Virus record (IMG/VR): IMGVR_UViG_3300045988_155830
Coordinates: 1 to 64,000 of that record
Origin: a virus
Strand: one strand, 5' to 3'
DNA length: 64,000 bases
Shown here: positions 1 through 64,000 of the stretch, piece after piece
Layout: each line of letters begins with the position of its first letter
Position numbering within the stretch: position 1 is the stretch's first letter
Made by a program: the position numbers and the translations under genes
The notes under the pieces: model-generated
The model's input: the letters and a program-made list of their open reading frames with translations, nothing else
What the model was told of the DNA's origin: nothing
The model's database searches: none

Positions 1-153
1 GACAAGAACTGCGCACTCGAAATGGTACAGGCAGGCAATGTAAATACCGATTATGACAAACTTATTGACCGTCAGCTTGAAAGAGCGGCAATCACCTGTA
101 CCGCAGGTTTTTCAAAGATTTTTGCGGATTCCGTAAAGACTTTGTCTTACTAA
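1..153 (+). CDS. 3' fragment of a CDS entering from upstream (ends TAA at 151-153); hypothetical
   Basis: Open frame from position 1 to the stop at 151-153; no start in the window. Confidence 0.35.
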   Translation, partial: DKNCALEMVQAGNVNTDYDKLIDRQLERAAITCTAGFSKIFADSVKTLSY

Positions 154-209
154 TGAGGTGAAGTTTTGAATACGGGAAACATTGTTGAAAAATTTGAACT
201 GTTGAAGGA

Positions 210-536
210 ATGAAGAAAATGGATAATAAATTAAAAATCCGTGATTTCTGTGGTGATTATGCGTTGGATATACCATTCGCAGACGGTAGTGTAAACACGA
301 TATACTTTAATTCAAAACGAAATGCTGAAACAGTTAAGCATATTATTGAAGTTGACAAAAGTAAACCCAACGAAGCAACTGTGTGTGATATGCAAGAAAT
401 TAAACACGGAAAGTGGGAAGAAATTCGAGATTCTTATGGGCAACTTGAAGGATGGATTCATATTGAGTGTGGTAGAGAGGTAAAAATTAAAGAGAATTAT
501 TGTCCCTATTGCGGTGCGAAAATGGATAATATGTAG
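210..536 (+). CDS. hypothetical small protein with C-terminal CxxC zinc-ribbon
   Basis: 108-aa ORF with RBS-like GGAA upstream; C-terminal CPYCGAKMD motif. Confidence 0.5.
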   Translation: MKKMDNKLKIRDFCGDYALDIPFADGSVNTIYFNSKRNAETVKHIIEVDKSKPNEATVCDMQEIKHGKWEEIRDSYGQLEGWIHIECGREVKIKENYCPYCGAKMDNM

Positions 537-587
537 GGATTGATACTGAATACTTTACTCGGATTAAAATTATTGGAGGAAAATCAA

Positions 588-920
588 ATGAAAATTAAAG
601 CAGGTCAAGAGGAAAATTATAATCAGTTTGTTACAGTAAACAGTAAAGACCCTTATTCAAATGCAGTTGTGCGGTATGCAGAAAGATGGGCAAATCTTAT
701 GGAATCCAGAATTGCTTCGGGGGATAAAATTGTCGATATAGCAGATAGTACATCTCGTGAAGCAGATACAGAGGGTATTACTGGTTTTATGTATGGTTGT
801 GCTGTTAATGCCTTGTCTCAACTTTGGGAATACGGAGAGGAATTAAGGAAATGGCACAACAAAGAATATAACTATGAAGGCGATGGGGTAGTCAATCCAG
901 CTATTCTCACTATAGGATAA
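588..920 (+). CDS. hypothetical protein
   Basis: ORF in track (540..920); the likely true start is ATG 588, preceded by GGAGG. Confidence 0.45.
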   Translation: MKIKAGQEENYNQFVTVNSKDPYSNAVVRYAERWANLMESRIASGDKIVDIADSTSREADTEGITGFMYGCAVNALSQLWEYGEELRKWHNKEYNYEGDGVVNPAILTIG

Positions 921-934
921 AAGAGGTAATCATA

Positions 935-1687
935 ATGACTGAAAATATAACGGTTGAAGAAAACAAAATGTCTCCGCAGGAGTATTTTGATATTGTAAAA
1001 GAGAGGAAAAGGAAAATTACCGATAAACAATTAAAATCGGTATATGATAATTGTCTTGAACTTCTTAATAAATATAATATAACAGGTCAGCAGAGAGGTA
1101 TGGAAAAACTCTTATTTCATCTTAATTGCATTGAGAAAGAAAGAGAGATTGTTTCAATGGGTATTGATACATTTGTATATCGTGATGATATTGAGTTCTA
1201 TATCAATGAAGTTGCCTCTGATGTTGTCAAAATTATTGATATTCAAAGTTATGAGAGAGAAATTCCTGATGAGATTGTTGAAATTATTTCGCAGGTGAAA
1301 GATAAATTCGACCAGCTTTATATAGTGTTTACTGATTATACTGGCAGGATTGAACGAAAGGTAACAGAAGAACGTAGAAGAAAAGACCCTATTTTATTTG
1401 GAACATTTCAGAATGCCGAAACGAGAAGTGTTATTGACCGTTTTTATTATCTTGGTGATTGGGTTGATGAATATTGCGACCTTACACTTGATAAGATGGT
1501 CAATGAGACTGAACGAGTAGGTAAGAGAAACATTGTTCATACTATTAAAACACCAACAGATATTGAAGAATTAAAAGCACAGTTGAACAGCATTAAAAAA
1601 GTCAATTCAAGATTTGTTGTTGAGGAACAGAAAAAGAAAAGTTTTTTTGCAAGCATTAAGAACTTTATTGATAGGAAAAAGAAATGA
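935..1687 (+). CDS. hypothetical protein (250 aa)
   Basis: AAGAGG RBS 8 nt upstream of the ATG; compact spacing to neighbouring genes. Confidence 0.55.
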   Translation: MTENITVEENKMSPQEYFDIVKERKRKITDKQLKSVYDNCLELLNKYNITGQQRGMEKLLFHLNCIEKEREIVSMGIDTFVYRDDIEFYINEVASDVVKIIDIQSYEREIPDEIVEIISQVKDKFDQLYIVFTDYTGRIERKVTEERRRKDPILFGTFQNAETRSVIDRFYYLGDWVDEYCDLTLDKMVNETERVGKRNIVHTIKTPTDIEELKAQLNSIKKVNSRFVVEEQKKKSFFASIKNFIDRKKK

Positions 1688-2070
1688 TGAAATCAAATAT
1701 AGACTTAACATCAAATGAGATGTTTAGTCGGGAATCTGTGTCACTTCAATTATATGGTTTACAGTGGGATATGTCAAAAGTGGCTATTACCAAAAACGAC
1801 AGTGATTTAATTCCGAAATTTGAGGGTATCAGAACAGGAGATAAAAGATGTAGAGAACTAAAAGAATTGTGCGAAAGAGAAAGCACCGGAGATTATTGTG
1901 ATTGCTGTGGTTCTTATCTTAAAACAATTCCGTGGGATAGAACTTATGGATTGTGTAAGAAGTGTATGGCATATTACGCTAAAGAGGATTGGGCAAAAGA
2001 AGATTTACCCTGGGGTAAGTCACAAGAAATGAGAGGACAGATGGGAACAAATCCGTTATTTTGGGATTAA
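1684..2070 (+). CDS. hypothetical Cys-rich (zinc-finger-like) protein
   Basis: ATGA start/stop overlap with the upstream gene; CDCCGS...CKKC motif. Confidence 0.5.
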   Translation: MMKSNIDLTSNEMFSRESVSLQLYGLQWDMSKVAITKNDSDLIPKFEGIRTGDKRCRELKELCERESTGDYCDCCGSYLKTIPWDRTYGLCKKCMAYYAKEDWAKEDLPWGKSQEMRGQMGTNPLFWD

Positions 2071-2100
2071 AAATAATATTGAGAAAATTCAAAAATATTA

Positions 2101-2129
2101 TTGACATTCTGGCATACATATGATATACT
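2101..2129 (+). promoter_or_regulatory. sigma-70-type promoter (TTGACA-17-TATACT) upstream of the integrase
   Basis: TTGACA at 2101-2106 and TATACT at 2124-2129, separated by 17 bp. Confidence 0.5.
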
Positions 2130-2170
2130 ATCCATAGTAAATGATTTACTACACAGGAGGTAGCGAAATA

Positions 2171-3124
2171 ATGAATACAAACACAGTAAAAATCACACCA
2201 TTATTCCAGAAAGTCGGAATTGACATTGTTGAATTTCCACAACAGGATAAAGCAACGAAATTAAAGAAAGATGGAACGCCAAAAAATATTGTGTGCAACA
2301 AAAAGAAAGGCAAGAAATCAGAAGCTTATGCTATTGAAATTCCTGATATTAAGAAGTTAATAGATTTCTTTTATCAAAATGAAATGTGGCAACATTATTT
2401 GATTTTTGTTTTGTCCTGTAATATGGCTCGCCGTATTGGTGATACACTTACTTTGACTTGGGAGCATTTCTTTTATCCGACAACTGGTGCGATGAGAAAT
2501 GACTTGCTTGAAATCGTAGAGGACAAGACCGACAAGCTCGCAAATCCTCATATCAATTCAGCCTGCAAAAAAGCAATTCTGCTTTATATTGAAAAAACAG
2601 GTATCAATCCTGCCGAAAACAATTATAAGAATTATGTTTTTGTGCAGACCAGCGGAAACTATAAAGGTAGAGTTATTACTGATGATGGCTACCGTAAAGG
2701 CTTGAAAAAGGCTGCTGTTCAAGTTGGTATTGAGTATAACATTGGAACTCATAGTCCTCGTAAAACTTTTGGTATGATTAGTAGGATGTTGCATCCAAAT
2801 GATTATGATAGTATGGAACTCCTTCAGACTATCTATAATCATAGCGATACCAAAACAACAAACCACTATATCGGATTAACAAAGAAGAAGATTGACACCT
2901 ACTATAATGATATGGGTTCATTTTTTGATGATTATATCACAGGTGATAAAACATATATGGAAGTTGCAGAGCAGCCCGTAGTAAGTATTGATACTAATTC
3001 TTTGAGAGATATTATCAAAGAGGCATATAAAGCCGGAGCAGAAAATGCAGATAACACCGACCCTGTTATTCACATTGATGCAATCAACAAAATTATCGGT
3101 ATGATTGAAAGAGTGGCAAAGTAA
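2171..3124 (+). CDS. tyrosine site-specific recombinase / phage integrase
   Basis: ARRIGD (box I Arg), HSPRKTFG (H-x-x-R) and a C-terminal NHY(I) tyrosine motif, matching the R-H-R-Y catalytic signature; RBS GGAGG precedes ATG 2171. Confidence 0.6.
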   Translation: MNTNTVKITPLFQKVGIDIVEFPQQDKATKLKKDGTPKNIVCNKKKGKKSEAYAIEIPDIKKLIDFFYQNEMWQHYLIFVLSCNMARRIGDTLTLTWEHFFYPTTGAMRNDLLEIVEDKTDKLANPHINSACKKAILLYIEKTGINPAENNYKNYVFVQTSGNYKGRVITDDGYRKGLKKAAVQVGIEYNIGTHSPRKTFGMISRMLHPNDYDSMELLQTIYNHSDTKTTNHYIGLTKKKIDTYYNDMGSFFDDYITGDKTYMEVAEQPVVSIDTNSLRDIIKEAYKAGAENADNTDPVIHIDAINKIIGMIERVAK

Positions 3125-3330
3125 TGGATAAAAATGATTATGAAAATCACGAAGTTAAAGTCCAAATTAGAGAATATCTCGGATGTATATATAATGCTTG
3201 CCCGGAACTCCGCATAGGGCAAATAATGGTTAATGCAGCAGTAAAGGGTGGATGGACTCAAGGAGATATATTCTATTGTTCTGATGAAATTCTATTAAAA
3301 GGTTTGAAAATTTTATGGGATGAGGTGTAA
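3124..3330 (+). CDS. hypothetical protein (68 aa)
   Basis: ORF whose start overlaps the integrase stop. Confidence 0.35.
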   Translation: MDKNDYENHEVKVQIREYLGCIYNACPELRIGQIMVNAAVKGGWTQGDIFYCSDEILLKGLKILWDEV

Positions 3331-3359
3331 ATATAATTTATATTCTTATTCATAAGACT

Positions 3360-3737
3360 GTGAATAATGAAATATCAAAACATTTCGCAGTTAATAAAGA
3401 AGCTCAAAACCTTATGTGGAATGAATACGATGAAGTTCGTAAAAATTCTATTGATAAGGTATCTGGCAATCGTGGCGGTGATTGGTGTGAGATTATATAT
3501 TCCGATAAGTCAAAGGAAACTTGGAGTATATACCCTGTTGATATTCCAAAGACAGAGAAAATCTGTGTAACTTATAAGACAAGAACAGACATTGTATATT
3601 TCATCACTAAAAAAGAAATTACCGTTGATAATTTTTTCATATATCAATATGATATAAACAAAAGTGAAACAATTAAACTTGGTAAAGGTAATAATCCAAT
3701 TTTACTGGAGCAGAAGTATATAAAAAATATTTCTTAA
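3360..3737 (+). CDS. hypothetical protein (GTG start)
   Basis: 125-aa ORF from the track; a nested 67-aa ORF at 3367 is judged spurious. Confidence 0.35.
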   Translation: MNNEISKHFAVNKEAQNLMWNEYDEVRKNSIDKVSGNRGGDWCEIIYSDKSKETWSIYPVDIPKTEKICVTYKTRTDIVYFITKKEITVDNFFIYQYDINKSETIKLGKGNNPILLEQKYIKNIS

Positions 3738-3763
3738 TTTTAGAAACAATATTGAGAAAACCA

Positions 3764-3792
3764 TTGACAAACAGCACACCTTATGTTACAAT
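3764..3792 (+). promoter_or_regulatory. sigma-70-type promoter TTGACA-17-TACAAT, preceded by the conserved TTAGAAA..ATATTGAGAAA motif
   Basis: TTGACA at 3764-3769 and TACAAT at 3787-3792. Confidence 0.5.
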
Positions 3793-3941
3793 TATTATAG
3801 TAACAGATTTACTATAATTTATGGGCTGGAAGGAGCATTAAAAGATAGGAATTATAAGTCCACACATAATTACACACATATTATAATAAAGTTAATCCAG
3901 CCTATGAAGTTACATATTAAAGCCATAAGGTGGTATGGATT

Positions 3942-4325
3942 ATGCTTAATAAGACTAACTTAAATGAATACCCACGCTGCGGCGAAATTTGGATGTGCTA
4001 TCTGACTTCTAAAGATGGTAGTATTCAGAGTGGATATAGACCTGTTTTTATTCTCTCTAATGACAAAAACAATACATATAGCACTACACTTAACATAATT
4101 CCGTTGACTTCTAAAATGAATAAAAGAAAGTTGCCGGTACACGTTGAGTTGTGGAATTATCAAAAGTATGGACTCAAGACACCGAGTACATTGCTTGTAG
4201 AACAGATTACAACAATTACTATTGAATGTCTTGATAAATGTATTGGAAAAGTAAGCGATAAAGAAACATTATGTAATATTAGTAATGCTATCGCTATTCA
4301 ATTTCCTGTGATGGTAACAGTTTAA
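3942..4325 (+). CDS. hypothetical protein
   Basis: ATG 3942 with AGGTGG 7 nt upstream; the track's ORF begins at GTG 3930. Confidence 0.5.
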   Translation: MLNKTNLNEYPRCGEIWMCYLTSKDGSIQSGYRPVFILSNDKNNTYSTTLNIIPLTSKMNKRKLPVHVELWNYQKYGLKTPSTLLVEQITTITIECLDKCIGKVSDKETLCNISNAIAIQFPVMVTV

Positions 4326-4343
4326 AAACATTATTGAAAAGTC

Positions 4344-4372
4344 TTGACAGATAACTCTTAACTTGCTATAAT
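4344..4372 (+). promoter_or_regulatory. sigma-70-type promoter TTGACA-17-TATAAT
   Basis: TTGACA at 4344-4349 and TATAAT at 4367-4372. Confidence 0.55.
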
Positions 4373-4404
4373 TAAATTGTCATAATATTAAGAGGTGTGT
4401 AATT

Positions 4405-5394
4405 ATGGGCAAAATTTCTACTAAACAGTTAATAAACAGATACTTCAAAAGCATTGAAGGAACTCCGGCAGAAAAGCAAAGAGCAATTATTGATAAGACT
4501 GAATTATATGATTATGAGGAAAAAATCGGCAAAGAACTTATTGATATGGATGTTGATGATTTGTTTGGATTGATTAACGAGCTTAACAATAAGAAAAATG
4601 GTAAAGATATACCTTTTATGACGGCTCATTATTCATTCGACCATTTAACCGTATTATTGCGAGCAATCTTCAACTTCTACATTGATACGGTTGAGCCTAT
4701 CAAGAATCCTTTATATGATAAAAGAATGAAAGGCAAAGAAGCAACTAAAAGATTAGCACAAGGCAAAGAAACTCTCCGTTTTGATTATGTTCAAAGTATT
4801 ATAAATAAAGTTCATAATGATACAACCGAAGATAGAGCAGACTATGTTGAACTTATAATGTTGCTGTATTATTCAGGATTTGAAAATGCCGAAGAAATTG
4901 CTACATTCAAAGGTAGTGCAATCAATCATAGAAACAGAACTGTTGCAATGACAGGCAGAACGGTTCAGCTTACAGATAGATGCTATGAATTATTACAAAA
5001 ATTTGAAGGCATTGATGAATTAGTCGAATGGAGAACATACTACTTAATAACATATAGAGGCGGATATTTTAAGTTTATTGTTCAAGAAAAACAACTTGCC
5101 GAATTTGATGATAGAGATATAAGGTCTATATGTAATATGATTAACAGACAGATTTCTGTGTATGTTAATCAGCCATATAATACAAAAATTAACTTTAGCA
5201 TTCTCTACTGGCTCGGTTTTTATGATTCAATTGTTAAAAAGTACGGCGAAAAAGAAACTAATAGAATGTTGCTTTCATTCCGTAATTCGGATGATGTAAC
5301 AAAATTGATGAATTGCGCCAGAGATTATGGAGTAAAGGTTGATAATATTTCACACCTTAAAAGATTTTTAAGACCTTTTGTAAAAGTTGATTAA
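4405..5394 (+). CDS. hypothetical protein (329 aa)
   Basis: Strong RBS (AAGAGG); long uninterrupted ORF. Confidence 0.55.
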   Translation: MGKISTKQLINRYFKSIEGTPAEKQRAIIDKTELYDYEEKIGKELIDMDVDDLFGLINELNNKKNGKDIPFMTAHYSFDHLTVLLRAIFNFYIDTVEPIKNPLYDKRMKGKEATKRLAQGKETLRFDYVQSIINKVHNDTTEDRADYVELIMLLYYSGFENAEEIATFKGSAINHRNRTVAMTGRTVQLTDRCYELLQKFEGIDELVEWRTYYLITYRGGYFKFIVQEKQLAEFDDRDIRSICNMINRQISVYVNQPYNTKINFSILYWLGFYDSIVKKYGEKETNRMLLSFRNSDDVTKLMNCARDYGVKVDNISHLKRFLRPFVKVD

Positions 5395-5490
5395 CAGGAA
5401 ATATAGGCTGTTTCGGCAGCCTATATAAAAATCCTTTTAGAAATAATATTGAGAAACACCAATATAATAGTAAGAAAGCAGGTGGTTAAA

Positions 5491-6135
5491 ATGGGTGTTT
5501 ATGTCTTAACAGATGGGCAAGGAAACTATATCCGAAAAGACAATTTAACAGGAAGATATGTACCTGTCCGAAGTTTTAAACAGGCACAACAATGGGATAG
5601 CCAAGTAAAAGCTCATTCTATTTTGAATAACTCATTAGCAAAGTCAATTAGAAATAATTATGCCGTGCAACTTATTGCCACGGAAAACACTATCGAGAAA
5701 GACGATATGAGTAAACAAAAGGAACTTTGTTTTCGTGCTATTGATGATGGCAACATTGATGATTGGCTTGAAAAGGTTAATACAATTATGAATGTATTAT
5801 CTGGTTCTGATACAAGGAAAGATGAACTCGTAGCCAAGTTAAGTGAAATCGACAAAGAAATTGTTGATATTCAACATTACATAGAATTTGGAAAATTCAA
5901 CTGCTATCAAGGGTGGATGTGTTTCAAAATGTTACAAAATACTTTGCAGCAGAGAAGAAAATATAAAAATGAAATTGCAGTATTAAATTTGATAAAGCAA
6001 TGTAAATTTGATAAATCGTCTCTTGAGGCTCTGTCAGCTACAATAGCAGATATTCAAAATAAATGTTATAGACCAAGAGCATTCCCAGAATTGTTCAGTG
6101 GGAACGAAAGAAATCAGAATGAAAAAGAAAATTAA
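5491..6135 (+). CDS. hypothetical protein
   Basis: ATG 5491 with GGTGG RBS; the track's 5449 start is a TTG lying inside the intergenic motif. Confidence 0.5.
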   Translation: MGVYVLTDGQGNYIRKDNLTGRYVPVRSFKQAQQWDSQVKAHSILNNSLAKSIRNNYAVQLIATENTIEKDDMSKQKELCFRAIDDGNIDDWLEKVNTIMNVLSGSDTRKDELVAKLSEIDKEIVDIQHYIEFGKFNCYQGWMCFKMLQNTLQQRRKYKNEIAVLNLIKQCKFDKSSLEALSATIADIQNKCYRPRAFPELFSGNERNQNEKEN

Positions 6136-6265
6136 GTTATGGCTCTACTATAATAAGCCGAGAATTTATAATCTTCCACAGGTTGTTTACATAGTGTGGA
6201 GAAATAAAGAATACATATTTGAAAAATATAATACAAACCGATTTAGGTTTTAATTGGAGTATAAA

Positions 6266-6866
6266 TATGACAACAGAAAGAAAATACTCAACAGGAGATA
6301 GGGTTAAAGTAACAAGTGGCTGTTTAACTTCTGGCAAAATTGGAACTGTAACTGGTTATTGTAACGGATATAGTCATAATGTGGTAGTAGTCCATCTCGA
6401 CTGTGGATATTCGAGAAATTATAATGAACTTTCATTAACATTAATAGAAAAATATAAAGGAGAACAGATTATGGCACTCAAAGGAAATTTCAAAATTGCA
6501 ACAGTTAATTTTATTCAGGGTTATAACACAAGTAAGGAATATTGCTTTGCATTATTTGATGATGAAATCAAGGAAGGTGACATCGTTCTGTGTGATTCTG
6601 GCAATGGTTATAGTATAGCGAAGGTTGTCGGAATTATGACACAGGAAGAATATGGCAAATCAGTAACAAAAGAAATTGTTTGCAAATGTGATTTTGCACT
6701 TTTTGAAAAGAGAAAGGCAATAAGGAAGCAAAAAGCGGAAATTAAGAAGAAACTTGATAAAGCCGTAAAGGAAAATCAGGATTTAATTCTTTATAAGACT
6801 ATCGCACAGAATAATCCTGATGTTGCAGCGCTTCTTGCCGAATATGAAGCTCTTACTTCGGAATAA
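6266..6866 (+). CDS. hypothetical protein (KOW-like GDRVKV..GKIGTV N-terminus)
   Basis: ATG 6266 with GGAG RBS. Confidence 0.45.
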
Positions 6867-6959
6867 TGTGAATAAAAGACGGGTTTTATTGCCATAATTA
6901 CTACAATATATAGTAATTATGTAAAAGTTAAACACTATATATAGAAAGAGAACGATAAA

Positions 6960-7373
6960 ATGTTATATGAAGAAATGCGATTGCGAAAGACTGGCGAAAC
7001 TGTAAGAGTATATGCTATTAACCCTTCGGAAAATATAGCAACTATATTCTCTACTTCTCAATATACTAAAACAAATAACGGATGGCAGAAAATTAAGTTA
7101 TCGCAGTTAGTTCCGATGGATTTTCCTATTAACAATAAAGATTATATTTCTAAAACAAAGAAGAACAAAGCGAAAGATAGAATGAAATTGATTGAAGCTA
7201 CTTGGCAAACCAGTGACGGAAATCTTTGGAATCATTCTGACATTGATGCAGCAGTGGAACACGAACTTTTTCTTATGAGTTTAGAGGAAAATGGCAATAA
7301 GGAAAATAAAGACGGTAATGAAATTGTATATACTGCATCAGGAAAAATTGTAAAAATAGGAGGTCAAATATGA
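6960..7373 (+). CDS. hypothetical protein
   Basis: 137-aa ORF with a GAAAGAG RBS. Confidence 0.5.
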   Translation: MLYEEMRLRKTGETVRVYAINPSENIATIFSTSQYTKTNNGWQKIKLSQLVPMDFPINNKDYISKTKKNKAKDRMKLIEATWQTSDGNLWNHSDIDAAVEHELFLMSLEENGNKENKDGNEIVYTASGKIVKIGGQI

Positions 7374-8434
7374 TTAAGTTTATTGATAAAAAGAATAGAT
7401 TTGTTGAAATGTTTGACAAGAATACAGGTTTTTATGTTAGAAGTGGAGTTATGGGAGAATATGGAAAAGATACTGGTGTTGACCCATTTATGAGATGTTT
7501 TCCAGCACTTATTGATGTTGGTATTATGAATAAATGTGTTTGCGCTCATAAGTGTAATGTTGACTGTTATCAGAGAGCCATCGACCGTCACGGAGATAAT
7601 ATGTCTCTTGAAGATTATAAGTCAATTCTTGAACAGTGTAAAGGCAAAACATTTCAGTATGCTTTGGGTGGAGCAGGAGACCCTGATACACACGAAAATT
7701 TCAAGGAAATTCTTGAATTATCAAAAGAGTATGGTATCATACCAAACTTCACAACGTCAGGAATTATGATGACAGAAGAAAAAGCAAAACTTTGTAAAGA
7801 ATATTGTGGAGCAGTTGCCGTATCAGAACATTTTGCTGATTATACAAGAAAAGCTATTGATATGCTTTTGTCTGCCGGAGTAAAGACAAATATTCATTAT
7901 GTTCTTGGTTCTGATTCTATCGACTATGCTATTGAGCGGTTGAAGAACGGTGGGTTTGATAAAAGGATAAATGCTGTTGTATTTCTTCTTTACAAGCCCA
8001 TTGGTCTCGGAAGAAAAGAAAATATTTTAACAATGGATAATCCAAAAGTCAAAGAATTTTTTGAATTAGTTGATACAGGTAATTATCCTCATAAGATAGG
8101 CTTTGATTCTTGCTCGTGTGGTGGAATTGTAAACTTTTCACAGCATATTGATATGAACAGTATCGACTTCTGTGAGGGTGGCAGGTATTCAATGTATATT
8201 GATGCTGATATGAATGCTATGCCTTGTTCCTTTGGTAATCAGAATAGTAAGTATTTCGTGAGTCTGCGTAAATATTCTATTGAAGAAGCGTGGGAGAGTG
8301 AAATATTTAATCAATTCAGAAATTCTCTCAATCATTCTTGCCCTAACTGTAAAGATAGAGCAATGTGTGGCGGAGGTTGCCCCATTTGTCGAGATATTGT
8401 TTTATGTGACAGAAAGGAAAAACATTTACTATAA
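7370..8434 (+). CDS. radical-SAM-like / SPASM-domain enzyme, with a non-canonical N-terminal Cys cluster
   Basis: C-terminal CPNCKDRAMCGGGCPIC has the Cx2Cx5Cx3C SPASM/twitch spacing; a Gly-rich ALGGAGDP motif resembles the GGE motif; the N-terminal Cys cluster is CVCAHKCNVDC. Confidence 0.5.
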   Translation: MIKFIDKKNRFVEMFDKNTGFYVRSGVMGEYGKDTGVDPFMRCFPALIDVGIMNKCVCAHKCNVDCYQRAIDRHGDNMSLEDYKSILEQCKGKTFQYALGGAGDPDTHENFKEILELSKEYGIIPNFTTSGIMMTEEKAKLCKEYCGAVAVSEHFADYTRKAIDMLLSAGVKTNIHYVLGSDSIDYAIERLKNGGFDKRINAVVFLLYKPIGLGRKENILTMDNPKVKEFFELVDTGNYPHKIGFDSCSCGGIVNFSQHIDMNSIDFCEGGRYSMYIDADMNAMPCSFGNQNSKYFVSLRKYSIEEAWESEIFNQFRNSLNHSCPNCKDRAMCGGGCPICRDIVLCDRKEKHLL

Positions 8435-8541
8435 TGAAAATTAGAACAGATTTTGTAACAAACAGTTCAAGCAGTAGCTATGTTATTGCTTATAAAAAAA
8501 TACCAGAGATTGATGAAGATTTCATTATATTAGAGGATTAT
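8434..8541 (+). CDS. 35-aa peptide sharing the conserved N-terminus MKIRTDFVTNSSSSSYV (paralog 1 of 3)
   Basis: The ATG overlaps the stop of the rSAM-like gene (TAATG); the N-terminal 17 aa are conserved with the next two ORFs. Confidence 0.4.
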
Positions 8542-8546
8542 TAAAT

Positions 8547-8870
8547 ATGAAAATACGAAAAGATTTTGTGACCAATAGTAGCTCATCAAGTTTTATCATT
8601 TGTAAAGATTCTTTACCTGATGATATTAGAGAAAAAGTAGTATCATATATTGAAGAACATTTCGATGCAGCAACAGTTGAAAAAATGTATCAATATTATA
8701 AAGATTGTGATTTTGATTCTATTTATTATTTGGTAGATTATCATCCTAATGATAATGAAATGCACATATGGGTTACAAGAGATGAAAGTATGTGCGATGA
8801 TAACATAGATGATATTCTTTATAAATATGATAATACATCTATTGAGCCTAAATTTGATTTGCATTATTAA
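8547..8870 (+). CDS. 107-aa acidic protein with the conserved N-terminus MKIRKDFVTNSSSSSFI (paralog 2)
   Basis: Shares the N-terminal 17-aa motif; the nucleotide sequence diverges at synonymous sites. Confidence 0.5.
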   Translation: MKIRKDFVTNSSSSSFIICKDSLPDDIREKVVSYIEEHFDAATVEKMYQYYKDCDFDSIYYLVDYHPNDNEMHIWVTRDESMCDDNIDDILYKYDNTSIEPKFDLHY

Positions 8871-8881
8871 GGAGGTGTAAA

Positions 8882-9448
8882 ATGAAATACAGAAAAGATT
8901 TTGTAACGAACAGTAGTAGTTCGAGTTACATATGTGAAATATGTGGAAATTGTGAAAGCGGATATGATGTTGGGTTAAGTGAATTCGGAATGAGTGAATG
9001 TGTGAATGGTCATATATTTTGTGATGAACATAAACTCTCTATCACTGAAACAAAAGAGGATTTAATTAAATCAATTCTTGAAAATGAATATAATCATTCA
9101 ACAGAAGAAGAACTCAATGATATGGATATTGAAGAATTATTCAATAAAAAATATGATGGTGGTCATTATGAAATACCTGAATATATGTGTCCTATATGTC
9201 AATTCATTGAGTATAGTGAATCCGACCTTGCACAATATCTCTTAAAAGCATATCAAGTATCGAGAGATACTGTATTTGCCGAGGTTAAGAAATTCAACAA
9301 GAGAAGAAAGAAATTATATGACAGCGAATACATTACCTATGTTTGTCAACAGTATAATCTCATTCCGGCTGAAATTGTTTCAAGTTGGAAAGAGAAATTT
9401 GGAACATACGATAATTTCATAACATATCTGAATTCTCACGAAAATTAG
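8882..9448 (+). CDS. 188-aa Cys-rich protein with the conserved N-terminus MKYRKDFVTNSSSSSYI (paralog 3)
   Basis: GGAGG RBS; shares the N-terminal motif; multiple CxxC pairs. Confidence 0.5.
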   Translation: MKYRKDFVTNSSSSSYICEICGNCESGYDVGLSEFGMSECVNGHIFCDEHKLSITETKEDLIKSILENEYNHSTEEELNDMDIEELFNKKYDGGHYEIPEYMCPICQFIEYSESDLAQYLLKAYQVSRDTVFAEVKKFNKRRKKLYDSEYITYVCQQYNLIPAEIVSSWKEKFGTYDNFITYLNSHEN

Positions 9449-9478
9449 AAATAATTTTGACTTTTTTCAAAAACGTTA

Positions 9479-9507
9479 TTGACAAATGGGGATATGTATG
9501 CTATTAT
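9479..9507 (+). promoter_or_regulatory. sigma-70-type promoter TTGACA-17-TATTAT; the conserved motif lies downstream in the 5' UTR
   Basis: TTGACA at 9479-9484 and TATTAT at 9502-9507. Confidence 0.5.
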
Positions 9508-9559
9508 ATGAGTACAATAAAAACCGTATTGAGAAATACGCAAAAGAGAGGTTAATAAA

Positions 9560-10168
9560 ATGAAAGTTAATATTACAAACAACATTTCTAATGTAAATGT
9601 TACAGTCAATCAGAATGATGATGGCTCACTTGCTATTCTTCTTTTTGAAAAGACAGGCAAAAAGCTCGGTGATTTTAAGCCCGGTGAAACTGTAAAACTC
9701 GGCAAACGTGAGTATATTATTCTTGGTCACGGAGCAGAAACAACGGCAGTTGTGACAAAAGATATTTCAAAGGAAATGGAGTTCGGCAAGAGCTGGGATT
9801 ATTCAAAAAGTTATGTTCGTGATTACTGTAATGGAGATTTCTATAATGAACTTGCAGAAGCAGTCGGCAAGAACAATATTGTTCCTCACAGAGTAAATCT
9901 CACCTGTGACGATGGCTCAAACAAAGGTGTAACTTGTAAGGATGATGTTTCTATTCTCACAACTGAAAATTATCGCCGTTATCGTGAATATCTCCCTGCA
10001 CTCGGCAAACCTTGTTGGACTGCAACAGGTGTTACTACACTTGATAAGGATTATGCTCGTAGCGTTTGCTGTGTCAATTCCTACGGCATTCTTTGCTGGC
10101 GTGATTGTGACTTTGCCTTTGGTGTGCGTCCGTTTTGTATCTTGAATTCTTCAATCCTTGTATCTTGA
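9560..10168 (+). CDS. DGR target protein 1, with a variable C-terminus in a DUF1566/C-type-lectin-like domain
   Basis: The C-terminal 27 codons coincide with VR1; the ending YARSVCCVNSYGILCWRDCDFAFGVRPF resembles a DUF1566/CLec-fold C-terminus. Confidence 0.6.
   Translation: MKVNITNNISNVNVTVNQNDDGSLAILLFEKTGKKLGDFKPGETVKLGKREYIILGHGAETTAVVTKDISKEMEFGKSWDYSKSYVRDYCNGDFYNELAEAVGKNNIVPHRVNLTCDDGSNKGVTCKDDVSILTTENYRRYREYLPALGKPCWTATGVTTLDKDYARSVCCVNSYGILCWRDCDFAFGVRPFCILNSSILVS
10055..10134 (+). repeat. DGR variable repeat VR1
   Basis: 80 bp aligned to TR 10570-10649 has 9 mismatches, every one at a TR adenine (9 of 16 TR adenines substituted, 0 of 64 non-A positions). Confidence 0.8.
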
Positions 10169-10179
10169 ATTGACTTCAA

Positions 10180-10548
10180 ATGAGTGAAGAAACTAAATTT
10201 CTAATAGGTGAAAAAGCGGAAATACTATATACAGAGGTTTTTGACTTGACAACAAATAGACAACATTATCCTGTTAAGTTTCGCAGACTTGCCGACAAAT
10301 TACAAGAATATACACTTGATATACATAGTGATATTATGGATGCGAATTCATATCCAACTGATACGTTAAACCATAAGCAGAAAAGGTATGACTTACAAAC
10401 AAGTGCAATAACAAAGTGCAATAAACTTGCTTCTTTAGTAAAATATAGTTTACACGCTCATTTAATAAGTTTTAGTACAAGCGAGAAGTTGATAGCGTTG
10501 ATACACGATGTAAAATTTATGGCTCTCGCTTGGAGAAAGCAAACTTAA
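10180..10548 (+). CDS. avd: DGR accessory variability determinant (Avd)
   Basis: 122 aa, sitting between target and TR; internal YPVKFRRL...IMDANS and C-terminal LIALIHDVKFMALAWRK match the bAvd four-helix-bundle pattern as I recall it. Confidence 0.6.
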   Translation: MSEETKFLIGEKAEILYTEVFDLTTNRQHYPVKFRRLADKLQEYTLDIHSDIMDANSYPTDTLNHKQKRYDLQTSAITKCNKLASLVKYSLHAHLISFSTSEKLIALIHDVKFMALAWRKQT

Positions 10549-10569
10549 TATTGTGGGTTATATGCTGTT

Positions 10570-10649
10570 GCTCGTAACGTTTGCTATGTCAATTCCAACG
10601 GCATTCTTAACTGGAATGATTGTGACTATGCCTATGGTGTGCGTCCGTT
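10570..10649 (+). repeat. DGR template repeat (TR), non-coding
   Basis: Near-identical to VR1 and VR2; rich in AAC/AAT/TAT codons in the VR frame; lies between avd and the RT; the overlapping ORFs 10553..10771 and 10639..10848 are spurious. Confidence 0.8.
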
Positions 10650-10763
10650 CTGGTGGATTAGTGAGGTTTATAGACCACTTTTGTGGTCACAAAGAGTACA
10701 CCACTACATCAAAAGAGCATATAACCCTTCTCATAGAAAGTGGGATAAATACAAAAGATTATT

Positions 10764-12176
10764 ATGGATGATTTTCAGACCCTCGTTGATTTTGAAAATC
10801 TCTATAATTCTTACCGAACTTCTATGCGAGGTAAAGGTAAGAAATTGAGTGCGGCGAAGTTCGATGTTATGGCACTTGAAAACCTTTATGTGATGAAGAA
10901 ACAACTCATTAACCATACATATAGGATTTCACCGTATTCAGAGTTTATTGTAACAGAGCCAAAGAAAAGAATAATCAAATCAGGTTCATTTCGAGATAAG
11001 GTATTACAACATTGCTTATGTGATTATGTATTATTGCCAACTATGAAAGACCGTTTTATAAAGGACAATTATGCAGGTCAAATTGGTAAAGGAACATTAT
11101 TCGGACTAAATCGTTTGTCAGAAAATTTACATAATTTTTATGACAAATATGGTAGTGATGGATATATACTAAAATGTGATATAACCAAATTCTTTTATAG
11201 TATCAACCACGATATTATGAAAGAGAAGATAAGAGAAAATTTTTCGGATGAAGATATTCAATGGATTTGTGATAGTTTTATAGATAGTGTTGATGGAGAT
11301 GGGCTACCTCTTGGAAATCAAAGCAGTCAAGTATTTGCCCTGATATTCCTCAACGGACTTGACCATTATATTGTCGATGAGCTTGGATGTAAATATTATG
11401 GCAGATATATGGATGACTTTTATTTACTATCTAATGATAAAGAGTATCTAAAAGAATGTCTTATTAAAATCAAAGAGTATTTAGCTAACTTAAAATTAAC
11501 GCTTAATAACAAGACTGAAATTGTTTCTATGAGTAAAGGTATTAGATTTCTTGGTTTTCATACATATTTGACCGAGCAAGGTAATGTTATAAGAAAACTA
11601 AATGGAGATAACAAAAGACAAGTTAAAAAGCGTTTAAGAAAGTACACAAAGTTAGTAGTACAAGGAAGAATGAAACGAGAAAAGTTCAATGAGATTTACT
11701 GTTCTTGGCGGAATCACGCATCTCACGGTAACTGTTTCAAGTTGATTTATGGAATGGATTTGTTTGTGGAAAATTTATTTAATGAAGAAAAACCTGAAAT
11801 AAGGGTTATTATTGCCGGTAGTAGAGACTTTAATAACTACGAACTATTGGAAAAGCACCTTAATAAATTCGTCAAAGAACACCCTAATAATAAGATAACT
11901 ATTATAAGCGGTGCTGCTCGTGGTGCAGACCAACTCGGAGAAAGATATGCCAGAGAAAAGTGCATATTATTAAAGAGGTTTTCGGCAAATTGGGAACAAT
12001 TCGGTAAAAGGGCAGGTTATATTAGAAACATTCAAATGCTCGACTATATAGATGCATCTACCTGCGATTCATATGTGTTTGCATTTTGGGATGGAAAGAG
12101 TAAAGGAACAAAACAAATGATTGATAGTGCTAAAAAACGAAATATACCGTATCAAATTGTAGCATTTCAATCTTAA
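10764..12176 (+). CDS. DGR reverse transcriptase with an extra C-terminal SLOG/DprA-like domain
   Basis: YMDD motif; PLGNQSSQVFALIFLNGLD matches the DGR-specific [LI]GxxxSQ motif; C-terminal IISGAARGADQLGE resembles the Rossmann-like SLOG/DprA fold. Confidence 0.85.
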   Translation: MDDFQTLVDFENLYNSYRTSMRGKGKKLSAAKFDVMALENLYVMKKQLINHTYRISPYSEFIVTEPKKRIIKSGSFRDKVLQHCLCDYVLLPTMKDRFIKDNYAGQIGKGTLFGLNRLSENLHNFYDKYGSDGYILKCDITKFFYSINHDIMKEKIRENFSDEDIQWICDSFIDSVDGDGLPLGNQSSQVFALIFLNGLDHYIVDELGCKYYGRYMDDFYLLSNDKEYLKECLIKIKEYLANLKLTLNNKTEIVSMSKGIRFLGFHTYLTEQGNVIRKLNGDNKRQVKKRLRKYTKLVVQGRMKREKFNEIYCSWRNHASHGNCFKLIYGMDLFVENLFNEEKPEIRVIIAGSRDFNNYELLEKHLNKFVKEHPNNKITIISGAARGADQLGERYAREKCILLKRFSANWEQFGKRAGYIRNIQMLDYIDASTCDSYVFAFWDGKSKGTKQMIDSAKKRNIPYQIVAFQS

Positions 12177-12197
12177 AAAATAATTTTACAAAACCTC

Positions 12198-12226
12198 TTG
12201 ACAAACATCTAAATATATGATATAAT
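12198..12226 (+). promoter_or_regulatory. sigma-70-type promoter TTGACA-17-TATAAT
   Basis: TTGACA at 12198-12203 and TATAAT at 12221-12226. Confidence 0.55.
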
Positions 12227-12234
12227 ATAGAAGT

Positions 12235-12630
12235 AATCAAGAGTGCTGACCTAAAAGGTCAGCAATTCTAAATGCATTAAGAAATAATATTGAGCAACGC
12301 AAAAATAAATAAGCAACAATCGAGTAGTGAACAGCAAAGCCTTACGAGGATATGCCACAATGTACGAACCATTCAGAAAGACCGTACAATCACTGAATGG
12401 GTGGCAGGAATTAGAACTAATGGTGTAACGGTAGCATAGCGGCGGTGAGGTCGTGGCTCTGGTTCGACTCCAGAATGTTCGACCAAAAAGAAAGTTCCTT
12501 AAAAGTATCGGCGTTTGAAAAAGCAATGTAAAAATAGAAAGTAATTAAGAGAGATAATTGTTGGTACGTTGTGCGCAGACTAATCCAGCCATTGCTCCCA
12601 TAGGTGCGAGACCTATGGCTCGATTTTTAG
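12235..12630 (+). ncRNA. candidate structured ncRNA (promoter to terminator) containing a tRNA-like 3' element
   Basis: No + strand ORF of 60 aa or more; long-range stems (ccattcag/ctgaatgg, ggcgg/ccgcc); the tRNA-like stretch at 12431-12485 has a D-arm (tggtgtaacggtagca), a T-arm (tctggttcgactccaga), then atgttcg-ACCA. Confidence 0.35.
12598..12628 (+). terminator. rho-independent terminator candidate
   Basis: Hairpin ccatagg-tgcgaga-cctatgg followed by ctcgaTTTTT. Confidence 0.55.
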
Positions 12631-12669
12631 ATATAAAGAGAAATATAAAGAAATAAGAGGGAGTTAAAT

Positions 12670-14274
12670 ATGGCATCATTTCTCATTCCTATCGGAATTG
12701 CAATCGCAACAATTATTGTAGTTGTCATATTCTGTTGCTTAATTTATAAAGTTGCAGGTATTGACAAAGCACTCATCGTAACAGGTGGCAAAGAACCTAA
12801 AATTAAGGTATCTGGTGGTTCTTTTGTAATCCCGATTTTCCGAAAGGCTCAATATTTTGACCTTTGTATGTTGACTGTTACGGCAGACAGAGACGAAGTA
12901 AAGACCAAAACATCTGTGCCTATTGTAATTGATTGGACTGCACAGATTAGACCTGACACCGATAATATGGATAATTTGAAGAAAGCAATTATCTCATTCA
13001 AAGAACGAGGTCAAGACGGAATTATAAACGATGTAAAATTGACATTAACGGGTGCGGTTCGTGATATTGTTGCATCAATGACACCGGAAGAAGTTCTTCG
13101 TGACAAAGTTGCTTTTGCCGATAATGTTAAAAAAATTGTTTCTGATGAAATGGTAAATATGGGTATGGAACTTGTATCACTCAACATTCAGGACATTACT
13201 GACAATAACGGCTACTATGACAATATCGCTGCTCTTGATATGGAAGATAAGCGCCGCGAAGCAGAGAACAAAAAGGCGGTTGTTGACCAGGCAGTTCGTA
13301 CACAAAAAGCAGAATCCGAAAAGGTTGCTTCCCAGAATGAACTTGACTCCGAACTTGCTGTTGCTGCTAAACAAAGAGATAACAACTTGAAGATTGCGGA
13401 ATTTAAGGCAGAAACAGATAAGGCAGATGCCGATGCCGCAATCGCAGGTGAATTACAGAGAACGATTAGGCAGCAGGAAATTGCTCAACAGCAAGGTTGT
13501 ATCAAGGTTGTTGAACAAGAACAGGCTAATCTTGCGGCAATGAAAGAAAAAGAAGTAATTGCTACAAGAGCCGAGGCTGAAAAGCAAAAGAGACAAATTG
13601 AAGCAGAAGCCGATGCAAATGTCCGTAAGGTAAGTGCAGATGCTACCGTTGAGGTTGCAGAGAAAGAAGCAAGTGCTACCAAGATTACAGCAGAAGCTAC
13701 CGCAGAGAAAACTCGTAAAGAGGGTATTGCTGTTGCAGATGTTACTAAACAGAAAGGTATTGCAGAAGCAGAGGTTATTCGTCAGAGAGGTCTTGCCGAG
13801 GCGGAAGTTGAGAAACAGAAGTTAATGGCACAGGCAGAAGGCGAAAGAGCATTAGCAGAAGCTCGTGCCTCCAACGAAAAGGTCAACTTTGAGATTGAGA
13901 AGTTGAAGATTGAGAACGAAGCAAAGATTACTATCGCTACAAAGACAGCCGAGATTATGGCTAACATCGGTCAGAACGCAGAGTTCGTAAATATCGGTGG
14001 TGGCAATACTTCCAGCGGAACAGGAAATGTTCTTATCGACACTCTGGCAAGTGTCCCTGCCCTTATGAAGAAGTTGAATACAGAAAATCAGGCACTCAAC
14101 GGACAGTCATTTAATGATGAAATTCGTGGCTTGGTTTCAAGCATTGCCGAGCCTGTAAAGGGTTTACTTGCAACAACTACTAACACAACTGTTAATGGTG
14201 TTAAAGATGAAAATGTAAATTCTGACGGCGTAAAGGTTTTACCCGAAACATCTGTTGAAGATGGAACAGAGTAA
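12670..14274 (+). CDS. flotillin-like SPFH/band-7 membrane protein
   Basis: N-terminal transmembrane helix, an SPFH-like domain (GGSFVIPIFRKAQYFDL), then a long Ala/Glu-rich coiled coil (AEAE repeats) typical of the FloT/YqiK family. Confidence 0.7.
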   Translation: MASFLIPIGIAIATIIVVVIFCCLIYKVAGIDKALIVTGGKEPKIKVSGGSFVIPIFRKAQYFDLCMLTVTADRDEVKTKTSVPIVIDWTAQIRPDTDNMDNLKKAIISFKERGQDGIINDVKLTLTGAVRDIVASMTPEEVLRDKVAFADNVKKIVSDEMVNMGMELVSLNIQDITDNNGYYDNIAALDMEDKRREAENKKAVVDQAVRTQKAESEKVASQNELDSELAVAAKQRDNNLKIAEFKAETDKADADAAIAGELQRTIRQQEIAQQQGCIKVVEQEQANLAAMKEKEVIATRAEAEKQKRQIEAEADANVRKVSADATVEVAEKEASATKITAEATAEKTRKEGIAVADVTKQKGIAEAEVIRQRGLAEAEVEKQKLMAQAEGERALAEARASNEKVNFEIEKLKIENEAKITIATKTAEIMANIGQNAEFVNIGGGNTSSGTGNVLIDTLASVPALMKKLNTENQALNGQSFNDEIRGLVSSIAEPVKGLLATTTNTTVNGVKDENVNSDGVKVLPETSVEDGTE

Positions 14275-14422
14275 TACATAATTTAATCGGTTATTAAGGT
14301 GCTACGAAGTATATGCGATATATATAAGCCCAATTTGATGTTGGGGTTCGTTTCGGGTATCGTATATAAGGCAGAAGCAGTAGTAAATGGAATTTGATAA
14401 ACAGCCTTATAAATAACCACTT

Positions 14423-14497
14423 GCGAATATAGTGTAAAGGTTAGCACGCAAGTTTTCCAAACTTGAAGTGAGAGTTCGATTCTCTTTATTCGCTCCA
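14423..14497 (+). tRNA. tRNA-Gly (anticodon TCC), CCA encoded
   Basis: Acceptor gcgaata/tattcgc; anticodon stem caagt/acttg with loop tttccaa; T-arm gagagttcgattctc. Confidence 0.75.
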
Positions 14498-14502
14498 TAT
14501 AT

Positions 14503-14578
14503 TGGGGTGTTGCCAAGCGGTAAGGCACAGGACTTTGACTCCTGCATTTCGTTGGTTCGAGTCCAACCACCCCAGCCA
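14503..14578 (+). tRNA. tRNA-Gln (anticodon TTG), CCA encoded
   Basis: Acceptor tggggtg/cacccca; D-arm gccaagcggtaaggc; anticodon stem cagga/tcctg with loop ctttgac; T-arm gttggttcgagtccaac. Confidence 0.8.
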
Positions 14579-14887
14579 ATAATAGGCAGACAGGGTTTGC
14601 AAATAACAGCCTGGAATTAAATCTGTCGGAAGTCCGAAAAATTTGTATGCCTTTAAATCTATTAAAATGTTGTTTAAAGAGTATCGATGTTTACTTCGGT
14701 ATTCGTTAATATAGGCTTGGGCGGTAGGCATAGCGAAGTACAAGATAAATAGAGCCGCCATATAAACAGAAAGCAATTTAATTTTTTTACATAAAAATTG
14801 TGAGTAACGGCTGATTTGGCAGCCGAAGTGTGAGACATATATATTGTACTCATAAAAAACTATGTAGGTTAGTGGATAATATTTGAG

Positions 14888-15188
14888 GTTTTGGAACTGT
14901 ATTAAATTACATAGTTACCAAACGTATTGGCTATTAGTCAAATCAGTAACACGGTTTTGGAACTGTATTAAATTACATAGTTACCAAACGGTAAGCATAT
15001 GTACCCTGATTTACAACATTGTTTTGGAACTGTATTAAATTACATAGTTACCAAACACACATATAAACATAAATATATGTATGAAAGTTTTGGAACTGTA
15101 TTAAATTACATAGTTACCAAACAACCAGGGGACCTTATAGAATATGTAAAAGGTTTTGGAACTGTATTAAATTATATAGTTACCAAAA
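14888..15188 (+). CRISPR. CRISPR array: 5 x 36-bp repeat GTTTTGGAACTGTATTAAATTACATAGTTACCAAAC with 4 spacers (30-31 bp)
   Basis: Repeats at 14888, 14954, 15021, 15087 and 15153; repeats 1-4 are identical, and the gene-proximal repeat 5 carries 2 substitutions; the repeat is an imperfect palindrome; an AT-rich leader lies upstream. Confidence 0.9.
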
Positions 15189-15206
15189 ATACGAAGGAAA
15201 GTTAAA

Positions 15207-16553
15207 ATGACAAACACATATATAATTGCAAGAAAAATTCAACTGATACCAGTAGGAAAGAAGGAAGAAGTTAATCGAGTTTATACATATATTAAGGATG
15301 GTATAAAATCACAAAATATGGCAATGAACCAGTATATGAGTGCTTTATATACTTCAACTATTATGGAAATGACAAAAGATGATAGAAAAGAATTAAGCAG
15401 ACTATTTGGTAGAATTAGTACAAGCAAATTAGGAAGTGCTTATGATAAAACAATAGAGTTTGCAAAGGGGCTACCTATGGGTGGTGCAATTCAGCAAAAA
15501 GTCAAAAAAGATTTCGATAATGCAATGAAAAAAGGACTTAAATACGGCAAACTATCTTTACCATCATATCGTGATAGCAATCCTCTTTTGGTACACGTTG
15601 ATTATGTTAGACTTCGTTCTACGAATCCACATTTGGATAACGGCTTATATCACAACTATAGTAGCCACGAAGAATTTTTAAATCACTTATATAACGAAAA
15701 ACTTGAATTGTTTATTAAGTTCGCAAACAAAATTACATTCAAACTTGTTTTAGGCAATCCACGAAAATCAGCAGAAATCAGAAGTGTTTTCAAAAATATT
15801 TTTGAGGATTATTATCACATAAAAGGAAGCTCCATTGAACTTGACGGAACGAAAATTATCTTAAATATGTCGATTGAAATTCCGAAAAAGAAAGTTGTTC
15901 TTGACGAAAATGTTGTTGTTGGCGTGGATTTAGGAATCGCAATTCCTGCCGTATGTGCCTTGAATACCAATGACTATGTAAGAAAAAGCATAGGTTCACG
16001 AGATGATTTTTTGAGAGTAAGAACACAGATTAAATCTCAAAGGGACAGGCTTAAAAGGAAGTTGAAATATACAAGGGGCGGTCACGGCAGAGCGAAGAAA
16101 ATGCAGGCTATGGATAGGTTTACTGATTATGAGAAAAATTGGGTACAAACCTACAACCACAAAGTTAGCAAAGATGTCGTTGATTTTGCGTTGAAAAACA
16201 AGGCTAAATATATAAATCTCGAATGTTTAGACGGTTTCAGTAAGGATGATAAAAAGAAAAATTACTTATTAGCGAACTGGTCTTATTACCAGTTGCAACA
16301 ATACATAAAATACAAAGCCGAAAAATATGGAATTGTGGTTAGATTTGTAAATCCCGCTTATACCTCTCAAACCTGTAACTGTTGTGGTAATTTAGAAGAA
16401 GGACAAAGAGTTAAGCAATCAGAATTTATCTGTAAAAATCCAGAGTGTAAAAATTTTGGGAAGAAAATCAATGCTGATTTCAATGCGGCTCGCAACATCT
16501 CAATGTCAACAGACTTTGTTGAGAAAGAAGAAGAAAAAGAAAGAATTACATAA
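15207..16553 (+). CDS. compact type V effector (TnpB/Cas12f-like RuvC nuclease, 448 aa)
   Basis: RuvC-I VGVDLGIAIPAV; RuvC-II YINLECLDG; zinc finger CNCCGN...CKNPECKNFG; RuvC-III INADFNAARNI; ATG 19 nt after the last repeat with RBS GAAGGAAAG; no tnpA nearby. Confidence 0.75.
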   Translation: MTNTYIIARKIQLIPVGKKEEVNRVYTYIKDGIKSQNMAMNQYMSALYTSTIMEMTKDDRKELSRLFGRISTSKLGSAYDKTIEFAKGLPMGGAIQQKVKKDFDNAMKKGLKYGKLSLPSYRDSNPLLVHVDYVRLRSTNPHLDNGLYHNYSSHEEFLNHLYNEKLELFIKFANKITFKLVLGNPRKSAEIRSVFKNIFEDYYHIKGSSIELDGTKIILNMSIEIPKKKVVLDENVVVGVDLGIAIPAVCALNTNDYVRKSIGSRDDFLRVRTQIKSQRDRLKRKLKYTRGGHGRAKKMQAMDRFTDYEKNWVQTYNHKVSKDVVDFALKNKAKYINLECLDGFSKDDKKKNYLLANWSYYQLQQYIKYKAEKYGIVVRFVNPAYTSQTCNCCGNLEEGQRVKQSEFICKNPECKNFGKKINADFNAARNISMSTDFVEKEEEKERIT

Positions 16554-16567
16554 AGCAGCATAAATTT

Positions 16568-16643
16568 GTGGTTGTTGGTGTAACGGTTAGCACGCTTGTT
16601 TGTGGCACAAGTAGAGTGGGTTCAATTCCCACACTTCCACCCA
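16568..16643 (+). tRNA. tRNA-His (anticodon GTG) with encoded G-1, discriminator C and CCA
   Basis: Anticodon stem cttgt/acaag with loop ttgtggc; T-arm gtgggttcaattcccac; extra 5' G opposite discriminator C; the acceptor has two U-U mismatches, so confidence is moderate. Confidence 0.5.
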
Positions 16644-16651
16644 ATATATAT

Positions 16652-16727
16652 GTGCCAGTAGCTCAATCGGTAGAGCAATCGACTTTTAATCGGTAGGTCG
16701 GAGGTTCGATTCCTCTCTGGCACACCA
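16652..16727 (+). tRNA. tRNA-Lys (anticodon TTT), CCA encoded
   Basis: Acceptor gtgccag/ctggcac; D-arm gctcaatcggtagagc; anticodon loop cttttaa; T-arm ggaggttcgattcctct. Confidence 0.8.
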
Positions 16728-16732
16728 TTGAT

Positions 16733-16904
16733 GGCTGAAAATACTCATCCTTCTAAATCTTTTGCCTGTTAAGCAGGAGGTTGTCGGTTCAAGTCCGGCA
16801 CTGCCCCCGTGGGTAGTTAGCTCAATCGGATAGAGCGCCTACAAGAATAGAGTATAAAATTTCCATCAAATTTCCCTTAACGGCTATATTGAAACTTCCT
16901 TCTA
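16733..16904 (+). repeat. two copies (A and H) of the GGCTG-N8-TCATCCTTCTA motif with tRNA fragments (T-arm gtcggttcaagtccggc, then D-arm gctcaatcggatagagc)
   Basis: Motif A at 16733-16755 and motif H at 16882-16904; between them a T-arm followed by a D-arm without a canonical tRNA fold. Confidence 0.5.
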
Positions 16905-16971
16905 TTAAAGAAATTGGGTTCTAAATAGTTTCAATGATTACCGACAAATTAAAACAAAGGAGATTATTACA

Positions 16972-19218
16972 ATGAAGAATTTCAAATTAACAGAACTTGA
17001 TAAGATTTTGCTACGCCGTAAGCATTCAGTGATGTTTGAACCTGCTAATATGGCTTATGAGCAGAGCAAGACAGAAAAAGCACTCGTTGTTTCCGGCTTG
17101 AAAAATGTTCAGGCTCTTGGATTTACATTTTCAAAGGAACTTATTGAAAAAGCATTTCATTTTACAAGAGATGAGTTTACTGCTTTCTATGGTTTCCTTA
17201 TCCCTGCACTTAAAGAACTTGTTGGTGCGGATGTTGCATATAATCCAATGTACCCGAACTTTCCACAGCAGGTTGCAGAAGCAAGTGACATTGAGTTATT
17301 CATCAATGCAATCGTTCATTACTGGTCATTTGGCACATTGATTCCCGAATACGAAAAAAATGAGCGTTTACCGCTTATTGATGACAATAAAATGGCTCTT
17401 TTATCAGTAGGAAGTCACGATGATTTGATGACTATTTTCACAAATCTTGTTGAGAGCAAGACATCAATCTCGGAGCAGGACAAAGAGGACATTGAAACTA
17501 TCATTCTTGCTTGTCCTGATTATACTACATATTTTTCTGATACAATCCCTCTTAAAGAGAATGTTGCGTTCGTTGGAAAACTCATTATTGAAAAAGCACC
17601 AATCAAAAGCGCCGATTCAATAAGCAAATACTTCAAGACCGCAACGGATGTTTTACGACTTGTAACAGCACTTTCCGATGGCGACATTAGCCTTGCTTCA
17701 AAAACCAAGTACCGAAATCTTCGTAGGGTTGAACGCCGTATGATTATGGACTTGCTTACTGGCTGTGGTAACATAACAGAGGATTTATTCCGTTATCAGT
17801 ATGAATGGATTAGAGTTGCAGAAATTCTTCATCCGTTTGAATATAAAAAATCAAAGTATAGCAATGTCAACGCTGCATTCAATACTTTAAGAAACGAGAA
17901 AAAGCCTCTTATGTTTGCAGGAAAGGTTCAGGCAGCAATTACCGCAAAAGATATGCGTGAAGCTGCCACCTTGTTAAAAGCAAGACCCGGAGAGTTCGCA
18001 AGGAAACTTGACAAACTTATTCGTGATGCAGATAATCCGAATTATATTGTCAACTGTTTTAAGGAAGTTGCAACAGAAATCTCAACTCCTGTACTCCTTC
18101 AGGTAAGACAGCATTTCATAGGAAGAATGGAGAATGATAATCAGCCTGTAAGAGTATTCTTTCCTAAAGGAAACCTTGCAAAAGCTATGGTTATCAGAAA
18201 TGAACTTCCCAAAATCAATAGAAATGTATGTAAAAATGTTGCAAGGATTTGCCGTGAGGCTTTAATTGAACAGTACAAGGAAAAAGATTTTCTCGGAAAG
18301 GTTTATATTGATGAGGATTTCAAAAATTACCTTGTTCCGTTTAGTCAGAGAAGTGCAAGTAAGGCTGTTAAGACCATTGTTCGTGGTAGTAAGTTGCCTA
18401 TTAAGAAAGATGCTACGACTGTTCGTGGTTTTATTTGGTGGACTAATACTGATAACACGAGAAATGGCTGGGGTGAAGATAGGGTTGATATTGACCTTTC
18501 TGCAACCATTTATGATGAAAATTGGCAGTATGTTGACCGTGTATCATACACACAACTTCGCTCTGCAAAATATAGAGCATATCATTCGGGCGATATTACC
18601 AATGGCGGAAATGTTAATGGTGATGGCGTAGCAGAGTTCATTGATGTAGAAATTGATGCAGTTGCTAAAAACGCTGGTAGATACATTGCATTTCAGGTTT
18701 ATAGTTTTACACGACAGCATTTTTCTACGCTTCCTAATTGCCGTTTTGGATGGATGGAAAGAGAAGATGTAAACAGCGGTGAAATATTTGAGCCGAAAAC
18801 GGTTGGAATGAAAATTGACTTAACTGCTGACAGCACTGTTGCTATACCCGTTATATTCGATTGCGTTGAGCGTAAATTCATTTGGTGTGATATGAACCTT
18901 CAGAATGCAAGTTCGAGGTTTTATGGAAATAATCTTGAAAGTAATTTACACGGTGTAACCGCAACTTGCTATGGCTTAACACATCTTAATAAGGCAAATA
19001 TTTATGACCTCATAATGATGAACGCTGTTGCAAGAGGTAGTATTGTCACAGATAGAAATGAAGCAGACATCATTTTCAGTAATGATACAACAGTACCTTA
19101 TGAAATTGTAAATGAGCTTGACGAGGTTACGGGTACTACAAAACCTGTTATAAAGGAGAAGCCAGAAGTTCCGATTATCACGGCTTTCGATACCGATGAA
19201 TTATTTGCCTTGTTATAA
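16972..19218 (+). CDS. large protein (748 aa) with a TerD-like domain
   Basis: Region DIDLSATIYDENWQYVDRVSYTQLRS...YHSGDITNGGNVNGDGVAEFIDVEIDAV..RYIAFQVYSF matches the TerD consensus (HSGDn.tG.g.GDdE.i.vdL...rivf.v.iy); the N-terminal roughly 450 aa are unassigned. Confidence 0.5.
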   Translation: MKNFKLTELDKILLRRKHSVMFEPANMAYEQSKTEKALVVSGLKNVQALGFTFSKELIEKAFHFTRDEFTAFYGFLIPALKELVGADVAYNPMYPNFPQQVAEASDIELFINAIVHYWSFGTLIPEYEKNERLPLIDDNKMALLSVGSHDDLMTIFTNLVESKTSISEQDKEDIETIILACPDYTTYFSDTIPLKENVAFVGKLIIEKAPIKSADSISKYFKTATDVLRLVTALSDGDISLASKTKYRNLRRVERRMIMDLLTGCGNITEDLFRYQYEWIRVAEILHPFEYKKSKYSNVNAAFNTLRNEKKPLMFAGKVQAAITAKDMREAATLLKARPGEFARKLDKLIRDADNPNYIVNCFKEVATEISTPVLLQVRQHFIGRMENDNQPVRVFFPKGNLAKAMVIRNELPKINRNVCKNVARICREALIEQYKEKDFLGKVYIDEDFKNYLVPFSQRSASKAVKTIVRGSKLPIKKDATTVRGFIWWTNTDNTRNGWGEDRVDIDLSATIYDENWQYVDRVSYTQLRSAKYRAYHSGDITNGGNVNGDGVAEFIDVEIDAVAKNAGRYIAFQVYSFTRQHFSTLPNCRFGWMEREDVNSGEIFEPKTVGMKIDLTADSTVAIPVIFDCVERKFIWCDMNLQNASSRFYGNNLESNLHGVTATCYGLTHLNKANIYDLIMMNAVARGSIVTDRNEADIIFSNDTTVPYEIVNELDEVTGTTKPVIKEKPEVPIITAFDTDELFALL

Positions 19219-19292
19219 TTTATGAGGTGAATATTATAGTTAAGGTATGGAACAAACGGAAGGCTATATTAGTGAAATAAAATGAAATTATT

Positions 19293-19995
19293 GTGGCTGT
19301 GGACTTTCTTCCTTCTAAAAGAAAATAATTTCGATGGTTTAGCCATCTACATAATGATGATAAGATAGAAAGTCCGATTTCCACTATTCATAATTTGTGG
19401 CTGTAATGCTCATCCTTCTACATAATATCAAGAACTGCAAATTCTTCTAAAAAGAGTATTAAATTCCCACACCTCTTTCTAAATATTATGTGGCTATTGT
19501 TTTTTCATCCTTCTATGCCAATAGGCACTTGATTTGGGATTAAGATTTTAGAGAAACAAATTTCCACAATACAAAATATGCGGCTGACCAACATCATCCT
19601 TCTATATATCAGGGAACTATGTGTCGTGGGTTCGACTCCCACCATTCCATCTTCGATGGGATGTCGCACAGTTGGTAGTGCAATAGTATTATTAGATGTT
19701 AAAATTACCGCATCAAATAAATTTCAAATAATTAGAAATAATATTGAGAAAAACACTTGACAAATAGTAAAATGTGTGCTATAATATCTAATGTAAGTTA
19801 AATAAACATTCGGCTGTTGAGGTTCATCCTTCTACCTATTAGGAATAGACTTTTAATCTATATATTATAAGAACCTCAAATTTCTGAATATAAGCTGGCT
19901 GAAAGGTTTCATCCTTCTTCAAATACATAATACCAAGCTGCTAATCGTGGGTTCGATTCCCACCTATCTACATTGCTGGTAGTCGCCAAGAGGTA
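19293..19995 (+). repeat. array of about 90-110-nt degenerate tRNA-like units, each beginning with the conserved motif GGCTG-N8-(T)CATCCTTCTA (copies B-G)
   Basis: Motif copies at 19295-19317, 19399-19420, 19492-19515, 19582-19604, 19812-19834 and 19897-19919; units E and G contain a perfect T-arm (gtgggttcgactcccac / gtgggttcgattcccac) followed by a D-arm (gcacagttggtagtgc / gccaagaggtaaggc); unit F contains a Lys-type anticodon arm (atagacttttaatctat); none folds as a complete tRNA. Confidence 0.55.
19757..19785 (+). promoter_or_regulatory. sigma-70-type promoter TTGACA-17-TATAAT inside the tRNA-like array, preceded by the conserved intergenic motif
   Basis: TTGACA at 19757-19762 and TATAAT at 19780-19785. 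Confidence 0.55.
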
Positions 19996-20226
19996 AGGCA
20001 GCAGCCCTAAAATCAAAGAGACCGAAATTTCCAGCATCAAGAAACATTATTGAGCAAAACAAAATACGATAACTACAAAACCTAATCAGAATTTTTCACC
20101 TCTTTCTCTCCTTTCTATGTTTTTGCGTGTTTCATAAGATAAATTAAGAGTATTTTTTTTGTCTGATTAAAACCTGTTTAACAGGGGGCAAAGTTAGATA
20201 GATAAAGGTCTTTGCCATATACATAT

Positions 20227-20304
20227 GCGCCGATAGTTCAGTTGGAACAGAATGCTTGACTACGAATCAAGAGGTCGCAGGTTCGAGTCCTGCTCGGCGT
20301 GCCA
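20227..20304 (+). tRNA. tRNA-Arg (anticodon ACG), CCA encoded
   Basis: Acceptor gcgccga/tcggcgt; anticodon stem cttga/tcaag with loop ctacgaa; T-arm gcaggttcgagtcctgc. Confidence 0.75.
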
Positions 20305-20322
20305 AGAGTGAAAATTTAATAT

Positions 20323-20409
20323 GCTGGTATGATGGAATTGGCAGACATAGCGGACTTAAAATCCGCTGGCTGCAAAGCCGTGTCGGTTCGAGTCCGACTA
20401 CCAGCACCA
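20323..20409 (+). tRNA. tRNA-Leu (anticodon TAA), type II, CCA encoded
   Basis: Acceptor gctggta/taccagc; anticodon stem gcgga/tccgc with loop cttaaaa; long variable arm; T-arm tcggttcgagtccga. Confidence 0.8.
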
Positions 20410-20519
20410 CTAATTATTTAGGAAAGCAGTGATAATAAATTAAACAAGTTCCATTATATGAATTATTAAATGATGAACAATTTATTGATTGCTTTAATAA
20501 ATCTAATAGTTACACAGAA

Positions 20520-20810
20520 TTGTATCTTAATATTGGCTATTCATCTGCCAAACCAGTTAAGCCATCGAAAATAATTGGTATTAAAGAAAGAATCAAAGAA
20601 CTTGGTTTAGATGAGCATAAATTAAGTAATCGTAATTATTATAAGAAAAGTAAATATATAAACAAACATCTAAATTTTGTTTTAGACCACATTGACGGAA
20701 ACGCTTCAAACAATCGAGAAAATAATCTCCGATTGATATGTCCAAATTGTGATTCTCAATTAGACACATATAAATCTAAAAATAAAAATTCAGCAAGACA
20801 ATATAGATGA
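20520..20810 (+). CDS. HNH homing-endonuclease-like protein (short)
   Basis: HIDGNASNNRENNLRLICPNCD matches the HNH motif; located in the tRNA cluster. Confidence 0.5.
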   Translation: MYLNIGYSSAKPVKPSKIIGIKERIKELGLDEHKLSNRNYYKKSKYINKHLNFVLDHIDGNASNNRENNLRLICPNCDSQLDTYKSKNKNSARQYR

Positions 20811-20816
20811 TAATAT

Positions 20817-20906
20817 GGCGAGTTGACAGAGTATGGCTTATTGTGCTTAACTTGAAATTAAGCGGCGGTAACACGCCCGTGGGTTCAAATCCTACACTCG
20901 CCGCCA
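20817..20906 (+). tRNA. tRNA-Ser (anticodon TGA), type II, CCA encoded
   Basis: Acceptor ggcgagt/actcgcc; anticodon stem cttaa/ttaag with loop cttgaaa; long variable arm; T-arm gtgggttcaaatcctac. Confidence 0.75.
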
Positions 20907-21520
20907 ACATCCTGTTGGCGTAACAGGTTGGTTGAGAACCGACTCTCACGACCAATACCAAAAGTATAAAAGCCTCTTAACAATGCTCACTATTATGAAA
21001 AAGTTGGTTATTAAAATATTGCTGTCGCTGCGAATATAGGTGGGGTAAACATACTTTCATATGCAAATCGCAAAATCCTCATTAGCGAACTCCGTGGAAG
21101 CTGCTCCTATGGCTGATGGCTTCTGACAGCAACTATATAAATGAGAAGAAAGAAACTCTCTGTTTAGGGTGAAATGATATATCTCTAATCGGTGCTGACA
21201 CCTATCAGACATTTATATGGCGTTACGCCCTCTACCGATACGATAACTCGGGGTAACACAATGGTGAGGGAATTATAAATACGAGAGTGCAGGAATAACG
21301 AGTAGTCATTCAAAGGAATTGCAGTAAATGATTGTGCATTTATAACGAACTGCAAGAGTGAATGTATGAACAATGAATGACGGTGACTAAATATCAGTTA
21401 GTAATGGCAATATGAGGCGAGGATGTGGTGCGGCTATGCAAACCAACTCACAGTGTTTCGGCATAGAGTAGTTGAACTGTTGCTAACTGGTATTGAAATC
21501 ACTTTAGAAAGGAGAGAACA
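20907..21520 (+). ncRNA. candidate large structured ncRNA (about 600 nt, ORF-free) directly 3' of tRNA-Ser
   Basis: No + strand ORF; GC content visibly higher than the flanks; numerous local hairpins; this placement (after tRNAs in a phage) is typical of ROOL/GOLLD-class RNAs, but that is not verified. Confidence 0.35.
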
Positions 21521-21522
21521 AA

Positions 21523-21792
21523 ATGTTTTATAATGTAATAATCGGAAGTCCGATTGTAGAACCTAAAACATTGATTGCTCTTGATGATATAGATTGGGAA
21601 ACTAATGAAAAAGAAAAGACATTATTTACCGATACAAGATTTCTTCCGGCAATTATGAAAGAAGCCGGAATAGTGAAATCAATCGGAGAAGTTAGAAAGA
21701 ATAAGCCCGAACTTGTTTTTACTCTTAATGAACTTGATTGTTTATGGATTAAATGGGGCAAGAAGTTTCTCTATATTGTAGTCGGTAATTGA
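21523..21792 (+). CDS. hypothetical protein (89 aa)
   Basis: GGAGAG RBS upstream of the ATG. Confidence 0.45.
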   Translation: MFYNVIIGSPIVEPKTLIALDDIDWETNEKEKTLFTDTRFLPAIMKEAGIVKSIGEVRKNKPELVFTLNELDCLWIKWGKKFLYIVVGN

Positions 21793-22018
21793 TTGGAAAT
21801 CTATTATAAATAAAGATAAATTTGCGGAATTGATAAATGAAATATTTATAAGCGGCGTTGCTTATGGTATGGCTTATCAAACAAAAGTGATGCAGAGAAA
21901 TATCATATTATTGATGAAAAACAGATAAAATTTTATTTAGTGATTTTTAGTTAATGATTTGGCTATTTCTTTTTATCCAAGTGCGATTATTCCATCTGCT
22001 TTGAAAAATAAATGAATT

Positions 22019-22101
22019 GCTGGTGTGGTGGAATGGCAGACACGGCAGACTCAAAATCTGTTGCTATAAGCGTGCGAGTTCAAATCTCGCCACCAGCACC
22101 A
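22019..22101 (+). tRNA. tRNA-Leu (anticodon CAA), type II, CCA encoded
   Basis: Acceptor gctggtg/caccagc; anticodon stem gcaga/tctgt with loop ctcaaaa; T-arm gcgagttcaaatctcgc. Confidence 0.75.
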
Positions 22102-22103
22102 AA

Positions 22104-22197
22104 GGTTCATTGGTCAAGCGGTTAAGACACTGGCGGAGGTATGTAGTGTAAATCAGGCACACTGCCGGAGACATAGGTTCAAATCCTATATGAGCCA
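22104..22197 (+). tRNA. aberrant tRNA-like gene (94 nt) with an approximately 29-nt insertion or 9-nt loop in the anticodon region; no CCA
   Basis: Acceptor ggttcat/atgagcc; D-arm gtcaagcggttaagac; T-arm ataggttcaaatcctat; the region between D- and T-arms is 44 nt with nested stems ctggc/gccgg and agtgt/acact. Confidence 0.4.
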
Positions 22198-22253
22198 TAG
22201 ATAATCCTATTTCGTTGTTAAGTGTGGCTGACACTTTCAAAAACAGCCAATAT

Positions 22254-22329
22254 AGCAGGATAGAGAAGTGGTTATCTCGTCAGCCTCATAAGCTGAAAAT
22301 CGTGGGTTCAAATCCCACTCCTGCAACCA
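22254..22329 (+). tRNA. tRNA-Met (anticodon CAT), CCA encoded
   Basis: D-arm gagaagtggttatctc; anticodon stem tcagc/gctga with loop ctcataa; T-arm gtgggttcaaatcccac; a 1-72 A-A mismatch in the acceptor. Confidence 0.65.
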
Positions 22330-22357
22330 CAAAAAATAATAATAAGGAGTTATGATT

Positions 22358-22477
22358 ATGGATAATGTAAAAACTTGTCCTATGTGCGGACAGAGAATTG
22401 CTACATACAAACACAAACTAAATAAGGTTCTTATTTCTGCTTTGTTCAAATTAAGAGACCACAGCGGAATTGGTTGA
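22358..22477 (+). CDS. small zinc-ribbon protein (39 aa)
   Basis: Strong RBS AAGGAG 7 nt upstream; CPMCGQ motif. Confidence 0.35.
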   Translation: MDNVKTCPMCGQRIATYKHKLNKVLISALFKLRDHSGIG

Positions 22478-22705
22478 TAAAGAGGGTTGCATTTATATCC
22501 TTAATGAACTTGGCAGAAGGTTTCTTGAAAACAAAGCAAAGGTTTCTGTCGAGGTTTATATAAAACACGGACAGTTAATATGAACTTCTAATATGATATA
22601 TGCAAACTATATGCAAACCAAGTAGATGCTTATATTCAAGTAAAGGAAGAATGGAAAGAGCAAGCAGCTACGGCATAATATAATTCAAAAAAAGAGGATG
22701 AGAGT

Positions 22706-23515
22706 ATGAAATATGATGCATTTGATAAAAGAATGAAAAAGTATGAATTTGTGTCGAGACACTATTTGACAACTCGTACTCCTGTTATTATCCGAATTGA
22801 CGGTAAAACGTTTCATACATTCACAAGAGGTTTTCAAAGACCTTTCGATGATGTACTTTCTAAAACTATGCAGGAGACAATGAAATATCTTTGTGAAAAT
22901 ATTCAAGGTTGTGTTCTTGGATATACACAATCAGATGAGATTACTCTTGTCCTTGTTGATTACAAGAATATAGATACTTCTGCTTGGTTTGATTACAATA
23001 TCCAAAAGTGTGCGAGTGTTGCAGCAAGTATGGCAACAATGGCTTTTAATAAATTTTTCAATAACAGAGCCAATAATTATATAAATTCAGTTTTAGAACT
23101 CCAAGATACAGATATTCCATCCGAATTAGAATATATTAAGATACTTAAAAGAGCAATAGATAAAGGTGCAATGTTTGATGCTCGTGTATTCAATATTCCA
23201 AAAGATGAGGCTTGCAATAATTTACTTTGGAGACAGAATGATGCCACAAGGAACTCAATTCAGATGGTTGGCAGAGCATCTTTCTCTCACAAGCAATTAA
23301 ATAAAAAATCCACAAGCAATATTCAGGATATGCTTATGCTTGAAAAAGGCGTAAACTGGAATGATTATCCTACAAAATATAAGAGAGGTAGCTGTTGTAT
23401 TCGTAAGACTGATGAGACAACAGGTAGAAGTAAATGGATTATTGATAATGAAATTCCTATCTTTAAGGGAGATGGTCGAAAGTATGTCAATGATTTAATA
23501 TATGTGGGCGAGTAA
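22706..23515 (+). CDS. Thg1-like protein (tRNA-His guanylyltransferase family 3'-5' polymerase)
   Basis: VIIRIDGKTFHTFT and VLGYTQSDEITLVLV match the Thg1/TLP signatures (RIDGRxFHxF; GQSDEYSF); RBS GAGGATG upstream. Confidence 0.75.
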   Translation: MKYDAFDKRMKKYEFVSRHYLTTRTPVIIRIDGKTFHTFTRGFQRPFDDVLSKTMQETMKYLCENIQGCVLGYTQSDEITLVLVDYKNIDTSAWFDYNIQKCASVAASMATMAFNKFFNNRANNYINSVLELQDTDIPSELEYIKILKRAIDKGAMFDARVFNIPKDEACNNLLWRQNDATRNSIQMVGRASFSHKQLNKKSTSNIQDMLMLEKGVNWNDYPTKYKRGSCCIRKTDETTGRSKWIIDNEIPIFKGDGRKYVNDLIYVGE

Positions 23516-23516
23516 T

Positions 23517-23714
23517 ATGAGCTATCGCAGAAGTCAGGAAAGAAATCGTAGACTTAAAAACTTTATAATGAAACTAAGAATTTATATGGTGCTGGTGCTT
23601 GGTATGACGAGGAAAAAGGAAGATATACAAAATATTCTTGCGGTGGCAGGAAATATAAAAAGTATCTTAAAAAAATATCAAGCAAGAAAGCACGCAAATA
23701 TAAAGGGGATATGA
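23517..23714 (+). CDS. hypothetical basic protein
   Basis: ORF from the track trimmed to its first in-frame ATG; weak support. Confidence 0.3.
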   Translation: MSYRRSQERNRRLKNFIMKLRIYMVLVLGMTRKKEDIQNILAVAGNIKSILKKYQARKHANIKGI

Positions 23715-23738
23715 GACATTGCGATTACAAGAGAACAT

Positions 23739-24626
23739 TTGATTATTGGTGGGAGTTATTTTAATGAGAAGATTATTCATAAAATGAATATTTATACTAC
23801 ATATTTTGCAAATATTCGCCATTTGCCAAAAAGTATTATACCAGTTTCAATAGCTGGAAAACCGCCCGAAAAATGGGATGGAATTGAGTATAAGAAATTA
23901 GCACCTAAATGGAGTTTCTTTTCCGAGTGGAAAAAAACTAAAAATAACGATTATTATATTGAACATTTTTATGATGAAGTATTAAGTAGTCTTACTCCAC
24001 AAAATGCAATTGATGAACTAAATAAAATTAGTTCTAATAATGATAACAAAGATATTGCCCTTGTGTGTTACGAAATTCCAAGAGATTTTTGCCACAGACA
24101 TATTGTTTCCGGTTGGTTAAATCGTAATGGGGGATATTGTGTAAAAGAATATATTGATATGAATTCTATAAAAGATACAGATGACGGAATTACACATATC
24201 AATATTTATAGTAAAGGCAAAACTGATTTAGGAAAAATGTTAAGTAACTTTTATAAGTTTCCTATACATACAGATGACGGTGATTTTCTATCAGTTGAGG
24301 GATATTGGTATTGGTTATCTATTGATGATTCGGTGAGAGAAAGAGAAGAATTACGTTATTTATATGGATTTAATGCTAAAAGCAGAGGTAAAGAAATCTT
24401 AAAAGAAACAAATGATGGTAAAAGTAGTAGATTTGAGCCTGACTTTGAAAATAAGATTCTAAAAGCTATTTGGTATAAATTAAGAAGAAATGCAAATCTA
24501 TTAACACCTGAATATCGGAGATTACCAATAGTTCATTATTATTGTTATGGTGGAAAGGTTGTTGATGTTACAAGTAAATATCAATGGTTAATAGACGGAA
24601 TTACTAAAATGAGAGATTACTTATAA
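23739..24626 (+). CDS. hypothetical protein (295 aa)
   Basis: Long ORF; start uncertain. Confidence 0.45.
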   Translation: MIIGGSYFNEKIIHKMNIYTTYFANIRHLPKSIIPVSIAGKPPEKWDGIEYKKLAPKWSFFSEWKKTKNNDYYIEHFYDEVLSSLTPQNAIDELNKISSNNDNKDIALVCYEIPRDFCHRHIVSGWLNRNGGYCVKEYIDMNSIKDTDDGITHINIYSKGKTDLGKMLSNFYKFPIHTDDGDFLSVEGYWYWLSIDDSVREREELRYLYGFNAKSRGKEILKETNDGKSSRFEPDFENKILKAIWYKLRRNANLLTPEYRRLPIVHYYCYGGKVVDVTSKYQWLIDGITKMRDYL

Positions 24627-24671
24627 ATCATTATTAAATGACAGTTTTATTATTAAAAAGGAGATTAAATT

Positions 24672-25358
24672 ATGTCATATACAAAGAGAACAGAAAACAA
24701 TGTTTCAAATGAGAAATTTGTAGAAATTAAATGTAATATTGCATCAGCAAAAAATGTCAATAATTCAACTTTTACAATAGGTAGCTATGATTTTGATACG
24801 GCATTGATGCATCCTTCAAGCATACACTTTGGTAAAGTTCAAGATGGTGCAAAAACTTATATTGATAAGAATTACAGCAAAGGTATTCGTATTATTTATA
24901 ACGGTCTGTGGGGAATGGGTACTGCAACTAATGTAATTATTCCTCACATCAAAGATGTTCAGGTTATCAAAGATAGAGTTGTCATTGTAAGTTTTGCTGA
25001 TGACTCGCAAGAAAAAGCTGTGCTTGATAGTGCTGATACTTTCTCTTTGGAGCAGGGCATTTCGATTTGCATTACAAAGAAAATGCTTTCAATGGAGACA
25101 AACGGAAACGGAAGTTCGGCATATAACAAACTTATTAACCATTGCTTGAAAGTGTATGAGAACAGCCGAAAGACAGAAGAAAAAGCAAAAGCAGAAGAAC
25201 AGACTGCAAAAGAAAAGGAAAAGAAAGCAGCAGATAAGGCAAGAGCAAAGAGAATTAAGAAAGCCAACAAGAATCGTGAAAGAGAGATTGAAATTCAAAA
25301 AGAAGCATATCTCCGTGCAATGAGAGAATTCGGCGGCAATTCTGCTGTTAATGACTAA
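24672..25358 (+). CDS. hypothetical protein with a Lys/Glu-rich C-terminus
   Basis: RBS AAGGAG; 228-aa ORF. Confidence 0.5.
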   Translation: MSYTKRTENNVSNEKFVEIKCNIASAKNVNNSTFTIGSYDFDTALMHPSSIHFGKVQDGAKTYIDKNYSKGIRIIYNGLWGMGTATNVIIPHIKDVQVIKDRVVIVSFADDSQEKAVLDSADTFSLEQGISICITKKMLSMETNGNGSSAYNKLINHCLKVYENSRKTEEKAKAEEQTAKEKEKKAADKARAKRIKKANKNREREIEIQKEAYLRAMREFGGNSAVND

Positions 25359-25415
25359 TTAAGCATAGGGAGTGTGAAATATCACTCCCTTTAATTTATG
25401 AGGTAATAGCAAAGA

Positions 25416-26186
25416 ATGATTTATATAACAGGCGATACTCACGCAAATTTCAATAGATTTTCTACCAAGAATTTTCCTGAACAAAAGGAAATGACTAAAG
25501 ATGATTATATGATAATTTGTGGTGATTTTGGTGGAATTTGGAATTATCTTTATTCCGACAAAACAGAAACATATTGGTTAAAATGGCTTGAAGATAAACC
25601 ATTTACGATATTATTTGTTGATGGAAACCACGAGAATTTTGATAGATTGAGTAAAGAATTTAAGGTTGTTAATTATCACGGCGGTAAAGCTCATAGAATA
25701 CGCAGCAATATCTATCATCTTATGAGAGGTTATGTATTTGAATTTGAAGGCAAGAAATTCTTTACTTTTGGCGGAGCAAGTAGTCACGATATTCAAGACG
25801 GTATATTAAAAATTGAAGATTATTCAACATTGAGTGATTTGGTTAAGGATTATAATAAAAGAACCAGAGCAGGGCAAATGTTGAGAATTGACCACATATC
25901 TTGGTGGGAAAAGGAACTTCCATCATACTATGAAATGCAGAGAGGCAGACGGGAATTAGAAAAGGTAAATTATGAAGTCGATTATGTAATTACTCATTGT
26001 GCTCCTCAAGATATTGCTTCATATATTTCTCACGGATATTACAAACCTGATATTTTAACAATGTATCTTGGTGAAATAGCTCGTGAACTTAAATTTACCA
26101 AGTGGTATTTTGGTCATTATCATAATGAACAAGCCATTATGGATAAATTTATTCTTCACTATGATAAGATTGAGAGGATTATTTAA
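25416..26186 (+). CDS. metallophosphoesterase (calcineurin-like phosphatase superfamily)
   Basis: GDTHAN, GDFGG, GNHEN and GHYH motifs in the canonical order. Confidence 0.75.
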   Translation: MIYITGDTHANFNRFSTKNFPEQKEMTKDDYMIICGDFGGIWNYLYSDKTETYWLKWLEDKPFTILFVDGNHENFDRLSKEFKVVNYHGGKAHRIRSNIYHLMRGYVFEFEGKKFFTFGGASSHDIQDGILKIEDYSTLSDLVKDYNKRTRAGQMLRIDHISWWEKELPSYYEMQRGRRELEKVNYEVDYVITHCAPQDIASYISHGYYKPDILTMYLGEIARELKFTKWYFGHYHNEQAIMDKFILHYDKIERII

Positions 26187-26259
26187 TATGAAAAAGATTA
26201 TGTCAATGGGTTTAGTTATTACAATGACTTGTTTATGCTTTGGAGGAAATATATACTAA

Positions 26260-26625
26260 ATGACCGACATTGATTTTTATGTTCAATTTAGATTAGAGAT
26301 TGAACGAATGTATGCTCCTTATGTTCTAAATGAGTGTGAAACTATAAGAATTGAAGATGAAAAAACAAAAATAGGCATATTGCTTATCAAGGATAAATAT
26401 ATTGTAGGTCTGTATATTTTACCTGAATATAGACGGAAAGGCTATGGAAGAAAAGCAATTTTAGATTATGTATCAAAATATGGTATGTTAAAGGACTTAA
26501 CTATATTAAACTCAAACGAAACCGCCAAGTCTTTTTGGAATAACTTATTTGAGTTAGAAGTAATTAAAGAAAATTCCATAGATACCTATTATTCAATAAA
26601 ATCATTAAAATATAAAGAGGTATAA
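26260..26625 (+). CDS. GNAT-family N-acetyltransferase
   Basis: LYILPEYRRKGYGRKAIL matches the acetyl-CoA-binding motif (R/Q-x-x-G-x-G/A). Confidence 0.55.
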   Translation: MTDIDFYVQFRLEIERMYAPYVLNECETIRIEDEKTKIGILLIKDKYIVGLYILPEYRRKGYGRKAILDYVSKYGMLKDLTILNSNETAKSFWNNLFELEVIKENSIDTYYSIKSLKYKEV

Positions 26626-26627
26626 AA

Positions 26628-26792
26628 ATGAAAGTATTTTATCATTCAGACAATGATGTTGAATATAGAGTTAATGGGATAGAAACCTATAATAAATATA
26701 AAGGCCGAGTAGGTGAAACTGTAAACGCTACTATTGAAAAGAATAGTTATGATGATGGAACAGTTAAATATTCGGTTACTGCGTTGGAGTAA
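26628..26792 (+). CDS. 54-aa ORF whose first 10 codons duplicate the start of the DHH phosphoesterase gene (likely a gene remnant)
   Basis: 31-nt repeat atgaaagtattttatcattcaga(c/t)aatgatg at 26628 and 27098. Confidence 0.3.
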   Translation: MKVFYHSDNDVEYRVNGIETYNKYKGRVGETVNATIEKNSYDDGTVKYSVTALE

Positions 26793-26797
26793 CTAAT

Positions 26798-27088
26798 ATG
26801 AAAATTGCAAGGGCAGCTATTAAGTTTTTTGAATTAAATAACCCGAATAAAGAAAGAATTTATTTTGGTTGGAATCACGCAGAAATTTTTCAAAATATGA
26901 AAAATGATGGAATTATATATGATAGAACAAATTATGAAATGGGTTTCATAACCAACGAAAGACCAATTCATTTTGTTAATAGAACAGAAGCGGCTAAAAT
27001 TGCTTTTGAATCAGGACAGACCAAAGAATTACATAATGAATTGTTTTCCGAAGATTTTTGGAAAAACGGTCAATTTGATTATAGTTAG
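26798..27088 (+). CDS. hypothetical protein (96 aa)
   Basis: ORF with a start overlapping the upstream stop. Confidence 0.45.
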   Translation: MKIARAAIKFFELNNPNKERIYFGWNHAEIFQNMKNDGIIYDRTNYEMGFITNERPIHFVNRTEAAKIAFESGQTKELHNELFSEDFWKNGQFDYS

Positions 27089-27097
27089 GAGTGTTTT

Positions 27098-27979
27098 ATG
27101 AAAGTATTTTATCATTCAGATAATGATGGTAAATGTGCTGGTTATTGGGTAAAAACCTTAAATAAATTAACTGACAACTTTACCGATGAATATATCAAAA
27201 TAAATTATGGGATAGAATTCCCATTTGACTCTATTGGAAAGAATGAAATTGTATATATTGTAGATTATTCTATTTCTCCGGAAGAAATGGATAAGTTACT
27301 TGAAATTACGAGTAATGTCATTTGGATTGACCATCATAAATCAGCAATTGAAAAATATAAGAATTATGATAAAGATGTTAAAGGGTTAAGGTATGACGGG
27401 ATTGCTGGTTGTATGCTTACTTATTGTTATCTTTTTTTTCTTACTGATGGAGTTAAAGAATTTGAACCTGAAATGGTAGAGTCTGCTCCTTTATTTACAA
27501 AGTTAATTGCAGATTATGATGTTTGGACTTTTGAGTTTGGAGATAAGACAAGAAGATTTCAAAAAGGCTTTGAATTATATCCACACGAACCAGAGGATAA
27601 AATCTGGGATAATTTATGGAGCAATATATTCTGTGAATCAGATGAAATGAATCGGATTATAGAAGCAGGGAAGATAATTATTGAATATAGAAAATGTATG
27701 ATGGCAGAGTATTGTGAAAATAAGGGATTTGAAGCAAGTCTTGAAGATTATAAATGTTTTGCTATCAATATGGCTATGGTTAGTAGTGATGATTTTGTCA
27801 TTGATAATATAAACGATTATGATATTCTAATTGGATTCTCATATGATGGAGATAATTGGAATTATTCATTGCGTTCCACAAAGGTTGACTGTGCGGTGCT
27901 TGCTATGAAATATGGTGGTGGCGGTCATAAGGGTGCAGCAGGATTTAGTAGCCCCGACTTTGTGTTAAGAAAATTGTAA
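27098..27979 (+). CDS. DHH/DHHA1-family phosphoesterase (NrnA/RecJ-like)
   Basis: Motif I HSDNDG, motif III WIDHHKS, and DHHA1 GGGGHKGAAGF. Confidence 0.7.
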   Translation: MKVFYHSDNDGKCAGYWVKTLNKLTDNFTDEYIKINYGIEFPFDSIGKNEIVYIVDYSISPEEMDKLLEITSNVIWIDHHKSAIEKYKNYDKDVKGLRYDGIAGCMLTYCYLFFLTDGVKEFEPEMVESAPLFTKLIADYDVWTFEFGDKTRRFQKGFELYPHEPEDKIWDNLWSNIFCESDEMNRIIEAGKIIIEYRKCMMAEYCENKGFEASLEDYKCFAINMAMVSSDDFVIDNINDYDILIGFSYDGDNWNYSLRSTKVDCAVLAMKYGGGGHKGAAGFSSPDFVLRKL

Positions 27980-28140
27980 AGGAGGATTACCTATGGATTA
28001 GGCAAGTTTGAAGTTCTTTGTAAGCAAATCGTAATGGATTACGCAAATAAGCATTTAGACAAGAGTGATAATGCTGAAATTACAGAAAATGATGTTTATA
28101 TTGATTTAGAAAAATCATTTACAGAAAGCGAGGAATAGCA

Positions 28141-28359
28141 ATGGCTAAATATTGCAAGAAACCTGTTATTATTGAGGCATATCAGACCGACAAAGAAATG
28201 ATTATTCATACCCTTGAAGGCGATATGAAGGCAAGTATCGGTGATTATATTATCACAGGTGTAAACGGTGAGAAGTACCCGTGTAAACCCGATATTTTTA
28301 AGAAAACTTACGAGAAAGTAATTGATTTAGAAGAATTATTTACAGAAAGTGAGGAATAA
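28141..28359 (+). CDS. hypothetical protein (72 aa) whose C-terminal tail is duplicated
   Basis: Ends [12 protein letters not shown]; a 39-nt near-repeat of this tail sits at 28101-28139 (34-aa ORF ending [12 protein letters not shown]). Confidence 0.4.
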
Positions 28360-28662
28360 TTATGATAAATGTAAATTTTATTGAACTTGCAGTATCAGCG
28401 GATTAAATATTGTTGCTGAAAGTGCAGATTTTGCACTTAAAGCGGTAAATATTTACTGCAATAAAAATGGTTACAGAATTAAAGAAAACTCACTGCCTGA
28501 TAGATTAGGTAGTTAAATGGTGTTTGTACCACAAGAAGAATGTATTGATTGTTCTGGTTATAGAGAAAATGTCTTATATACAAAGTCAGGCAAAGAAAAG
28601 ATTGCTTATTTTTGTCCGACTTATGGTAGAAAATTCCAGTAAATTTTACAAAGGAGGCAGGT

Positions 28663-29295
28663 TTGAGAGTAGCGAAAATCAAAGGATTGATTTGTTTAGT
28701 TACTGTGCTGGCTGTTATCAGTACAACAGCAATTATAGCAACAGATTCAGAGATTGAACAAAGCGAAAACCAATCCAAAGAAGAAAGTACAGCAATTGTA
28801 ACTACTCAATTAGTAACAGAAGTTACAACTACTAAAAAGGTCGAGGAAACCACAGAAGAAATAACAGAAGTAACAACGGAGCAGGTAACAGAAAAGCCGA
28901 CAGAAGTTACAACGGTTAAACCTACTACAACAGTTAAGCCGACAACAAAACCTGTGGAAACTACGAAACCAAAAGAAACAGAAGCACAAATAGAAAAATC
29001 AGAAACAAGTGAGGCTTTATATTCAGCTTCAAAATTTATGAATATGGGTGTCATTTATTGGAATGGATGGAGATGGACTTGGTATAGCGAAAGGGTTCTT
29101 CCTGGCGGTGGTTTGAATATTCCAGGCAGACACGCAGATTCAAGTGGTTACATTTGCGATGGGAATGATTATATTTGTTTATCTTCTTCATCTTTAAGCA
29201 AAGGTACAGTAATAGCAACGCCATTTGGTAAGAGTGGTAAAGTATATGATACCGGTTGCGCAAGTGATACCATAGATGTTTATGTAAATTGGTAA
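28663..29295 (+). CDS. secreted Thr/Pro-rich protein with a C-terminal 3D (MltA-like) domain; candidate peptidoglycan hydrolase
   Basis: Signal-peptide-like N-terminus; TTVKPTTKP repeats; C-terminal GTVIATPFGKSGKVYDTGCASDTIDVYV resembles the 3D domain. Confidence 0.45.
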   Translation: MRVAKIKGLICLVTVLAVISTTAIIATDSEIEQSENQSKEESTAIVTTQLVTEVTTTKKVEETTEEITEVTTEQVTEKPTEVTTVKPTTTVKPTTKPVETTKPKETEAQIEKSETSEALYSASKFMNMGVIYWNGWRWTWYSERVLPGGGLNIPGRHADSSGYICDGNDYICLSSSSLSKGTVIATPFGKSGKVYDTGCASDTIDVYVNW

Positions 29296-29330
29296 AATAA
29301 AGAATGATGACATAATAGGAGGTCGGTTAA

Positions 29331-29483
29331 ATGTTTTGGATAGGATTTGGAATAGGTGTAATAATTGGAGCAATACTCGGAATTATGTGTATGGCTTTAG
29401 TTACAGCTAATCATAGAAGTGAGAAAGATAATAAAGAACAAGTAATGTATTTTGCTATGCAAAAAGATAGGAATGAGTTTTAA
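29331..29483 (+). CDS. small transmembrane protein (50 aa), holin-like by position
   Basis: Strong RBS AGGAGG; a single hydrophobic helix followed by a charged tail; located immediately after the putative lysin. Confidence 0.4.
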   Translation: MFWIGFGIGVIIGAILGIMCMALVTANHRSEKDNKEQVMYFAMQKDRNEF

Positions 29484-29488
29484 CATAA

Positions 29489-29905
29489 ATGTTAAAAATG
29501 ACACAAGAAGAAGCACAAAAAGTTCTTGATAAGAGAAATGAAAATTTTCAAATTATTTCTTATAATGGAATGAGAAATAACAGTGAGGTCATATGTTTAC
29601 ATTGTGGTTCACAATTTAGCACTTCCATAGATAGTTTATTGAGAAAATCAGGTACTTCGTTTGGATGTAGTTATTGTAATTTTCAAAGAATAAAAGATAA
29701 GTTGCAAAACAATTCACTTGAATTTATTTCAAGAAATAAAGATAAAACTATAAATGTTAAATGTAAAAATTATAATCATATTATAACAAATAGAGCTTCT
29801 ATTCTTACAAATCCTAATTTAAGAGGTTTATATGATTTTATTAAAATAAATTCTATTCCTGCAATGAAAAGAAAATGGAATAGGTTGGAGGTGTTAAGTG
29901 TATGA
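29489..29905 (+). CDS. hypothetical Cys-rich protein
   Basis: CLHCGS...CSYCNF motifs. Confidence 0.45.
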   Translation: MLKMTQEEAQKVLDKRNENFQIISYNGMRNNSEVICLHCGSQFSTSIDSLLRKSGTSFGCSYCNFQRIKDKLQNNSLEFISRNKDKTINVKCKNYNHIITNRASILTNPNLRGLYDFIKINSIPAMKRKWNRLEVLSV

Positions 29906-30480
29906 GTCAGATGTATTTTATAGCTGACTTGCATTAGCATTTCAGCCACAAAAATTGTCTCTCATTTGACAATAGACCATTTAAGACGATTGAAGAACAC
30001 GATACTGAACTTATAAGACGATGGAACGAAACTGTCGGATTTGATGATGATGTATGGATTCTCGGAGATATTAGTTGGGGTAACATAACAAAGACTATTG
30101 AGGTATTCAGTCAATTAAATGGAAACAAACATCTTTGCATAGGAAACCACGATAGAAAACTACTTAAAAGCAAGAATATCAGAGACTTGTTCGTTGAAAT
30201 TGTTGATTACAAAGAATTCAAAATTAACGGCAATGACATTATTTTATCCCACTACCCTATACCTTGTTTTAACCGACACTATTATGGTGCTTACCATTTT
30301 TACGGACACGTTCATAATTCATTTGAGTGGAATATGATGCAGAGAGTTAAATATGAAATGGTTGCTCTCTACGACAAGCCCTGCAATATGTTTAATGTTG
30401 GTTGTATGATTCCTTATATGAATTATACGCCGAGAACATTTGAAGAAATAATTCATAGTGAGGATAAAGAAAATGTATGA
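29902..30480 (+). pseudogene. second metallophosphoesterase gene interrupted by a single in-frame TAG (29935-29937)
   Basis: ADLH-TAG-H...GDISWG...GNHD...GHVH motifs lie in one frame, broken only by the amber codon at the position where a Gly is expected. Confidence 0.5.
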
Positions 30481-30733
30481 TAGATGTGTGAGTTGCGGAG
30501 CTTATGTTCCCGAAGGTAGAATGGTTTGTCCGAGTTGTGAGGCAAAGGCTAAAGAGCAAACTATTAAAATAAGGAAAATGCCTTTATGGAGAAAGATTAT
30601 TGCTTTCTTTATGGGCATTATAATGTGTTTTACATTTGCCGCTTGCTCCAATATTTTCATTAAGAACAATGCTATATTGGCATTTAGTGTTTCAGAACAA
30701 TATGATGGCTGTGTTTATATAATAGCGGCATAA
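30458..30733 (+). CDS. hypothetical zinc-ribbon / transmembrane protein
   Basis: CVSCGAYVPEGRMVCPSC, then a hydrophobic segment. Confidence 0.45.
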   Translation: MRIKKMYDRCVSCGAYVPEGRMVCPSCEAKAKEQTIKIRKMPLWRKIIAFFMGIIMCFTFAACSNIFIKNNAILAFSVSEQYDGCVYIIAA

Positions 30734-30750
30734 ATATAAGGAGATAAAAT

Positions 30751-31338
30751 ATGAGCAAACCATATGATGTAGGTGCTATTTGTGGCAGATTTCAAACTTT
30801 TCATATCGGTCACGAATCACTTGTTGATACAGCGTTAAAACTGTGTGATAGGGTGTTAATTTTGGTCGGTTCTTCGCAGGAATGTGGAACAGAAAGAAAC
30901 CCACTAAACATTGACACAAGAATAAGAATGTTGAGAGCTATTTACGGTGATGATGGCTCAATTATTATTAAGGGTATTTCTGATTTAACAGATGAAAATG
31001 ATATTAGACCTGAATGGGGTCGATACTTACTTGATAATATTGACCGTTATATTTATAAGACACCTGAACTTATGATATACGGTAATGATGAAAGCCGGTC
31101 TCGATGGTTTGACCCAGATGATATTAAGGATGTTACAGAAATTATTGTAAGCCGTGGAAAAATACCTATTTCGGCTACACAAGTAAGAGCCTTAATGGTT
31201 GCCGATAATCGCAGAGAATGGCAAAAATGGGTTAATCCAAAATTACACAAGATGTATGACGAAATTCGGAGAGAGTTAATGAGTGTTCCATTTTACACTT
31301 CGGAAGAATACATTGAGTCTATAAAAGAGGTGATGTAA
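30751..31338 (+). CDS. NMN/NaMN adenylyltransferase-like nucleotidyltransferase (HIGH-motif family)
   Basis: ICGRFQTFHIGH matches the (H/T)xGH signature of archaeal-type NadM/cytidylyltransferases. Confidence 0.6.
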   Translation: MSKPYDVGAICGRFQTFHIGHESLVDTALKLCDRVLILVGSSQECGTERNPLNIDTRIRMLRAIYGDDGSIIIKGISDLTDENDIRPEWGRYLLDNIDRYIYKTPELMIYGNDESRSRWFDPDDIKDVTEIIVSRGKIPISATQVRALMVADNRREWQKWVNPKLHKMYDEIRRELMSVPFYTSEEYIESIKEVM

Positions 31339-31500
31339 ATGAATAGATTAACTTATAAATCACTTATGGGAGATTATGGTTCTGCAAAAGCATTTGAAGA
31401 TGAATATTCAGAAAAATGTGCATTGAGAAACGCCCTTGGAAAGTATGAAGATTTGGGTTATACGCCAGATGAATTAAAAAACATAATCAAACAGAGTTAG
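31339..31500 (+). CDS. hypothetical small protein (53 aa)
   Basis: Start overlaps the upstream stop (TAAATG). Confidence 0.3.
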   Translation: MNRLTYKSLMGDYGSAKAFEDEYSEKCALRNALGKYEDLGYTPDELKNIIKQS

Positions 31501-31540
31501 TGTGATATTGCACAATAAAAAGAAGTAGCAGAAAGATGAA

Positions 31541-32149
31541 ATGAAAGATATGGATAATATGGAAAATGAGGATAGTGTAGTTCTCGCCAAAGATATTGAC
31601 GATTGCTCAAAGTGTCCTTTGTATGAGAGTGAATGTCCGGGCGGATGGACTTCCGATGGTTCTGGCAATCCCATAGAACCACCTTGCACTTCTTGGAATT
31701 ACGATGACGAGATTTGGGATGGTATACTTGAAAGTCAGCGTATTGATTGGGAAGAATCGGAAGAACGTCAAAGAAAATATGAGAGAAGTATGAAAGCCAA
31801 ACGAGCCGCAGCAACCAGAAAGAAATACGCTCACTTGGATAGTAAATATACAAAATTCAAAGAATGGCTTCCAAAGTCACGATGGAATTTGATTATTACA
31901 TCTCGTAGGTTGAACAAAGTATATATGAGGACAATAGGTAAGCGTTCAGCAAACTATTGTTTCAATCTTGAAACAGAGAAATTTTGTGTAATAAGGGGCA
32001 GAATTAGCCTCGCTGACAAAAATGTAATAAATCAATTTGAAAATGATTTCAAAGAGATGTTCTATGGCAAGAGACCAAAAGACAGAGATTTTGTTAAGGA
32101 AAGACAAGAAGAAGTCAATAATATTTTCAAAAAATTTTTTCAGATTTGA
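31541..32149 (+). CDS. hypothetical protein
   Basis: 202-aa ORF; Cys-rich N-terminus. Confidence 0.45.
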   Translation: MKDMDNMENEDSVVLAKDIDDCSKCPLYESECPGGWTSDGSGNPIEPPCTSWNYDDEIWDGILESQRIDWEESEERQRKYERSMKAKRAAATRKKYAHLDSKYTKFKEWLPKSRWNLIITSRRLNKVYMRTIGKRSANYCFNLETEKFCVIRGRISLADKNVINQFENDFKEMFYGKRPKDRDFVKERQEEVNNIFKKFFQI

Positions 32150-32163
32150 AGGGAACAAAACAA

Positions 32164-32900
32164 TGGGTGAATTTGTAAAACCTAAAACAGAATATGTTGC
32201 AGACAAGAATTATGTTGAGAAACTTGTTAATGTTCATTTGAAAAAGGATTTACACGGAGATGAGGAAATTTGCCAAGTTTGTCACGGCACAGGACTTGTC
32301 ATTCGTGAAAATCCTTATGGATTAAGTGATGACCCTGACAAAAGCAGAATGTTTCCTTACTCTCATCAGACTTTGACTTTTTGTCCACATTGTTTTAATG
32401 GCATTATCCACCGTTGTAATCTTTGCGGTGGTATCATTAAGCGTGGATATACAAAACATAATTGTGAACAACAAAGGGAGTTAGACAGAAAGCAATTTTA
32501 TCAACGGAGAGCCAAAGAATTAAATGATGCAGAACTTGCACCATCCGAAATAATTAAAAATATGGAATGTTTCTTTTCTGACGAGTATGGAAGAAATGAC
32601 GGTTTCTTTATGGATTGGGATGATTTCTTTGAGTATTGGGCAGAAGAACACGAACCTTCAGATATAAGACCTGAATTTGTATGGTCAACCGAACCCGTTA
32701 AAATTAGTATTGATGCACAAGGAATAGTTGAAGATGCAACAGAGGATTTGTATGAAGATGCATTCTATGATATTCCAAGTGAAAAAATCATTGAATTACA
32801 GAATTACCTTAATAAATGGTGTAAAGAATGCGGAGTCGGTACAACATATTTTGAGGGTAAATATAAGGTAAGGATTCCGTGGGAGGATTATGATGAGTAA
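32164..32900 (+). CDS. hypothetical zinc-finger protein
   Basis: ATG 32164 with RBS AAGGGA; the track's 32037 start overlaps the previous gene; CQVCHGTG..CPHC..CNLCGG motifs. Confidence 0.5.
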
Positions 32901-33177
32901 AGTTATTGCCAGAAAAAGATACATAATCGTCCGTAATGGTACACATATAATGTGTGGACTTGCGAGACAATATTATTTCAAGCCTATTGATGATATAGGT
33001 GATACACAGATTAAGACTTATTCAAGTGAGAAAAAGGCTATTGCTGGTTTTGAAAGAAGTTGGCATCGTAAAATAGGTGATGAATACCAAGTTGTTGAGG
33101 TTGAGGAAGTTATTAAGGTAAAAGATGACTTACATTCGGGGGAGAGACCGATAGCGGTGAGCAATGGGAACAATTAA
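32890..33177 (+). CDS. hypothetical protein (95 aa)
   Basis: Start overlaps the upstream stop. Confidence 0.45.
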   Translation: MMSKVIARKRYIIVRNGTHIMCGLARQYYFKPIDDIGDTQIKTYSSEKKAIAGFERSWHRKIGDEYQVVEVEEVIKVKDDLHSGERPIAVSNGNN

Positions 33178-33201
33178 CACTGAATATTTGAGGATATAAT
33201 A

Positions 33202-35151
33202 ATGAATGAAAATAGAGTAGAGGAAGTTAAATCCCTCGTTAAAAAATTAAATAAGTACAGAGATGAATACTATAACAATAATAATAGTATCATTTCTGAC
33301 AGAGAGTATGATGAACTCTTTGATAAACTAATTGTTTTAGAACGAGAGACAGGATGTATATTCTCAAATTCACCGACACAATCTGTTGGTTATATGAGCT
33401 TGAGTCAGTTACAGAAAGTCAAACATAGCCATCCTTTATTATCTCTTGGTAAGACAACAGATATTGATGAGTTTATTAAGTATTTCGGCAACAAAGATTT
33501 TCTTATTATGGCAAAACTTGATGGGCTTACTTGCTCCTTGACATATGATAATGGTAAACTCATAAGAGCCGAAAGTCGTGGTGACGGTGAAACCGGAGAA
33601 GATATTACCCACAATGCCAAAGTATTTTCTAATCTTCCAACGGAAATTCCATTTAAGGGTAAACTCGAAATTGATGGCGAGTGTATTATTACTTATGATG
33701 AATTTGAACGTATTAAAGCAAAAGAAAATACGGAATATAAAAATCCACGAAATCTTGTAAGTGGTTCAGTACGTCAGTTGAATAGTGAAATTGCTGCAAA
33801 ACGGAATATCAAGTTTATAGCTTGGAGGCTTCACGAAGCAGAAAATGTTGATATTCAGTATCATTCTGAAGGTTTTGAATTTCTATCAAATCTTGGCTTT
33901 GATGTAGTACCTTATTATACCAATAGTTTTAATACTATTGAATGGATTAAAGATGAATGCGAAACCAAACAGATTCCGATTGATGGAATAGTAGGAATGT
34001 TTGATGATATTGAGTATGGAAATTCTCTTGGTAGAACAGGACATCACCCAAGACATTCTCTTGCATATAAATTCTATCAAGAGGAAAACGAAACGGTTTT
34101 GCTTAACATTGAGTGGTCAACGAGCAGAACTGGTCTTGTAAATCCTGTTGCAATTTTTGAGCCTGTCGAGATTGATGGGACTACTGTATCTCGTGCTACT
34201 CTTAACAATGTAAGTATCATCCAAGAGCTTGAACTTGGTATTGGTGATACTGTAACTGTTATTAAAGCAAATCAGATTATCCCGAAAATCACACAAAATC
34301 TTACAAGAAGTAATACATACCAAATACCTTCAGTATGCCCATCTTGTGGAAATCCTGTGACAATAAAGAATGATAATGGTAGAGAAATGCTTTACTGCAC
34401 AAACAGACATTGTAAAGCAATTCTTCACGATAAAATTTCAAACTATGCTACAAGGGAAGCAATGAATATTGTAGGTATATCAGAAGAAAGGTTACGCTCT
34501 CTTATGGATATGGGTTATATTACAAGTTTTGAGAGCCTTTATCACCTTAAAGATTATCGTAATGAAATTGCAAAAGCAAAAGGTTTTGGTGAATCAAGCA
34601 TTGATAAGATTATCAATGCTATTGAAGTTAGTAAAAAATGTCAGTTAATCAATATTATTGTTGCTATTGGTATTCCGGGAATTGGTAAATCAGCAGCAAG
34701 AACGATGGCTGAATATTGTGAAGAAACAGGAGCAGAAAATACATTTCAAGAGTTTATCAATCTTGCAATATTAGGATTTGATTGGAGTGCATTACAGGAA
34801 ATCGGACAGGCAACAAGTGATAATATCAATTCATATGTTGTAGATAATTATGAAGATATTCAACCTCTTGTTAATATTCTCCAAATTGAAAAACCACGAA
34901 AATCAGATTTAAGTCAGAGATACAAAGGTAAAACATTTTGTATTACAGGAAAATTAGTTGAATTTGATAACCGTAATGCTCTTGTGTATGATATTGAAAC
35001 AAAAGGTGGAACGGTAGTTTCTTCCGTGACTTCTAAAACACAATATTTAATTACAAATGATAAGACTTCTGGTAGTTCTAAAAATAAAGCTGCCGATAAG
35101 TATGGAACAAAGATTATTTCTGAACTTGAATATATAATGGGAAATTTCTAA
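33202..35151 (+). CDS. ligA: NAD+-dependent DNA ligase
   Basis: KxDG adenylation motif (IMAKLDGLT); Cys4 zinc finger CPSCGN..C..C; HhH and C-terminal BRCT-like regions; length 649 aa. Confidence 0.9.
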   Translation: MNENRVEEVKSLVKKLNKYRDEYYNNNNSIISDREYDELFDKLIVLERETGCIFSNSPTQSVGYMSLSQLQKVKHSHPLLSLGKTTDIDEFIKYFGNKDFLIMAKLDGLTCSLTYDNGKLIRAESRGDGETGEDITHNAKVFSNLPTEIPFKGKLEIDGECIITYDEFERIKAKENTEYKNPRNLVSGSVRQLNSEIAAKRNIKFIAWRLHEAENVDIQYHSEGFEFLSNLGFDVVPYYTNSFNTIEWIKDECETKQIPIDGIVGMFDDIEYGNSLGRTGHHPRHSLAYKFYQEENETVLLNIEWSTSRTGLVNPVAIFEPVEIDGTTVSRATLNNVSIIQELELGIGDTVTVIKANQIIPKITQNLTRSNTYQIPSVCPSCGNPVTIKNDNGREMLYCTNRHCKAILHDKISNYATREAMNIVGISEERLRSLMDMGYITSFESLYHLKDYRNEIAKAKGFGESSIDKIINAIEVSKKCQLINIIVAIGIPGIGKSAARTMAEYCEETGAENTFQEFINLAILGFDWSALQEIGQATSDNINSYVVDNYEDIQPLVNILQIEKPRKSDLSQRYKGKTFCITGKLVEFDNRNALVYDIETKGGTVVSSVTSKTQYLITNDKTSGSSKNKAADKYGTKIISELEYIMGNF

Positions 35152-35179
35152 AAATAAGAAATAATTTTGAGAAAAACGC

Positions 35180-35208
35180 TTGACATATACTAAATTCTAT
35201 GATATGCT
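35180..35208 (+). promoter_or_regulatory. sigma-70-type promoter TTGACA-17-TATGCT, preceded by the conserved intergenic motif
   Basis: TTGACA at 35180-35185 and TATGCT at 35203-35208. Confidence 0.45.
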
Positions 35209-35236
35209 TTAGATAAAGTTGAAAAGAGGTGAGAAT

Positions 35237-35509
35237 ATGAAAGCAAAAATTGAGCTATCAAATATTACTGCCGTTAAAAAGTTTACCGATATAGTAAGCA
35301 CAGTTGATTGTGATGTGCGACTCGTAGGCAAAGATGAAAATGGAAATGATTGGGATATATCCGCAAAGTCATTGCTTTGTTCTTTGATTATGGCACAGAG
35401 AGAACAGTCTGAAAGAGAGCATACTGCTCACGAAGTAGATTGGAATACAATATGGTGTGTTTGCGAAAAGGATATTTATTCGGCAATTAGCGAATTTGTT
35501 GTTACTTAA
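35237..35509 (+). CDS. hypothetical protein
   Basis: ORF from the track trimmed to ATG 35237 (GAGGTG RBS). Confidence 0.45.
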   Translation: MKAKIELSNITAVKKFTDIVSTVDCDVRLVGKDENGNDWDISAKSLLCSLIMAQREQSEREHTAHEVDWNTIWCVCEKDIYSAISEFVVT

Positions 35510-35820
35510 AAACATTATTGAGCAACACAAAATACATAAAATAGCATTTTTATTACTCATAATGTACCTTAAACTCCCTATATTGCTATTTTTATGATGA
35601 CTATAATTGTAATATTAGAGCAGACCAAACAACGATTGGAACAATAACTTCAACGATAGGTCATAGTGCTTTAAGGAATTCATATAAATTGATAGAAATG
35701 CAATAATTTTTTGTCATTAAGAAATAATATTGAGAAATACATAAAAGGAGAACTTATGGATTTATTGGTAATGAGTAATTATATAATTTGCAAACCATAT
35801 TCTTTTCCAAAGGAAGGATA

Positions 35821-35973
35821 ATGAAAATGAAATGTAAATATGAACAAAGGGCAAATCTTGGTGAGAAATATATCAAGTGTGGACGTGACGGTTCAATCCG
35901 CCATTATCCCTGCCATAGTAATAAATACCATCAGACATTTTGGGAAAAGCTCAAAAGAAAACTTGGCTTTTAA
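35821..35973 (+). CDS. hypothetical small Cys/His protein
   Basis: RBS GGAAGG before the ATG. Confidence 0.35.
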   Translation: MKMKCKYEQRANLGEKYIKCGRDGSIRHYPCHSNKYHQTFWEKLKRKLGF

Positions 35974-35985
35974 TGAGGGCGTTTT

Positions 35986-36855
35986 ATGATAGATGTTAAA
36001 CCACATAATGAAATCAAATTAAGAGTACCACCCGAACAAAATGGAGATTGTGGCGAAATAGTCATTTTTAATGAAGATTGTTTCGTAACAATGAGTTCTA
36101 TAAGACAATCTTCTATTGATGTAATTTTGACAAGTCCATTTTATAACACAAATAAAAAAGCAGGTAATAACAGAACACTTGAAAATACAAAAGTTTTAGA
36201 TGGTCAATACAATTATGTTAGATATGACACCCACATCGACAATATGACGAATGATGAATACTGTAAATTTACAGAAAAATTATTTAATGAATTTGACAAG
36301 ATATTAAAAGATAATGGTGTGGTTTTATACAACATTAGTTATGGTTCTGAAAATACAGACTGTATGTTTAGGGCAATCAATTCTGTCATTATGAATACAC
36401 CATTCACCATCGGAGATGTAATTGTGTGGAAGAAGAAAACTGCTTTACCAAATAGTTGCTCACCTAATAAACTTACGAGAATTTGGGAGTTTGTATTTGT
36501 TATTTGTAGAAAGATAGAAATTAAATCTTTCAAATGCAATAAGAAAATCACAAGTTATCGTAAGACTGGACAGGCAGCATATGAGAATATCTACAACATA
36601 ATTGAAGCAAGAAACAATGACGGAAGTTGTCCTTATAACAAGGCGACATATTCAAGTGAATTATGTGAAAAGTTGTTGACATTATATGCTCCTGAAGGTG
36701 CAACGGTTTATGACCCATTTTTAGGTAGTGGTACTACTGCTGTTGCTTGTAAGAGATTAAGACTTAATTGTTATGGCTCTGAAATCTCAAAGAATCAATG
36801 CAAATGGGCATTTAACAGATTAAAAGAGGTTACATATGATTCGGGTTCGATATAG
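35986..36855 (+). CDS. DNA methyltransferase (beta-class N6A/N4C; motif IV precedes motif I)
   Basis: ILTSPFY (DPPY-like) is N-terminal and VYDPFLGSGTT (FxGxG) is C-terminal. Confidence 0.8.
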   Translation: MIDVKPHNEIKLRVPPEQNGDCGEIVIFNEDCFVTMSSIRQSSIDVILTSPFYNTNKKAGNNRTLENTKVLDGQYNYVRYDTHIDNMTNDEYCKFTEKLFNEFDKILKDNGVVLYNISYGSENTDCMFRAINSVIMNTPFTIGDVIVWKKKTALPNSCSPNKLTRIWEFVFVICRKIEIKSFKCNKKITSYRKTGQAAYENIYNIIEARNNDGSCPYNKATYSSELCEKLLTLYAPEGATVYDPFLGSGTTAVACKRLRLNCYGSEISKNQCKWAFNRLKEVTYDSGSI

Positions 36856-37171
36856 AGGGCAATTATTAAAACATAATGAGCTTAACGAGATTGCGAATAA
36901 TTACATATTAACAAAACACGCAAAAGAAATGATTGACAAAAGATGCCCTAACCTAAATATAAAACATTCAATTAAACATCCTATTTTGGCTTATTTTAAT
37001 ACGGATGGTAGCGTGAATATTGCAATAAATGGTTTTGAGTATTTAGTAGTATTACTTGATAGATTCCCGTATAAAATTATCACATTCAAAGAGAAATCAC
37101 ACAATGGTATAAATATTTATTTCAAAAGATATTTAGCTCAAATGGGATATTGCAGAAAATTATTTCAGTAA
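36836..37171 (+). CDS. hypothetical protein
   Basis: 111-aa ORF overlapping the methyltransferase stop. Confidence 0.45.
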   Translation: MIRVRYRGQLLKHNELNEIANNYILTKHAKEMIDKRCPNLNIKHSIKHPILAYFNTDGSVNIAINGFEYLVVLLDRFPYKIITFKEKSHNGINIYFKRYLAQMGYCRKLFQ

Positions 37172-37267
37172 GAGGTTTTTGAAATAAAATATCAGATGAT
37201 GACATTAACGACCATTCACAAAATTGGTTGTCTAATGATTACATAAATAGAGTCATTATTACAAACT

Positions 37268-38203
37268 ATGAAACGATGGATTTTAACAATAGAGGAATTT
37301 AATACAAAACCTTTAATTTATGCTGAATCTGCTGAAAAAGCAAGACAGGTTTTTAGCTCTGAAAATGTTACAGATATTCAACCATATACAGATATGTCCT
37401 ATCTTGATACTATTCAAGAGTTGAAAAGCAAATCTGAACTTTTAGCAATACACAAAATTCCTCAAAATAGAATAAAAGAATGGTATAAGTATCAATTACA
37501 AGATGGTATGTTGCGATTTAGGCTATATAAAGACAATACCGATGATTTGTATTATGACATTGTTGAATATCAGTTTATGTCAAATGATAGTTTAGTTTAT
37601 CCTATAACATTTACTTATTCTAATCCTGCCGAAGTTTACGAATTATTTTTTACAGCACCGCTTTCTTGTGAAGTGGTTTCATATAGATTTTACGGTCAGC
37701 CAAAATTATCAAGACCAGCAGAATTAAAAGGAGTAAAGCAAAGTTTTTCAGCGGATTGGATTTCAAACAAGTGCAAGTGTCAATGTGTTGTAAAAGGTGA
37801 TGACCTTTGGATTAAACACAGGGATTTCTTTTCACCCTTACATAGACCATCTGACCCAAGTGACAATGGAACGCCATTGGTATATCGTGCCAAAAAGTAT
37901 TTTGGCATTGATTTAAGTAGCAAAGAAAAGTTTTGTTATTCAGATTGTTGGGGCGAAATCATATTACGAAATGAGGCGTGGATTGTATTCCGAAATTTTG
38001 GTCAGGTAATACGCCGAGATAGACAGTCACCAATTCAAAATATGATTAAAGCATTTTCAAATAGTGATTTTTGTATTAAACACTCAATATCACAATACGA
38101 TTTGAGCAATGGTGATTGGGAAAGATTTTTTGAAAATGTATGTTGTAATTATAAAGCGCAGGTTGATATACTTGGCGCTTCGTTGAAAAATGAAAGGAGT
38201 TGA
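37268..38203 (+). CDS. hypothetical protein (311 aa)
   Basis: Long ORF. Confidence 0.5.
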   Translation: MKRWILTIEEFNTKPLIYAESAEKARQVFSSENVTDIQPYTDMSYLDTIQELKSKSELLAIHKIPQNRIKEWYKYQLQDGMLRFRLYKDNTDDLYYDIVEYQFMSNDSLVYPITFTYSNPAEVYELFFTAPLSCEVVSYRFYGQPKLSRPAELKGVKQSFSADWISNKCKCQCVVKGDDLWIKHRDFFSPLHRPSDPSDNGTPLVYRAKKYFGIDLSSKEKFCYSDCWGEIILRNEAWIVFRNFGQVIRRDRQSPIQNMIKAFSNSDFCIKHSISQYDLSNGDWERFFENVCCNYKAQVDILGASLKNERS

Positions 38204-39264
38204 TTATATGTCTTTCTATTACAGCAATGAAATTGTTTTTAGAGGACATCCCTGACAAAGTTTGCGACCAAATAAGTGATGCACTTCTTGATGCTTTTTT
38301 GAAACAGGATAAACATAGCAGATGCGGCATTGAAACTGTCGGTGGCAAAGGAAAAATATTCGTAACAGGTGAAGTAACTTCAAGAGCATTAGTCAATGTA
38401 ACAAACATTGTTAAAGAAGTTCTTCGTGATGTTGGATATGACCCAAATAAATATGAAGTTATTGATAACATCGGTAAACAGTCACCTGATATTGCGCAGG
38501 GCGTTGATGATGGAGGTGCTGGAGACCAAGGAATGATGTTCGGGTATGCGTGCAGAGATACAGTGGATTACATTCCTACGGCAATGGCTATCCTTCAAGA
38601 TTTATCGGCATTCTATGATAGACTTGTCAAAATTGATGACAGATTTCTCCCTGATGGCAAGGCACAGATAACAGGATTCTATGATGAAAATAACAAATTG
38701 GAGTATATAAATGATTTTATTATCTCATATCAGAACAAAGAAACAAATCGAGCAGAGACAGATAAAATTCTTACTGACTACTGTGAGACACTTTGTTCAA
38801 ATTACGGAATTGCAATCAGAGAGTTTCACATCAATCCGACAGGTAAATTCTTAATCGGTGGTTTTGATGGAGATGCAGGTCTAACCGGCAGAAAAATTGT
38901 AGTTGACAATTATCAGTCTTTTGCAAATGTCGGAGGTGGTGCATTCTCTGGTAAAGACCCAACAAAAGTTGACCGTTCAGCAGCGTATAAGGCAAGACAG
39001 CTTGCAATCGAATGTCTTGATACATCGCCCGATGTCAACTGGTGTGAAATTCAGATTTCTTATGCAATAGGTATGGATAAGCCTCTTGGAATTTATGCAA
39101 AGACAGATAAGGGAGTAATTGATATACCGGATTGTTTCTATGATGAATGCACACCAAAAAGGATTATCGAAGATTTGCATTTGATAGATGGAACATTTAA
39201 GTTTAATGATACTGCAAAGTTTGGTCACTTCGGTCATTCCGAATTTCCGTGGGAGTCAAGATAA
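38200..39264 (+). CDS. metK: S-adenosylmethionine synthetase (MetK), with a probable +1 indel near the N-terminus
   Basis: GGGAFSGKDPTKVDRSAAY signature and PDKVCDQISDALLDA. An ATG at 38208 with an AGGAG RBS opens another frame encoding ..FRGHP, which meets the canonical GHPDK only if one C of the CCC run at 38250-38252 is removed. Confidence 0.85.
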   Translation: MIICLSITAMKLFLEDIPDKVCDQISDALLDAFLKQDKHSRCGIETVGGKGKIFVTGEVTSRALVNVTNIVKEVLRDVGYDPNKYEVIDNIGKQSPDIAQGVDDGGAGDQGMMFGYACRDTVDYIPTAMAILQDLSAFYDRLVKIDDRFLPDGKAQITGFYDENNKLEYINDFIISYQNKETNRAETDKILTDYCETLCSNYGIAIREFHINPTGKFLIGGFDGDAGLTGRKIVVDNYQSFANVGGGAFSGKDPTKVDRSAAYKARQLAIECLDTSPDVNWCEIQISYAIGMDKPLGIYAKTDKGVIDIPDCFYDECTPKRIIEDLHLIDGTFKFNDTAKFGHFGHSEFPWESR

Positions 39265-39668
39265 TGTCGATATTTGAACAATCTAAAATCCGAGGTTATA
39301 AATTCCTCGATAGATGCATCACTTTATCGAACTACATAATTACTTTTTATATTGAAGATATGGTTTCAGCTAAAACAATGCTTGATGAAATCATTGAATA
39401 TTACAAGAAAGTGACTTATGATTGCGAGATAAAATCTATTGTTGAAGGTGAGCAAATTAAGATTGAGTTTTTCAATGGTAGCATTATCAATTTAATATTA
39501 ATAACCCAAGAGAATATGATTCCCGAAATTTGTTCACAAGTTATTTTTATGGATTCTCGAATAAGAGAAACATATATTCAAGAAGTTATTAAGCCAAAAA
39601 TTGACCAATATGTTCTCGGTGAGAGAAATGCAATACTCAATCCGAAACCAATTTATCTTGTTTTTTAA
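39249..39668 (+). CDS. hypothetical protein
   Basis: 139-aa ORF. Confidence 0.45.
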   Translation: MGVKIMSIFEQSKIRGYKFLDRCITLSNYIITFYIEDMVSAKTMLDEIIEYYKKVTYDCEIKSIVEGEQIKIEFFNGSIINLILITQENMIPEICSQVIFMDSRIRETYIQEVIKPKIDQYVLGERNAILNPKPIYLVF

Positions 39669-39684
39669 GTTAGGAGGATTAAAA

Positions 39685-40251
39685 ATGGCTAAAGAAAAAA
39701 GTAAATTCAGTTTGAAATTAACAGCAATTATTCTTGCTATTATTGTTGCCGTTTCAATGATGTTTATATTCGGTTTCAATGGTGTTAAAAACAAGGCGAT
39801 TTCTTATGAGGAGCAAATCAGTACGGCACAGTCTGACATTAAGGTTCAGGAAAAGCGCAGAGCAGACCTTATGCCTAATCTTGTTGATTGTGTTAAACAG
39901 TATGATAATCACGAATACGAAACCCTAATGGCTGTCGTTGAAGCAAGAGGCACATCGTCTGATAATTCTGTAAACGAGATTCAGACTATGATTAACGCAG
40001 TTGCAGAGGCTTATCCAGAATTAAAGAGCAATGAAAACTACAAAGAATTGATGTCGGAACTTACAACGACGGAGAATTTGATTGCAAATTATCGAAGTAA
40101 TTTTAATAAGTTTGTTAAATCTTATAATCAGTATGTAAGGCAATTTCCGAATAGTAATATTCTTGATATACTTGGCTATGAGGTAATTGAATATTCATAC
40201 TTAAATTATGATGTATCGGAAGATGCACCAACAAATCTTTTCGGAGATTAA
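39685..40251 (+). CDS. LemA-family membrane protein
   Basis: N-terminal transmembrane helix, then QEKRRADLMPNLVDCVKQYDNHEYETL, which matches the LemA signature; RBS AGGAGG. Confidence 0.75.
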   Translation: MAKEKSKFSLKLTAIILAIIVAVSMMFIFGFNGVKNKAISYEEQISTAQSDIKVQEKRRADLMPNLVDCVKQYDNHEYETLMAVVEARGTSSDNSVNEIQTMINAVAEAYPELKSNENYKELMSELTTTENLIANYRSNFNKFVKSYNQYVRQFPNSNILDILGYEVIEYSYLNYDVSEDAPTNLFGD

Positions 40252-40254
40252 CCT

Positions 40255-41025
40255 ATGGATAAGAGGTTAGTAACCAAGCGTGAAGTCCTCTTTAGTATTG
40301 TCATTATTTCTGTTATGCTTGTATTTGGTTTTATGATTTCATCAGGAATAAGTAATTCTTTAATGAATGATTATCAGGAATACAATACAGCATTGCAGAT
40401 AGACAATAACAAAGATGTGTTTCAACACGGTATGAGAACAAATATAGGTAATGCTTTCGTATATGGTAAACTTAAAGCTATTGATACAGTTTCTTATAAT
40501 GAAATTGAGGGAGACTTTTCCTACATAAAGAAAGTCAAAGAGAAATATACAAGACACACAAGAACGGTAACAAAAACGAGAACCAACTCAAAAGGCAAAA
40601 CCGAAACATATACGGAAACAGAAGAATATTATACTTGGGATTATGTTAGTCAAGAATCAAAAAGTTCTACAAAGATTGATTTTATTGGTGTTGAGTTTCC
40701 TTATGATACAATTCATTTACCAAGTGAAAGAGAAATAAAAACGATATATGTAGATGGTGATTGGTGGCATTCATCAGGAGATATAAGATATGTGTATTAT
40801 GCTGCTCCGGCCGAATGTAAAGGAACACTACACGCTGTACTTAAAGATAATACAATTTCTAATGTTCACTTTTATTATGATAAGAATATTGAAGATACAA
40901 TCGAAAACCTTGAGTCCGAATGGCAGATAATAGTTTTCTGGATTTTTTGGATATTACTTATAGGTGGATTGGTAGTAGGTTTTTATGTCATTGATAATAA
41001 GTGGCTTGAAGATAAAAAGAAATAA
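40255..41025 (+). CDS. membrane protein (N- and C-terminal transmembrane helices)
   Basis: Hydrophobic segments at both ends; follows lemA. Confidence 0.5.
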   Translation: MDKRLVTKREVLFSIVIISVMLVFGFMISSGISNSLMNDYQEYNTALQIDNNKDVFQHGMRTNIGNAFVYGKLKAIDTVSYNEIEGDFSYIKKVKEKYTRHTRTVTKTRTNSKGKTETYTETEEYYTWDYVSQESKSSTKIDFIGVEFPYDTIHLPSEREIKTIYVDGDWWHSSGDIRYVYYAAPAECKGTLHAVLKDNTISNVHFYYDKNIEDTIENLESEWQIIVFWIFWILLIGGLVVGFYVIDNKWLEDKKK

Positions 41026-41042
41026 TTAAAGGAGATTAAGAA

Positions 41043-41639
41043 ATGAATATGTTCAATGGTATGTTTGGTAAAGTAGCCAACGGAATGTGCAGACTTTCAA
41101 TGAATGGTGAGGTTGCCGTAAAGACAAGCGATGGTTATAAGACTTATAATATCAAGAAAAATAGACTTACAAATTGCAATAACTTCGTTTTCAATCTTGG
41201 TGAGGAATTTTTCTTTGTAATTCCTACTAATAAAGTTGAAGCTGGCGACATTATTCTTGTATCAGGCAAGCCAAAGTGTGTTATTGCAGTAAATAATGAT
41301 ACAATTAAGGTCATTGATTATGAGGATTCAACTGTTAAGGACATTCTTCCAGAACGCCACGTTTTTATGGGTAATACATATTTTTACGGCAAGATTGTTT
41401 CAATGTTCGGAAATGACTTGATGAAGGGTAAAAAAGGTATGGACAAAATGATGTCCTATATGATGATGTCTGAAATGATGAAGGGCAGCAATGGCGGAAC
41501 AATGGGTGATAATGGTATGGCTTCAATGCTTCCATTTATGTTGCTTGGTGGCGGAAATAGGTTTACCGATATATTTGATGGTATGTTCGATTCCGATAAC
41601 AATGATGAAGAAGTAACAGAAGATAAGGAGGCAGAATAA
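41043..41639 (+). CDS. hypothetical protein (Met/Gly-rich C-terminus)
   Basis: RBS AGGAG. Confidence 0.45.
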   Translation: MNMFNGMFGKVANGMCRLSMNGEVAVKTSDGYKTYNIKKNRLTNCNNFVFNLGEEFFFVIPTNKVEAGDIILVSGKPKCVIAVNNDTIKVIDYEDSTVKDILPERHVFMGNTYFYGKIVSMFGNDLMKGKKGMDKMMSYMMMSEMMKGSNGGTMGDNGMASMLPFMLLGGGNRFTDIFDGMFDSDNNDEEVTEDKEAE

Positions 41640-42496
41640 TGGGTTGCGGAACTTGGACTACAAGTGATTATACAATTTACTCAAAATCTGTTGGTAGAAC
41701 TGTTCTTGATGACGGTAATTTAGATAAGAGTTATTCTGCACAGGATTTATTTAAGTCAAGATGTATTCAACCTGAATTAGACCCTTATAATGTAGTTCGT
41801 CAGTGTTGTGATTCAGACGAACATCCTAATACAATCCCGGTTATTCTTGCTCTTGATGTTACGGGTAGTATGGGTAGTGCTGCCGCAGAAGTCGCAAAGA
41901 AACTCAATGAGGTTATGACAAGACTCTATGGGGAAGTAACTGACGTGGAATTCCTTGTTATGGGTATTGGCGATTTGGCTTATGATAATGCACCTATTCA
42001 GGCTTCACAGTTTGAATCAGATGTTCGTATTGCCGAGCAGCTTGATAAAATTTATTTTGAAAGAGGTGGTGGCGGTAATTCATTTGAGTCATATACTGCT
42101 GCGTGGTATTTTGGATTAAAACACACCGACCTCGATTGCTGGAAGCGTGGTAAGAAAGGCATTATCATTACAATGGGAGATGAATCATTAAATCCTTATC
42201 TTCCTGCAAATAGATTAAGTGCCATAACCGGAGATTCATTGCAGACTGATGTTGAAACAGAAACACTTTATAAGGCGGCAAGTGAAAAATTTGATATTTA
42301 CCACTTGGCTATTGATGATACTGCTACAAGTTATTCTTGGCATAAAGATGGTATTAACAATACTTATAGCAAGTATCTTGATAACAAACATTTCCTTACT
42401 GTTGGATTGAATAATATTGCAAGCACTATTGTTAATATTATAACCAATGCAAAAGATGAGGAAGTTGCAAATACAAATACTGAAATTTCTTGGTGA
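41639..42496 (+). CDS. von Willebrand factor A (vWA) domain protein
   Basis: MIDAS-like LALDVTGSMGS (DxSxS). Confidence 0.55.
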   Translation: MGCGTWTTSDYTIYSKSVGRTVLDDGNLDKSYSAQDLFKSRCIQPELDPYNVVRQCCDSDEHPNTIPVILALDVTGSMGSAAAEVAKKLNEVMTRLYGEVTDVEFLVMGIGDLAYDNAPIQASQFESDVRIAEQLDKIYFERGGGGNSFESYTAAWYFGLKHTDLDCWKRGKKGIIITMGDESLNPYLPANRLSAITGDSLQTDVETETLYKAASEKFDIYHLAIDDTATSYSWHKDGINNTYSKYLDNKHFLTVGLNNIASTIVNIITNAKDEEVANTNTEISW

Positions 42497-42502
42497 TAAA
42501 TA

Positions 42503-43702
42503 ATGAGTAAAGTTAAGGTCAAAGTAGTAATAGGTAGTAATTATGGAGATGAAGGAAAAGGATTGGCAACACATTTTTTCTCTCAATCCGAGAAAAATAA
42601 GTGCTTAAATGTTTTATTTAATGGAGGATGTCAACGAGGTCATACTGTCGAACTTAAAGATGGCACAAGGCATATTTTCCATCATTTTGGAAGTGGCACA
42701 TTTGATAATGCTCATACATACTTTGACCAAAACTTTATGGTTAATCCTGCAATCTTCATTCAAGAATATAATGAGCTTAAAAAATATGGCATCAAACCTA
42801 TATGTATGATTTCTCCTAAATGTAGAGTAAACACTATGTATGATATGTTTATCAATCAAATTGTTGAAATACATAGAGAGAATAAAAGACACGGTTCTTG
42901 TGGTTATGGTATTTGGGAAACACAAAAAAGGTATGATGATGGTGTTTTTGCATTAGATTATAACCAACTATCTCATATGAACGATAAAGATGTTGTAGAT
43001 TATCTACATAATATAGCAAATGTTTATTTACCTAAAAAATTATTTGAATACGGAATAACAGAAATTCCACAAGAGTATCAAGAGTTGATAAAGTCTAAAG
43101 GGTTAATTGAACATTTCGTTAGTGATTTAAGAGAAATGCAATATATAACTTTTATGTGTGATTTCGATAGAATCCGAAATAAGTATAATACCATTATATT
43201 TGAGGGTGCGCAAGGTCTTGAACTTGATGAGAATAATTTAAAAGCATTGCCATACATCACAGCAAGTAATACTACTTCTTATACACCCATTCAAAGAGTT
43301 AATGATTTTGATTGTGATGTTGAAATTTGTTATATTACAAGGTCTTATTTTACCAGACACGGAGCAGGAACATTGCCAACAGAATGTGATAAGTCGGATA
43401 TAAATGAAGATATAACTGACCTTACAAACTGTTATAACGATTACCAGCAAACAATAAGGTATGGAATGTTTGATTATGATGAGTTTATCAATAGAGTGAA
43501 AACTGATATACAAAGAGCAAGAGAAAAAATCAGCGGAACAAAAACTTCTGTTATGATTACTCATTTGAATTATACGGATAATGAAATTGCAGGTAATTGT
43601 AAAATTCAAGATTTGTTAAAACATTTCGATAATATATATTTATCTAATACAAAATTTTCAGAAGATATAAAGAGAACCAACAAAGGAAGTACAATACATT
43701 GA
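42503..43702 (+). CDS. adenylosuccinate synthetase-like enzyme (PurA/PurZ family)
   Basis: N-terminal VVIGSNYGDEGKG P-loop typical of PurA; 399 aa, shorter and more divergent than housekeeping PurA. Confidence 0.65.
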   Translation: MSKVKVKVVIGSNYGDEGKGLATHFFSQSEKNKCLNVLFNGGCQRGHTVELKDGTRHIFHHFGSGTFDNAHTYFDQNFMVNPAIFIQEYNELKKYGIKPICMISPKCRVNTMYDMFINQIVEIHRENKRHGSCGYGIWETQKRYDDGVFALDYNQLSHMNDKDVVDYLHNIANVYLPKKLFEYGITEIPQEYQELIKSKGLIEHFVSDLREMQYITFMCDFDRIRNKYNTIIFEGAQGLELDENNLKALPYITASNTTSYTPIQRVNDFDCDVEICYITRSYFTRHGAGTLPTECDKSDINEDITDLTNCYNDYQQTIRYGMFDYDEFINRVKTDIQRAREKISGTKTSVMITHLNYTDNEIAGNCKIQDLLKHFDNIYLSNTKFSEDIKRTNKGSTIH

Positions 43703-44439
43703 TTAAAATTAACACCCCCCTGCCAAATCTTATATGTGGAGAGTGTTTAACAGAATTAAGCAAAATACCAAACGAGAGCATTGATTTAATTGTAACAGAC
43801 CCACCTTATAAAATTACTTCTCGTGGGAACGCCGGAAATTCAGGTGGTATGTTACAAAAGAAAATCAATATGCGAGGTCAAGTATTTAAGCATAATAACA
43901 TTGATTGTTCAGAATATGCATCGGAGTTTTATAGAATATTAAAAGATGGCAGTCATTGTTATGTAATGACCAATCATATCAATCTTATTCATATGTTGAA
44001 CACTTTTACTGATTTAAGGACAGAGGAAGAAAAAGATAATGGCGTTAAGCCCTATGGTTTCCATTTTATTAAGTCTTTGATATGGGATAAAGGAAACAAA
44101 ATAATGGGTCAATTCTATATGTCACAGTTTGAATACATATTATTTTTCCGCAAAGGTCGTGGCGTAAGAATTAACCATTGTGGAACAAGCGATATTTTAT
44201 CTATACCAAACATCAAATTAAAAGGTATTGACGGAAAGAATTTACACGATACTGAAAAGCCTGTTAAGTTGATGAAAATATTGATTGACAATTCTTCTCA
44301 ACAAAACGGTATAGTATTAGACCCATTTATGGGTATAGGTAGTACAGGCATTGCTTGTAAAGAGCTTGACCGACAATTCATAGGTATAGAAATAGACCAA
44401 CAATACTACAATATTGCACAGGAACGAATTAAAGGATAA
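43699..44439 (+). CDS. DNA methyltransferase (beta-class N6A/N4C)
   Basis: LIVTDPPYK precedes VLDPFMGIGSTG. Confidence 0.8.
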   Translation: MIKINTPLPNLICGECLTELSKIPNESIDLIVTDPPYKITSRGNAGNSGGMLQKKINMRGQVFKHNNIDCSEYASEFYRILKDGSHCYVMTNHINLIHMLNTFTDLRTEEEKDNGVKPYGFHFIKSLIWDKGNKIMGQFYMSQFEYILFFRKGRGVRINHCGTSDILSIPNIKLKGIDGKNLHDTEKPVKLMKILIDNSSQQNGIVLDPFMGIGSTGIACKELDRQFIGIEIDQQYYNIAQERIKG

Positions 44440-44440
44440 A

Positions 44441-44728
44441 ATGACTGAAATAAAGTTACCTTATACACATCTTCTTTATGTTAGAAAATATTCTATCATT
44501 ACCAATGATTATGAACTTTTTATCGTTGGTGTGAATACTAAAGATATTTTCCATACTATGGGAGAATATTTGTATCGAAGCGAAACACAAGTCAAGAGAA
44601 TAGACAAAGTAGAATGCACACAAGAAAAACTTGACTTTTGGGCAAAAGAAGGATATGAGATTTATGAATTTAAGGACAAGTACATTGTTAAAAATAAAAG
44701 GAAAGAAGAAAATGCAGATTACCATTGA
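44441..44728 (+). CDS. hypothetical protein
   Basis: ATG 44441 with AAAGGA RBS. Confidence 0.4.
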   Translation: MTEIKLPYTHLLYVRKYSIITNDYELFIVGVNTKDIFHTMGEYLYRSETQVKRIDKVECTQEKLDFWAKEGYEIYEFKDKYIVKNKRKEENADYH

Positions 44729-45350
44729 TAGTGCAAATATAAAAATTGAAAATGGAAAGGTTACTATTGACCTTAATCCAGAGCAACTTGCAGCATTAAC
44801 TTGTTCTAATAAAGTTGAATTATCAACACTAAAATCAGGAGATGAATTTAAGCTCGGAGATGAAGTATTCATTGTAATGGAACATACTGATAAAGGAACA
44901 AGAGTTATTTCAAAAGAGTTTGCTTATAAAGAAGTAAAATTCGGCGATAATTCAAATTGGAATACATCTCCTATTCGTAGAATGCTCAATAATGAGTATT
45001 TCGAGAAGATTGCAGCTATCATCGGCGGAGAAAACAATATTATCTCTATGGATAGAGACCTCACTTCTCTCGATGGTTTGGATGATTACGGAACTTGCAC
45101 CGATAAGGTAAGTCTTTTAACCGCTATGGAATATGCAAAGTATCATAAGATTCTTGGCTTGAAATCCAACTATCCTGATTGGTGGTGGCTTATTACTCCT
45201 GCATCCACTCCGAGTAATAACTACGCTCGTCGCGTTTGCTATGTCGGTTCCAGCGGCATTCTTGACCAGAATGGCTGTGACTGTGCCTTTGGTGTGCGCC
45301 CGTTTTTAAATCTTGAATCTTCTATCTCGGTTCTTTTGAATAAGGATTAA
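44712..45350 (+). CDS. DGR target protein 2 (paralog of target 1) with a C-terminal VR
   Basis: The C-terminus YARRVCYVGSSGILDQNGCDCAFGVRPF is homologous to target 1; the nucleotide sequence aligns to TR. Confidence 0.55.
   Translation: MQITIDSANIKIENGKVTIDLNPEQLAALTCSNKVELSTLKSGDEFKLGDEVFIVMEHTDKGTRVISKEFAYKEVKFGDNSNWNTSPIRRMLNNEYFEKIAAIIGGENNIISMDRDLTSLDGLDDYGTCTDKVSLLTAMEYAKYHKILGLKSNYPDWWWLITPASTPSNNYARRVCYVGSSGILDQNGCDCAFGVRPFLNLESSISVLLNKD
45225..45304 (+). repeat. DGR variable repeat VR2 (remote)
   Basis: 80 bp versus TR: 13 mismatches, 9 at TR adenines and 4 at non-A positions; the 3' flank shares atcttgaat..cttc with the VR1 flank. Confidence 0.6.
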
Positions 45351-45781
45351 CGACTATCTATCCATTCACGGAATTGTGACAATACGATTGTTTCAAGACG
45401 AGAAGTTTGAAAAGCATTTTTTCTTGACAAGAGCATTTCAAAACGCTTAAATCGCTGATTTGCTAAATCAATAGGAAGTCTGGAAAGACTACTCATTTCT
45501 TCCGCAGATTTAACACCTAATTCTTTAAAAATAATCATAGGCGCAAGAATTCTAATGGCAAGGTATCTTGGAAATTCAGGATTCGCCATTCCAAAGATTT
45601 TCAAGATACATTCGGCAACGGAAAGAGTATTATCATATAAAGATTTAGAATTGTCAATTAAGTGTTGTAAATCATAAAGAGTAGCAATAGCATTTATATC
45701 AACTGGCAACCGTGAAATATTTGCATCAATGAGTAAATCCCACGCTAAATTTCGTATATGTTTATATTCTTGTTCTGTCAT
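45347..45781 (-). CDS. hypothetical protein (minus strand)
   Basis: 144-aa ORF, co-directional with the repressor module. Confidence 0.5.
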   Translation of the reverse strand: MTEQEYKHIRNLAWDLLIDANISRLPVDINAIATLYDLQHLIDNSKSLYDNTLSVAECILKIFGMANPEFPRYLAIRILAPMIIFKELGVKSAEEMSSLSRLPIDLANQRFKRFEMLLSRKNAFQTSRLETIVLSQFREWIDSR

Positions 45782-45842
45782 AAAAACACCTCATAGAGAT
45801 TGTTCCCTATGAGGTGTAAAATATAACGAATATATTATATTG

Positions 45843-46454
45843 TTAATAACTACCTTTTTGTTTATAAAGTTTAACAATATCATTTTCCCATGCAGTTTTG
45901 CGATGGTATTGTTTCCATTTTAAGTATTTTTTATAACGATAAAGAGAGGCTTCTGCTGATAATCCAAAAACATTTTGAACATCTAAAGGCGATTGAACGC
46001 TTAGATATTCATAAAGAGGAAACGGAGATAATATTGTTGCGGCAAAATAATCAGCTTCATTTTCAAATTCAGAATTTTCTGTGCACATAAAACTATTCTC
46101 CGATAATTTTGAATAAGCAGATGCAGAGTGGTGTTTGCAAAGAATATGCCCTATTTCGTGACTACAAGTCCATAATTGCCGACCAAAATTGTTATTGCCT
46201 TGTGTTGACTGATTGCAAAGAATTAAATATCTATCCTGTGAAATATCATAATGAGTGCAACCAGACCCGCTTTCGCACATTTGGATAACATCATTTATTG
46301 AACAATTATTTATTTTAGCGAATTTCTGATATGACATATATCTACAATTCGGAATGAGTTTAATTACTTCTTGAATATCTAAAGGAAATGTGATTTGTGG
46401 CAACATAGAATATATTTTCAACACCAAATTGTTTATATAAATATATCTAATCAT
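45843..46454 (-). CDS. ImmA/IrrE-family zinc metallopeptidase
   Basis: HEIGHILCKHH contains HExxH. Confidence 0.7.
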   Translation of the reverse strand: MIRYIYINNLVLKIYSMLPQITFPLDIQEVIKLIPNCRYMSYQKFAKINNCSINDVIQMCESGSGCTHYDISQDRYLILCNQSTQGNNNFGRQLWTCSHEIGHILCKHHSASAYSKLSENSFMCTENSEFENEADYFAATILSPFPLYEYLSVQSPLDVQNVFGLSAEASLYRYKKYLKWKQYHRKTAWENDIVKLYKQKGSY

Positions 46455-46807
46455 TAGGTGTTATTATCCTCCTCAAAGGCGTAATCGAAACCAACTTTAA
46501 GCATTCGCATCATTCGTTCTCTATCTTGTTGAGACATTTTTTGTCTTGCTCTTTGAAAAGATATAATATCATCATCTCCGAGTAATTTAGAAGCAGAACC
46601 TTTTATATCTGTTCTACCGAGTAAATAATCGACTGACACATCGAAGTATGTGGCAACCTTGATTATTTTATCAACGGATGGAGAATAAGTTGATTTCCAT
46701 TTTTGAATTGAAGATAATCCTACTCCTAAATCACTTTCAAGTTTGTTGACAGAAATACCTTTTTCAATACATAATTCTTTGATTCTCTGATATAATACAG
46801 TTTCCAT
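46454..46807 (-). CDS. XRE-family helix-turn-helix transcriptional regulator (CI/Cro-like)
   Basis: N-terminal QRIKELCIEKGISVNKLESDLGVGLSSIQKW is a typical HTH_3 domain. Confidence 0.8.
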   Translation of the reverse strand: METVLYQRIKELCIEKGISVNKLESDLGVGLSSIQKWKSTYSPSVDKIIKVATYFDVSVDYLLGRTDIKGSASKLLGDDDIISFQRARQKMSQQDRERMMRMLKVGFDYAFEEDNNT

Positions 46808-46835
46808 AACTTTCTCCTTATTTGGTAGTGATTTC

Positions 46836-46875
46836 TTGAAATTGTGTTGACATCAAGAAAATAATCTGATATAAT
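46836..46875 (+). promoter_or_regulatory. divergent promoter/operator: TTGACA-17-TATAAT with a 7-bp inverted repeat TTCTTGA..TCAAGAA flanking the -35
   Basis: TTGACA at 46847-46852 and TATAAT at 46870-46875; the palindrome arms lie at about 46836-46842 and 46853-46859. Confidence 0.5.
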
Positions 46876-46963
46876 GAGTCATAGTTCAAGAAAATACAAC
46901 TAAATTTAATTGTATTATACGCTGAATTTTCTTAATTGTCAAGATGATATGGAGGATTAAATA

Positions 46964-47221
46964 ATGTATTACGCAACATATAAAGGAATAGGAATGAGTG
47001 ACATTACTGCATTTGAGTCGGAGCAGGAAAGAAATGATTGGGTTGAATTTAAGGACGATTTTAGTTTACTCTGCGGAGTGACAAAAGAAAATTCAACTTT
47101 TGAAAGACAAATACTCACGAACAAAAGAGAAATTGAAAGAGTAGTTAATAACAAAAAAATTAAGAAAATTATAGATACATATAACCCGAAACAATGGTGG
47201 TTTTTAAGGAGTATAATATAA
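46964..47221 (+). CDS. hypothetical protein (85 aa)
   Basis: RBS GGAGG. Confidence 0.45.
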   Translation: MYYATYKGIGMSDITAFESEQERNDWVEFKDDFSLLCGVTKENSTFERQILTNKREIERVVNNKKIKKIIDTYNPKQWWFLRSII

Positions 47222-48015
47222 TGGCAATTAAAGGTGCAATCATAGGAGATATTATAGGTTCTCAATATGAGTTTCGTAAGCCTATGGAATTTGACAATAA
47301 AACGGCGATTTTATTATCAGAAAACTGCAAATTTACAGATGATACGGTGTTATCATTGGCAACTAAATATGCTATTAAACACAATATAAGTTTTGCCGAA
47401 GCCTATAAGTTTTTCGGATTGAAATACATAGATGCCGGATATGGTGGTTCATTTCGTGAATGGCTTAATAGTGATACCAATGAACCTTATGGTAGTTATG
47501 GCAACGGTTCTGCTATGAGGGTATCTTTTGTTGCAGATTATTATGATAGTATGCAAGATGTTGTTGAGAATGCAAGCAAAACAGCAGAATGTACTCATAA
47601 TCATCCTGAAGGAATAAAGGGTGCTGTTGTAGTAGCAATGTGTATTTGGATGGCAAAACACGGAATTTCAAAAGAAGATATTTTGAATTATGCTATTGGT
47701 CAATATCCAAAAGATAAATACGCATATAGTCCTGAACTCACTCTTGATGAAATTCGAGAAATATATCATTGGAATGATAATTGCCAAGGTAGTGTACCTG
47801 CTGCAATTAGATGTGTATATGAAGCAAATACTTATACAGAATTTATAAGAAATGTGTTGAGCTTGAAATGTGATGCAGATACATTATGTGCAATAGGTGG
47901 TGGAATTGCAGAAGAACTATTTGATAATAGAAAAGATGAAATTCTTCAATCAGCCGACCAAATATTAGGAAGGTATCTTGATGACTATTTAATGAAAGTT
48001 TTTTCTGAAAATTAG
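47221..48015 (+). CDS. ADP-ribosylglycohydrolase-family protein (ARH/DraG-like)
   Basis: N-terminal GAIIGDIIGSQYEF and GNGSAMR match the ARH signatures. Confidence 0.65.
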   Translation: MAIKGAIIGDIIGSQYEFRKPMEFDNKTAILLSENCKFTDDTVLSLATKYAIKHNISFAEAYKFFGLKYIDAGYGGSFREWLNSDTNEPYGSYGNGSAMRVSFVADYYDSMQDVVENASKTAECTHNHPEGIKGAVVVAMCIWMAKHGISKEDILNYAIGQYPKDKYAYSPELTLDEIREIYHWNDNCQGSVPAAIRCVYEANTYTEFIRNVLSLKCDADTLCAIGGGIAEELFDNRKDEILQSADQILGRYLDDYLMKVFSEN

Positions 48016-48034
48016 AAATAATATTGAGAAACTA

Positions 48035-48063
48035 CTTGACAAATAGGTAAATCGGTGCTATAA
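48035..48063 (+). promoter_or_regulatory. sigma-70-type promoter TTGACA-17-TATAAT, preceded by the conserved intergenic motif
   Basis: TTGACA at 48035-48040 and TATAAT at 48058-48063. Confidence 0.55.
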
Positions 48064-48094
48064 TATTCAATGTTAAGAAACGAGGGAATAAATT

Positions 48095-49126
48095 GTGAGT
48101 ATGATTGATATTAAAAAGATAATCCAAAACACAGAGTATGATTTTTTACGAACCAATGAAAATCTTGGTAGTAATATTTTTCTACTCGGATTTGGTGGCA
48201 GTTATGCTTATGGTACAAACAATGAAAACTCTGACATTGATATTAGAGGTATAGCCACAAATAGTAAAAGAAATATTCTTACAGGTAATGATTTTGAACA
48301 AGTTGTTGATATTGATACCGATACAACTGTATATTCATTCGATAAGATTATCAAATTGTTATGTTCTTGTAACCCGAATACAGTAGAAATGTTAGGATTA
48401 AAACCCGAACATTATTTCTATCTTACAAATATTGGTAGAGAACTCATAGAAAATAAATCATTATTCTTGTCAAAAAGAGCAATCCATTCATTTGGCGGAT
48501 ATGCAAACGCCCAGCTGCGAAGGTTGGAAAATAAATCTGTTCGTTTGGTTAGTCAAAGTCAGCAGGAGCAACATATTTTGAAAAGTATCGAACACGCTTC
48601 TGCTGATTTCAGAGAAAGATATTTTGATATGCCGGAAGATGCAATTACTCTGTATGTTGATAAATCGGAGCAGGAAGGTTATGATACGGAAATTTTCTGC
48701 GATGTTACATTAAAGCATTATCCTCTCCGAGATTATAAAGGAATGTTTTCCGATATGGGTACAATTATAAAGTCTTACTCAAAAATCGGTAAGAGAAATG
48801 AAAAGGCTATCGGGCATAATAAGTTGGGTAAACATATGATGCATCTTGTTCGTCTTTACCTTATGGCATTTGATATTCTTGAAAAAGGCGAAATCAATAC
48901 TTATCGAGATAAAGAACACGATTTCCTTATGAAAATAAGAAATGGTGGTTATCTCGATGAAAATAGACAGCCAACAAAGGAATTCTATGAAATTGTTGAT
49001 GAGTATGAAAACAGGCTTGATAGACTCAAGGCAACAACGGATTTGCCTGAAACAGTAGATATGAACAAGGTTATGGATTTTGTAGCCAAAGTAAATGAGA
49101 TGGTCGTTTCAGGAGGTAATATATGA
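48095..49126 (+). CDS. nucleotidyltransferase-fold protein (Pol-beta superfamily)
   Basis: GFGGSYAYGTNNENSDIDIRG matches the GS..D.D motif. Confidence 0.5.
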   Translation: MSMIDIKKIIQNTEYDFLRTNENLGSNIFLLGFGGSYAYGTNNENSDIDIRGIATNSKRNILTGNDFEQVVDIDTDTTVYSFDKIIKLLCSCNPNTVEMLGLKPEHYFYLTNIGRELIENKSLFLSKRAIHSFGGYANAQLRRLENKSVRLVSQSQQEQHILKSIEHASADFRERYFDMPEDAITLYVDKSEQEGYDTEIFCDVTLKHYPLRDYKGMFSDMGTIIKSYSKIGKRNEKAIGHNKLGKHMMHLVRLYLMAFDILEKGEINTYRDKEHDFLMKIRNGGYLDENRQPTKEFYEIVDEYENRLDRLKATTDLPETVDMNKVMDFVAKVNEMVVSGGNI

Positions 49127-50073
49127 CAAGGGAAGAAGTGCTGAATTCTATTCAGTTGAAAAAGAGATTCTGTAAAGATTGTAATATACCGATTGCCGTG
49201 TTTGATAATCCGTATTTTTGTGAAAGACTTATAACACTTGATACAATTTTTAATTGTGTTGAACAGTTTAATCTGTTTTGTGTAGAAATGCAGCAGTTCA
49301 ATAATGAGCAGGATTATTTTGAATACTATAATTTAGTAAAAGATAAAATGATTTCGGATATTAAAGGAAATCATACATATCAATCTTTCAATATAGATTT
49401 AAGTGGTAAATCTGAAACTGCCCTTAATATAGAAAGAGCAAAAGTCGGAAAGAAAAACCTTTATGTTGAAAATAATGACGGAAAGGCATTTATATCTATT
49501 GATATGAAAAAAGCAAACTTTTCATCAATGAACTTCTATTCGAGAGATATTTTCGATTGCGACACCTGGGAAGATTATGTTGGAAAATTTACGAATAGTT
49601 TACATATTCAAAATAGTAAATATATCAGACAGGTTGTATTAGGTGCTTGTAATCCTAAAAGACAAATTCAGTATGAGCATTCATTGATGTTAAAACTCTA
49701 TCTACATATCAAAGACACACTTAATGACAATGGTTTCACGGCTTACAGTATTGGCGAAGATGAAATACTTATAGAAGTAGGTCAGTTCCACCATCCGCTT
49801 AATAAGTTAAAAGAGGTTATTGATTCTTGTCCTTTAGGTATTGGTAATCTTGTAAGAGTTGAAATGTTTGATTTACAGAAAGCAGGAGATTATGGGTGGT
49901 TAAAAGTTATTTATGATGATAACCAGACCGTTAAATTCAAGTGTATTGATTCAGAGATATTTCATCAAATAGTTAAACACTATTACAATATACCAATTAC
50001 AGAAAATGACCTTGTATTTAGACATAATGGCAGACTTGCACGATTTTTAGAGGAGGTCAAAAATCCGTGGTAG
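49123..50073 (+). CDS. hypothetical protein (316 aa)
   Basis: Overlapping start and stop codons. Confidence 0.5.
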   Translation: MTREEVLNSIQLKKRFCKDCNIPIAVFDNPYFCERLITLDTIFNCVEQFNLFCVEMQQFNNEQDYFEYYNLVKDKMISDIKGNHTYQSFNIDLSGKSETALNIERAKVGKKNLYVENNDGKAFISIDMKKANFSSMNFYSRDIFDCDTWEDYVGKFTNSLHIQNSKYIRQVVLGACNPKRQIQYEHSLMLKLYLHIKDTLNDNGFTAYSIGEDEILIEVGQFHHPLNKLKEVIDSCPLGIGNLVRVEMFDLQKAGDYGWLKVIYDDNQTVKFKCIDSEIFHQIVKHYYNIPITENDLVFRHNGRLARFLEEVKNPW

Positions 50074-51392
50074 ATATAAAAATGCCTATGCCGGTTGAAT
50101 TTGCATTAAACAGATTGCATTCAAATGGTTATGAAGCTTATATCGTTGGTGGATGTGTACGTGATAGTATTATAGGAATTCAACCTCACGACTGGGATAT
50201 TTGCACATCTGCTTTGCCAGAGCAAGTCCAAGAAATATTCAAAGACTTAAAAGTAATTCCCACTGGTTTACAGCACGGAACAGTAACCGTTGTTTTTGAA
50301 GATGGCGATTGCAAGCAATGTCTTGAAATCACTACTTACAGAATTGACGGAGAATATAAAGATAACCGACACCCTGAAAATGTTAAGTTTGTATCTGACC
50401 TATCACTTGATTTAATGCGCAGAGATTTTACAATCAATGCTATGGCTTATAATGATAAAGAAGGCATCATTGATATGTTTGGCGGAGTTGAAGATATTGA
50501 AATGGGCTGTTTGAGATGTGTAGGAAATCCAGATGATAGATTTCAAGAAGATGCGCTCCGCATTATGAGAGCTATTCGCTTTGCAATTAGATATGATTTG
50601 CAAATTGATGATGAGATTATTAAATCAATTCAGAAAAACAAGATACTTTTGAAGAATGTATCTGTTGAAAGAATTTGTGCTGAATTGACAAAGATACTTG
50701 AATCAAATATCGGCAATGACGGTTCAAAGAAAAACAGGATTGAACTGATTGGTTATCTTATTGATTTTTTACAGGTAGTTCTTGATTACAAGATTGATTT
50801 TGATGAGCAAGAGGTTTACAACAGATTGGCTTTTGTTGAGCCAAATGTTCCATTAAGACTCGCAATCTTGTTTGATACTACTAATATTATGAATATCCTT
50901 AAAGATTTAAGGTTTTCAAACGATGTTGTATTTGCAGCACACGCTATCCGTGAATATGGTCATAAAATTCTTGACGAGAAAGATAAGCGGAGTAGCAAAT
51001 CAAGCATTGCGGCAGCAGTCAATAATCTGCATATAGGAGATAGAGAAGATAATGTTGAAGATGATAGCTCATTGCGTTACTATGCGAGACGGTCATTAAA
51101 AAACATTCATTCTTGCTCATTTGAATCCATAATATCGTTTGCAAAGGCTTATGTCAATGATGAATATATGTTTGTTGCATTAAACATTCTTCAAAGGCAA
51201 ATGCAATTTTGTAAAGAGAATGACGTATATTGCCTTCAGTATCTTGCCGTAAATGGCAATGATATTATGCAAGCCGGATTTGAGGGTAAGGATATAGGAG
51301 ATATATTAAATAAACTTCTCGATATGGTTATGCGAGAAGATGTCCGAAATAACAGAGAAGAATTGTTGGCTGCCGTATCAAAATTTAGATAA
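50067..51392 (+). CDS. tRNA nucleotidyltransferase (CCA-adding enzyme), class II
   Basis: GGCVRD, DWDI, RRDFTINAMAY and ERIxxE-like motifs. Confidence 0.8.
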   Translation: MVDIKMPMPVEFALNRLHSNGYEAYIVGGCVRDSIIGIQPHDWDICTSALPEQVQEIFKDLKVIPTGLQHGTVTVVFEDGDCKQCLEITTYRIDGEYKDNRHPENVKFVSDLSLDLMRRDFTINAMAYNDKEGIIDMFGGVEDIEMGCLRCVGNPDDRFQEDALRIMRAIRFAIRYDLQIDDEIIKSIQKNKILLKNVSVERICAELTKILESNIGNDGSKKNRIELIGYLIDFLQVVLDYKIDFDEQEVYNRLAFVEPNVPLRLAILFDTTNIMNILKDLRFSNDVVFAAHAIREYGHKILDEKDKRSSKSSIAAAVNNLHIGDREDNVEDDSSLRYYARRSLKNIHSCSFESIISFAKAYVNDEYMFVALNILQRQMQFCKENDVYCLQYLAVNGNDIMQAGFEGKDIGDILNKLLDMVMREDVRNNREELLAAVSKFR

Positions 51393-51405
51393 GGCGAGAT
51401 AAATA

Positions 51406-51732
51406 ATGAACTATAAATGTCAACAATGTGGTTGCGAAAAAGTTTATGCCAAACCAAGCGGCAGACGAATGGGTGTATATTGTTCAGATTGTAATAGTTG
51501 GATTTGTTGGACTACATATTCAAAGATGACAGAGCTTTATAAACAGATTGAAGAACAAGATTTGAATGATAAAGTCGCAATCAGAAAGATATTCAAACGC
51601 AGTGGAGTTACAAGAATGAACTGCTCCAAATGCGGATGTTTGCTATATAATTCGTGTTATTCAAGACCCGAAGGTCAATTCGATTTAGTTAATGCTAAAT
51701 TCTGTCCGAATTGTGGCAGAGAATTGATTTAA
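51406..51732 (+). CDS. hypothetical multi-CxxC zinc-ribbon protein
   Basis: Four CxxC pairs. Confidence 0.5.
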   Translation: MNYKCQQCGCEKVYAKPSGRRMGVYCSDCNSWICWTTYSKMTELYKQIEEQDLNDKVAIRKIFKRSGVTRMNCSKCGCLLYNSCYSRPEGQFDLVNAKFCPNCGRELI

Positions 51733-51797
51733 TTTTTTTAACGATTAGAAACCGTATTGAGCAACACGAAACAAATAACACATAAAGAGGTAAAAGA

Positions 51798-52654
51798 ATG
51801 TATAAGAATCCATTTAATTATACGGGTGCAAAATTCAAGTTGCTCCCACAAATATTGCCTCTTTTCCCGGACAAAATTAACACATTTGTTGACTTGTTCG
51901 GGGGAGTGGAGAATTAACATTCAATACACAAGCAGAGCATTACATATATAATGAGAAATCAAAACAACTGGTTAATATTTTCAATAATCTTGATGATGAT
52001 TTCATAATAGATGTTGAAAAGGTTATTCAACAATATGGTTTATCTAAAGAGAATAAACAAGGATTTCTTGATTTGAGAACATATTATAATACAAATCTTG
52101 GAACAATGTCTGATAGAGAAAATGCCATAATTTTGTATTGTTTATTGACTCACGCTTTTAATTACCAAATAGCATTTAATTCAAAAGGTGAGTATAATAT
52201 GCCATCTGGTAAAGGCAGGAGTTATTTTAGTCCACAACTTAAAGAAAAGCTGACTGCTTATATAGATAAGAATAAACAAAATGATATAAGGTTTTTATCA
52301 TATGATTTTGTTGATATAAATATTCCGTCTTTAGTTTCTTCTGATGATGCTTTTATATATGTTGACCCACCATATTACATAACAGTTGGTGCATATGAAA
52401 GAGATTATTTTTGTAAGTGGTCGGAAGAATACGAGAACAAACTACTTGCACTTCTTGATGATTTATCTACAAAGGGTTATAAATGGGCATTTTCAAATGT
52501 TTTTGAACATAAAGGTAAATCTAATGATTTATTAAAAAGTTGGGCAAGTAAATATACAATTCATTATCTCAATATGGACTATAAGAATTGTAATTATCAT
52601 ACAAAAGATAAGTCTGCAAATAGTAGTGTTGAGGTTTTAATTACTAACTATTAG
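51798..52654 (+). pseudogene. Dam-class N6-adenine DNA methyltransferase with a -1 frameshift in a G5 run (around 51903-51907)
   Basis: Frame 1 reads MYKNPFNYTGAKFKLLPQIL...VDLFGG then stops; the continuing frame reads (G)SGELTFN...YVDPPYY; one extra G restores DLFGGSGELTF (FxGxG) followed by DPPY. Confidence 0.6.
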
Positions 52655-52771
52655 AAACAGTATTGAGTAATAGAGGTTAAGTTATGAGCCATTTATGCTT
52701 GTGGATTTCAAGCAACAAGGTATTTCATTGAAACATACGAAGAAACAGATAATTAAATTAGGAGAATATAT

Positions 52772-53260
52772 ATGGAAAAATTTTATATCGTATCGAATGA
52801 CAGTGTTCTTGGCGAAAAATATCTTGAATATTTAGAAGCTGTTAATAAGATTACTGACTTATTTCGAGATTTTGCGGTAAGAAATAATATTCATACCAAC
52901 TCATTCCATCCAACTGTTACAAGGTTATGGATTGACCCTGATGCCGAGGACATTAAAAACTTTTCAACAGGTTTTATGGCTGATACTGCTGGCAAGTTCA
53001 AATTAAAAAATCCTCTCAATAAAGAATGGGTTTCATTATGTAAAGAAAACGGTCTTACAGAAAATGCCCGCAAACCTTATGTTCCATTCTATTTTACATT
53101 TGGTTGCTTTAAGTGTGGGTGGAGATTATTTGATGTTGATAATGTTATTTATTGCACCTTTTCATCTGAAGGTGATTTCAATGCTCCGGAAGGTTTAAAG
53201 GAAATAAAAGCAAGTGAGTTTTATTCCATTATGGAATCTAAAAAACTTATTATAAATTGA
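52772..53260 (+). CDS. hypothetical protein
   Basis: 162-aa ORF. Confidence 0.5.
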   Translation: MEKFYIVSNDSVLGEKYLEYLEAVNKITDLFRDFAVRNNIHTNSFHPTVTRLWIDPDAEDIKNFSTGFMADTAGKFKLKNPLNKEWVSLCKENGLTENARKPYVPFYFTFGCFKCGWRLFDVDNVIYCTFSSEGDFNAPEGLKEIKASEFYSIMESKKLIIN

Positions 53261-53352
53261 TTAAATAATTCTTTTATTAGTAAAGAATAGAGAATGGTCT
53301 ATATTGATTAGCATTTTAATACTAACAAAAAATAGGGAGTTAAAACATCAGA

Positions 53353-54313
53353 ATGGGCGATAAAAAATCTACTTCATTTGAAAATAAATATACAGTTGAA
53401 GATTTACGAATAATGCAATCGTGGTCATTGCAAAGAAAAATACAGGTCACACAAACACGAATAATCGAATGGTATCAGAAAAACAATGGAAAAGTTTATG
53501 TTTCTTTTAGTGGCGGAAAAGATTCTACCGTACTTCTTGATTTAGCAAGAAGAATTTATCCTGATATTCCTGCCGTTTTTATTGATACTGGGCTTGAATA
53601 TCCAGAATTAAGAGAGTTTGTTAAATCAATATCAAATGTAGTTTGGTTAAAGCCAGATATGAATTTTCGTAAAGTAATTGAAACATATGGCTATCCAATC
53701 ATTAGCAAGAATGTTAGCAGGGCAATACACGATGTCAAAAAATTAGGAAATAATTGTTGGTCTGCAAGAGCTTTTGATGGTAGAGAAACTGGTTTATACA
53801 ATTATACCAAATATAAATACTTACTTGATTCTCCGTTCAAAATTAGCAATCAGTGTTGTGAAGTTATGAAAAAGAAACCATTAAAAAAAATATGAAAAAC
53901 AGTCTGGAAACAAACCAATTATCGGAACAATGGCTTGTGAGAGTCAAGCAAGAAAAATCGCTTGGTTACATAATGGTTGCAACTCTTTTAGTGGTAAAAA
54001 TCAGAAATCACAACCTATGAGTTTTTGGACTGAACAGGATGTATTAGAATACATATCGCTCACTGGAATATCATATACGCAAGTTTATGGTGAAATTATT
54101 AAAGATAAAGATGGTAAATATCACACTACTAAATGCAATAGAACGGGATGTATATTTTGCGGTTTTGGATGCCATCTTGAAAAAGAACCAAATAGATTTC
54201 AAAGATTAAAAGAGACACATCCAAAGCTATGGGAATATTGTATGAGAGATTGGAATAGCGGAGGACTTGGAATGAAAAGTGTTCTTGAATATATAGGAGT
54301 AAAAATTGAGTAA
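53353..54313 (+). pseudogene. PAPS-reductase-family (ATP-pyrophosphatase fold) protein split by a 1-nt frameshift in an A8 run (53883-53890)
   Basis: N-terminal part has SFSGGKDS (PP-loop); C-terminal part has CGFGCHLE; removing one A fuses the two frames. Confidence 0.55.
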
Positions 54314-54872
54314 AACTATTTTAATTGATATAGATGATACCATTGAAAACCTTTGTGAAACCTGGGTTTCCTGGCTTAATAAACAATATGGTACTTCTGT
54401 TAAATATGATGAGATAACGGAATGGGATATAAGTAAATTCTTCCCATTATTAACCAAAGAACAGGTTTATGAACCATTACATAATCCATCATTATGGAGT
54501 TATGTTGAACCAAAGCCTGGAGCAGTTGAATATGTAAAGAAACTAATTGATGAAGGTTACAATGTTTATCTTTGCACAACAACTGATTATAGAAATGTTA
54601 AACCAAAGTTTGAGAGTGTTATTCAGAAACATTTTCCTTATATAAAGTGGAGTCAGGTTATTATTGCAAGTCAAAAACAAATGATAAACGCAGATGTTCT
54701 TATTGATGATGGAATACATAACCTTGAAAACGGTAATTATATCAAAATTCTTGTATCTGCTTCTCATAACAAAAACTATGATGCTGCAAGCAATGGTATG
54801 CACAGAGCCGACACTTGGGAAGAAATATATTCACTTATTCATTCATTGATAGGAGAACCATATGAGAGTTGA
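54306..54872 (+). CDS. HAD-superfamily 5'(3')-deoxyribonucleotidase-like hydrolase
   Basis: N-terminal ILIDIDDTI (DxDxT). Confidence 0.55.
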   Translation: MSKTILIDIDDTIENLCETWVSWLNKQYGTSVKYDEITEWDISKFFPLLTKEQVYEPLHNPSLWSYVEPKPGAVEYVKKLIDEGYNVYLCTTTDYRNVKPKFESVIQKHFPYIKWSQVIIASQKQMINADVLIDDGIHNLENGNYIKILVSASHNKNYDAASNGMHRADTWEEIYSLIHSLIGEPYES

Positions 54873-55428
54873 TATTTTTAATACATCAAATCAGTATAAC
54901 TTAATTCTTGCTGACCCACCCTGGAAACAGGCTAAAGGCGGCAAGAAGAAAGTTAGACCGGTCAGCAGTGGAACTGCACTTGACTACCCTGTATGTTCTC
55001 TTGATGAAATCAAAAGACATTTGGCACAAGCTACAAGTTTATGCAAGGGGGATAGCGTTCTTTTCTTATGGACTATTGATAAGTATTTATTTGAGGCACA
55101 ACAGATTGCAGAATCATTAGGTTATAAGTTACACGCAAGAATGATATGGAATAAGGTCACAGGTATTCCAGCAGCATTTACAGTTAGATATGGTCACGAA
55201 TATTTATTGTATATGTATAAAGGCAAACTTATCCCTGTGGCTACCGAAGAAAGAGGTAAGATACATACCGTTTTTACGGAAAAAGTTCAGAAACATAGTA
55301 AAAAGCCGGAAATTTCTTATGAAATTATCAATCGCCTTTATCCTAATTTAAAAAAGTTAGAGATGTATGCAAGAGAAGAAAGAGATAATTTCGATGTCTG
55401 GGGTAATGAAGTACCCGTACAAAACTAA
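54862..55428 (+). CDS. MT-A70-family adenine methyltransferase
   Basis: LILADPPWKQ (DPPW). Confidence 0.65.
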   Translation: MRVDIFNTSNQYNLILADPPWKQAKGGKKKVRPVSSGTALDYPVCSLDEIKRHLAQATSLCKGDSVLFLWTIDKYLFEAQQIAESLGYKLHARMIWNKVTGIPAAFTVRYGHEYLLYMYKGKLIPVATEERGKIHTVFTEKVQKHSKKPEISYEIINRLYPNLKKLEMYAREERDNFDVWGNEVPVQN

Positions 55429-55448
55429 TCTAAACGGAGGAACTTGTA

Positions 55449-55655
55449 ATGTTTAAATGTAAAAATTGTGGAACTGAAATGGAGAGAGTTTATTCTTTTG
55501 AAAATGAGAATGAAAGTTATCAGCAGATGAAGTGTCCTAACTGTGGCGGTGCTACAAAAAAGAGACCTATCGTGTATGACGATAACGGCAATCTCGTAAC
55601 CAATTTCAAGAAGAACAATAAAAAGAAAAAGCAGAGAAAGGCTAAAGAAGAATGA
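55449..55655 (+). CDS. hypothetical zinc-ribbon protein
   Basis: CKNCG...CPNCGG. Confidence 0.45.
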   Translation: MFKCKNCGTEMERVYSFENENESYQQMKCPNCGGATKKRPIVYDDNGNLVTNFKKNNKKKKQRKAKEE

Positions 55656-58600
55656 TTATCAATGATAAGAGAGCATTAGCCTATATCGTAACCATTGATG
55701 AAATTAGACCTATTCCGAATTACGATAGGGTTGAACACGCTCGTACAAATGGATGGTGGTGTGTAACTCGTCTTAATGAATTAAAAGTTGGAGACAAAGC
55801 GGTTTATTTTGAAGTCGATAGCAAAGTGCCGGCAGATGATGAGAGATTTAGTTTCCTTGAGGCTAAACACTACAAGATTAAAACTCAAAAAATGTGTGGA
55901 GTTTTTTCACAAGGTTTGCTAATGCCAGTTACATTATTTCCTGAATTAGCGGATATGGAAGTCGGAACAGATGTTACTGATATTCTTAAAGTTACATATT
56001 CTGTCATTGAAGATAATACAAGAAAATCCAAAAATGGAGACCCTGATGCAAAATATAAGTCTATGGCACAGCGACATCAAAAGATTTTTAAGAAACCTAT
56101 TGTGCGAAAGATTATGAAACACAAGCTCGGCAGAAAGATTATGTTCCTTTTCTTTGGAAAAAAGAAAGATAAACCATTATCATTTCCGACACATTTCCCA
56201 TTTGTTCATAAGACAGATGAAGAAAGGTGTTTAATTGGCGATACAAAAGTCCAAACAAACAATGGTGTTTTAAAAATTGCCGACATAGTAAATAAAGAGT
56301 TGCCTGTTGAGGTTTTATCTTATAATGAGAAAACAAAAACAGTTGAATATAAACCGATTATTTCTTATCAAAAATTTGCGAAGAAAGAAGATGAAGATTT
56401 AATCGAAATAAAATATCCTTACAGATTTGGAAATCAAAAAACAAATACTATTCGTTGCACCCCAGACCATAAATTTTATAATGGTTCAACTTATGTACGA
56501 GCTGATGAAATTCATCAAGGTGATAAAATTTTTATTCACCATCATTGTTATGATGACTATGTTATTCAAGTTGTTTTTGGAATGCTACTTGGAGATTCTT
56601 CAATTTATTATGATAAGAGAAGTGGTAGTAATAATATCCGCATCCAAACCTCACAAGGCGAAAAACAATTAGATTACTTAAAAATGAAGCAATCGTTGTT
56701 TGGAGAACAATTCTTTAAGATTTCCAAATGTAAAAGCGGATATTGTGACAATGTGGTTTATAAAGGGTGTCTATCGGCTGATTACAATATTTCTAAAGCT
56801 GTATTAGAAAATTGTTTTATTAACAATAAGAAAACAATTACACCTACAATGTTAAAATATATTACGCCACTTTCTCTCGCAATTTGGTATATGGATGATG
56901 GCAACCTTAAACATAAATATGATAGTTGTAGTCCATCAATTATTATTTCTACTTGTGGTTTTTCAAAAAATGAAAATGAATTGCTAATTGATATGTTGAG
57001 AAATAATTTTGGAATTGAGTGCAACTTGCGTAGAGAGAAAAATAAATATTGGAGCATTTATATTACAACTGAAGGAACAAAGAAGTTCCTAAAACTCATT
57101 ACTCAATATATCCCACCGTGTATGAGGTATAAAACATTACAAGAATATGAGAATGATTATTTTTCTATCCAAGATTTAAGATATAAAAAGCAGGAACGAT
57201 TGATGCCCATACCAGTAATATCAATTAAAAAATATAAGGGTATTAGACGATATAAAACTGTTTTTGATATTGAAGTTAAAGATAATCATAATTTCTTTGC
57301 GAACAATATATTAACTCATAATTGTGAGAATATGCCGTGGGTTCTTGGATATGAAAGACCGTTAATCGTGACTGAAAAACTTGATGGTTGTCTTGATAGA
57401 GATGTTAGCGTTGTTACAGATGCTGGTTCGTTTAAGATTTCAGAAATTGTAAACAAAAAACTTCCTGTGAATGTTCTCACTTATAATTCTAATTTGAATA
57501 TTTGCGAATACAAACCGATTGTAGATTATCACAAATGGGAAAGAGTATCGGATATGTATGACATAGTAGTATCTCAACAAGGTTATAAGTGTGAAAACAA
57601 ACCGAAACATATTCGCTGTACAAGTGAACACAGCTTTTATGTTGGTAACAATCAATACATAAAAGCTAAAGACTTAAAAAATACTGATATAATTTATCAT
57701 AGATATGAAATTATTGATACATTAGTAAAAGAAATCTTATTGGGAATTTTGCTTGGAGATGCCTCATTATCTTCTAAATACGGAGTAATAAATGGTGGCG
57801 TTGATTTTAGTCATTCTATTAAACAGAAAGATTATTTTAATGAGATAAAAAGATTGTTGGGTCAAAATATTTCAATAGATACAACAAAATCGGGATATAA
57901 TTCTGAAATGTTAAGAGGTCATTTTTATACTAATTCAGAATTTAAGGAGTTGTCAAATAAAATATGTGTAAGAAATCACAAAAAATATGTAACACAAGAA
58001 TGGGCAAATGAATTAACTCCCATATCTCTTGCATTTTGGTATATGGACGATGGAACTATCTCAAATGCTGATTCAAAGTTGTCAAGACCTACAATTAGTA
58101 TTGCTACAAATGGTTTTAGTTATGAGGAATGCGAAAACTTAAAAAGAGCATTATCAACAAAGTTTAATATTGAATCAGACATAAAAATGGGAGAATCATA
58201 TAAAGGGAATACACTCTATATGAATACAATGAATACGGCTAAATTTGCTTCCTTGATTGCTCCATATATTTGCGATGGTATGAAGTACAAGTTGCCAAAA
58301 TCAATGAGAAATATTAAGTATTGTCTCGGAGATTATATAGCGAGCAATGGTAGCTCAATTACTCCCACGAAAATTATTTCTGTAAGAAAAATTGACAATT
58401 ATAACCGCAAATATGTTTTTGATTTAACAGTCAAAGATAACCATAACTATTTTGCAAACGGTATTTTAACACACAATACCTCATCTACATATATTCTTGA
58501 AAGAAAAGGCAAGAAAAAATTCGAGTTTTATGTTCTATCAAGAAATGTTCGTCAAAAGACACCTGACCAAAAGTGCTACCACGATAAGAATATTTACTGG

Positions 58601-59011
58601 GATATGGCTATTAAAAACAATATTGAGCAACGCCTAAAAGAATATCTTATTGCAAATCCAGACTTGAAATATGTCTGCATACAAGGGGAGTCTGTTGGTA
58701 GTGTTCAAGGAAATCCACTTAAATTAAACGAAGATGAACTCTATGTATTTAACTTCATTCGTTCCGATGTGGGTAGATTATCATCTATTGACGGAAAAGA
58801 AATTATTGAGAGTTGGGGTATGAAATTTGTCCCAATATTGGAAACAGAATATTATGTACCAACTGATATGGAAACATTCAAAGAGTATGCAACTGCAAAA
58901 TCTGTTGTAAATCCGAATGTATTGCGTGAGGGCATTGTGCTTCGTGACCCGACCAATGATTTTAGCTTTAAGAATGTTTCCCGTGAGTATTTATTAAAAC
59001 ACGGAGGTTAA
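55652..59011 (+). CDS. RNA/DNA-ligase-family nucleotidyltransferase (KxDG) interrupted by two LAGLIDADG inteins; the extein is about 391 aa
   Basis: Extein motifs TEKLDG|TSST (motif I), IQGESVG (motif IV) and FSFK (motif V); two insertions with the intein hallmarks Cys1 and ..THN followed by C or T. Confidence 0.65.
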   Translation: MIINDKRALAYIVTIDEIRPIPNYDRVEHARTNGWWCVTRLNELKVGDKAVYFEVDSKVPADDERFSFLEAKHYKIKTQKMCGVFSQGLLMPVTLFPELADMEVGTDVTDILKVTYSVIEDNTRKSKNGDPDAKYKSMAQRHQKIFKKPIVRKIMKHKLGRKIMFLFFGKKKDKPLSFPTHFPFVHKTDEERCLIGDTKVQTNNGVLKIADIVNKELPVEVLSYNEKTKTVEYKPIISYQKFAKKEDEDLIEIKYPYRFGNQKTNTIRCTPDHKFYNGSTYVRADEIHQGDKIFIHHHCYDDYVIQVVFGMLLGDSSIYYDKRSGSNNIRIQTSQGEKQLDYLKMKQSLFGEQFFKISKCKSGYCDNVVYKGCLSADYNISKAVLENCFINNKKTITPTMLKYITPLSLAIWYMDDGNLKHKYDSCSPSIIISTCGFSKNENELLIDMLRNNFGIECNLRREKNKYWSIYITTEGTKKFLKLITQYIPPCMRYKTLQEYENDYFSIQDLRYKKQERLMPIPVISIKKYKGIRRYKTVFDIEVKDNHNFFANNILTHNCENMPWVLGYERPLIVTEKLDGCLDRDVSVVTDAGSFKISEIVNKKLPVNVLTYNSNLNICEYKPIVDYHKWERVSDMYDIVVSQQGYKCENKPKHIRCTSEHSFYVGNNQYIKAKDLKNTDIIYHRYEIIDTLVKEILLGILLGDASLSSKYGVINGGVDFSHSIKQKDYFNEIKRLLGQNISIDTTKSGYNSEMLRGHFYTNSEFKELSNKICVRNHKKYVTQEWANELTPISLAFWYMDDGTISNADSKLSRPTISIATNGFSYEECENLKRALSTKFNIESDIKMGESYKGNTLYMNTMNTAKFASLIAPYICDGMKYKLPKSMRNIKYCLGDYIASNGSSITPTKIISVRKIDNYNRKYVFDLTVKDNHNYFANGILTHNTSSTYILERKGKKKFEFYVLSRNVRQKTPDQKCYHDKNIYWDMAIKNNIEQRLKEYLIANPDLKYVCIQGESVGSVQGNPLKLNEDELYVFNFIRSDVGRLSSIDGKEIIESWGMKFVPILETEYYVPTDMETFKEYATAKSVVNPNVLREGIVLRDPTNDFSFKNVSREYLLKHGG
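56228..57322 (+). mobile_element. intein 1 (365 aa, LAGLIDADG homing-endonuclease type)
   Basis: Begins CLIGDT; internal LLGDSSIYY and AIWYMDDGN; ends NILTHN with C+1 (CENMP). Confidence 0.75.
57389..58477 (+). mobile_element. intein 2 (363 aa, LAGLIDADG type), inserted directly after the KxDG glycine
   Basis: Begins CLDRDV; internal LLGDASL and AFWYMDDGT; ends GILTHN with T+1. Confidence 0.75.
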
Positions 59012-59015
59012 GCAA

Positions 59016-59345
59016 ATGGCAATAACTAATGAGGAAGAAATTATGCTTGAAAAGTTATTCAGAACTGAATTACAGAAACATTTTTTGCGTGGTATCAAAG
59101 TCGGTATTCAAACTTGCAGTAAGGTTTGTCTTGAAAAACTTAATGACAATTCCAAGCCGTTAATGAAACGAATTGAAAATATCAAGAAATATTGTGCTGT
59201 TGCAACACAACTAGATTTTCTTACTAAAGGTATTGATGATACACCTTCAAAAGAAGATGTACCTGAAATTAAAGAAGTTGTGGTAGAAAAATCGGCACAG
59301 CAAAATTCTGATGAAACAAATGTTTCGCAATCCCCCAATAATTGA
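59016..59345 (+). CDS. hypothetical protein
   Basis: 109-aa ORF. Confidence 0.45.
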   Translation: MAITNEEEIMLEKLFRTELQKHFLRGIKVGIQTCSKVCLEKLNDNSKPLMKRIENIKKYCAVATQLDFLTKGIDDTPSKEDVPEIKEVVVEKSAQQNSDETNVSQSPNN

Positions 59346-59415
59346 GGGCTTGAATAACATTATTTGAAAATAAAACTACAATTTTATTTATAAAGATAAG
59401 AAAAGGGCAAATATT

Positions 59416-60420
59416 ATGAAATCAATTGTCAACTATAAAAGAATATGTGATAAACCATTCCTGATTATGATGTGTGGCCTGCCCGGAAGTGGCAAAAGTA
59501 CATTTGCTGAAAATTCCATCACGGTAACTTCGGGTGTAAAGCAGTATAAACCTGTAATCCATTCTTCTGATGGTTTACGCAAAGAGATTTATGGAAATGA
59601 ATCAACACAAGGAGATGCTAATAAGGTATTTGGAGAATTACATAAACGTATTAAGAACGACCTTATTGCCGGCAAAGATGTTATTTATGATGCGACTTGC
59701 ATTAAAAAGAAACAGCGTATTCAGTTTCTCAAAGAATTAAAAAATATATCTTGCACTCCTGTCTGTATTTGTATGGCAACAGAATATTCACTTTGTCTAT
59801 ATAACAATGAGCATAGAGAAAGAAAAGTACCTGTTGATGTTATTAAGCGTATGCAAATGAACTGGCAGCCTCCTCATTATAATGAAGGCTTTGAACAGAT
59901 TACATATATATTTTCTTATCTTGATAAAAATTACAATATAGTCAATGCAAGTCAAAAAGATAAATATAACCTCGGAAAATTCTTTGAAATAGCTAATTCA
60001 TTTGACCAAGAAAACCACCATCATAAACTTACACTTGGCAAACATTGTGAAAATGCAGGTCAAGGAATACAAGCAACAAACCCAGATAATTTTTGGCTTT
60101 TGATTGCTACTTTATTACACGATAATGGCAAGTTATATACAAAGACAAAAACTAATGCAAGAGGTATTGAAGATGGTGATTGCCACTATTACCAACATCA
60201 TTGTGTTGGAGCATATAATGCAATGTTCTATCTTCATAGTTTTGAAGATATTGAAGAAAAGAACATTGCATATGTTACGAATCTGATTTATTACCATATG
60301 CACCCGTATAATGAGTGGAAGCATTCTGAAAGAGTGCATAATAAAGATAAGTTACTTCTTGGCAAAAAATTATATAACGATATTCAACTGTTGCACGAAG
60401 CAGATTTGCTTGCACATTGA
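59416..60420 (+). CDS. polynucleotide-kinase-like P-loop kinase fused to an HD-domain phosphohydrolase
   Basis: N-terminal MMCGLPGSGKST (Walker A, T4 Pnk-like); C-terminal LIATLLHDNGK (HD motif). Confidence 0.6.
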   Translation: MKSIVNYKRICDKPFLIMMCGLPGSGKSTFAENSITVTSGVKQYKPVIHSSDGLRKEIYGNESTQGDANKVFGELHKRIKNDLIAGKDVIYDATCIKKKQRIQFLKELKNISCTPVCICMATEYSLCLYNNEHRERKVPVDVIKRMQMNWQPPHYNEGFEQITYIFSYLDKNYNIVNASQKDKYNLGKFFEIANSFDQENHHHKLTLGKHCENAGQGIQATNPDNFWLLIATLLHDNGKLYTKTKTNARGIEDGDCHYYQHHCVGAYNAMFYLHSFEDIEEKNIAYVTNLIYYHMHPYNEWKHSERVHNKDKLLLGKKLYNDIQLLHEADLLAH

Positions 60421-60434
60421 TGGAGGTTTTAACA

Positions 60435-60755
60435 ATGAAACTAATTGATAGAGAGCGTGGTTCTGGCAAAACTACGAAGTTGATTTATACAAGTGAAATG
60501 ACAGGTTATCCGATAGTGACACAAAATAGTCAAAGCGTAGAACATATAATAAGGCAAGCACAAGAGCTTGGTGCTAAAATTCCCAAGCCTATGACTGTCA
60601 AAGAAGTGTGTACTGTTCGAGGTATTAGGTTTGATAAGATACTTATAGATGAAGGTTTTTCGATTATCGAGAACGCCTTGAAGGCTTATTTTAACGGAGT
60701 AGGAGTCGCAACTGTTACATTCACTTCAAATGATTACAATAACACCTTCGGGTGA
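60435..60755 (+). CDS. small P-loop protein
   Basis: RGSGKTT; ATG 60435 with RBS GGAGG. Confidence 0.4.
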   Translation: MKLIDRERGSGKTTKLIYTSEMTGYPIVTQNSQSVEHIIRQAQELGAKIPKPMTVKEVCTVRGIRFDKILIDEGFSIIENALKAYFNGVGVATVTFTSNDYNNTFG

Positions 60756-60868
60756 TAATATATATACCTTACTTTGAAAAGTGGTGGTTCATTATGATTG
60801 TAAGAAACAAGTAAGAGCAAAACGAAAATAAATGATTAAAATTATTAAGATAGGAGAAAAATACAGAA

Positions 60869-61498
60869 ATGGCAGAAAGTATTTTTGAGACCTTAAACAA
60901 GGTTGATGTATCTAATAAGACCAAAGAAAAAGGTGGTCTTACATATCTTTCTTGGTCATCTGCTTGGGCAGAAGTCAAGAAAAAATATCCAGAAGCAACA
61001 TATGAAATTATTTCACAGGTCGTTGATGAAGGTGGAAACACGAGATTCTGGCACGATGACGGCAAGACCGGATGGGTTGAAGTTAAAGTAACCATTGGAG
61101 ATATTTCTCATACAGAGGTTCTTGCAATTATGGACTTTAAAAATAAGTCAATCCCTGCTGAAAACATTACATCTGTTGATGCAAACAAGTCCTTAAAGCG
61201 TTGTCTTGTTAAAGCTCTTGCTATGCACGGTCTTGGATTATATATCTACGAGGGAGAAGATTTGCCGGAGGAAGCCTCAAAGACAATCGAACTCAAAGAT
61301 AAGATTAAGGAACTTGTTAATAAAAAGGTTAAGTTATCAGATAAGGCAAAGGAAAAAGTTGCCGAACTTTGCAAAGCCGCAGAGAAACAGGCTAATCCTA
61401 CTCTTGATGATGATTTGATTACGGGAAATTACAACAATATCGAAGATGCCGAAGTGCTTGCTAATCTCGAAAGGCAGCTTTTGGCAGTAAGAAAGTAA
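60869..61498 (+). CDS. Rad52-family single-strand annealing protein (Sak-like)
   Basis: GGLTYLSWSSAWAEV and C-terminal MHGLGLYIYEGEDLP resemble the lactococcal phage Sak pattern (..LEYLSWAQVW.. / ..GLGLYLY). Confidence 0.6.
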   Translation: MAESIFETLNKVDVSNKTKEKGGLTYLSWSSAWAEVKKKYPEATYEIISQVVDEGGNTRFWHDDGKTGWVEVKVTIGDISHTEVLAIMDFKNKSIPAENITSVDANKSLKRCLVKALAMHGLGLYIYEGEDLPEEASKTIELKDKIKELVNKKVKLSDKAKEKVAELCKAAEKQANPTLDDDLITGNYNNIEDAEVLANLERQLLAVRK

Positions 61499-61513
61499 AG
61501 TGAGGTAAATATT

Positions 61514-61948
61514 ATGGGATTTAGACAGGCAGACAACGAAGGTCGTGGTGGTTTCGCACGCATTTGGTCTATCGAGAACAAGGGTAACTATTCAGTTGCA
61601 AAAATCAGTACAAGTAAAAAACGCAAAGATGGAGGTGGTTATGAGACCGATTTCCAGGACGGATTTGTTCGTTTAATTGGTTCTGCTCACGAAAAAGGTA
61701 AGACTTTAACCGTGACAGAAAAAGGTGTAGCAATTCAAATTACATCTTGCGAGGTTACTACCCCTTACAATGCAGAAACCAAAAAAGGTTATACAAACTA
61801 TGCAATTTTTGCTTTCAATATTCCCGAAGGCAATGATAATTCATCGACAACAAAGGGCGGCAAGAAGTCATCGGCAAAGACTTCAAAGGCAAAGACTAAA
61901 AAGGCTGCCGAAGTCGCAGATGAGCCAGAAGATGAGCTTCCGTTCTAA
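61514..61948 (+). CDS. ssb: single-stranded DNA-binding protein
   Basis: OB-fold-like N-terminus, Gly/Ser-rich linker, and acidic C-terminal tail ending DEPEDELPF. Confidence 0.7.
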   Translation: MGFRQADNEGRGGFARIWSIENKGNYSVAKISTSKKRKDGGGYETDFQDGFVRLIGSAHEKGKTLTVTEKGVAIQITSCEVTTPYNAETKKGYTNYAIFAFNIPEGNDNSSTTKGGKKSSAKTSKAKTKKAAEVADEPEDELPF

Positions 61949-62565
61949 TGGCTGAAACAAATCCTAATGTTGAGAGGTTTGAACAGTTATTAAAAAGCAC
62001 TAATAGAGAAGGTATAGATAGTCTGATTGACTTTATTAGGAAGTCAGACTTCTATACTGCTCCTGCATCAACAAGATTTCATTCTTGTCACGAAGGTGGG
62101 TTGTTAGAGCATACATTACTTGTTTATGACCGTCTCAACACAAAATTTGAAGATAAATTGTGGAGTGAGAAAGTTGATGTCAAAATTGAAAACATCATTA
62201 TTGCCGCACTACTTCACGATTTATGTAAGGTATATTACTACGGAACAGAGTTAAAAAATAAGAAGATTTACAGTGACCACGGAAAGAAATCAGATAGCAA
62301 TGGCAGGTATGATTGGGAGACAATTCCGGCTTATACAGTGGATGATAAAATCCCTTACGGTCACGGAGAAAAGTCAGCAATGATGGTAGAAGAATTTATC
62401 CGTTTAGAACCAGTTGAAAGATACGCTATTCGTTGGCATATGGGCTTTACAGAGCCTAAAGAGAATTGGAATACTCTTGGATGTGCAATTCGCAAATATC
62501 CTCTTATTTTGGCTCTACATACATCGGATTTAGAAGCAACATACTTGTTAGAAAAGGAAGAATAA
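61948..62565 (+). CDS. HD-domain phosphohydrolase
   Basis: H..H...D pattern; IAALLHDLCK. Confidence 0.6.
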   Translation: MAETNPNVERFEQLLKSTNREGIDSLIDFIRKSDFYTAPASTRFHSCHEGGLLEHTLLVYDRLNTKFEDKLWSEKVDVKIENIIIAALLHDLCKVYYYGTELKNKKIYSDHGKKSDSNGRYDWETIPAYTVDDKIPYGHGEKSAMMVEEFIRLEPVERYAIRWHMGFTEPKENWNTLGCAIRKYPLILALHTSDLEATYLLEKEE

Positions 62566-62568
62566 TAT

Positions 62569-63114
62569 ATGAGCAAAAAAACTGACATTAAGGTTTGCAG
62601 ATATGTTGACTGCCCATACGGAAAAGAAATTGATATTACCAAAGATGATTATAGAGTAGTCGGTAAAACAATGTATTATCACACTGATTGCCTCAAGAAG
62701 AAAAAAAAAGGTGAATGGAAAGATGAAAAAACAAAAGCCGATTTACAATATATCAAAAATGGTTGGGTTACTCATATTAGTAAAACCGTTATTTATAGTC
62801 AGTTGTTTCAATGCTTAAATGAACTCATTGCTCGTGGTATTTCTTCGGATTATCTTGTATTTGTGTTTGACTATATAGTTAGTCACAAATTGAATTTAAG
62901 GCATCCAAAAGGTTTCAAATATTTTGTTGATAAAGATGAAATAAAGGTTGCTTATAAGAAACAGCAGTCGCAGAAAATCAGTTCAATAAAACCAAGCAAT
63001 TTTTCCGGTACTACTGATAGTTCGGATGTTCCGAAGTTTGCTCTTAATAGAAAACCGAATGGATTTGGAAGTATTCTAAATCACAAGGAGTCAATAGATG
63101 AGAAAAAAGTATAA
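62569..63114 (+). CDS. hypothetical protein
   Basis: 181-aa ORF. Confidence 0.45.
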   Translation: MSKKTDIKVCRYVDCPYGKEIDITKDDYRVVGKTMYYHTDCLKKKKKGEWKDEKTKADLQYIKNGWVTHISKTVIYSQLFQCLNELIARGISSDYLVFVFDYIVSHKLNLRHPKGFKYFVDKDEIKVAYKKQQSQKISSIKPSNFSGTTDSSDVPKFALNRKPNGFGSILNHKESIDEKKV

Positions 63115-63283
63115 CACATATGATTTAGATTCCTTAATGAGTGTTAAAAATCAACGAATCAATTTAGGTAGATTCGATACTCTTGAAGATGCCATTGCTG
63201 CAAAACATAAGGCTCAAAATGAATATTATAAAAAATTTTCATATTTGAATAGCATTAAGCAAAGTGAAAGGATAGGTGAATGA
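63098..63283 (+). CDS. hypothetical small protein
   Basis: 61-aa ORF. Confidence 0.35.
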   Translation: MRKKYNTYDLDSLMSVKNQRINLGRFDTLEDAIAAKHKAQNEYYKKFSYLNSIKQSERIGE

Positions 63284-64000
63284 TATAAATACAAAAATTG
63301 AAGAATTATCAGATATACAATCTGAAAGTGGCATTATAGGAACACTCATTTATCATCCTGAATTTGTTCTTCATACTGATTATCTTAAACCAAATTATTT
63401 TTATGGCGTAGAGAATGGTTGTTGTTACTGGGCTATTCAAGAACTTTATAGAGAAGGCATTACAAATATTGATGCCTATAATATCTCAAATAAATTGCAA
63501 AGCCATCCAGGAGTAAGCAAAACAATCGAAAAATATAATATGCCAGCGGTACAAGATTTTATTGAACTCTATAAAGAAATCGCAAGACACTCTTTAGAGG
63601 AATATAAAATGCTTGCCGACAATATTGTGACCCTCGCCTTTAAGCGTGACTTGGTTAAAACTTTAGACAAAGTATCAAGAAGTTGTTTTAAGAATGATAT
63701 TGACCTTGATACATTAAGCAACAATGTATATGACGAACTTGATAACCTCACGCAAAAATATATATCCAGCACAGAAATACATACTCTCGGTACAGAAATA
63801 GATAGTATTTGGGAAGAAATATGCAATCGCCGTTCAGACAATGGTGTTTATGGAATACCATCAAAATTCAACATATTTAATGATTATTTCACTTACGAAA
63901 CTGGCGAATTAGTGGTAGTTCAAGCAAAATATAAAAGAGGTAAATCTGTTCTGCTTATGAACGAAGTTGTTCATAAACTTAGGAACGGTGTTCCAACTTT
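63276..64000 (+). CDS. replicative DNA helicase (DnaB-like), 5' portion; the gene continues beyond the window
   Basis: N-terminal domain (SESGIIGTLIYHPEF..ENGCCYWAIQELY) and the start of the RecA-like core (GIPSKFNIFNDYF...VVVQAKYKRGKSVLL); GTG start assumed. Confidence 0.6.
   Translation, partial: MNDINTKIEELSDIQSESGIIGTLIYHPEFVLHTDYLKPNYFYGVENGCCYWAIQELYREGITNIDAYNISNKLQSHPGVSKTIEKYNMPAVQDFIELYKEIARHSLEEYKMLADNIVTLAFKRDLVKTLDKVSRSCFKNDIDLDTLSNNVYDELDNLTQKYISSTEIHTLGTEIDSIWEEICNRRSDNGVYGIPSKFNIFNDYFTYETGELVVVQAKYKRGKSVLLMNEVVHKLRNGVPT

Follow-up and report, generated by a model that had tools for sequence, protein, structure and literature searches.

A probable self-contained type V-F (Cas12f) CRISPR module carried by a large phage

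Described type V systems and the phage effector

Several type V effectors are already known from viruses, since genes for Cas12j/CasPhi, Cas12l/CasLambda, Cas14j/Cas14k, and Cas12f1-like proteins have been reported in jumbo phages (PMC12607003 and PMC11748809, citing Al-Shayeb et al., 2020, 2022). In addition, viruses are known to carry mini-arrays that they use in conflicts with other viruses (Medvedeva et al., 2019; review: PMC11656645). The characterised V-F1 effectors include CnCas12f1 of Clostridium novyi (8HR5), RhCas12f of Ruminiclostridium herbifermentans (9NZP), and Al3Cas12f (9NZO/9NZR). The evolutionary ancestor of Cas12f is TnpB, the nuclease of IS200/IS605 elements.

The locus studied here is located in a window of 64,000 nucleotides (positions 1 to 64,000 of the IMG/VR virus record IMGVR_UViG_3300045988_155830). 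With a probability of roughly 0.85, we consider it an interference module of type V-F (Cas12f) that is complete in itself and resides in the genome of a large phage. The preliminary description of this DNA had proposed a phage-borne compact type V CRISPR locus, and both its Cas12f-like nuclease and its mini-array were borne out. Like the reported phage type V effectors, the locus is virus-borne, has a compact array without an adaptation module, and has a presumed role in conflict between elements. A phage-borne compact V-F system is therefore of a kind already known, and its novelty is less than had been implied. However, CasPhi and CasLambda are proteins of 700–800 aa that process their own crRNA and work without a tracrRNA, whereas the effector of the window has 448 aa and a predicted tracrRNA; the similarity to them was marginal (phmmer E-value of 0.0025 or weaker, PADLOC Cas12j 5.9e-4, TMq of about 0.4). 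Cas14j and Cas14k of phages were compared by description only, and the 448-aa protein may belong to either group. Like the viral mini-arrays, the locus has a short array whose spacers are directed against a second virus; those arrays, however, depend on host effectors and host-type repeats, whereas here the effector and the predicted tracrRNA are encoded beside the array.

Judged from its sequence, the 448-aa protein is a full-length Cas12f of the V-F1 (formerly V-U3) kind. The PADLOC profile Cas12u3 matched residues 7–443 with an E-value of 1.3e-108, and the Cas12f profile gave 8.8e-107. A phmmer search against the PDB retrieved CnCas12f1 (8HR5, 4.6e-78), RhCas12f (9NZP, 2.2e-69), and Al3Cas12f (1.2e-64), and the Pfam family Cas12f1-like_TNB was matched at residues 360–431 (7.5e-22). 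The top Foldseek matches of the AF2 monomer model (pLDDT 79) were all Cas12f, with TMq values of 0.67–0.73, while TnpB structures scored lower (0.56–0.59). The TM-scores were 0.73 for CnCas12f1, 0.67 for Al3Cas12f, and 0.38 for RhCas12f, whose chains are only partly resolved.

The 448-aa protein has its domain order, the RuvC D-E-D triad, and the TNB zinc ribbon in common with the three characterised enzymes, and with Al3Cas12f also the CKNP(E/D)C motif in the second half of the ribbon. The RuvC-I, RuvC-II, and RuvC-III motifs (VGVDLG, INLE, and NADFNAARN) could be aligned with those of the solved Cas12f proteins, and the single D-E-D site is interrupted by the zinc-ribbon TNB domain, as the RuvC and zinc-finger architecture noted earlier had implied. 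The catalytic residues D241, E339, and D424, together with R401, C390, C393, and C409, were invariant in 22 homologs; the fourth zinc-ribbon cysteine, C414, was conserved but not invariant. Unlike these common features, the strong sequence match to the characterised enzymes is limited to approximately residues 160–444, and the N-terminal third, which has diverged, is shorter than its counterpart in CnCas12f1, a protein of 497 aa. The size of 448 aa had been reported correctly; however, within the 400–700 aa of type V-F effectors it is ordinary for this branch (RhCas12f 415 aa, AsCas12f 422 aa, members of the clade 424–470 aa).

Array and predicted guide RNA scaffold

The features of the locus are listed in Table 1; scaffold, array, and cas12f all lie on the plus strand. 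The numbers and lengths of the five direct repeats and four spacers agreed with the preliminary description. Repeats R1–R4 are identical (GTTTTGGAACTGTATTAAATTACATAGTTACCAAAC), the repeat pattern can be written as GTTTTRGAACNNTATKAAATTACATAGKWACMAAA, and the gene-proximal R5 is degenerate with two changes, as had been noted. The 7-nt tail of the repeat, ACCAAAC, directly precedes each spacer. Each of the four spacers is unique, and no second copy of any of them was present within the window at up to eight mismatches. The nuclease gene indeed follows just downstream of the array, but the gap to its ATG is 18 nt rather than the 19 nt given before, and a ribosome-binding site, GAAGGAAAG, can be read from the sequence of this 5' UTR.

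Table 1. Coordinates of the features of the locus in the window, and of two related loci on their own contigs
Feature	Position	Strand	Description
Predicted tracrRNA scaffold	14807-14873	+	homology, covariance model, covariation
Scaffold stem 1	14808-14813 with 14820-14825	+	paired
Scaffold stem 2	14830-14834 and 14839-14841 with 14845-14847 and 14849-14853	+	A14848 bulged
Anti-repeat	14858-14867	+	extendable to 14873
Scaffold-repeat 1 junction	14874-14887	+	conserved TTTGAG, 14882-14887
CRISPR array	14888-15188	+	five 36-nt repeats, four spacers of 30-31 nt
Repeat R1	14888-14923	+	
Spacer S1	14924-14953	+	30 nt, scaffold-proximal
Repeat R2	14954-14989	+	
Spacer S2	14990-15020	+	31 nt
Repeat R3	15021-15056	+	
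Spacer S3	15057-15086	+	30 nt
Repeat R4	15087-15122	+	between S3 and S4
Spacer S4	15123-15152	+	30 nt
Repeat R5	15153-15188	+	
5' UTR	15189-15206	+	18 nt
cas12f gene	15207-16553	+	448 aa, type V-F1 / former V-U3 kind
D241 codon	15927-15929	+	RuvC-I, VGVDLG; aligned to CnCas12f1, RhCas12f, Al3Cas12f
E339 codon	16221-16223	+	RuvC-II, INLE
D424 codon	16476-16478	+	RuvC-III, NADFNAARN
L004			multi-cassette locus, three cassettes
L020	7332-7409		fused guide

The repeats form a true CRISPR array and not part of a larger non-CRISPR tandem repeat; chance is excluded because two spacers perfectly match sequences elsewhere over their full length and because homologous loci keep the same repeat family. 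The window contains no other CRISPR-like array; a second region flagged by a k-mer scan, 28816–28913, proved to be a coding peptide repeat.

The segment directly upstream of the array contains the predicted tracrRNA of cas12f. Over stem 1 and the first part of stem 2, it is nearly identical (26 of 28 nt) to the 5' end of the guide RNA with which RhCas12f was studied by cryo-EM (Supplementary Data 1 of PMC13186708). A covariance model (model R1) had its sole strong match in the window at this position (105.7 bits, E-value 4e-17), and for each homologous gene that was examined, the same model had one to three matches nearby, which, where strands were compared, almost always lay on the strand of the gene. 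Among 34 distinct cassettes, 92% of the cells were paired, compared with 35–44% in slid controls, and changes on both sides were observed in 18 of 24 pairs. The anti-repeat pairs with repeat positions 14–29 (14901–14916 in repeat R1), and compensatory changes were found in all 10 of the 10 anti-repeat:repeat pairs.

The minimum free energy fold of 14807–14953 (z-score −3.6) reproduced stem 2 and a repeat:anti-repeat duplex of 15/16 bp, whereas stem 1 was exchanged for a pairing with spacer S1. This complementarity was regarded as a coincidence, because S1 exactly copies a segment of a tape-measure gene.

These results changed the assignment of the upstream region. The interval 14780–14887 had been taken for an AT-rich leader; instead, 14807–14887 is occupied by the predicted scaffold, which abuts the first repeat. 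The proposal that a tracrRNA lies within 14579–14887 held for the part given in Table 1, but not for the hairpins named in 14579–14780, which had a z-score of 0.07 and no Rfam match, the model match starting only at 14807. By eye, 14579–14780 was diverged in the closest relative, L012, in which the scaffold was nearly unchanged. The motif (A/G)TTTGAG stands directly before the first repeat in most related cassettes and may mark either the junction between leader and repeat or a site for processing. The search for a conserved promoter of the locus was negative, and a sigma-70-like site inside the scaffold (14816–14845), by eye not conserved in other cassettes, was attributed to chance.

The layout of the crRNA, in which the 3' tail of the repeat is followed by the guide, is the same as in characterised Cas12f systems (AUCCAAC in Al3Cas12f, ACCAAAC here). 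Unlike in those systems, the array and scaffold are placed upstream of the gene, and the carrier is a phage. The RhCas12f guide scaffold has 140 nt, whereas the predicted phage scaffold comprises about 67 nt of tracrRNA and about 23 nt of repeat (about 90 nt together), with a short stem 2 and without stem 3. A guide built from it would read ACGGCUGAUUUGGCAGCCGAAGUGUGAGACAUAUAUAUUGUACUCAUAAAAAACUAUGUAGGUUAGU-GAAA-AUUAAAUUACAUAGUUACCAAAC followed by 20 nt of S1. An effector of 448 aa, a predicted scaffold of this size, and a PAM (TTRTC) indicated by natural protospacers would give the system value as a tool, since a trial of a new miniature editor requires all three.

Spacer targets and the putative PAM

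Comparison of the spacers with phage and metagenome sequences revealed perfect matches of S1 and S2 in the tail-gene region of another phage. S1 matched over 30 of 30 nt in the PhageMin_Tail (tape-measure) gene, at 2841–2812 of contig L112 and 2677–2648 of contig L158, with the 5' flank ...AATTTATC. S2 matched over 31 of 31 nt in L109, a metagenome contig of 103.6 kb, and in L158, and over 29 of 31 nt in L112; its protospacer is in a 231-aa gene directly upstream of the tape-measure gene, and the 5' flank is ...AATTGTC. The two protospacers thus occur together on L158, a contig from an independent sample, and those on L112 and L109 have no surrounding repeats. The target phage contig (accession UMHA01069766.1) has a length of 103.6 kb. 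The relative L012, which is 93% identical, carries entirely different spacers, one of which matches the same tape-measure gene (27 of 29 nt).

Several other searches were negative. Against GenBank phages and PLSDB plasmids, S1–S4 gave chance-level matches to the AT-rich S3 only, and the 52 spacers of related loci had no match in GenBank phages. No match was found in IMG/VR for 24-mers of S1, S2, S3, S4, and spacer 2 of L012, in the JGI metagenomes for a 22-mer of S4, or in the target contigs for S3 and S4. A first local BLAST run of the spacers against related loci returned duplicate arrays only. Of the inter-phage or anti-plasmid competition suggested previously, phage matches were found for S1 and S2, but no plasmid target was found in PLSDB.

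All three protospacers (those of S1, S2, and the L012 spacer) share the 5' flank TT(A/G)TC, a motif that occurs at 0.5% of the positions in the target contig. This fits a 5'-TTRTC PAM; as C is the terminal nucleotide of the repeat, too, the final C of the motif may instead be part of the spacer. This putative phage PAM differs from the PAMs of CnCas12f1 and RhCas12f, which are C-rich. The matched spacers S1 and S2 are the two nearest to the scaffold and would be the newest ones, a position as expected for polarised acquisition.

From characterised Cas12f enzymes, we infer that expression, RNA processing, dimerisation, and cleavage proceed as follows. The locus would be transcribed, possibly as one unit, and the anti-repeat would pair with the corresponding positions of every repeat in the array. 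Processing of the repeat:anti-repeat duplexes would yield crRNAs that consist of the 3' part of the repeat (...ACCAAAC) and the downstream spacer. A Cas12f dimer with the tracrRNA:crRNA would then find DNA in which the putative PAM adjoins a spacer match, and the single RuvC site would cut it. The array itself would be spared, because CCAAAC, which precedes each spacer, is not a PAM. On this sequence evidence, the locus is a real type V-F system of a phage, which is probably functional and serves in conflict between phages, and the biological role we infer is to destroy a rival phage that co-infects, or resides in, the same host. It would represent a clean natural example of a phage that attacks the tail genes of a competitor with an RNA-guided nuclease of its own.

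A different function, in which the system mainly binds DNA as an RNA-guided regulator or targets the host chromosome for takeover instead of cutting a rival phage, appears very improbable. The three protospacers are all antisense to their genes, in one relative, 16 nt of a spacer are also found in a motif that is conserved among these phages, and in L027 a single-repeat cassette runs directly into the 5' UTR of cas12f, all of which would suit such a function. The first 22 nt of S2 also match a bacterial P-type-ATPase-like gene region in L108; however, the match stops there and is preceded by CTCC and not by TTRTC, and this region was rejected as a target. Moreover, the RuvC triad is intact and invariant, and full-length perfect matches with a consistent PAM are a signature of cleavage-type immunity. 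That the target contig is part of the carrier's own genome, of which the window covers 64 kb, is a formal possibility.

Genomic setting and related cassettes

The carrier has genes that run almost all in one direction and 10 tRNAs, and PHROG/Pfam matches in the window include Tad4, Sak, PurZ-like, and RNA-repair genes. ARAGORN placed tRNA-Gly and tRNA-Gln upstream and tRNA-His and tRNA-Lys downstream of the locus, in agreement with the setting between tRNA-Gln and tRNA-His given in the preliminary description. Synteny with L012 and L025 showed that the position of the locus between the tRNA clusters is fixed.

It is highly unlikely that the protein belongs to an IS200/IS605-type TnpB element (OMEGA) that stands near repeats by chance and acts as a homing nuclease with an omega-RNA from its own 3' end. 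Cas12f and TnpB have the same fold and catalytic core; the NCBIfam model guided_TnpB matched the 448-aa protein (1.1e-55), as did, weakly, the Pfam family OrfB_IS605 (0.0007), and the fused guides after the gene and solo modules of megaphage relatives look like omega-RNA. However, the Cas12u3 and Cas12f profiles scored far above any TnpB model, and solved Cas12f structures matched better than those of TnpB. Unlike in TnpB, the guide consists of two parts, a tracrRNA and a multi-spacer array; the latter is a true array whose unique spacers are foreign, not flank-derived, and match another phage beside a common PAM. tRNA-His starts at 16569, 15 nt after cas12f, and the scaffold model had no match downstream of 16553. 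Neither tnpA nor any other transposase family was among the best 25 of the 45 Pfam families in the window, and no inverted or subterminal hairpin ends were found to bracket the locus.

As had been stated, cas1, cas2, and cas4 were also not found. The Pfam families of Cas1, Cas2, and Cas4 were absent from the same best 25 of 45 families and from the gene tables of related loci as listed, and the PADLOC scan of 75 ORFs of the window detected no Cas1 apart from one match to Cas1_IIIb. This match covers only the reverse transcriptase (RT) part of the model, and the gene concerned (10764–12173) was rejected as a spacer-acquisition factor. Only some V-F loci have an adaptation module (cas1, cas2, cas4), and membership in the subtype does not depend on it. 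Since the spacers with which two sister phages target one and the same gene are different, spacers are being renewed without a visible integrase. As the window has no Cas1, new spacers would need an adaptation module of the host, a module elsewhere in the phage genome, or exchange of cassettes; a Cas1 gene in the rest of the carrier genome, beyond the 64 kb of the window, is possible.

Missing adaptation genes would also suit an orphan viral mini-array that borrows Cas proteins of the host, a well-documented arrangement against related viruses (PMC11656645), with an unrelated or inactive nuclease beside it. This can be largely dismissed, as the scaffold, array, and gene are kept together down to approximately 54% protein identity on dozens of viral contigs (nearly always on the same strand, where examined), the anti-repeat covaries with the local repeat, the closest characterised Cas12f has a tracrRNA homologous to the scaffold, and the catalytic residues are invariant.

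Among the relatives of the type V-F module, some carry several guide cassettes per effector. In the megaphage relatives, one fused guide RNA directly follows the gene, and further fused modules stand alone at other places of the genome; the RT found beside Cas12f in these phages was set aside as an unrelated retron-type enzyme. We tentatively suggest, at less than even odds, that the locus in the window and these relatives belong to a virus-restricted Cas12f clade with portable cassettes, each consisting of a scaffold of about 65 nt head-to-tail with its own mini-array. One to three cassettes would be present per effector with differing, co-varying repeats and anti-repeats, collapsed to a natural single-guide RNA in the megaphage relatives of 435–597 kb, sometimes with solo copies. 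If so, the clade would link the TnpB omega-RNA with the split tracrRNA/crRNA through a series of living forms, and its guide scaffold would be the shortest natural one known for Cas12f. The multi-cassette loci and naturally fused guides could show how tracrRNA and crRNA arise from, or revert to, an omega-like RNA, and they are a more novel lead than the locus in the window.

None of 185,579 species-representative genomes encoded a protein more than 44% identical to the 448-aa protein (the best reached 44%). Members of the clade are abundant on contigs of viruses and metagenomes, with homologs on IMG/VR contigs of 20–186 kb. A Bacteroidales host, suggested by the label of one MAG, was not relied on; the relatives of the target phage point to Clostridia, and the closest characterised Cas12f enzymes are clostridial.

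Cas12f protein and repeat array

Direct reading of the sequence confirmed the repeats, the spacers and the adjoining open reading frame. The five direct repeats are 36 nt each; repeats 1–4 are identical, and repeat 5 carries two changes. The four spacers measure 30, 31, 30 and 30 nt, and each is single-copy in the window, even allowing eight mismatches. The open reading frame (448 codons), with GAAGGAAAG ahead of it, begins 18 nt past the last repeat, not 19 nt as first measured. The sole other cluster detected by a k-mer scan (28816–28913) was rejected as a second CRISPR array, being a coding peptide repeat.

The 448-aa protein contained the Pfam Cas12f1-like TNB domain (E 7.5e-22). The RNA-guided TnpB superfamily was the best NCBIfam match (1.1e-55), followed by Cas12f2, and the PADLOC models Cas12u3 (1.3e-108, residues 7–443) and Cas12f (8.8e-107) both matched over the full length. 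Among solved structures, the best sequence matches (E 5e-78 to 1e-64) were 8HR5, 9NZP and 9NZO/9NZR, which are CnCas12f1, RhCas12f and Al3Cas12f, respectively (PMC13186708). A Foldseek comparison of the AlphaFold2 model (pLDDT 79) with the PDB gave Cas12f for all top matches (TMq 0.67–0.73), whereas TnpB structures scored 0.56–0.59 and CasPhi and CasLambda near 0.4. Alignment revealed the RuvC motifs at D241 (VGVDLG), E339 (INLE) and D424 (NADFNAARN) and a zinc ribbon at C390/C393 and C409/C414; D241, E339, D424, C390, C393, C409 and R401, but not C414, were invariant in 22 homologs (62–92% identity). Since characterised relatives have 415–433 aa and clade members 424–470 aa, the size of the protein, initially placed at the lower end for Cas12f, is typical and not exceptionally small.

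In validated guides, the 3′ end of the repeat precedes the guide, as in the tail ...UCAAGUGAAUAUCCAAC of Al3Cas12f (Suppl. Data 1, PMC13186708). The counterpart in the window, ...UUACAUAGUUACCAAAC, likewise precedes the downstream spacer; thus, the + strand encodes scaffold, array and gene alike. With this orientation, the array is oldest at the degenerate gene-proximal repeat, as the preliminary description had proposed.

Coordinates of features in the window and of cassettes (scaffold plus own repeat array) in related loci
Feature	Position	Remarks
tRNA-Gly, tRNA-Gln	14423–14578	directly upstream of the locus; ARAGORN
Predicted tracrRNA scaffold	14807–14873	
Direct repeats (starts)	14888, 14954, 15021, 15087, 15153	
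Spacers S1, S2, S3, S4	14924–14953, 14990–15020, 15057–15086, 15123–15152	
cas12f	15207–16553	+ strand
tRNA-His, tRNA-Lys	16569–16727	directly downstream of the locus; ARAGORN
PurZ-like adenylosuccinate synthetase	42503–43699	phrog_1211, E 2e-54
CCA-adding enzyme	50067–51389	RNA repair
RNA ligase	55652–59008	interrupted by intein with LAGLIDADG homing endonuclease
Polynucleotide kinase	59416–60417	RNA repair
L004 cassettes	5731–5966, 7315–7629, 7672–7830	single cas12f
L014 cassettes	7707–7916, 9431–9809	single cas12f
L025 cassettes	2807–2980, 4368–4560	single cas12f
L027 cassettes	2848–2960, 4338–4636	single cas12f

Predicted tracrRNA scaffold

The stretch preceding the array, originally taken for the leader, is instead a predicted tracrRNA, because of its near-identity to the 5′ end of the RhCas12f guide, a covariance model match, covariation and a fold distinct from that of the region farther upstream. 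Positions 14858–14871 form an inverted repeat with every repeat copy. The guide RNA in the cryo-EM structure of RhCas12f begins ACGGCUGAUUUAGCAGCCGAAGUCUGAG (Suppl. Data 1, PMC13186708), and 26 of 28 positions of its 5′ end were identical to 14807–14834. The closest relative, L012, shares 93% protein identity and the tRNA and Band_7 context; its stretch GTGAGTAACGGCTGATTTGGCAGCCGAAGTGTGAG was identical to 14800–14834, and by eye the identity runs to about 14870. Farther upstream, the L012 sequence is divergent, with an extra tRNA-like segment.

The covariance model, seeded with ten cassettes, comprised stem 1, stem 2 (one A bulged) and an anti-repeat:repeat helix of 10 bp closing on the first repeat. 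It matched the window once (14807–14923, 105.7 bits, E 4e-17) and gave 1–3 matches next to each homologous gene examined; in the oriented loci, these were all on the same strand as the gene. A further 81 matches came from 45 IMG/VR contigs preselected with a strict scaffold motif. In an alignment of 34 distinct cassettes, which was fitted to the model and is thereby biased toward the structure, standard pairs occupied 92.2% of cells, compared with 35–44% for slid 3′ partners, and both-sided changes occurred in 18 of 24 pairs, including all ten anti-repeat:repeat pairs. No shuffle out of 500 reached the observed values, and the same compensations were already visible by eye in the seed MAFFT alignment.

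The minimum free energy fold of 14807–14953 (z = −3.6) recovered stem 2 and lengthened the repeat:anti-repeat duplex to 15 of 16 bp; it lacked stem 1, the region of which paired with spacer S1. In contrast, 14579–14806, where tracrRNA hairpins had been suspected, folded no better than shuffles (z = 0.07) and had no Rfam match. Compared with the 140-nt RhCas12f scaffold, the one predicted here would have no stem 3 and a stem 2 that is much reduced in length. The motif TTTGAG lies directly before the first repeat (14882–14887), is kept at the same position in most cassettes and resembles the 5′ strand of stem 2.

Spacer targets and function of the locus

No targets of S1–S4 were found in GenBank phages, PLSDB plasmids or IMG/VR. 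A search of JGI metagenome contigs with a 22-mer of S2 identified L109, a target-phage contig of 103.6 kb, in which the whole spacer (31/31) lies within a 231-aa coiled-coil gene and has no flanking repeats. On another target-phage contig, L112, the same gene is followed by one whose product spans at least 1253 aa and includes a PhageMin_Tail (tape-measure) domain (E 1.6e-13, above threshold). Comparison of all parsed spacers with all collected loci showed that this tape-measure gene is matched by S1 (30/30) and by the first spacer of L012 (27/29); both S1 (30/30) and S2 (31/31) also match a third independent contig, L158. The collected loci likewise yielded no target of S3 or S4. The 5′ flanks of three protospacers on the protospacer strand (AATTTATC, AATTGTC and TTTTTATC) define TTRTC, which occurs at 0.5% of positions in L112; in the array, CCAAAC and not TTRTC stands ahead of every spacer. 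The matched spacers are the scaffold-proximal pair, and no spacer is common to L012 and the window. Taken together, the perfect matches, the TTRTC flanks, the scaffold-proximal position and the lack of spacer overlap with L012 indicate recent, polarised, PAM-consistent acquisition aimed at one rival phage. Homologs of a neighbouring target-phage gene had an integrase and an excisionase-like gene as neighbours, adjacent to bacterial genes, and also occurred in a Ruminococcus MAG; thus, the target is probably a Clostridia-infecting temperate phage. At 34%, its G+C content is practically that of the window (33%).

Standard Cas12f interference, which the phage would wield against another phage, is the best-supported reading. 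A regulatory or host-targeting role is disfavoured, since the active site is intact and perfect protospacer matches share a consistent PAM; weak hints of such a role come from three observations. The first 22 nt of S2 are exact in a bacterial P-type-ATPase-like gene region (L108, 6752–6773, −), a candidate target judged to be a chance match (flank CTCC, match ending there); a one-repeat cassette in the related locus L027 runs into the cas12f 5′ UTR; and a spacer of the related locus L001 (7429–7458) includes a 16-nt motif, AAAAACACTTGACAAA, conserved in several related phages. This motif (+ strand) also occurs at 19749–19764 (−) of the window and in L012, L008–L010 and L014, and might be either a promoter element common to these phages or a target matched only in part. 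The orphan-array reading fails because scaffold, array and gene are co-conserved and the anti-repeat covaries with the repeat. An IS605 TnpB with an intact transposon end, an alternative raised in the preliminary description, also fails because the locus has no 3′ guide RNA and no element ends, no transposase is among the Pfam families listed (top 25 of 45 in the window), and a foreign-derived array is present. Phage-encoded type V effectors, including Cas12f-like and Cas14j/k in jumbo phages, are established (PMC12607003, PMC11748809, PMC11656645); therefore, the locus adds a member to a known type.

Related loci and phage genome context

The family included 1,949 members at E <= 1e-20 in a large protein collection, the best 120 of which were at least 61% identical; members came from IMG/VR contigs and from metagenome contigs as long as 597 kb. 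Among 185,579 species, each represented by one genome, the best relative was only 44% identical and the others at most 40%, so that on present data the clade is virus-restricted.

Several cassettes surround one effector in L004, L014, L025 and L027; their repeats differ, and each co-varies with its own anti-repeat. Loci L002–L007 likewise have two or three cassettes per cas12f. In the 435–597 kb contigs (L017–L022, 7332–7409; protein 67% identical), the scaffold is joined to the 3′ half of the repeat by an 8-nt loop. This naturally fused single guide sits right after the gene stop in L017–L022, where a normal repeat follows ~90 nt beyond it, and L002 (7315–7389) has one in the same place. Two extra solo fused modules occur in L019 (1128–1205 and 2945–3022), one of which immediately precedes the RBS of a PemK toxin gene. 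In L027 (2848–3000), the place of the spacer in the one-repeat cassette is taken by the cas12f 5′ UTR and start, which could represent autoregulation or a decayed array. No description of multi-cassette loci, fused single guides or solo copies was found in the literature searched; the multi-cassette and fused-guide features, all outside the window, may be new.

The window is phage-like. Nearly all its genes are on one strand, ARAGORN predicted ten tRNAs, and PHROG and Pfam searches identified NAD ligase, PurZ-like and CCA-adding enzymes, an intein-containing RNA ligase, Sak, Tad4, DNA methylases and MazF; no GenBank phage was near-identical. No Cas1 was found in the window: the lone PADLOC ‘Cas1_IIIb’ match covers only the RT part of the model and falls in a reverse transcriptase gene (10764–12173). 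This reverse transcriptase, fused to a YAcAr/SLOG domain and located 3 kb upstream of the CRISPR locus, matched best, in PADLOC, generic RT, UG17 and an RT-Cas1 model (RT part only). Since the retron-type RT beside cas12f in megaphage relatives is unrelated to it, the adjacency looks coincidental.

A weak Y-RNA-like match (YrlA, RF02553; 36 bits, E 2e-5, below the gathering score) lies just past tRNA-Lys at 16755–16865 (+). The RNA-repair enzymes of the window comprise RlaP and Thg1 besides the polynucleotide kinase, the RNA ligase and the CCA-adding enzyme. Judging from the PurZ-like gene, the phage might swap adenine for 2-aminoadenine, which, if present, would alter the nuclease sensitivity of its own DNA. 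Counter-defence and accessory genes include Tad4 (anti-Thoeris), three N6/N4 DNA methylases and an MT-A70 methylase, SAM synthetase, a MazF/PemK toxin, ADP-ribosylglycohydrolase and the Sak annealing protein.

Follow-up and report, generated by a model that had tools for sequence, protein, structure and literature searches.

The unit array and its protein gene

The window (the whole 64-kb stretch analyzed, positions 1 to 64,000 of IMG/VR record IMGVR_UViG_3300045988_155830) contained eight short units, A to H, on the + strand. Within the unit array lay an ORF of 748 amino acids (aa; 16972..19218, + strand), which is the proposed protein partner of the RNAs. Each unit began with a copy of one motif, at 16733, 16882, 19295, 19399, 19492, 19582, 19812, and 19897, exactly where an earlier sequence-only reading of this DNA had placed them; in that reading A was also A, B had no letter, and units C, D, E, F, G, and H were B, C, D, E, F, and G, respectively. 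The core TCCTTCT occurred eight times on the + strand of the window, every time within one of the eight units, and three times on the - strand at sites unrelated to the units.

The motif had been written with a spacer of eight nucleotides. The spacer is N7 (5+7+11 = 23 nt), and the rigid N8 pattern fit just one real unit. A search of IMG/VR with GGCTG-N8-TCATCCTTCTA returned six loci (L001-L006), which were discarded as chance matches because they were single copies inside ORFs without the closing helix. The string aaatttcc(ac), said to lie 15-25 nt upstream of following copies, was present but belongs to the unit before, whose 3' end it forms; the bases 5' of aaatttcc pair with the 'N7' of the motif, forming the closing helix. 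Unit sizes in the window ranged from about 64 to 138 nt, and the last unit (H) reached 20034, beyond the end of 19995 given previously.

The scaffold common to the units consisted of a GG/CC clamp, an asymmetric CUR/AUUU internal loop, a covarying helix (H1) of free sequence, UCCUUCU, and a variable insert. The helix was 6-10 bp long, usually 8-10 bp, and was topped by the invariant single-stranded UCCUUCU. The same closing helix appeared in the predicted folds of 8/8 units. A covariance model (R1) based on 104 seed sequences, mostly from other genomes and with unit B among the seeds, recovered units B, C, E, G, and D in the window at E 9e-13 to 2e-3 and unit A at E 0.4. The R1 search of both strands of the window found nothing beyond units A, B, C, D, E, and G.

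Unit A (16733..16866, + strand; 134 nt) started 5 nt after a tRNA-Lys gene. Its scaffold comprised GG at 16733-4, H1 pairing 16741-46 with 16850-55, UCCUUCU at 16748-54, and AUUUCC at 16859-64. The insert contained a 10-bp stem with an Asn-type loop CUGUUAA (16756-82; loop 16766-72), a T-arm (16783-99), a capped acceptor hairpin (16800-17), and a D-arm (16819-36). Rfam YrlA matched the full length of this unit at 36.2 bits (E 1.4e-6, for the short stretch searched), and R1 scored 13.5 bits. Unit B (16882..16945, + strand; 64 nt; R1 59.9 bits, E 8.7e-13) was of the minimal bacterial type, with H1 pairing 16887-96 with 16927-36, UCCUUCU at 16897-903, and AUUACC at 16937-42. The 26 nt between its end and the ORF start contained the Shine-Dalgarno sequence AAAGGAG.

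Unit C (19295..19384, + strand; 90 nt; R1 43 bits, E 1.6e-8) had H1 at 19300-09 with 19367-76, UCCUUCU at 19310-16, AUUUCC at 19377-82, and an insert hairpin GAUGG/CCAUC at 19333-47. Unit D (19399..19470, + strand; 72 nt; R1 22.7 bits, E 0.002) had H1 at 19404-11 with 19454-61, UCCUUCU at 19413-19, and AUUCCC at 19463-68; its insert was a 5-bp stem with a Cys-type anticodon-like loop CUGCAAA (19430-46; loop 19435-41). In unit E (19492..19567, + strand; 76 nt; R1 36.5 bits, E 6.9e-7) H1 paired 19497-506 with 19551-59 around one bulged U, followed by UCCUUCU at 19508-14 and AUUUCC at 19560-65. The unit E insert formed two small hairpins (19516-27 and 19528-44), and its sequence was found again in locus L011.

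Unit F (19582..19711, + strand; 130 nt; Rfam YrlA 32.5 bits) was further characterized by an RNAalifold consensus with compensatory changes. H1 paired 19590-95 with 19695-700, UCCUUCU lay at 19597-603, and AUUACC at 19704-09. Its YrlA-type insert contained an anticodon-stem analogue ACUAU/AUAGU (19616-20 with 19683-87), a T-arm (19626-42), a capped acceptor (19643-63), and a D-arm (19666-81). Unit G (19812..19887, + strand; 76 nt; R1 33 bits, E 5.2e-6) had H1 at 19817-25 with 19871-79, UCCUUCU at 19827-33, AUUUCU at 19880-85, and a 5-bp insert stem with a tRNA-Lys(UUU)-type loop CUUUUAA (19845-61; loop 19850-56). Unit H (19897..20034, + strand; 138 nt; Rfam YrlA 21.8 bits, RNAalifold) had H1 at 19905-10 with 20018-23, UCCUUCU at 19912-18, and AUUUCC at 20027-32. 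Its YrlA-type insert comprised the stem GCUGC/GCAGC (19937-41 with 20001-05), a T-arm (19947-63), a capped acceptor (19964-82), and a D-arm (19985-99).

A sigma-70-type promoter (19757..19785, + strand; TTGACA, 17 nt, TG-TATAAT) was located 27 nt upstream of unit G, with a 12/12 consensus match and an extended -10. Reading by eye, an equivalent promoter sequence was seen before the last units of loci L007 and L011. The array is embedded in a cluster of tRNA genes; a Thg1-like gene lies close by, and an RNA ligase is encoded at another site in the window. A TnpB gene adjoins the array, and an integrase is encoded in the window; TnpB is missing from most related loci.

Covariation of the scaffold helix

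Among 153 unique scaffolds there were 125 different helix 7-mers. These paired with their own partner at 6.87/7 positions and with the partners of other units at 3.19/7. The scaffold set was gathered by a scan that demanded part of the helix, so the pairing percentages for pairs 6-12 are inflated; pairs 13 and 14, outside the scan requirement, were 100% canonical. Across the 104 sequences 96.6% of cells were paired vs. 64% in shuffles (0/500 shuffles were as high), and 38-53% were paired when the partners were slid. The covariation score for the 104 sequences was 0.853 vs. 0.186. The covariation check proposed by the sequence-only reading thus came out strongly positive for the scaffold helix, in the 153 scaffolds and in the 104-sequence alignment.

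Pairing of the conserved CUA with the 3' UAG was ruled out because column 62 covaried with C18 and not with the invariant C25. Rfam 15 contained no family matching the scaffold at E <= 10 in the window, nor at E <= 1 in six bacterial loci. Hammerhead, HDV-like, and other ribozymes, group I intron halves, and TnpB omega-RNA were each considered and had no Rfam match; TnpB was moreover missing from most relatives.

tRNA-like inserts

The units had been described as tRNA-derived pseudo-units. That description fails, as the conserved core is a hairpin scaffold that occurs in bacteria without any tRNA parts; the tRNA pieces are therefore inserts. The T-arm, capped acceptor, D-arm order was found in units A, F, and H and in none of B, C, D, E, and G. 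T- and D-arms, attributed before to several units, were thus present in 3/8 only (16733, 19582, and 19897), while the other five have short hairpins. The statement that no intact acceptor or anticodon arm lay between the two arms was incorrect: a closed 7-bp acceptor-like hairpin lies between the T-arm and the D-arm, and unit A carries the 10-bp stem with its Asn-type loop. Its insert is a complete circularly permuted tRNA look-alike, and the same insert was kept in locus L022. The closing helix, the capped acceptor hairpin, and the Ro60-like/TerD gene inside the array had all been overlooked.

Anticodon-loop mimics were displayed by units A (Asn), D (Cys), and G (Lys). In total, anticodon-like loops occurred in 17/143 inserts vs. 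a mean of 0.5 in shuffles. RNAalifold on 22 related units found compensatory changes in 20/26 pairs of the tRNA-like insert. The view that conservation is higher in the 5' motif than in the tRNA parts, and that the units are functional rather than decaying, was borne out, as the scaffold covaries and the inserts keep their arms by compensation.

ARAGORN and the Rfam tRNA model called no tRNA in any unit, in line with the expectation that none folds as a complete tRNA. ARAGORN identified 10 tRNAs in the window, none within units, and the Rfam tRNA model gave just a 15.5-bit partial match on unit A. The suggested comparison with YrlA and Y RNAs yielded matches on exactly units A, F, and H, all of them sub-threshold: no unit reached the Rfam YrlA (RF02553) gathering score of 69 bits (A 36.2, F 32.5, and H 21.8). 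The Rfam YrlA search gave no match in units B, C, D, E, and G. The Rfam permuted-tmRNA match to the units was negligible (18 bits).

Distribution across phages and bacteria

All 245 units found by the structure scan were on the gene strand, with 0 on the opposite one. With the covariance model, 333 matches were found in the 80 phage loci searched, and all 300 among the matches listed were on the gene strand. This search of other phages, which the sequence-only reading had called for, found motif units to be present. In bacteria there were 152 matches in 79/80 loci, all on the gene strand. Cultured phage XacN1 contained three units (E about 1e-5) and cultured phage Weasels2 contained one (17.5 bits, E 0.0099). 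At the DNA level, similarity to cultured phages was limited to tRNA-to-tRNA matches.

Bacteria had one to few minimal units of 53-60 nt in which the insert was a short loop; phages had arrays of up to 9 units with tRNA-like inserts. Adjacency of the units to the gene for the Ro60-like-fold protein (which has no sequence-level TROVE match) was near-universal, and units were found beside this one gene from phages to Cyanobacteria and Acidobacteria. Units lay upstream or downstream of the protein gene, as Y RNAs do. Most bacterial units were upstream of the gene on the same strand, and in L099-L101, L103, L163, and L167 all detected units were downstream. A unit at the unit B position was seen in every inspected orthologous locus, and unit copy number differed among relatives. 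Shared neighbor genes were sought as a functional clue in eight bacterial loci, and none were conserved.

The Ro60-like/TerD protein

The 748-aa protein consisted of a Ro60/TROVE-like helical domain (~8-436), a TerD domain (~470-645), and a C-terminal part. The helical domain was a HEAT-repeat domain with the Ro60 fold, and three Ro60 structures were its best matches. Foldseek against BFVD matched a TROVE protein (E 1.8e-4) and Foldseek against the PDB gave no significant match. Many Arg residues of the helical domain were invariant or nearly so. Pfam TROVE did not match the window protein at E <= 1 or any of 52 relatives at E <= 0.1, and a PDB sequence search with the protein returned no Ro60; sequence searches of PDB, Pfam, and a PADLOC-type library did not identify the helical domain. 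The predicted relationship to Ro60 is seen at the fold level only.

No vWA domain with a MIDAS site was found in the protein, and a TerD beta-sandwich stands in its place. This beta-sandwich fold carries conserved acidic motifs that are probably Ca2+-binding. Pfam TerD matched 13/52 relatives, and invariant acidic residues aligned with the TerD motifs DxDxS, HSGD, and E..D, which we take to be Ca2+-binding sites. The family comprised 2,837 clusters at 50% identity in many phyla, including cultivable hosts, e.g., Priestia megaterium and Paenibacillus, and phages, e.g., XacN1. A limited full-text literature search found no description of a TROVE-TerD protein or its RNA.

Discussion

The eight units are probably genes for small non-coding RNAs that serve as dedicated partners of the Ro60-like/TerD protein, forming a ribonucleoprotein on the Ro60/Y-RNA plan. 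The anatomy of the units, their covariation, their strict linkage to one gene, and the fold of the encoded protein are shown here, and together the RNAs and protein look like an undescribed relative of the Ro60/Y-RNA particle. The units would be transcribed and processed, and the protein would bind the RNAs directly.

Both bacteria and phages are known to encode Ro60 next to tRNA-like Y RNAs (PMC4201824, PMC12135203). Examples are bacterial Ro60 (Rsr) and its Y RNAs of the YrlA type (Rfam RF02553; Chen et al., 2014, PMC4201824) and Thermus phage phiLo, which has Ro60 with Yrl1/2 (PMC12135203). The Ro60-binding stem of Y RNAs has a conserved GNCGAAN0-1G / CGAA motif (PMC4201824, PMC12135203). 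The canonical Ro-binding GNCGAA motif was found in 0/8 window units and in 1/278 unique units; in place of a GNCGAA/'CGAA' bulged helix, the units have the GG/CC clamp, the CUR/AUUU loop, and the invariant UCCUUCU. As in Ro60/YrlA systems, one or several small RNAs lie right beside the protein gene on the same strand, and as in Y RNAs the units are modular, combining a variable module with a terminal stem that contains an internal loop. Units A, F, and H also share the YrlA order of T-arm, capped acceptor-like hairpin, and D-arm, with a stem in the anticodon-stem place, but their Rfam scores are below threshold and most units have no tRNA-like domain. Unlike Y RNAs, some units display anticodon stem-loops, of which we know no reported case on Y RNAs, and the arrays reach 9 units. 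The protein resembles Ro60 in having a helical domain plus a cation-binding domain, but differs in having no sequence-level TROVE match and in carrying the TerD beta-sandwich instead of vWA/MIDAS.

Classical TerD proteins stand alone, are ~190 aa long, and are encoded in ter operons of the tellurite-resistance stress/phage-resistance system; we know of no RNA partner for them. The invariant acidic residues of the window protein align with the motifs of these Ter-system proteins (PDB 2qz7, 2kxt), but here TerD is one domain of a ~700-aa protein that also has a Ro60-like domain. The flanking ORFs examined in eight bacterial loci and the window ORFs scanned included no ter genes.

Alternatively, the units could be cis-regulatory leader or trailer elements of the protein's own mRNA instead of free-standing partner RNAs, with translation autoregulated by binding of the protein to the hairpin or by pairing of UCCUUCU with the Shine-Dalgarno sequence. 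Unit B ends 26 nt before the ATG, an upstream unit is likewise present in the examined orthologous phage loci, bacterial units are mostly upstream on the same strand, and UCCUU is able to pair with AAGGA of the gene's Shine-Dalgarno. We nevertheless consider this explanation unlikely for the array: several bacteria have all detected units downstream (the loci listed above), phages have up to 9 units, most of them downstream and two behind their own consensus promoter, and the selected tRNA-like inserts would be needless for a translational operator. Unit B, just upstream of the ORF, could equally be a cis-regulator, and could be one in addition to acting as a partner RNA. It is quite unlikely that the units are mimics of the 16S rRNA 3' tail (anti-Shine-Dalgarno), pairing with purine-rich Shine-Dalgarno-like sequences or acting as a decoy for a factor or nuclease that recognizes the 16S 3' end, with the neighboring protein a chaperone or unrelated. 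The resemblance noted earlier is real, since CUUCCUUCUA matches CCUCCUUUCUA, presumably the Firmicute 16S 3' end, at 9/11 positions with one gap; the octamer is single-stranded in every fold, and more 16S-tail-like strings occur at 19470-19481 and 20097-20117. The resemblance is imperfect, however, as the motif has UU in the place of UC in the anti-Shine-Dalgarno core CCUCC; both of these core-breaking U's are invariant in 152-153/153 scaffolds, collected by a scan that allowed no more than one octamer mismatch. The motif is also conserved equally in phyla with little Shine-Dalgarno use, e.g., Saprospiraceae, and such strict linkage to a single protein gene favors a role for the octamer as a protein contact.

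It is very improbable that the tRNA-like units are unconventional tRNA genes, circularly permuted or split, whose products are cut at the capped acceptor to yield working tRNAs or tRNA halves. In favor of this reading, unit A holds the four arms, all present but permuted, the acceptor hairpins are 7 bp long, and M. smegmatis YrlA is cleaved by RNase P and receives CCA (PMC4201824). This reading leaves the scaffold and the protein linkage unexplained, 5/8 units have no T- or D-arm, bacterial units have no tRNA parts at all, units F and H lack an anticodon loop, the tRNA finders call none of the units, and the phage already encodes a normal tRNA-Lys among the 10 normal tRNA genes in the window. 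Circularly permuted tRNA genes occur in the red alga Cyanidioschyzon merolae, and two-piece tmRNA is likewise permuted. As in those genes, the DNA order of the tRNA-like part places its 3' half, made of the T-arm and the acceptor 3' strand, before its 5' half, made of the acceptor 5' strand and the D-arm; unlike them, the acceptor is closed by a 3-9-nt loop and has no CCA, no splicing motif is apparent, and the scaffold helix locks the unit ends. The location in a tRNA cluster beside a TnpB gene, the integrase in the window, and the variable copy number among relatives might raise the suspicion that the units are tRNA pseudogenes in decay, or a selfish or recombination repeat (MITE-/REP-like or an att site), with no function at the RNA level. 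This reading is scarcely credible and is already contradicted by the covariation and linkage data: orientation is strictly single-stranded with essentially no units on the opposite strand, every helix shows compensatory changes, the units are conserved next to a single gene in phages and as far afield as Cyanobacteria and Acidobacteria, and most related loci lack TnpB.

In the preferred reading of partner RNAs in a Ro60-like particle, each RNA would have two modules: the constant scaffold as the putative protein-binding site and the variable apical insert as the effector module. The bacterial insert is a short loop, and the inserts of this phage lineage appear to imitate tRNA parts, namely an elbow of T-arm, capped acceptor, and D-arm as in YrlA (A, F, and H) and Asn, Cys, and Lys anticodon stem-loops (A, D, and G). 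Y RNAs tether Ro60 to other proteins, and by analogy only, the inserts may act as tethers or decoys that recruit or distract tRNA-recognizing proteins. Targets could be tRNA repair or modification enzymes, or host tRNA-cleaving defense nucleases, and the insert modules might benefit the tRNA supply of the phage during infection. Host defenses that target tRNA are countered by phage-encoded tRNAs and tRNA variants. Like these, the units lie within a phage tRNA cluster with tRNA-repair-type genes and display specific anticodon loops, e.g., Lys UUU; unlike these, they consist of tRNA fragments grafted onto a putative protein-binding scaffold and cannot decode. Any protective role would therefore be that of a decoy or tether and not of a replacement tRNA.

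Ro60, a major autoantigen, and its Y RNAs form particles whose conservation extends from bacteria to humans. To our knowledge, the purpose of their RNAs is largely unsettled and the YrlA tRNA-like domain has no established partner. The present finding points to a second, far more widespread branch of the Ro60/Y-RNA design, with a different RNA-recognition code and a TerD domain instead of vWA. A large family of 'TerD family / hypothetical' proteins would thereby gain a function, and RNA databases a family that they lack. The phage arrays amount to a natural experiment in which one scaffold carries interchangeable tRNA elbows and anticodon loops; this interchange suggests which cellular machinery the particle addresses, and the arrays make the role of tRNA-mimicking Y-like RNAs directly testable. 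A bolder proposal, possible though doubtful, is an unrecognized RNP class of bacteria and phages, composed of a Ro60-like/TerD protein and a 'UCCUUCU-hairpin' RNA, in which large phages would have made the apical loop a swappable display of tRNA parts. The parts displayed, among them entire elbows and particular anticodon loops (Lys, Cys, Asn, Ser, Phe, Tyr, and others), would serve as decoys or tethers against host defense nucleases that target tRNA, or would recruit tRNA repair enzymes; if true, such display would be a new RNA-based counter-defense principle.

Organization of the units in the window

The eight motif copies, lettered A to H in order, lie on the plus strand at 16733, 16882, 19295, 19399, 19492, 19582, 19812 and 19897, as a sequence-only reading had placed them (its unit A is A here, its B to G are C to H, and it left the copy at 16882 unlettered). 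The core heptamer TCCTTCT was found eight times on the plus strand of the 64-kb window, each time at a unit site. Several details of that reading were revised. The motif spacer is N7; a rigid N8 pattern, as proposed earlier, retrieves a single real copy. The 'variable' bases 3' of GGCTR are complementary to the bases immediately preceding each AAATTTCC, and because of this complementarity the aaatttcc string, formerly taken as a leader of the following copy, is the 3' end of the preceding unit. The last unit reaches 20034, beyond the 19995 first assigned to the end of the array.

All units share the order 5' GG, CUR, H1, (C)[A/U]UCCUUCU[A/U], insert, H1', AUUUCC. H1 and H1' are the strands of the helix closing the constant scaffold; H1 is 6–10 nt long and unconstrained in sequence. 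The terminal GG of each unit pairs with the CC of AUUUCC, forming a clamp. Inter-unit spacers were 14–21 nt in the downstream array, the A–B gap was 15 nt, and 5 nt separated tRNA-Lys from the start of unit A. A perfect sigma-70-type promoter (19757–19785) stands ahead of units G and H, and inspection of the array for promoters and terminators found no convincing terminator between units. From these two features we infer that the units are co-transcribed and then processed in the manner of a tRNA operon. A second, orphan AAATTTCCC occupies 16868–16876 in the gap separating units A and B. It could represent either an additional 3' terminus of unit A or the relic of a lost unit; locus L007, from a related phage, has a similar AATTTTCC.

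Linkage and covariation across genomes

Loci encoding related proteins were fetched from phages (86 loci, 35–96% identity) and bacteria (80 loci, among them Paenibacillus, Brevibacillus, Priestia, Niallia, Chloroflexi, Cyanobacteria, Acidobacteria, Armatimonadota, Saprospiraceae and others). A structure-aware scan of the window and the phage loci returned 245 units, every one of them on the gene strand. Scaffolds were gathered by a scan requiring partial pairing. The 153 unique scaffolds contained 125 distinct H1 7-mers, which matched their own partners at 6.87 of 7 positions versus 3.19 of 7 for non-self partners. Pairs 13 and 14, not demanded by the scan, were 100% canonical and included all six pair types. 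Covariation, suggested earlier as a check on the units, was evident in a 104-sequence alignment, where paired cells amounted to 96.6% versus 64% when shuffled and 38–53% when slid (covariation score 0.853 versus 0.186).

A covariance model built from this alignment, with E-values that are rough, gave 333 matches in 80 IMG/VR phage loci and 152 matches in 79 of the 80 bacterial loci. All matches listed, phage and bacterial, were on the gene strand. The 80th bacterial locus carried a long-insert unit found by the structure-aware scan. Genes around the bacterial loci were unrelated apart from the gene for the shared protein and the units. No Rfam 15 family matched the scaffold.

Bacterial units were minimal (53–60 nt); their loop, about 25 nt in length, begins with UCCUUCUA and finishes near UAG. 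They lay upstream of the gene in most bacteria and only downstream in several. Among cultured phages, Xanthomonas phage XacN1 (locus L174, AP018399.1) encodes a protein 24% identical to that of the window, and three unannotated units (2472–2845) occupy an 'empty' 500-nt gap just upstream of its ORF396. As a cultured jumbo phage with units, XacN1 is a ready experimental system. Rhodococcus phage Weasels2 had one weaker unit (17.5 bits), downstream of the gene.

Inserts and tRNA mimicry

In units A, F and H the insert includes a T-arm, a D-arm and, between them, an acceptor-like hairpin of 7 bp that is capped, the same topology as the tRNA-like domain of YrlA, of the Rfam Y RNA family. When the YrlA model was applied, as had been suggested, it matched exactly these three units (36.2, 32.5 and 21.8 bits), but no match reached the gathering score of 69. 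None of the units was called as a tRNA by ARAGORN, which placed ten ordinary tRNAs elsewhere in the window. Unit A has in addition a CUGUUAA (Asn-type) loop on a stem of 10 bp preceding the T-arm, and thus contains all four tRNA arms, circularly permuted. On 5-bp stems, the unit D insert carries a CUGCAAA (Cys-type) loop and the unit G insert a CUUUUAA (Lys-type) loop; units B, C and E have other short hairpins.

Phage inserts ranged from 10 to 100 nt. About one-fifth of phage units had the full tRNA elbow (T-arm, acceptor-like hairpin and D-arm), some had a T-arm only, and many had short hairpins. Covariation extended to the elbows: RNAalifold on 22 elbow-bearing units independently yielded the clamp, H1, T-arm, acceptor hairpin and D-arm, with compensatory changes in 20 of 26 pairs. 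The elbow inserts are structures under selection, not decay. Among the 143 inserts without a T-arm, 17 had hairpins with a CU-NNN-A[A/C] loop (shuffle mean 0.5; none of 500 shuffles attained 17), and the triplets in these anticodon-like loops were GCA, UUU, UGA, GAA, CAU, GUA, GGU and CAA.

Inserts are exchanged quickly, since L007, which encodes a protein of 85% identity, has as its orthologue of unit A a minimal unit (5845–5900) of about 56 nt, with no counterpart of the 88-nt permuted-tRNA insert that unit A (16733–16866) carries in the window. Gain or loss of that insert is recent. A unit of locus L086 (2047–2171) holds a tRNA-like insert in normal order (acceptor 5' strand, D-arm, stem, T-arm, acceptor 3' strand), with a tetraloop capping the stem at the place of the anticodon loop. 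The scaffold thus takes tRNA mimics of either topology.

The protein encoded within the array

A 748-aa ORF (16972–19218, plus strand) lies within the array, between units B and C. It had no Pfam match and matched NCBIfam NF041916 (below cutoff) and phrog_33734; some sources label close relatives 'TerD family protein'. Its structural matches were TerD (2qz7, 16.0; 2kxt, 13.7), Xenopus Ro60 with RNA (1yvp, 9.8, 313 residues aligned), Thermus phage Ro60 (9l5y, 9.2) and Deinococcus Rsr (2nvo, 9.1), followed by a short alignment at 7.0. Foldseek against viral models returned cultured-phage relatives of full length, as well as a TROVE-annotated protein at E 1.8e-4. From these structural matches, the protein is predicted to have a helical domain like that of Ro60 and, in the place where Ro60 has its vWA, a TerD domain. 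Likeness to Ro60 is limited to the fold level: among 52 relatives, sequence searches found TerD in 13 and TROVE in none.

The family comprises 2,837 clusters at 50% identity. In the family alignment, some bacterial members have additional N-terminal domains (prokaryotic RING finger, ankyrin repeats), and the NCBIfam name 'RING domain-containing' agrees with the extra RING finger. These domains hint that in some lineages the protein may have a ubiquitin-like role or one in protein interaction.

Genomic neighborhood

The array sits in a tRNA cluster. ARAGORN placed a tRNA-Pro(AGG) at 22104–22197 (plus strand) that, at 94 nt, is unusually long for a Pro tRNA; a long variable arm may account for its length, or the call may be wrong. 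A plus-strand run of tRNA/RNA-end-repair-type genes (22706–27979; in L011, 11876–13393) includes Thg1-like (22706–23515), DUF488 (23739–24626), metallophosphatase (25416–26186) and DHH (27098–27979) genes, to which relatives add peptidyl-tRNA hydrolase PTH2. An 1119-aa RNA ligase ORF (55652–59011, plus strand) is split by intein splicing domains and a LAGLIDADG homing endonuclease.

On the other side, also on the plus strand, a gene for a reverse transcriptase with a fused YAcAr/SLOG domain (10764–12176) precedes the Ro60-like/TerD gene by a few kb, as it does in relatives of 73–74% identity (L009, 3273–4595; L011, 1967–3394). It could be a defense or counter-defense retroelement, or a functional partner of the RNA array. 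Between it and the tRNA cluster lies a 534-aa SPFH/Band-7 protein (12670–14274, plus strand). A TnpB/Cas12f-like gene (OrfB_IS605 and TNB domain; 15207–16553, plus strand) ends 16 nt before tRNA-His, and the region where its omega-RNA is expected would extend over the first part of the tRNA/unit cluster. This gene was absent from the fetched flanks of the 73–74%-identity relatives; L007 and L008 have one TnpB/Cas12f-like gene each, at another place.

Interpretation of the units

A purely cis-regulatory role, in which the units would serve the adjacent gene, is contradicted by their lying only downstream in several bacteria, by their occurrence in arrays and by the separate promoter, although unit B may double as an operator. 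Mimicry of the 16S 3' tail draws on the tail-like pyrimidine strings CACCTCTTTCTA (19470–19481, in the D–E spacer) and CACCTCTTTCTCTCCTTTCTA (20097–20117, 3' of unit H), which are closer to the 16S rRNA 3' end than the unit motif is; for the units themselves the idea is weakened by an invariant UU that breaks CCUCC and by their linkage to the protein gene. The capped acceptors, the lack of tRNA parts in bacterial units, the bias to one strand and the covariation are at odds with readings of the units as unconventional tRNA genes, pseudogenes or selfish repeats.

The best-supported reading is that units and protein make up a particle of the Ro60/Y-RNA type in a new guise, with the constant scaffold as the putative binding site for the Ro60-like/TerD protein and the insert as a putative effector module. 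In the window phage these modules imitate tRNA parts. The units depart from canonical Y RNAs on three counts, namely score, the GNCGAA motif (present in 1 of 278 units) and sequence-level protein identity, and are therefore classified as Y-RNA-like in the way they work rather than as YrlA members. The position of the array in a tRNA cluster, with Thg1-like, DUF488, phosphoesterase and intein-split RNA ligase genes in the window and PTH2 in relatives, suggests that the particle deals with tRNA-recognizing proteins, which would be enzymes of repair and modification or else host defenses that cleave tRNA.

Follow-up and report, generated by a model that had tools for sequence, protein, structure and literature searches.

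We show that the analysed phage DNA encodes, at about 21012-21505 (+ strand), a member of an uncatalogued family of large structured non-coding RNAs of about 470-510 nt. The DNA stretch, referred to as the window, comprises positions 1 to 64,000 of IMG/VR record IMGVR_UViG_3300045988_155830. The RNA forms a new class within a known kind, namely the large ornate phage RNAs that travel with tRNA genes. A first-pass annotation of the window had proposed such a large ornate RNA beside the tRNA genes. Its interpretation as non-coding RNA is supported by a conserved multi-helix fold, by compensatory changes and by the setting in a tRNA array, but the class is new. Overall, we consider it likely that this is a new RNA family which resides in tRNA arrays, would be released from a polycistronic transcript and would act in trans.

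Coding content, base composition and folding energy

The gene-free region extends from the end of tRNA-Ser(UGA) at 20906 to the ATG of an 89-aa gene (p89) at 21523. It had been described as free of + strand reading frames, and this is confirmed: on the + strand, 20907-21522 holds only ORFs of 35 and 36 aa (on the - strand there are ORFs of 32, 51 and 62 aa). Stop codons of all three types occur in all six frames (8-15 per frame), so that recoding of a stop codon does not rescue any frame. Six-frame translations of the region gave no Pfam match and a single weak match to PHROGs (E 0.11). A recoded or frameshifted gene was rejected in view of the mixed stops, the lack of a Pfam match and the PHROGs match at only E 0.11; the first-pass annotation had named a frameshifted protein gene across the region as a finding that would refute its proposal.

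The reported enrichment in G+C is likewise reproduced: the G+C content of the region is 0.40, whereas the window as a whole has 0.333 and its coding sequence 0.334. This is the highest value among the window's twelve gene-free stretches of at least 300 nt (for the tRNAs the value is 0.51). The claim that the region is dense in hairpins is the one part that does not hold. The stem quoted as an example (cctgttggcgtaacagg) is present at 20911-20927, but thermodynamics do not support the general statement: compared with shuffled sequences the minimum free energy is no better on the + strand (z = +0.37), and z = -1.83 on the - strand. Evidence for more structure than expected by chance comes from comparison with related sequences and not from folding energy. 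The proposed coordinates are essentially right, though two separable units lie within them, a leader and the RNA itself. The main features are:

20817-20906 (+): tRNA-Ser(UGA) with encoded CCA (ARAGORN, Rfam tRNA)
20907-21011 (+): leader of 105 nt, present only in the window's clade
~21012-21505 (+): structured RNA, supported by covariation, starting a few nt before helix H1
21523-21792 (+): p89, the 89-aa gene, with a ribosome-binding site (AGGAGAG) at 21510-21516

Relatives and range of the family

Homologues of p89 led to two near-identical IMG/VR contigs (L001 and L002), in which the region is 98-99% identical. Together with L125 these are the closest relatives, and all three are without the 42 nt that correspond to 21163-21204 of the window, part of a conserved sub-domain. 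The element is absent from three contigs with relatives of p89 at 49-76% (L003, L004 and L005). L003 has an A/T-rich repeat region at the place where the element would be.

Loci at intermediate distance were obtained by a protein search followed by look-ups of the exact contigs. Three of these (L126, L129 and L133) share 80-83% identity with the window in the non-coding region; the corresponding values are 71-74% for the end of the adjacent 748-aa gene and 73-79% for the upstream non-coding sequence. A 19-mer at 21101-21119 (CTGCTCCTATGGCTGATGG) is invariant in the intermediate loci and matches 13 IMG/VR and 36 metagenome stretches. Sixteen of the metagenome matches were rejected as unrelated coding sequences (ten of which are copies of one conserved gene, read here as elongation factor Ts); the rest are true homologues. 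An 18-mer taken from the body of the RNA (GGCGTTACGCCCTCTACC) matches only the two near-identical contigs.

With nhmmer the element was found in 43 loci, representing 25 distinct sequences. Four diverged members (L183, L185, L187 and L188) were added by an independent gapped pattern based on another conserved block, whose matches L182, L184 and L186 proved to be false positives. A longer pattern that includes the 19-mer yielded a single contig among species-representative genomes (L189), which is binned as a Clostridia MAG. Altogether the homologues comprise sequences with 80-97% identity as well as far more diverged ones, with a fold of about 480-500 nt. The family is seen only on large uncultivated phage contigs, the long ones measuring 92 to 402 kb, and on one 15.9-kb Clostridia-MAG contig.

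A covariance model of the 131-position core domain (R1) finds 26 loci at 97-140 bits on contigs from IMG/VR, JGI, ENA and Logan, and gives no match in 859 kb of unrelated phage DNA. Its single match in the window (21012-21141, 140.4 bits, E 1.4e-36) is obtained by construction, as the window sequence is in the seed; the independent support consists of the 25 other loci. A second copy of the RNA, either in the window or in loci with abiF-type hairpins (see below), was found neither by nhmmer nor by the covariance model.

Covariation and anatomy of the RNA

Covariation was assessed on a full-length alignment of 20 sequences. RNAalifold proposes 76 pairs, and compensatory double changes are seen in 43. 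Standard pairs occupy 96.8% of the alignment cells, against 37-48% when the partners are slid by 1-3 columns. Similarly, both partners change in 44 pairs (9-14 when slid) and the covariation score is 0.51 (against 0.05-0.12); these observed values were reached by none of 500 shuffles. The refined structure, in which a stem found by eye (Hx) and two hairpins inside helix H5 complement the RNAalifold result, has 90 proposed pairs (51 compensatory) with 95% of cells paired. For the core domain the paired fraction is 97.5-99.6%, against 28-52% when slid. Helices H2, H3 and H4 contain invariant G-U pairs; since read from the opposite strand these would become A-C mismatches, the RNA is located on the + strand. 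The elements of the fold are:

21012-21141 (+): core domain with H1-H4 and Hx, from R1 and covariation
21019-21026 with 21125-21132 (+): H1, the closing helix; 8 of 8 pairs covary, 100% paired
21039-21045 with 21077-21083 (+): H2, interlocked with Hx
21068-21071 with 21085-21088 (+): Hx, pseudoknot stem of 4 bp (UCGC/GCGA), which covaries and crosses H2 (H-type)
21096-21102 with 21118-21124 (+): H3, from covariation
21103-21105 with 21111-21113 (+): H4; helix H3/H4 presents a 19-nt internal-loop/pentaloop element
21101-21119 (+): the 19-mer CUGCUCCUAUGGCUGAUGG, enclosed by H3 and H4
21133-21220 (+): H5 domain, from covariation; H5 itself pairs 21133-21143 with 21210-21220
21221-21505 (+): 3' domains with H6, H8, H13 and less certain helices in 21306-21380
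21221-21227 with 21418-21425 (+): H6, long-range, with one covarying pair only
21235-21238 with 21248-21251 (+): H8, 100% paired, two covarying pairs
21435-21443 with 21455-21465 (+): H13, 100% paired, five covarying pairs
~21495-21503 (+): conserved 3' end GAAAUCAYU, from sequence conservation

Conservation of the RNA is highest in the 5' core of about 115 nt, which has the consensus GCGAAUAUAGGYGG ... CUGCUCCUAUGGCUGAWGG. One predicted pseudoknot, between H2 and Hx, is supported by the versions of Hx that occur in other lineages (UCCC/GGGA, UCCA/UGGA, GUUC/GAAC, UGUC/GACA and UUGC/GCAA). In H3, at least eight different compensated versions of three variable pairs surround the near-invariant 19-mer. 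The latter is identical in every member that was recovered with it and differs by one base in the four members from the independent pattern; as most members were found via the 19-mer, its invariance is partly due to ascertainment. The loop of H4 (CCUAU) is perfectly complementary to AUAGG between H1 and H2. Both are invariant, and a tertiary contact between them is possible.

Further downstream, 8 of the 11 pairs of H5 are compensatory and 96.8% of its cells are paired. It encloses a hairpin with a conserved 13-nt loop (UGAAAYGAUAUAU) and a hairpin GGUG-CUGA-CACC; these inner hairpins are 69% and 94% paired. Helices H9-H12 reach 88-98%. Alignment between clades is poor in the middle of the 3' half (~21270-21400), whose helices are only 88-90% paired and which is the least certain part of the fold model. 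The 3' boundary was taken from lineages with a tRNA whose first nucleotide lies 465-512 nt downstream of the H1 start.

Several lineages have shorter forms: L167, L169 and L145 contain the core alone, and L188 and L187 the core with shorter tails (in L188 just 317 nt separate the start of H1 from the next tRNA). Given these truncated forms, the 5' core may be the functional unit and the rest accessory.

Search against known RNA families and databases

At gathering scores, Rfam 15 finds only ten tRNAs in the whole window. A permissive scan of 20700-21700 (E <= 10) returned no ROOL, GOLLD, intron, HEARO or raiA, and on nine loci with family members the RNA was matched at E <= 1 by no Rfam 15 model, ROOL and GOLLD included. 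Nor does 20907-21522 match the Rfam 15 models of group I/II introns, HEARO, raiA, OLE, tmRNA or RNase P. The sub-threshold lines within this region concern a partial abiF RNA, a snoRNA and a miRNA, all with E 0.14 or worse, and a weak match to sX4 (E 0.033, 21.9 bits against 70) extends into it from tRNA-Ser. The earlier suggestion of an RNA of the ROOL/GOLLD kind, which left the class open, is correct with respect to a large RNA near tRNAs; the Rfam models of these two classes do not match it. The first-pass annotation had also named the combined absence of an Rfam hit and of covariation as an argument against its proposal; the Rfam match is indeed absent, and covariation is strong.

None of 50,697 GenBank phage records contains the RNA family, and the 614-nt region is unmatched there in a DNA search. 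Searches of GenBank phages with the 130-nt core (E <= 10) and with a diverged member (E <= 1) returned only chance 19-23-mers inside genes. Both conserved motifs of the RNA are absent from the literature searched. A survey of structured RNAs in IMG/VR reports candidates of 29-151 nt only, and these may include fragments of the family.

Setting in tRNA arrays and proposed processing

All lineages have the RNA within an array of tRNA genes on a large phage contig. Its commonest upstream neighbour is tRNA-Ser(UGA), which besides the window occupies this position in L001/L125, L126, L129, L133, L165, L189, L146/L135, L167 and L185. In seven lineages 5-14 nt separate the end of the upstream tRNA from H1, and in ten loci (from lineages without p89) the first nucleotide of the downstream tRNA lies 465-512 nt beyond the H1 start. 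From these tRNA boundaries on both sides it follows that the RNA is one unit with a length of about 470-510 nt. Most lineages have tRNA genes of the same strand no more than a few nt away from the RNA, so it is most likely transcribed as part of a tRNA polycistron.

Release of the 5' end would be brought about by 3' processing of the upstream tRNA, and release of the 3' end by RNase P cleavage at the tRNA that follows. For the window clade, the 3' side would instead run on into the p89 mRNA. Transcription, RNA ends and stability are deduced from gene layout only. Once freed, the RNA would act in trans as a stable RNA or an RNA-protein particle. Its most likely role would be to keep tRNAs and translation working against a host defence that targets RNA, with p89, where present, as a possible co-actor.

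Neighbouring genes

For p89 an S4-like RNA-binding fold is predicted (AlphaFold2, pLDDT 95), and in the window clade the protein is a possible partner of the RNA. The gene lies directly 3' of the RNA in the window clade, in L165, L189 and L146/L135, and in the truncated L167. Within the flanking DNA examined it is absent from L142-type loci, L136, L160, L185, L183, L187 and L188, and the 748-aa gene is absent from several lineages within the same limits. As both genes are lacking in several lineages, there is no universal protein partner. Identification of the 748-aa protein as Ro60/TROVE was considered and rejected: it has no Pfam or PDB sequence match, and its NCBIfam match is a RING-domain family.

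The genes around the RNA are all on the + strand. A perfect match to a sigma-70-type promoter is found at 19757-19785, followed by tRNA-Arg, tRNA-Leu, an HNH gene, tRNA-Ser, the leader, the RNA and p89. Sub-threshold Y-RNA-like (YrlA) modules are located upstream at 19618-19685 and 19939-20003, and occur in relatives as well. Thg1-like and DUF488-N3a proteins are encoded nearby, and relatives have PTH2 and metallophosphatase genes. The neighbourhood further contains an intein-containing RNA-ligase-like gene (named from its best GenBank phage match), a PolyA_pol-type nucleotidyltransferase, Tad4 and a PemK-like toxin. It is rich in genes for RNA and tRNA maintenance and for counter-defence, which points to a putative function of the RNA in translation maintenance or counter-defence.

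The leader and its abiF-like hairpin

The 105-nt leader would have been added between tRNA-Ser and the RNA in the window's lineage. It consists of:

20907-20962 (+): leader part 1, two hairpins followed by UCUCACGACCAAUACCA
20911-20927 (+): hairpin CCUGUU-GGCGU-AACAGG, recognised in the sequence
~20928-20942 (+): T-arm-like hairpin, recognised in the same way
20965-20997 (+): abiF-like hairpin, partial match to Rfam abiF (RF03085)

The stems of the first part are kept in L126, L129 and L133 with wobble or loop changes. This part is absent in L146/L135, L185 and L160, where H1 follows the upstream tRNA after 9-11 nt. Judged by eye, its hairpins together with UCUCACG-A-CCA resemble a tRNA 3' half; 20907-20962 has no match to the tRNA model (RF00005) and no ARAGORN call, and inside the region as a whole the tRNA model finds nothing at E <= 10.

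The abiF-like hairpin has an 18-nt core at 20972-20989 (GCCUCUUAACAAUGCUCA) within a weak outer stem of five A/U base pairs (20965-20969 with 20993-20997, including a U-G). In L001 a U-to-C change turns the closing U-G into C-G. The match to RF03085 at 20971-20989 covers model positions 8-26 of 37 and scores 23.6 bits against a gathering score of 37, because the outer stem is short and A/U-rich. In the relatives the abiF-like hairpins are not detected by Rfam at E <= 1. The core is nonetheless identical (18/18) to that of bona fide abiF-motif hairpins, and the chance expectation of finding it in the window is 0.06 even when 3 mismatches are allowed.

The exact 18-mer occurs in at least 119 IMG/VR stretches. 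Among the matches listed, 10 of the 14 tested hairpins with the exact core score 45-58 bits as abiF RNA, and the core typically lies within a stem of varying sequence, with at least five contiguous pairs in 61 of 103 loci. Among these same listed matches an Abi_2 protein is encoded by just one of the 53 first downstream ORFs on viral contigs, and for 27% of the hairpins a tRNA is no more than 300 nt away. The window hairpin is not followed by an abiF gene either, the next gene being the S4-like p89, and Abi_2 is not among the 25 listed of the 62 Pfam families matched in the window.

AbiF is a HEPN RNase of a type III toxin-antitoxin defence that is related to the Cas13 ancestor (PMC12373285, PMC12737573, PMC13064643). 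AbiF RNA acts as the antitoxin, which binds and blocks the toxin (PMC12373285, PMC12737573). We read the leader hairpin as a candidate mimic of this antitoxin. It is present as a single copy, unlike the two abiF motifs in RCd22 of C. difficile (PMC12373285).

Alternative explanations

Two alternatives retain the structure and differ in what it does. The RNA might be a long structured 5' leader that regulates p89 in cis, like a riboswitch or T-box. In the window clade its end and the p89 ribosome-binding site are about 5 nt apart, with no terminator-like site in between, and RNA and p89 are neighbours in the window/L001/L002/L125, L126, L129, L133, L165, L189, L146/L135 and L167. This is unlikely given that in L142-type loci, L136, L160, L185, L187 and L188 a tRNA follows directly and no p89 homologue is found, that a tRNA-Arg separates RNA and p89 in L126, and that conservation is highest in the 5' core, a long way from the ribosome-binding site. 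It might also be argued that the locus is a modular array, with the 115-nt core RNA as functional unit and one or more separate small RNAs behind it. The core has a closing helix of its own (H1) and persists by itself in L167, L169 and L145 (with shorter tails in L188 and L187), and H6, the long-range helix that joins the downstream 5' and 3' parts, has one covarying pair. We consider this unlikely: the length between the tRNAs is tightly held (465-512 nt in ten loci of several lineages), H5 begins right after H1 without a spacer, H5, H8 and H13 covary across clades, and no internal tRNA or promoter-like break is seen.

The remaining alternatives concern the identity of the region. A highly diverged ROOL or GOLLD that escapes the Rfam models would share the size class, the phage setting and the adjacency to tRNAs (PMC5737381, PMC12286853). 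It is very unlikely, as there is no match at E <= 10 with permissive filters in the 1 kb around the window copy and none at E <= 1 on nine family loci. An RNA component of a mobile or defence element (a TnpB omega RNA, a reverse-transcriptase RNA or an intron) could be suspected with a TnpB-like gene (15207-16553), a reverse transcriptase-SLOG fusion (10764-12176) and an HNH gene (20520-20810) all within 11 kb. None of these genes is adjacent, however; the family loci contain no TnpB homologue, the reverse transcriptase occurs in few loci only and at 5-9 kb, the HNH gene is missing in L001/L002 where the RNA is kept, and no intron or HEARO match exists, which makes this reading highly improbable. 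Least credible of all is decayed sequence, be it a pseudogene (for example of a lost abiF gene) or a collection of tRNA pseudogenes. In its favour, hairpins of the abiF type are normally followed by an abiF gene, the region is situated in a tRNA cluster and G+C-enriched like tRNA genes, and the leader resembles a tRNA 3' half. Against this, no frame has a Pfam match or anything better than E 0.11 in PHROGs, no tRNA model matches inside at E <= 10, and the region is better conserved than the neighbouring 748-aa gene. Moreover, substitutions in the helices are compensatory, which neutral decay does not produce; the covariation effectively refutes this alternative.

Comparison with known systems and significance

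GOLLD is a large ornate RNA that is found in phages and prophages, often beside tRNAs (PMC5737381, PMC12286853). ROOL has a length of about 0.5-0.6 kb and a multi-junction, pseudoknotted structure, often lies near tRNA genes or in phage DNA, and is of unknown function (PMC5737381); it forms RNA-only multimeric assemblies (PMC12286853). The new RNA is similar to ROOL (RF03087) in being a large structured RNA near tRNAs in phage DNA, a resemblance in kind and not homology: the ROOL model does not match and the conserved core of the new RNA is different. GOLLD (RF01998) is larger, with about 800 nt, and its model does not match the new RNA either.

To our knowledge, very few classes of bacterial and phage RNAs are both large and complex in fold (rRNA, RNase P, group I/II introns, tmRNA, OLE, GOLLD, ROOL, raiA and HEARO). 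Each known class of large RNA has opened new biochemistry or structural biology, and cages built of RNA alone have recently been found for ROOL and GOLLD. The new class offers a compact near-invariant core, a supported pseudoknot, boundaries set by tRNAs, natural truncations and a candidate protein partner, and with these features it can be taken straight to cryo-EM, processing assays and genetics. The constant position of the RNA among tRNA and RNA-repair genes of large phages may help to explain why GOLLD and ROOL travel with tRNAs.

The leader hairpin is comparable to abiF RNA (RF03085) in its identical 18-nt core and in the outer stem that encloses the core, but it scores below threshold and has no abiF gene, and the likeness is limited to the leader. 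A phage antitoxin copy without its toxin is exemplified by pseudo-ToxI of phage phiTE, which counters a host toxin-antitoxin system. Phage-borne antitoxin copies of this type, among them DarG-like proteins, neutralise abortive infection by host toxin-antitoxin systems (PMC11825919, PMC11481870). By analogy, pseudo-ToxI and the DarG-like orphans are our proposed model for the orphan abiF hairpin. A hairpin at phage sk1's cos site inhibits AbiF but does not resemble AbiF RNA (PMC13064643). Tentatively, and as a doubtful extension of the above, the RNA could form a particle (with an S4-like partner in some lineages) that guards or restores tRNAs or ribosomes or serves as a decoy for RNA-targeting immunity; the orphan abiF hairpin, fused to it in one transcript, would then act as anti-AbiF, and orphan abiF hairpins in general would constitute a widespread, undescribed RNA counter-defence of phages. 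Phage abiF hairpins almost never lie beside a toxin gene, which provides a testable hypothesis for RNA-based evasion of AbiF.

Orphan abiF-type hairpins on viral contigs

The core 18-mer of the abiF antitoxin RNA, located in the window at 20972-20989, recurs exactly on at least 119 diverse viral contigs (IMG/VR, L006-L124). The abiF gene itself is nearly always missing beside it: among the matches listed, Abi_2 (the AbiF toxin) was found in 1 of the 53 downstream ORFs. Among these same matches a tRNA lies at most 300 nt away for 27% of the hairpins, and a T-run follows the hairpin in 43%. Orphan hairpins of this type may form a widespread RNA-based anti-AbiF decoy; no prior report of such a viral decoy was found in the literature.

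Variation of the large RNA and of the adjacent tRNA-Ser

The closest relatives of the window (L001, L002 and L125) have lost 42 nt of the large RNA (21163-21204), which removes the conserved UGAAAYGAUAUAU loop hairpin together with the GGUG-CUGA-CACC hairpin. Both are retained in far more distant members of the family, and the form seen in the three relatives is a natural deletion variant.

A further difference concerns the tRNA-Ser upstream.

20520-20810, HNH endonuclease ORF between tRNA-Leu and tRNA-Ser (20817-20906)

This ORF is missing in L001 and L002, which are 97% identical to the window. Between the window and these relatives the anticodon stem of the neighbouring tRNA-Ser has changed with full compensation (CUUAA/UUAAG against CCUGU/ACAGG), and its variable arm differs as well. 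Presence of the HNH gene along with an altered tRNA-Ser looks like gene conversion accompanying homing.

Several other phages with the large RNA carry tRNAs with a CUA anticodon (tRNA-Pyl according to ARAGORN: L183 4043-4192, L188 1695-1767, and L142). Judged from their anticodon these would be amber suppressors, which suggests TAG recoding in those phages. In one member contig (L136) the large RNA is preceded, at a distance of about 1 kb, by a RAGATH-27 RNA (RF03100; 769-854, 83 bits, over the gathering score).

A Y-RNA-like stretch and its neighbour

16972-19218, 748-aa protein
19219-20226, second stretch free of genes, 1 kb long, bounded by the 748-aa gene and tRNA-Arg

The gene-free stretch resembles an array of Y-RNA-like genes: it holds two sub-threshold YrlA (RF02553) matches (19618-19685, 32.5 bits, and 19939-20003). 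A GGCTG-N8-10-TCATCCTTCTA motif occurs in it about six times, and the sequence at 19757-19785 matches a TTGACA-17-TATAAT promoter perfectly. YrlA-like matches were found again in L133 and L189, two of the other loci compared.

A TROVE/Ro60 identity of the adjoining 748-aa protein was not borne out by its sequence. It matches NCBIfam NF041916 (the MXAN_6230/SCO0854 RING-domain family) with 405 bits, under the family cut-off, and also phrog_33734.

Other genes and gene-free stretches of the window

10764-12176, reverse transcriptase fused to a YAcAr/SLOG domain
15207-16553, TnpB/Cas12f-like gene, ending 16 nt before tRNA-His
22706-23515, Thg1-like
23739-24626, DUF488-N3a
55652-59011, 1119-aa ORF; best GenBank phage match (28% identity) annotated as intein-containing RNA ligase

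The RNA-ligase-like ORF, intein-splicing and LAGLIDADG domains (Pfam), the Thg1-like and DUF488-N3a genes and a PolyA_pol-type nucleotidyltransferase together suggest a large RNA-repair kit. The Pfam sweep, covering 74 window ORFs, also yielded a Tad4 anti-Thoeris protein, a PemK/MazF-like toxin and three DNA methylases, besides SAM synthetase, adenylosuccinate synthetase and ADP-ribosylglycohydrolase; the window is rich in counter-defence and metabolic genes.

The reverse transcriptase is flanked by gene-free, G+C-enriched stretches (10549-10763, 0.39; 12177-12669, 0.37), which are candidate RNAs associated with it. Upstream of the TnpB/Cas12f-like gene lies an A/T-rich, gene-free stretch of 628 nt (14579-15206), part of which is similar to a repeat-bearing spacer of another contig (L003, 5435-5554).
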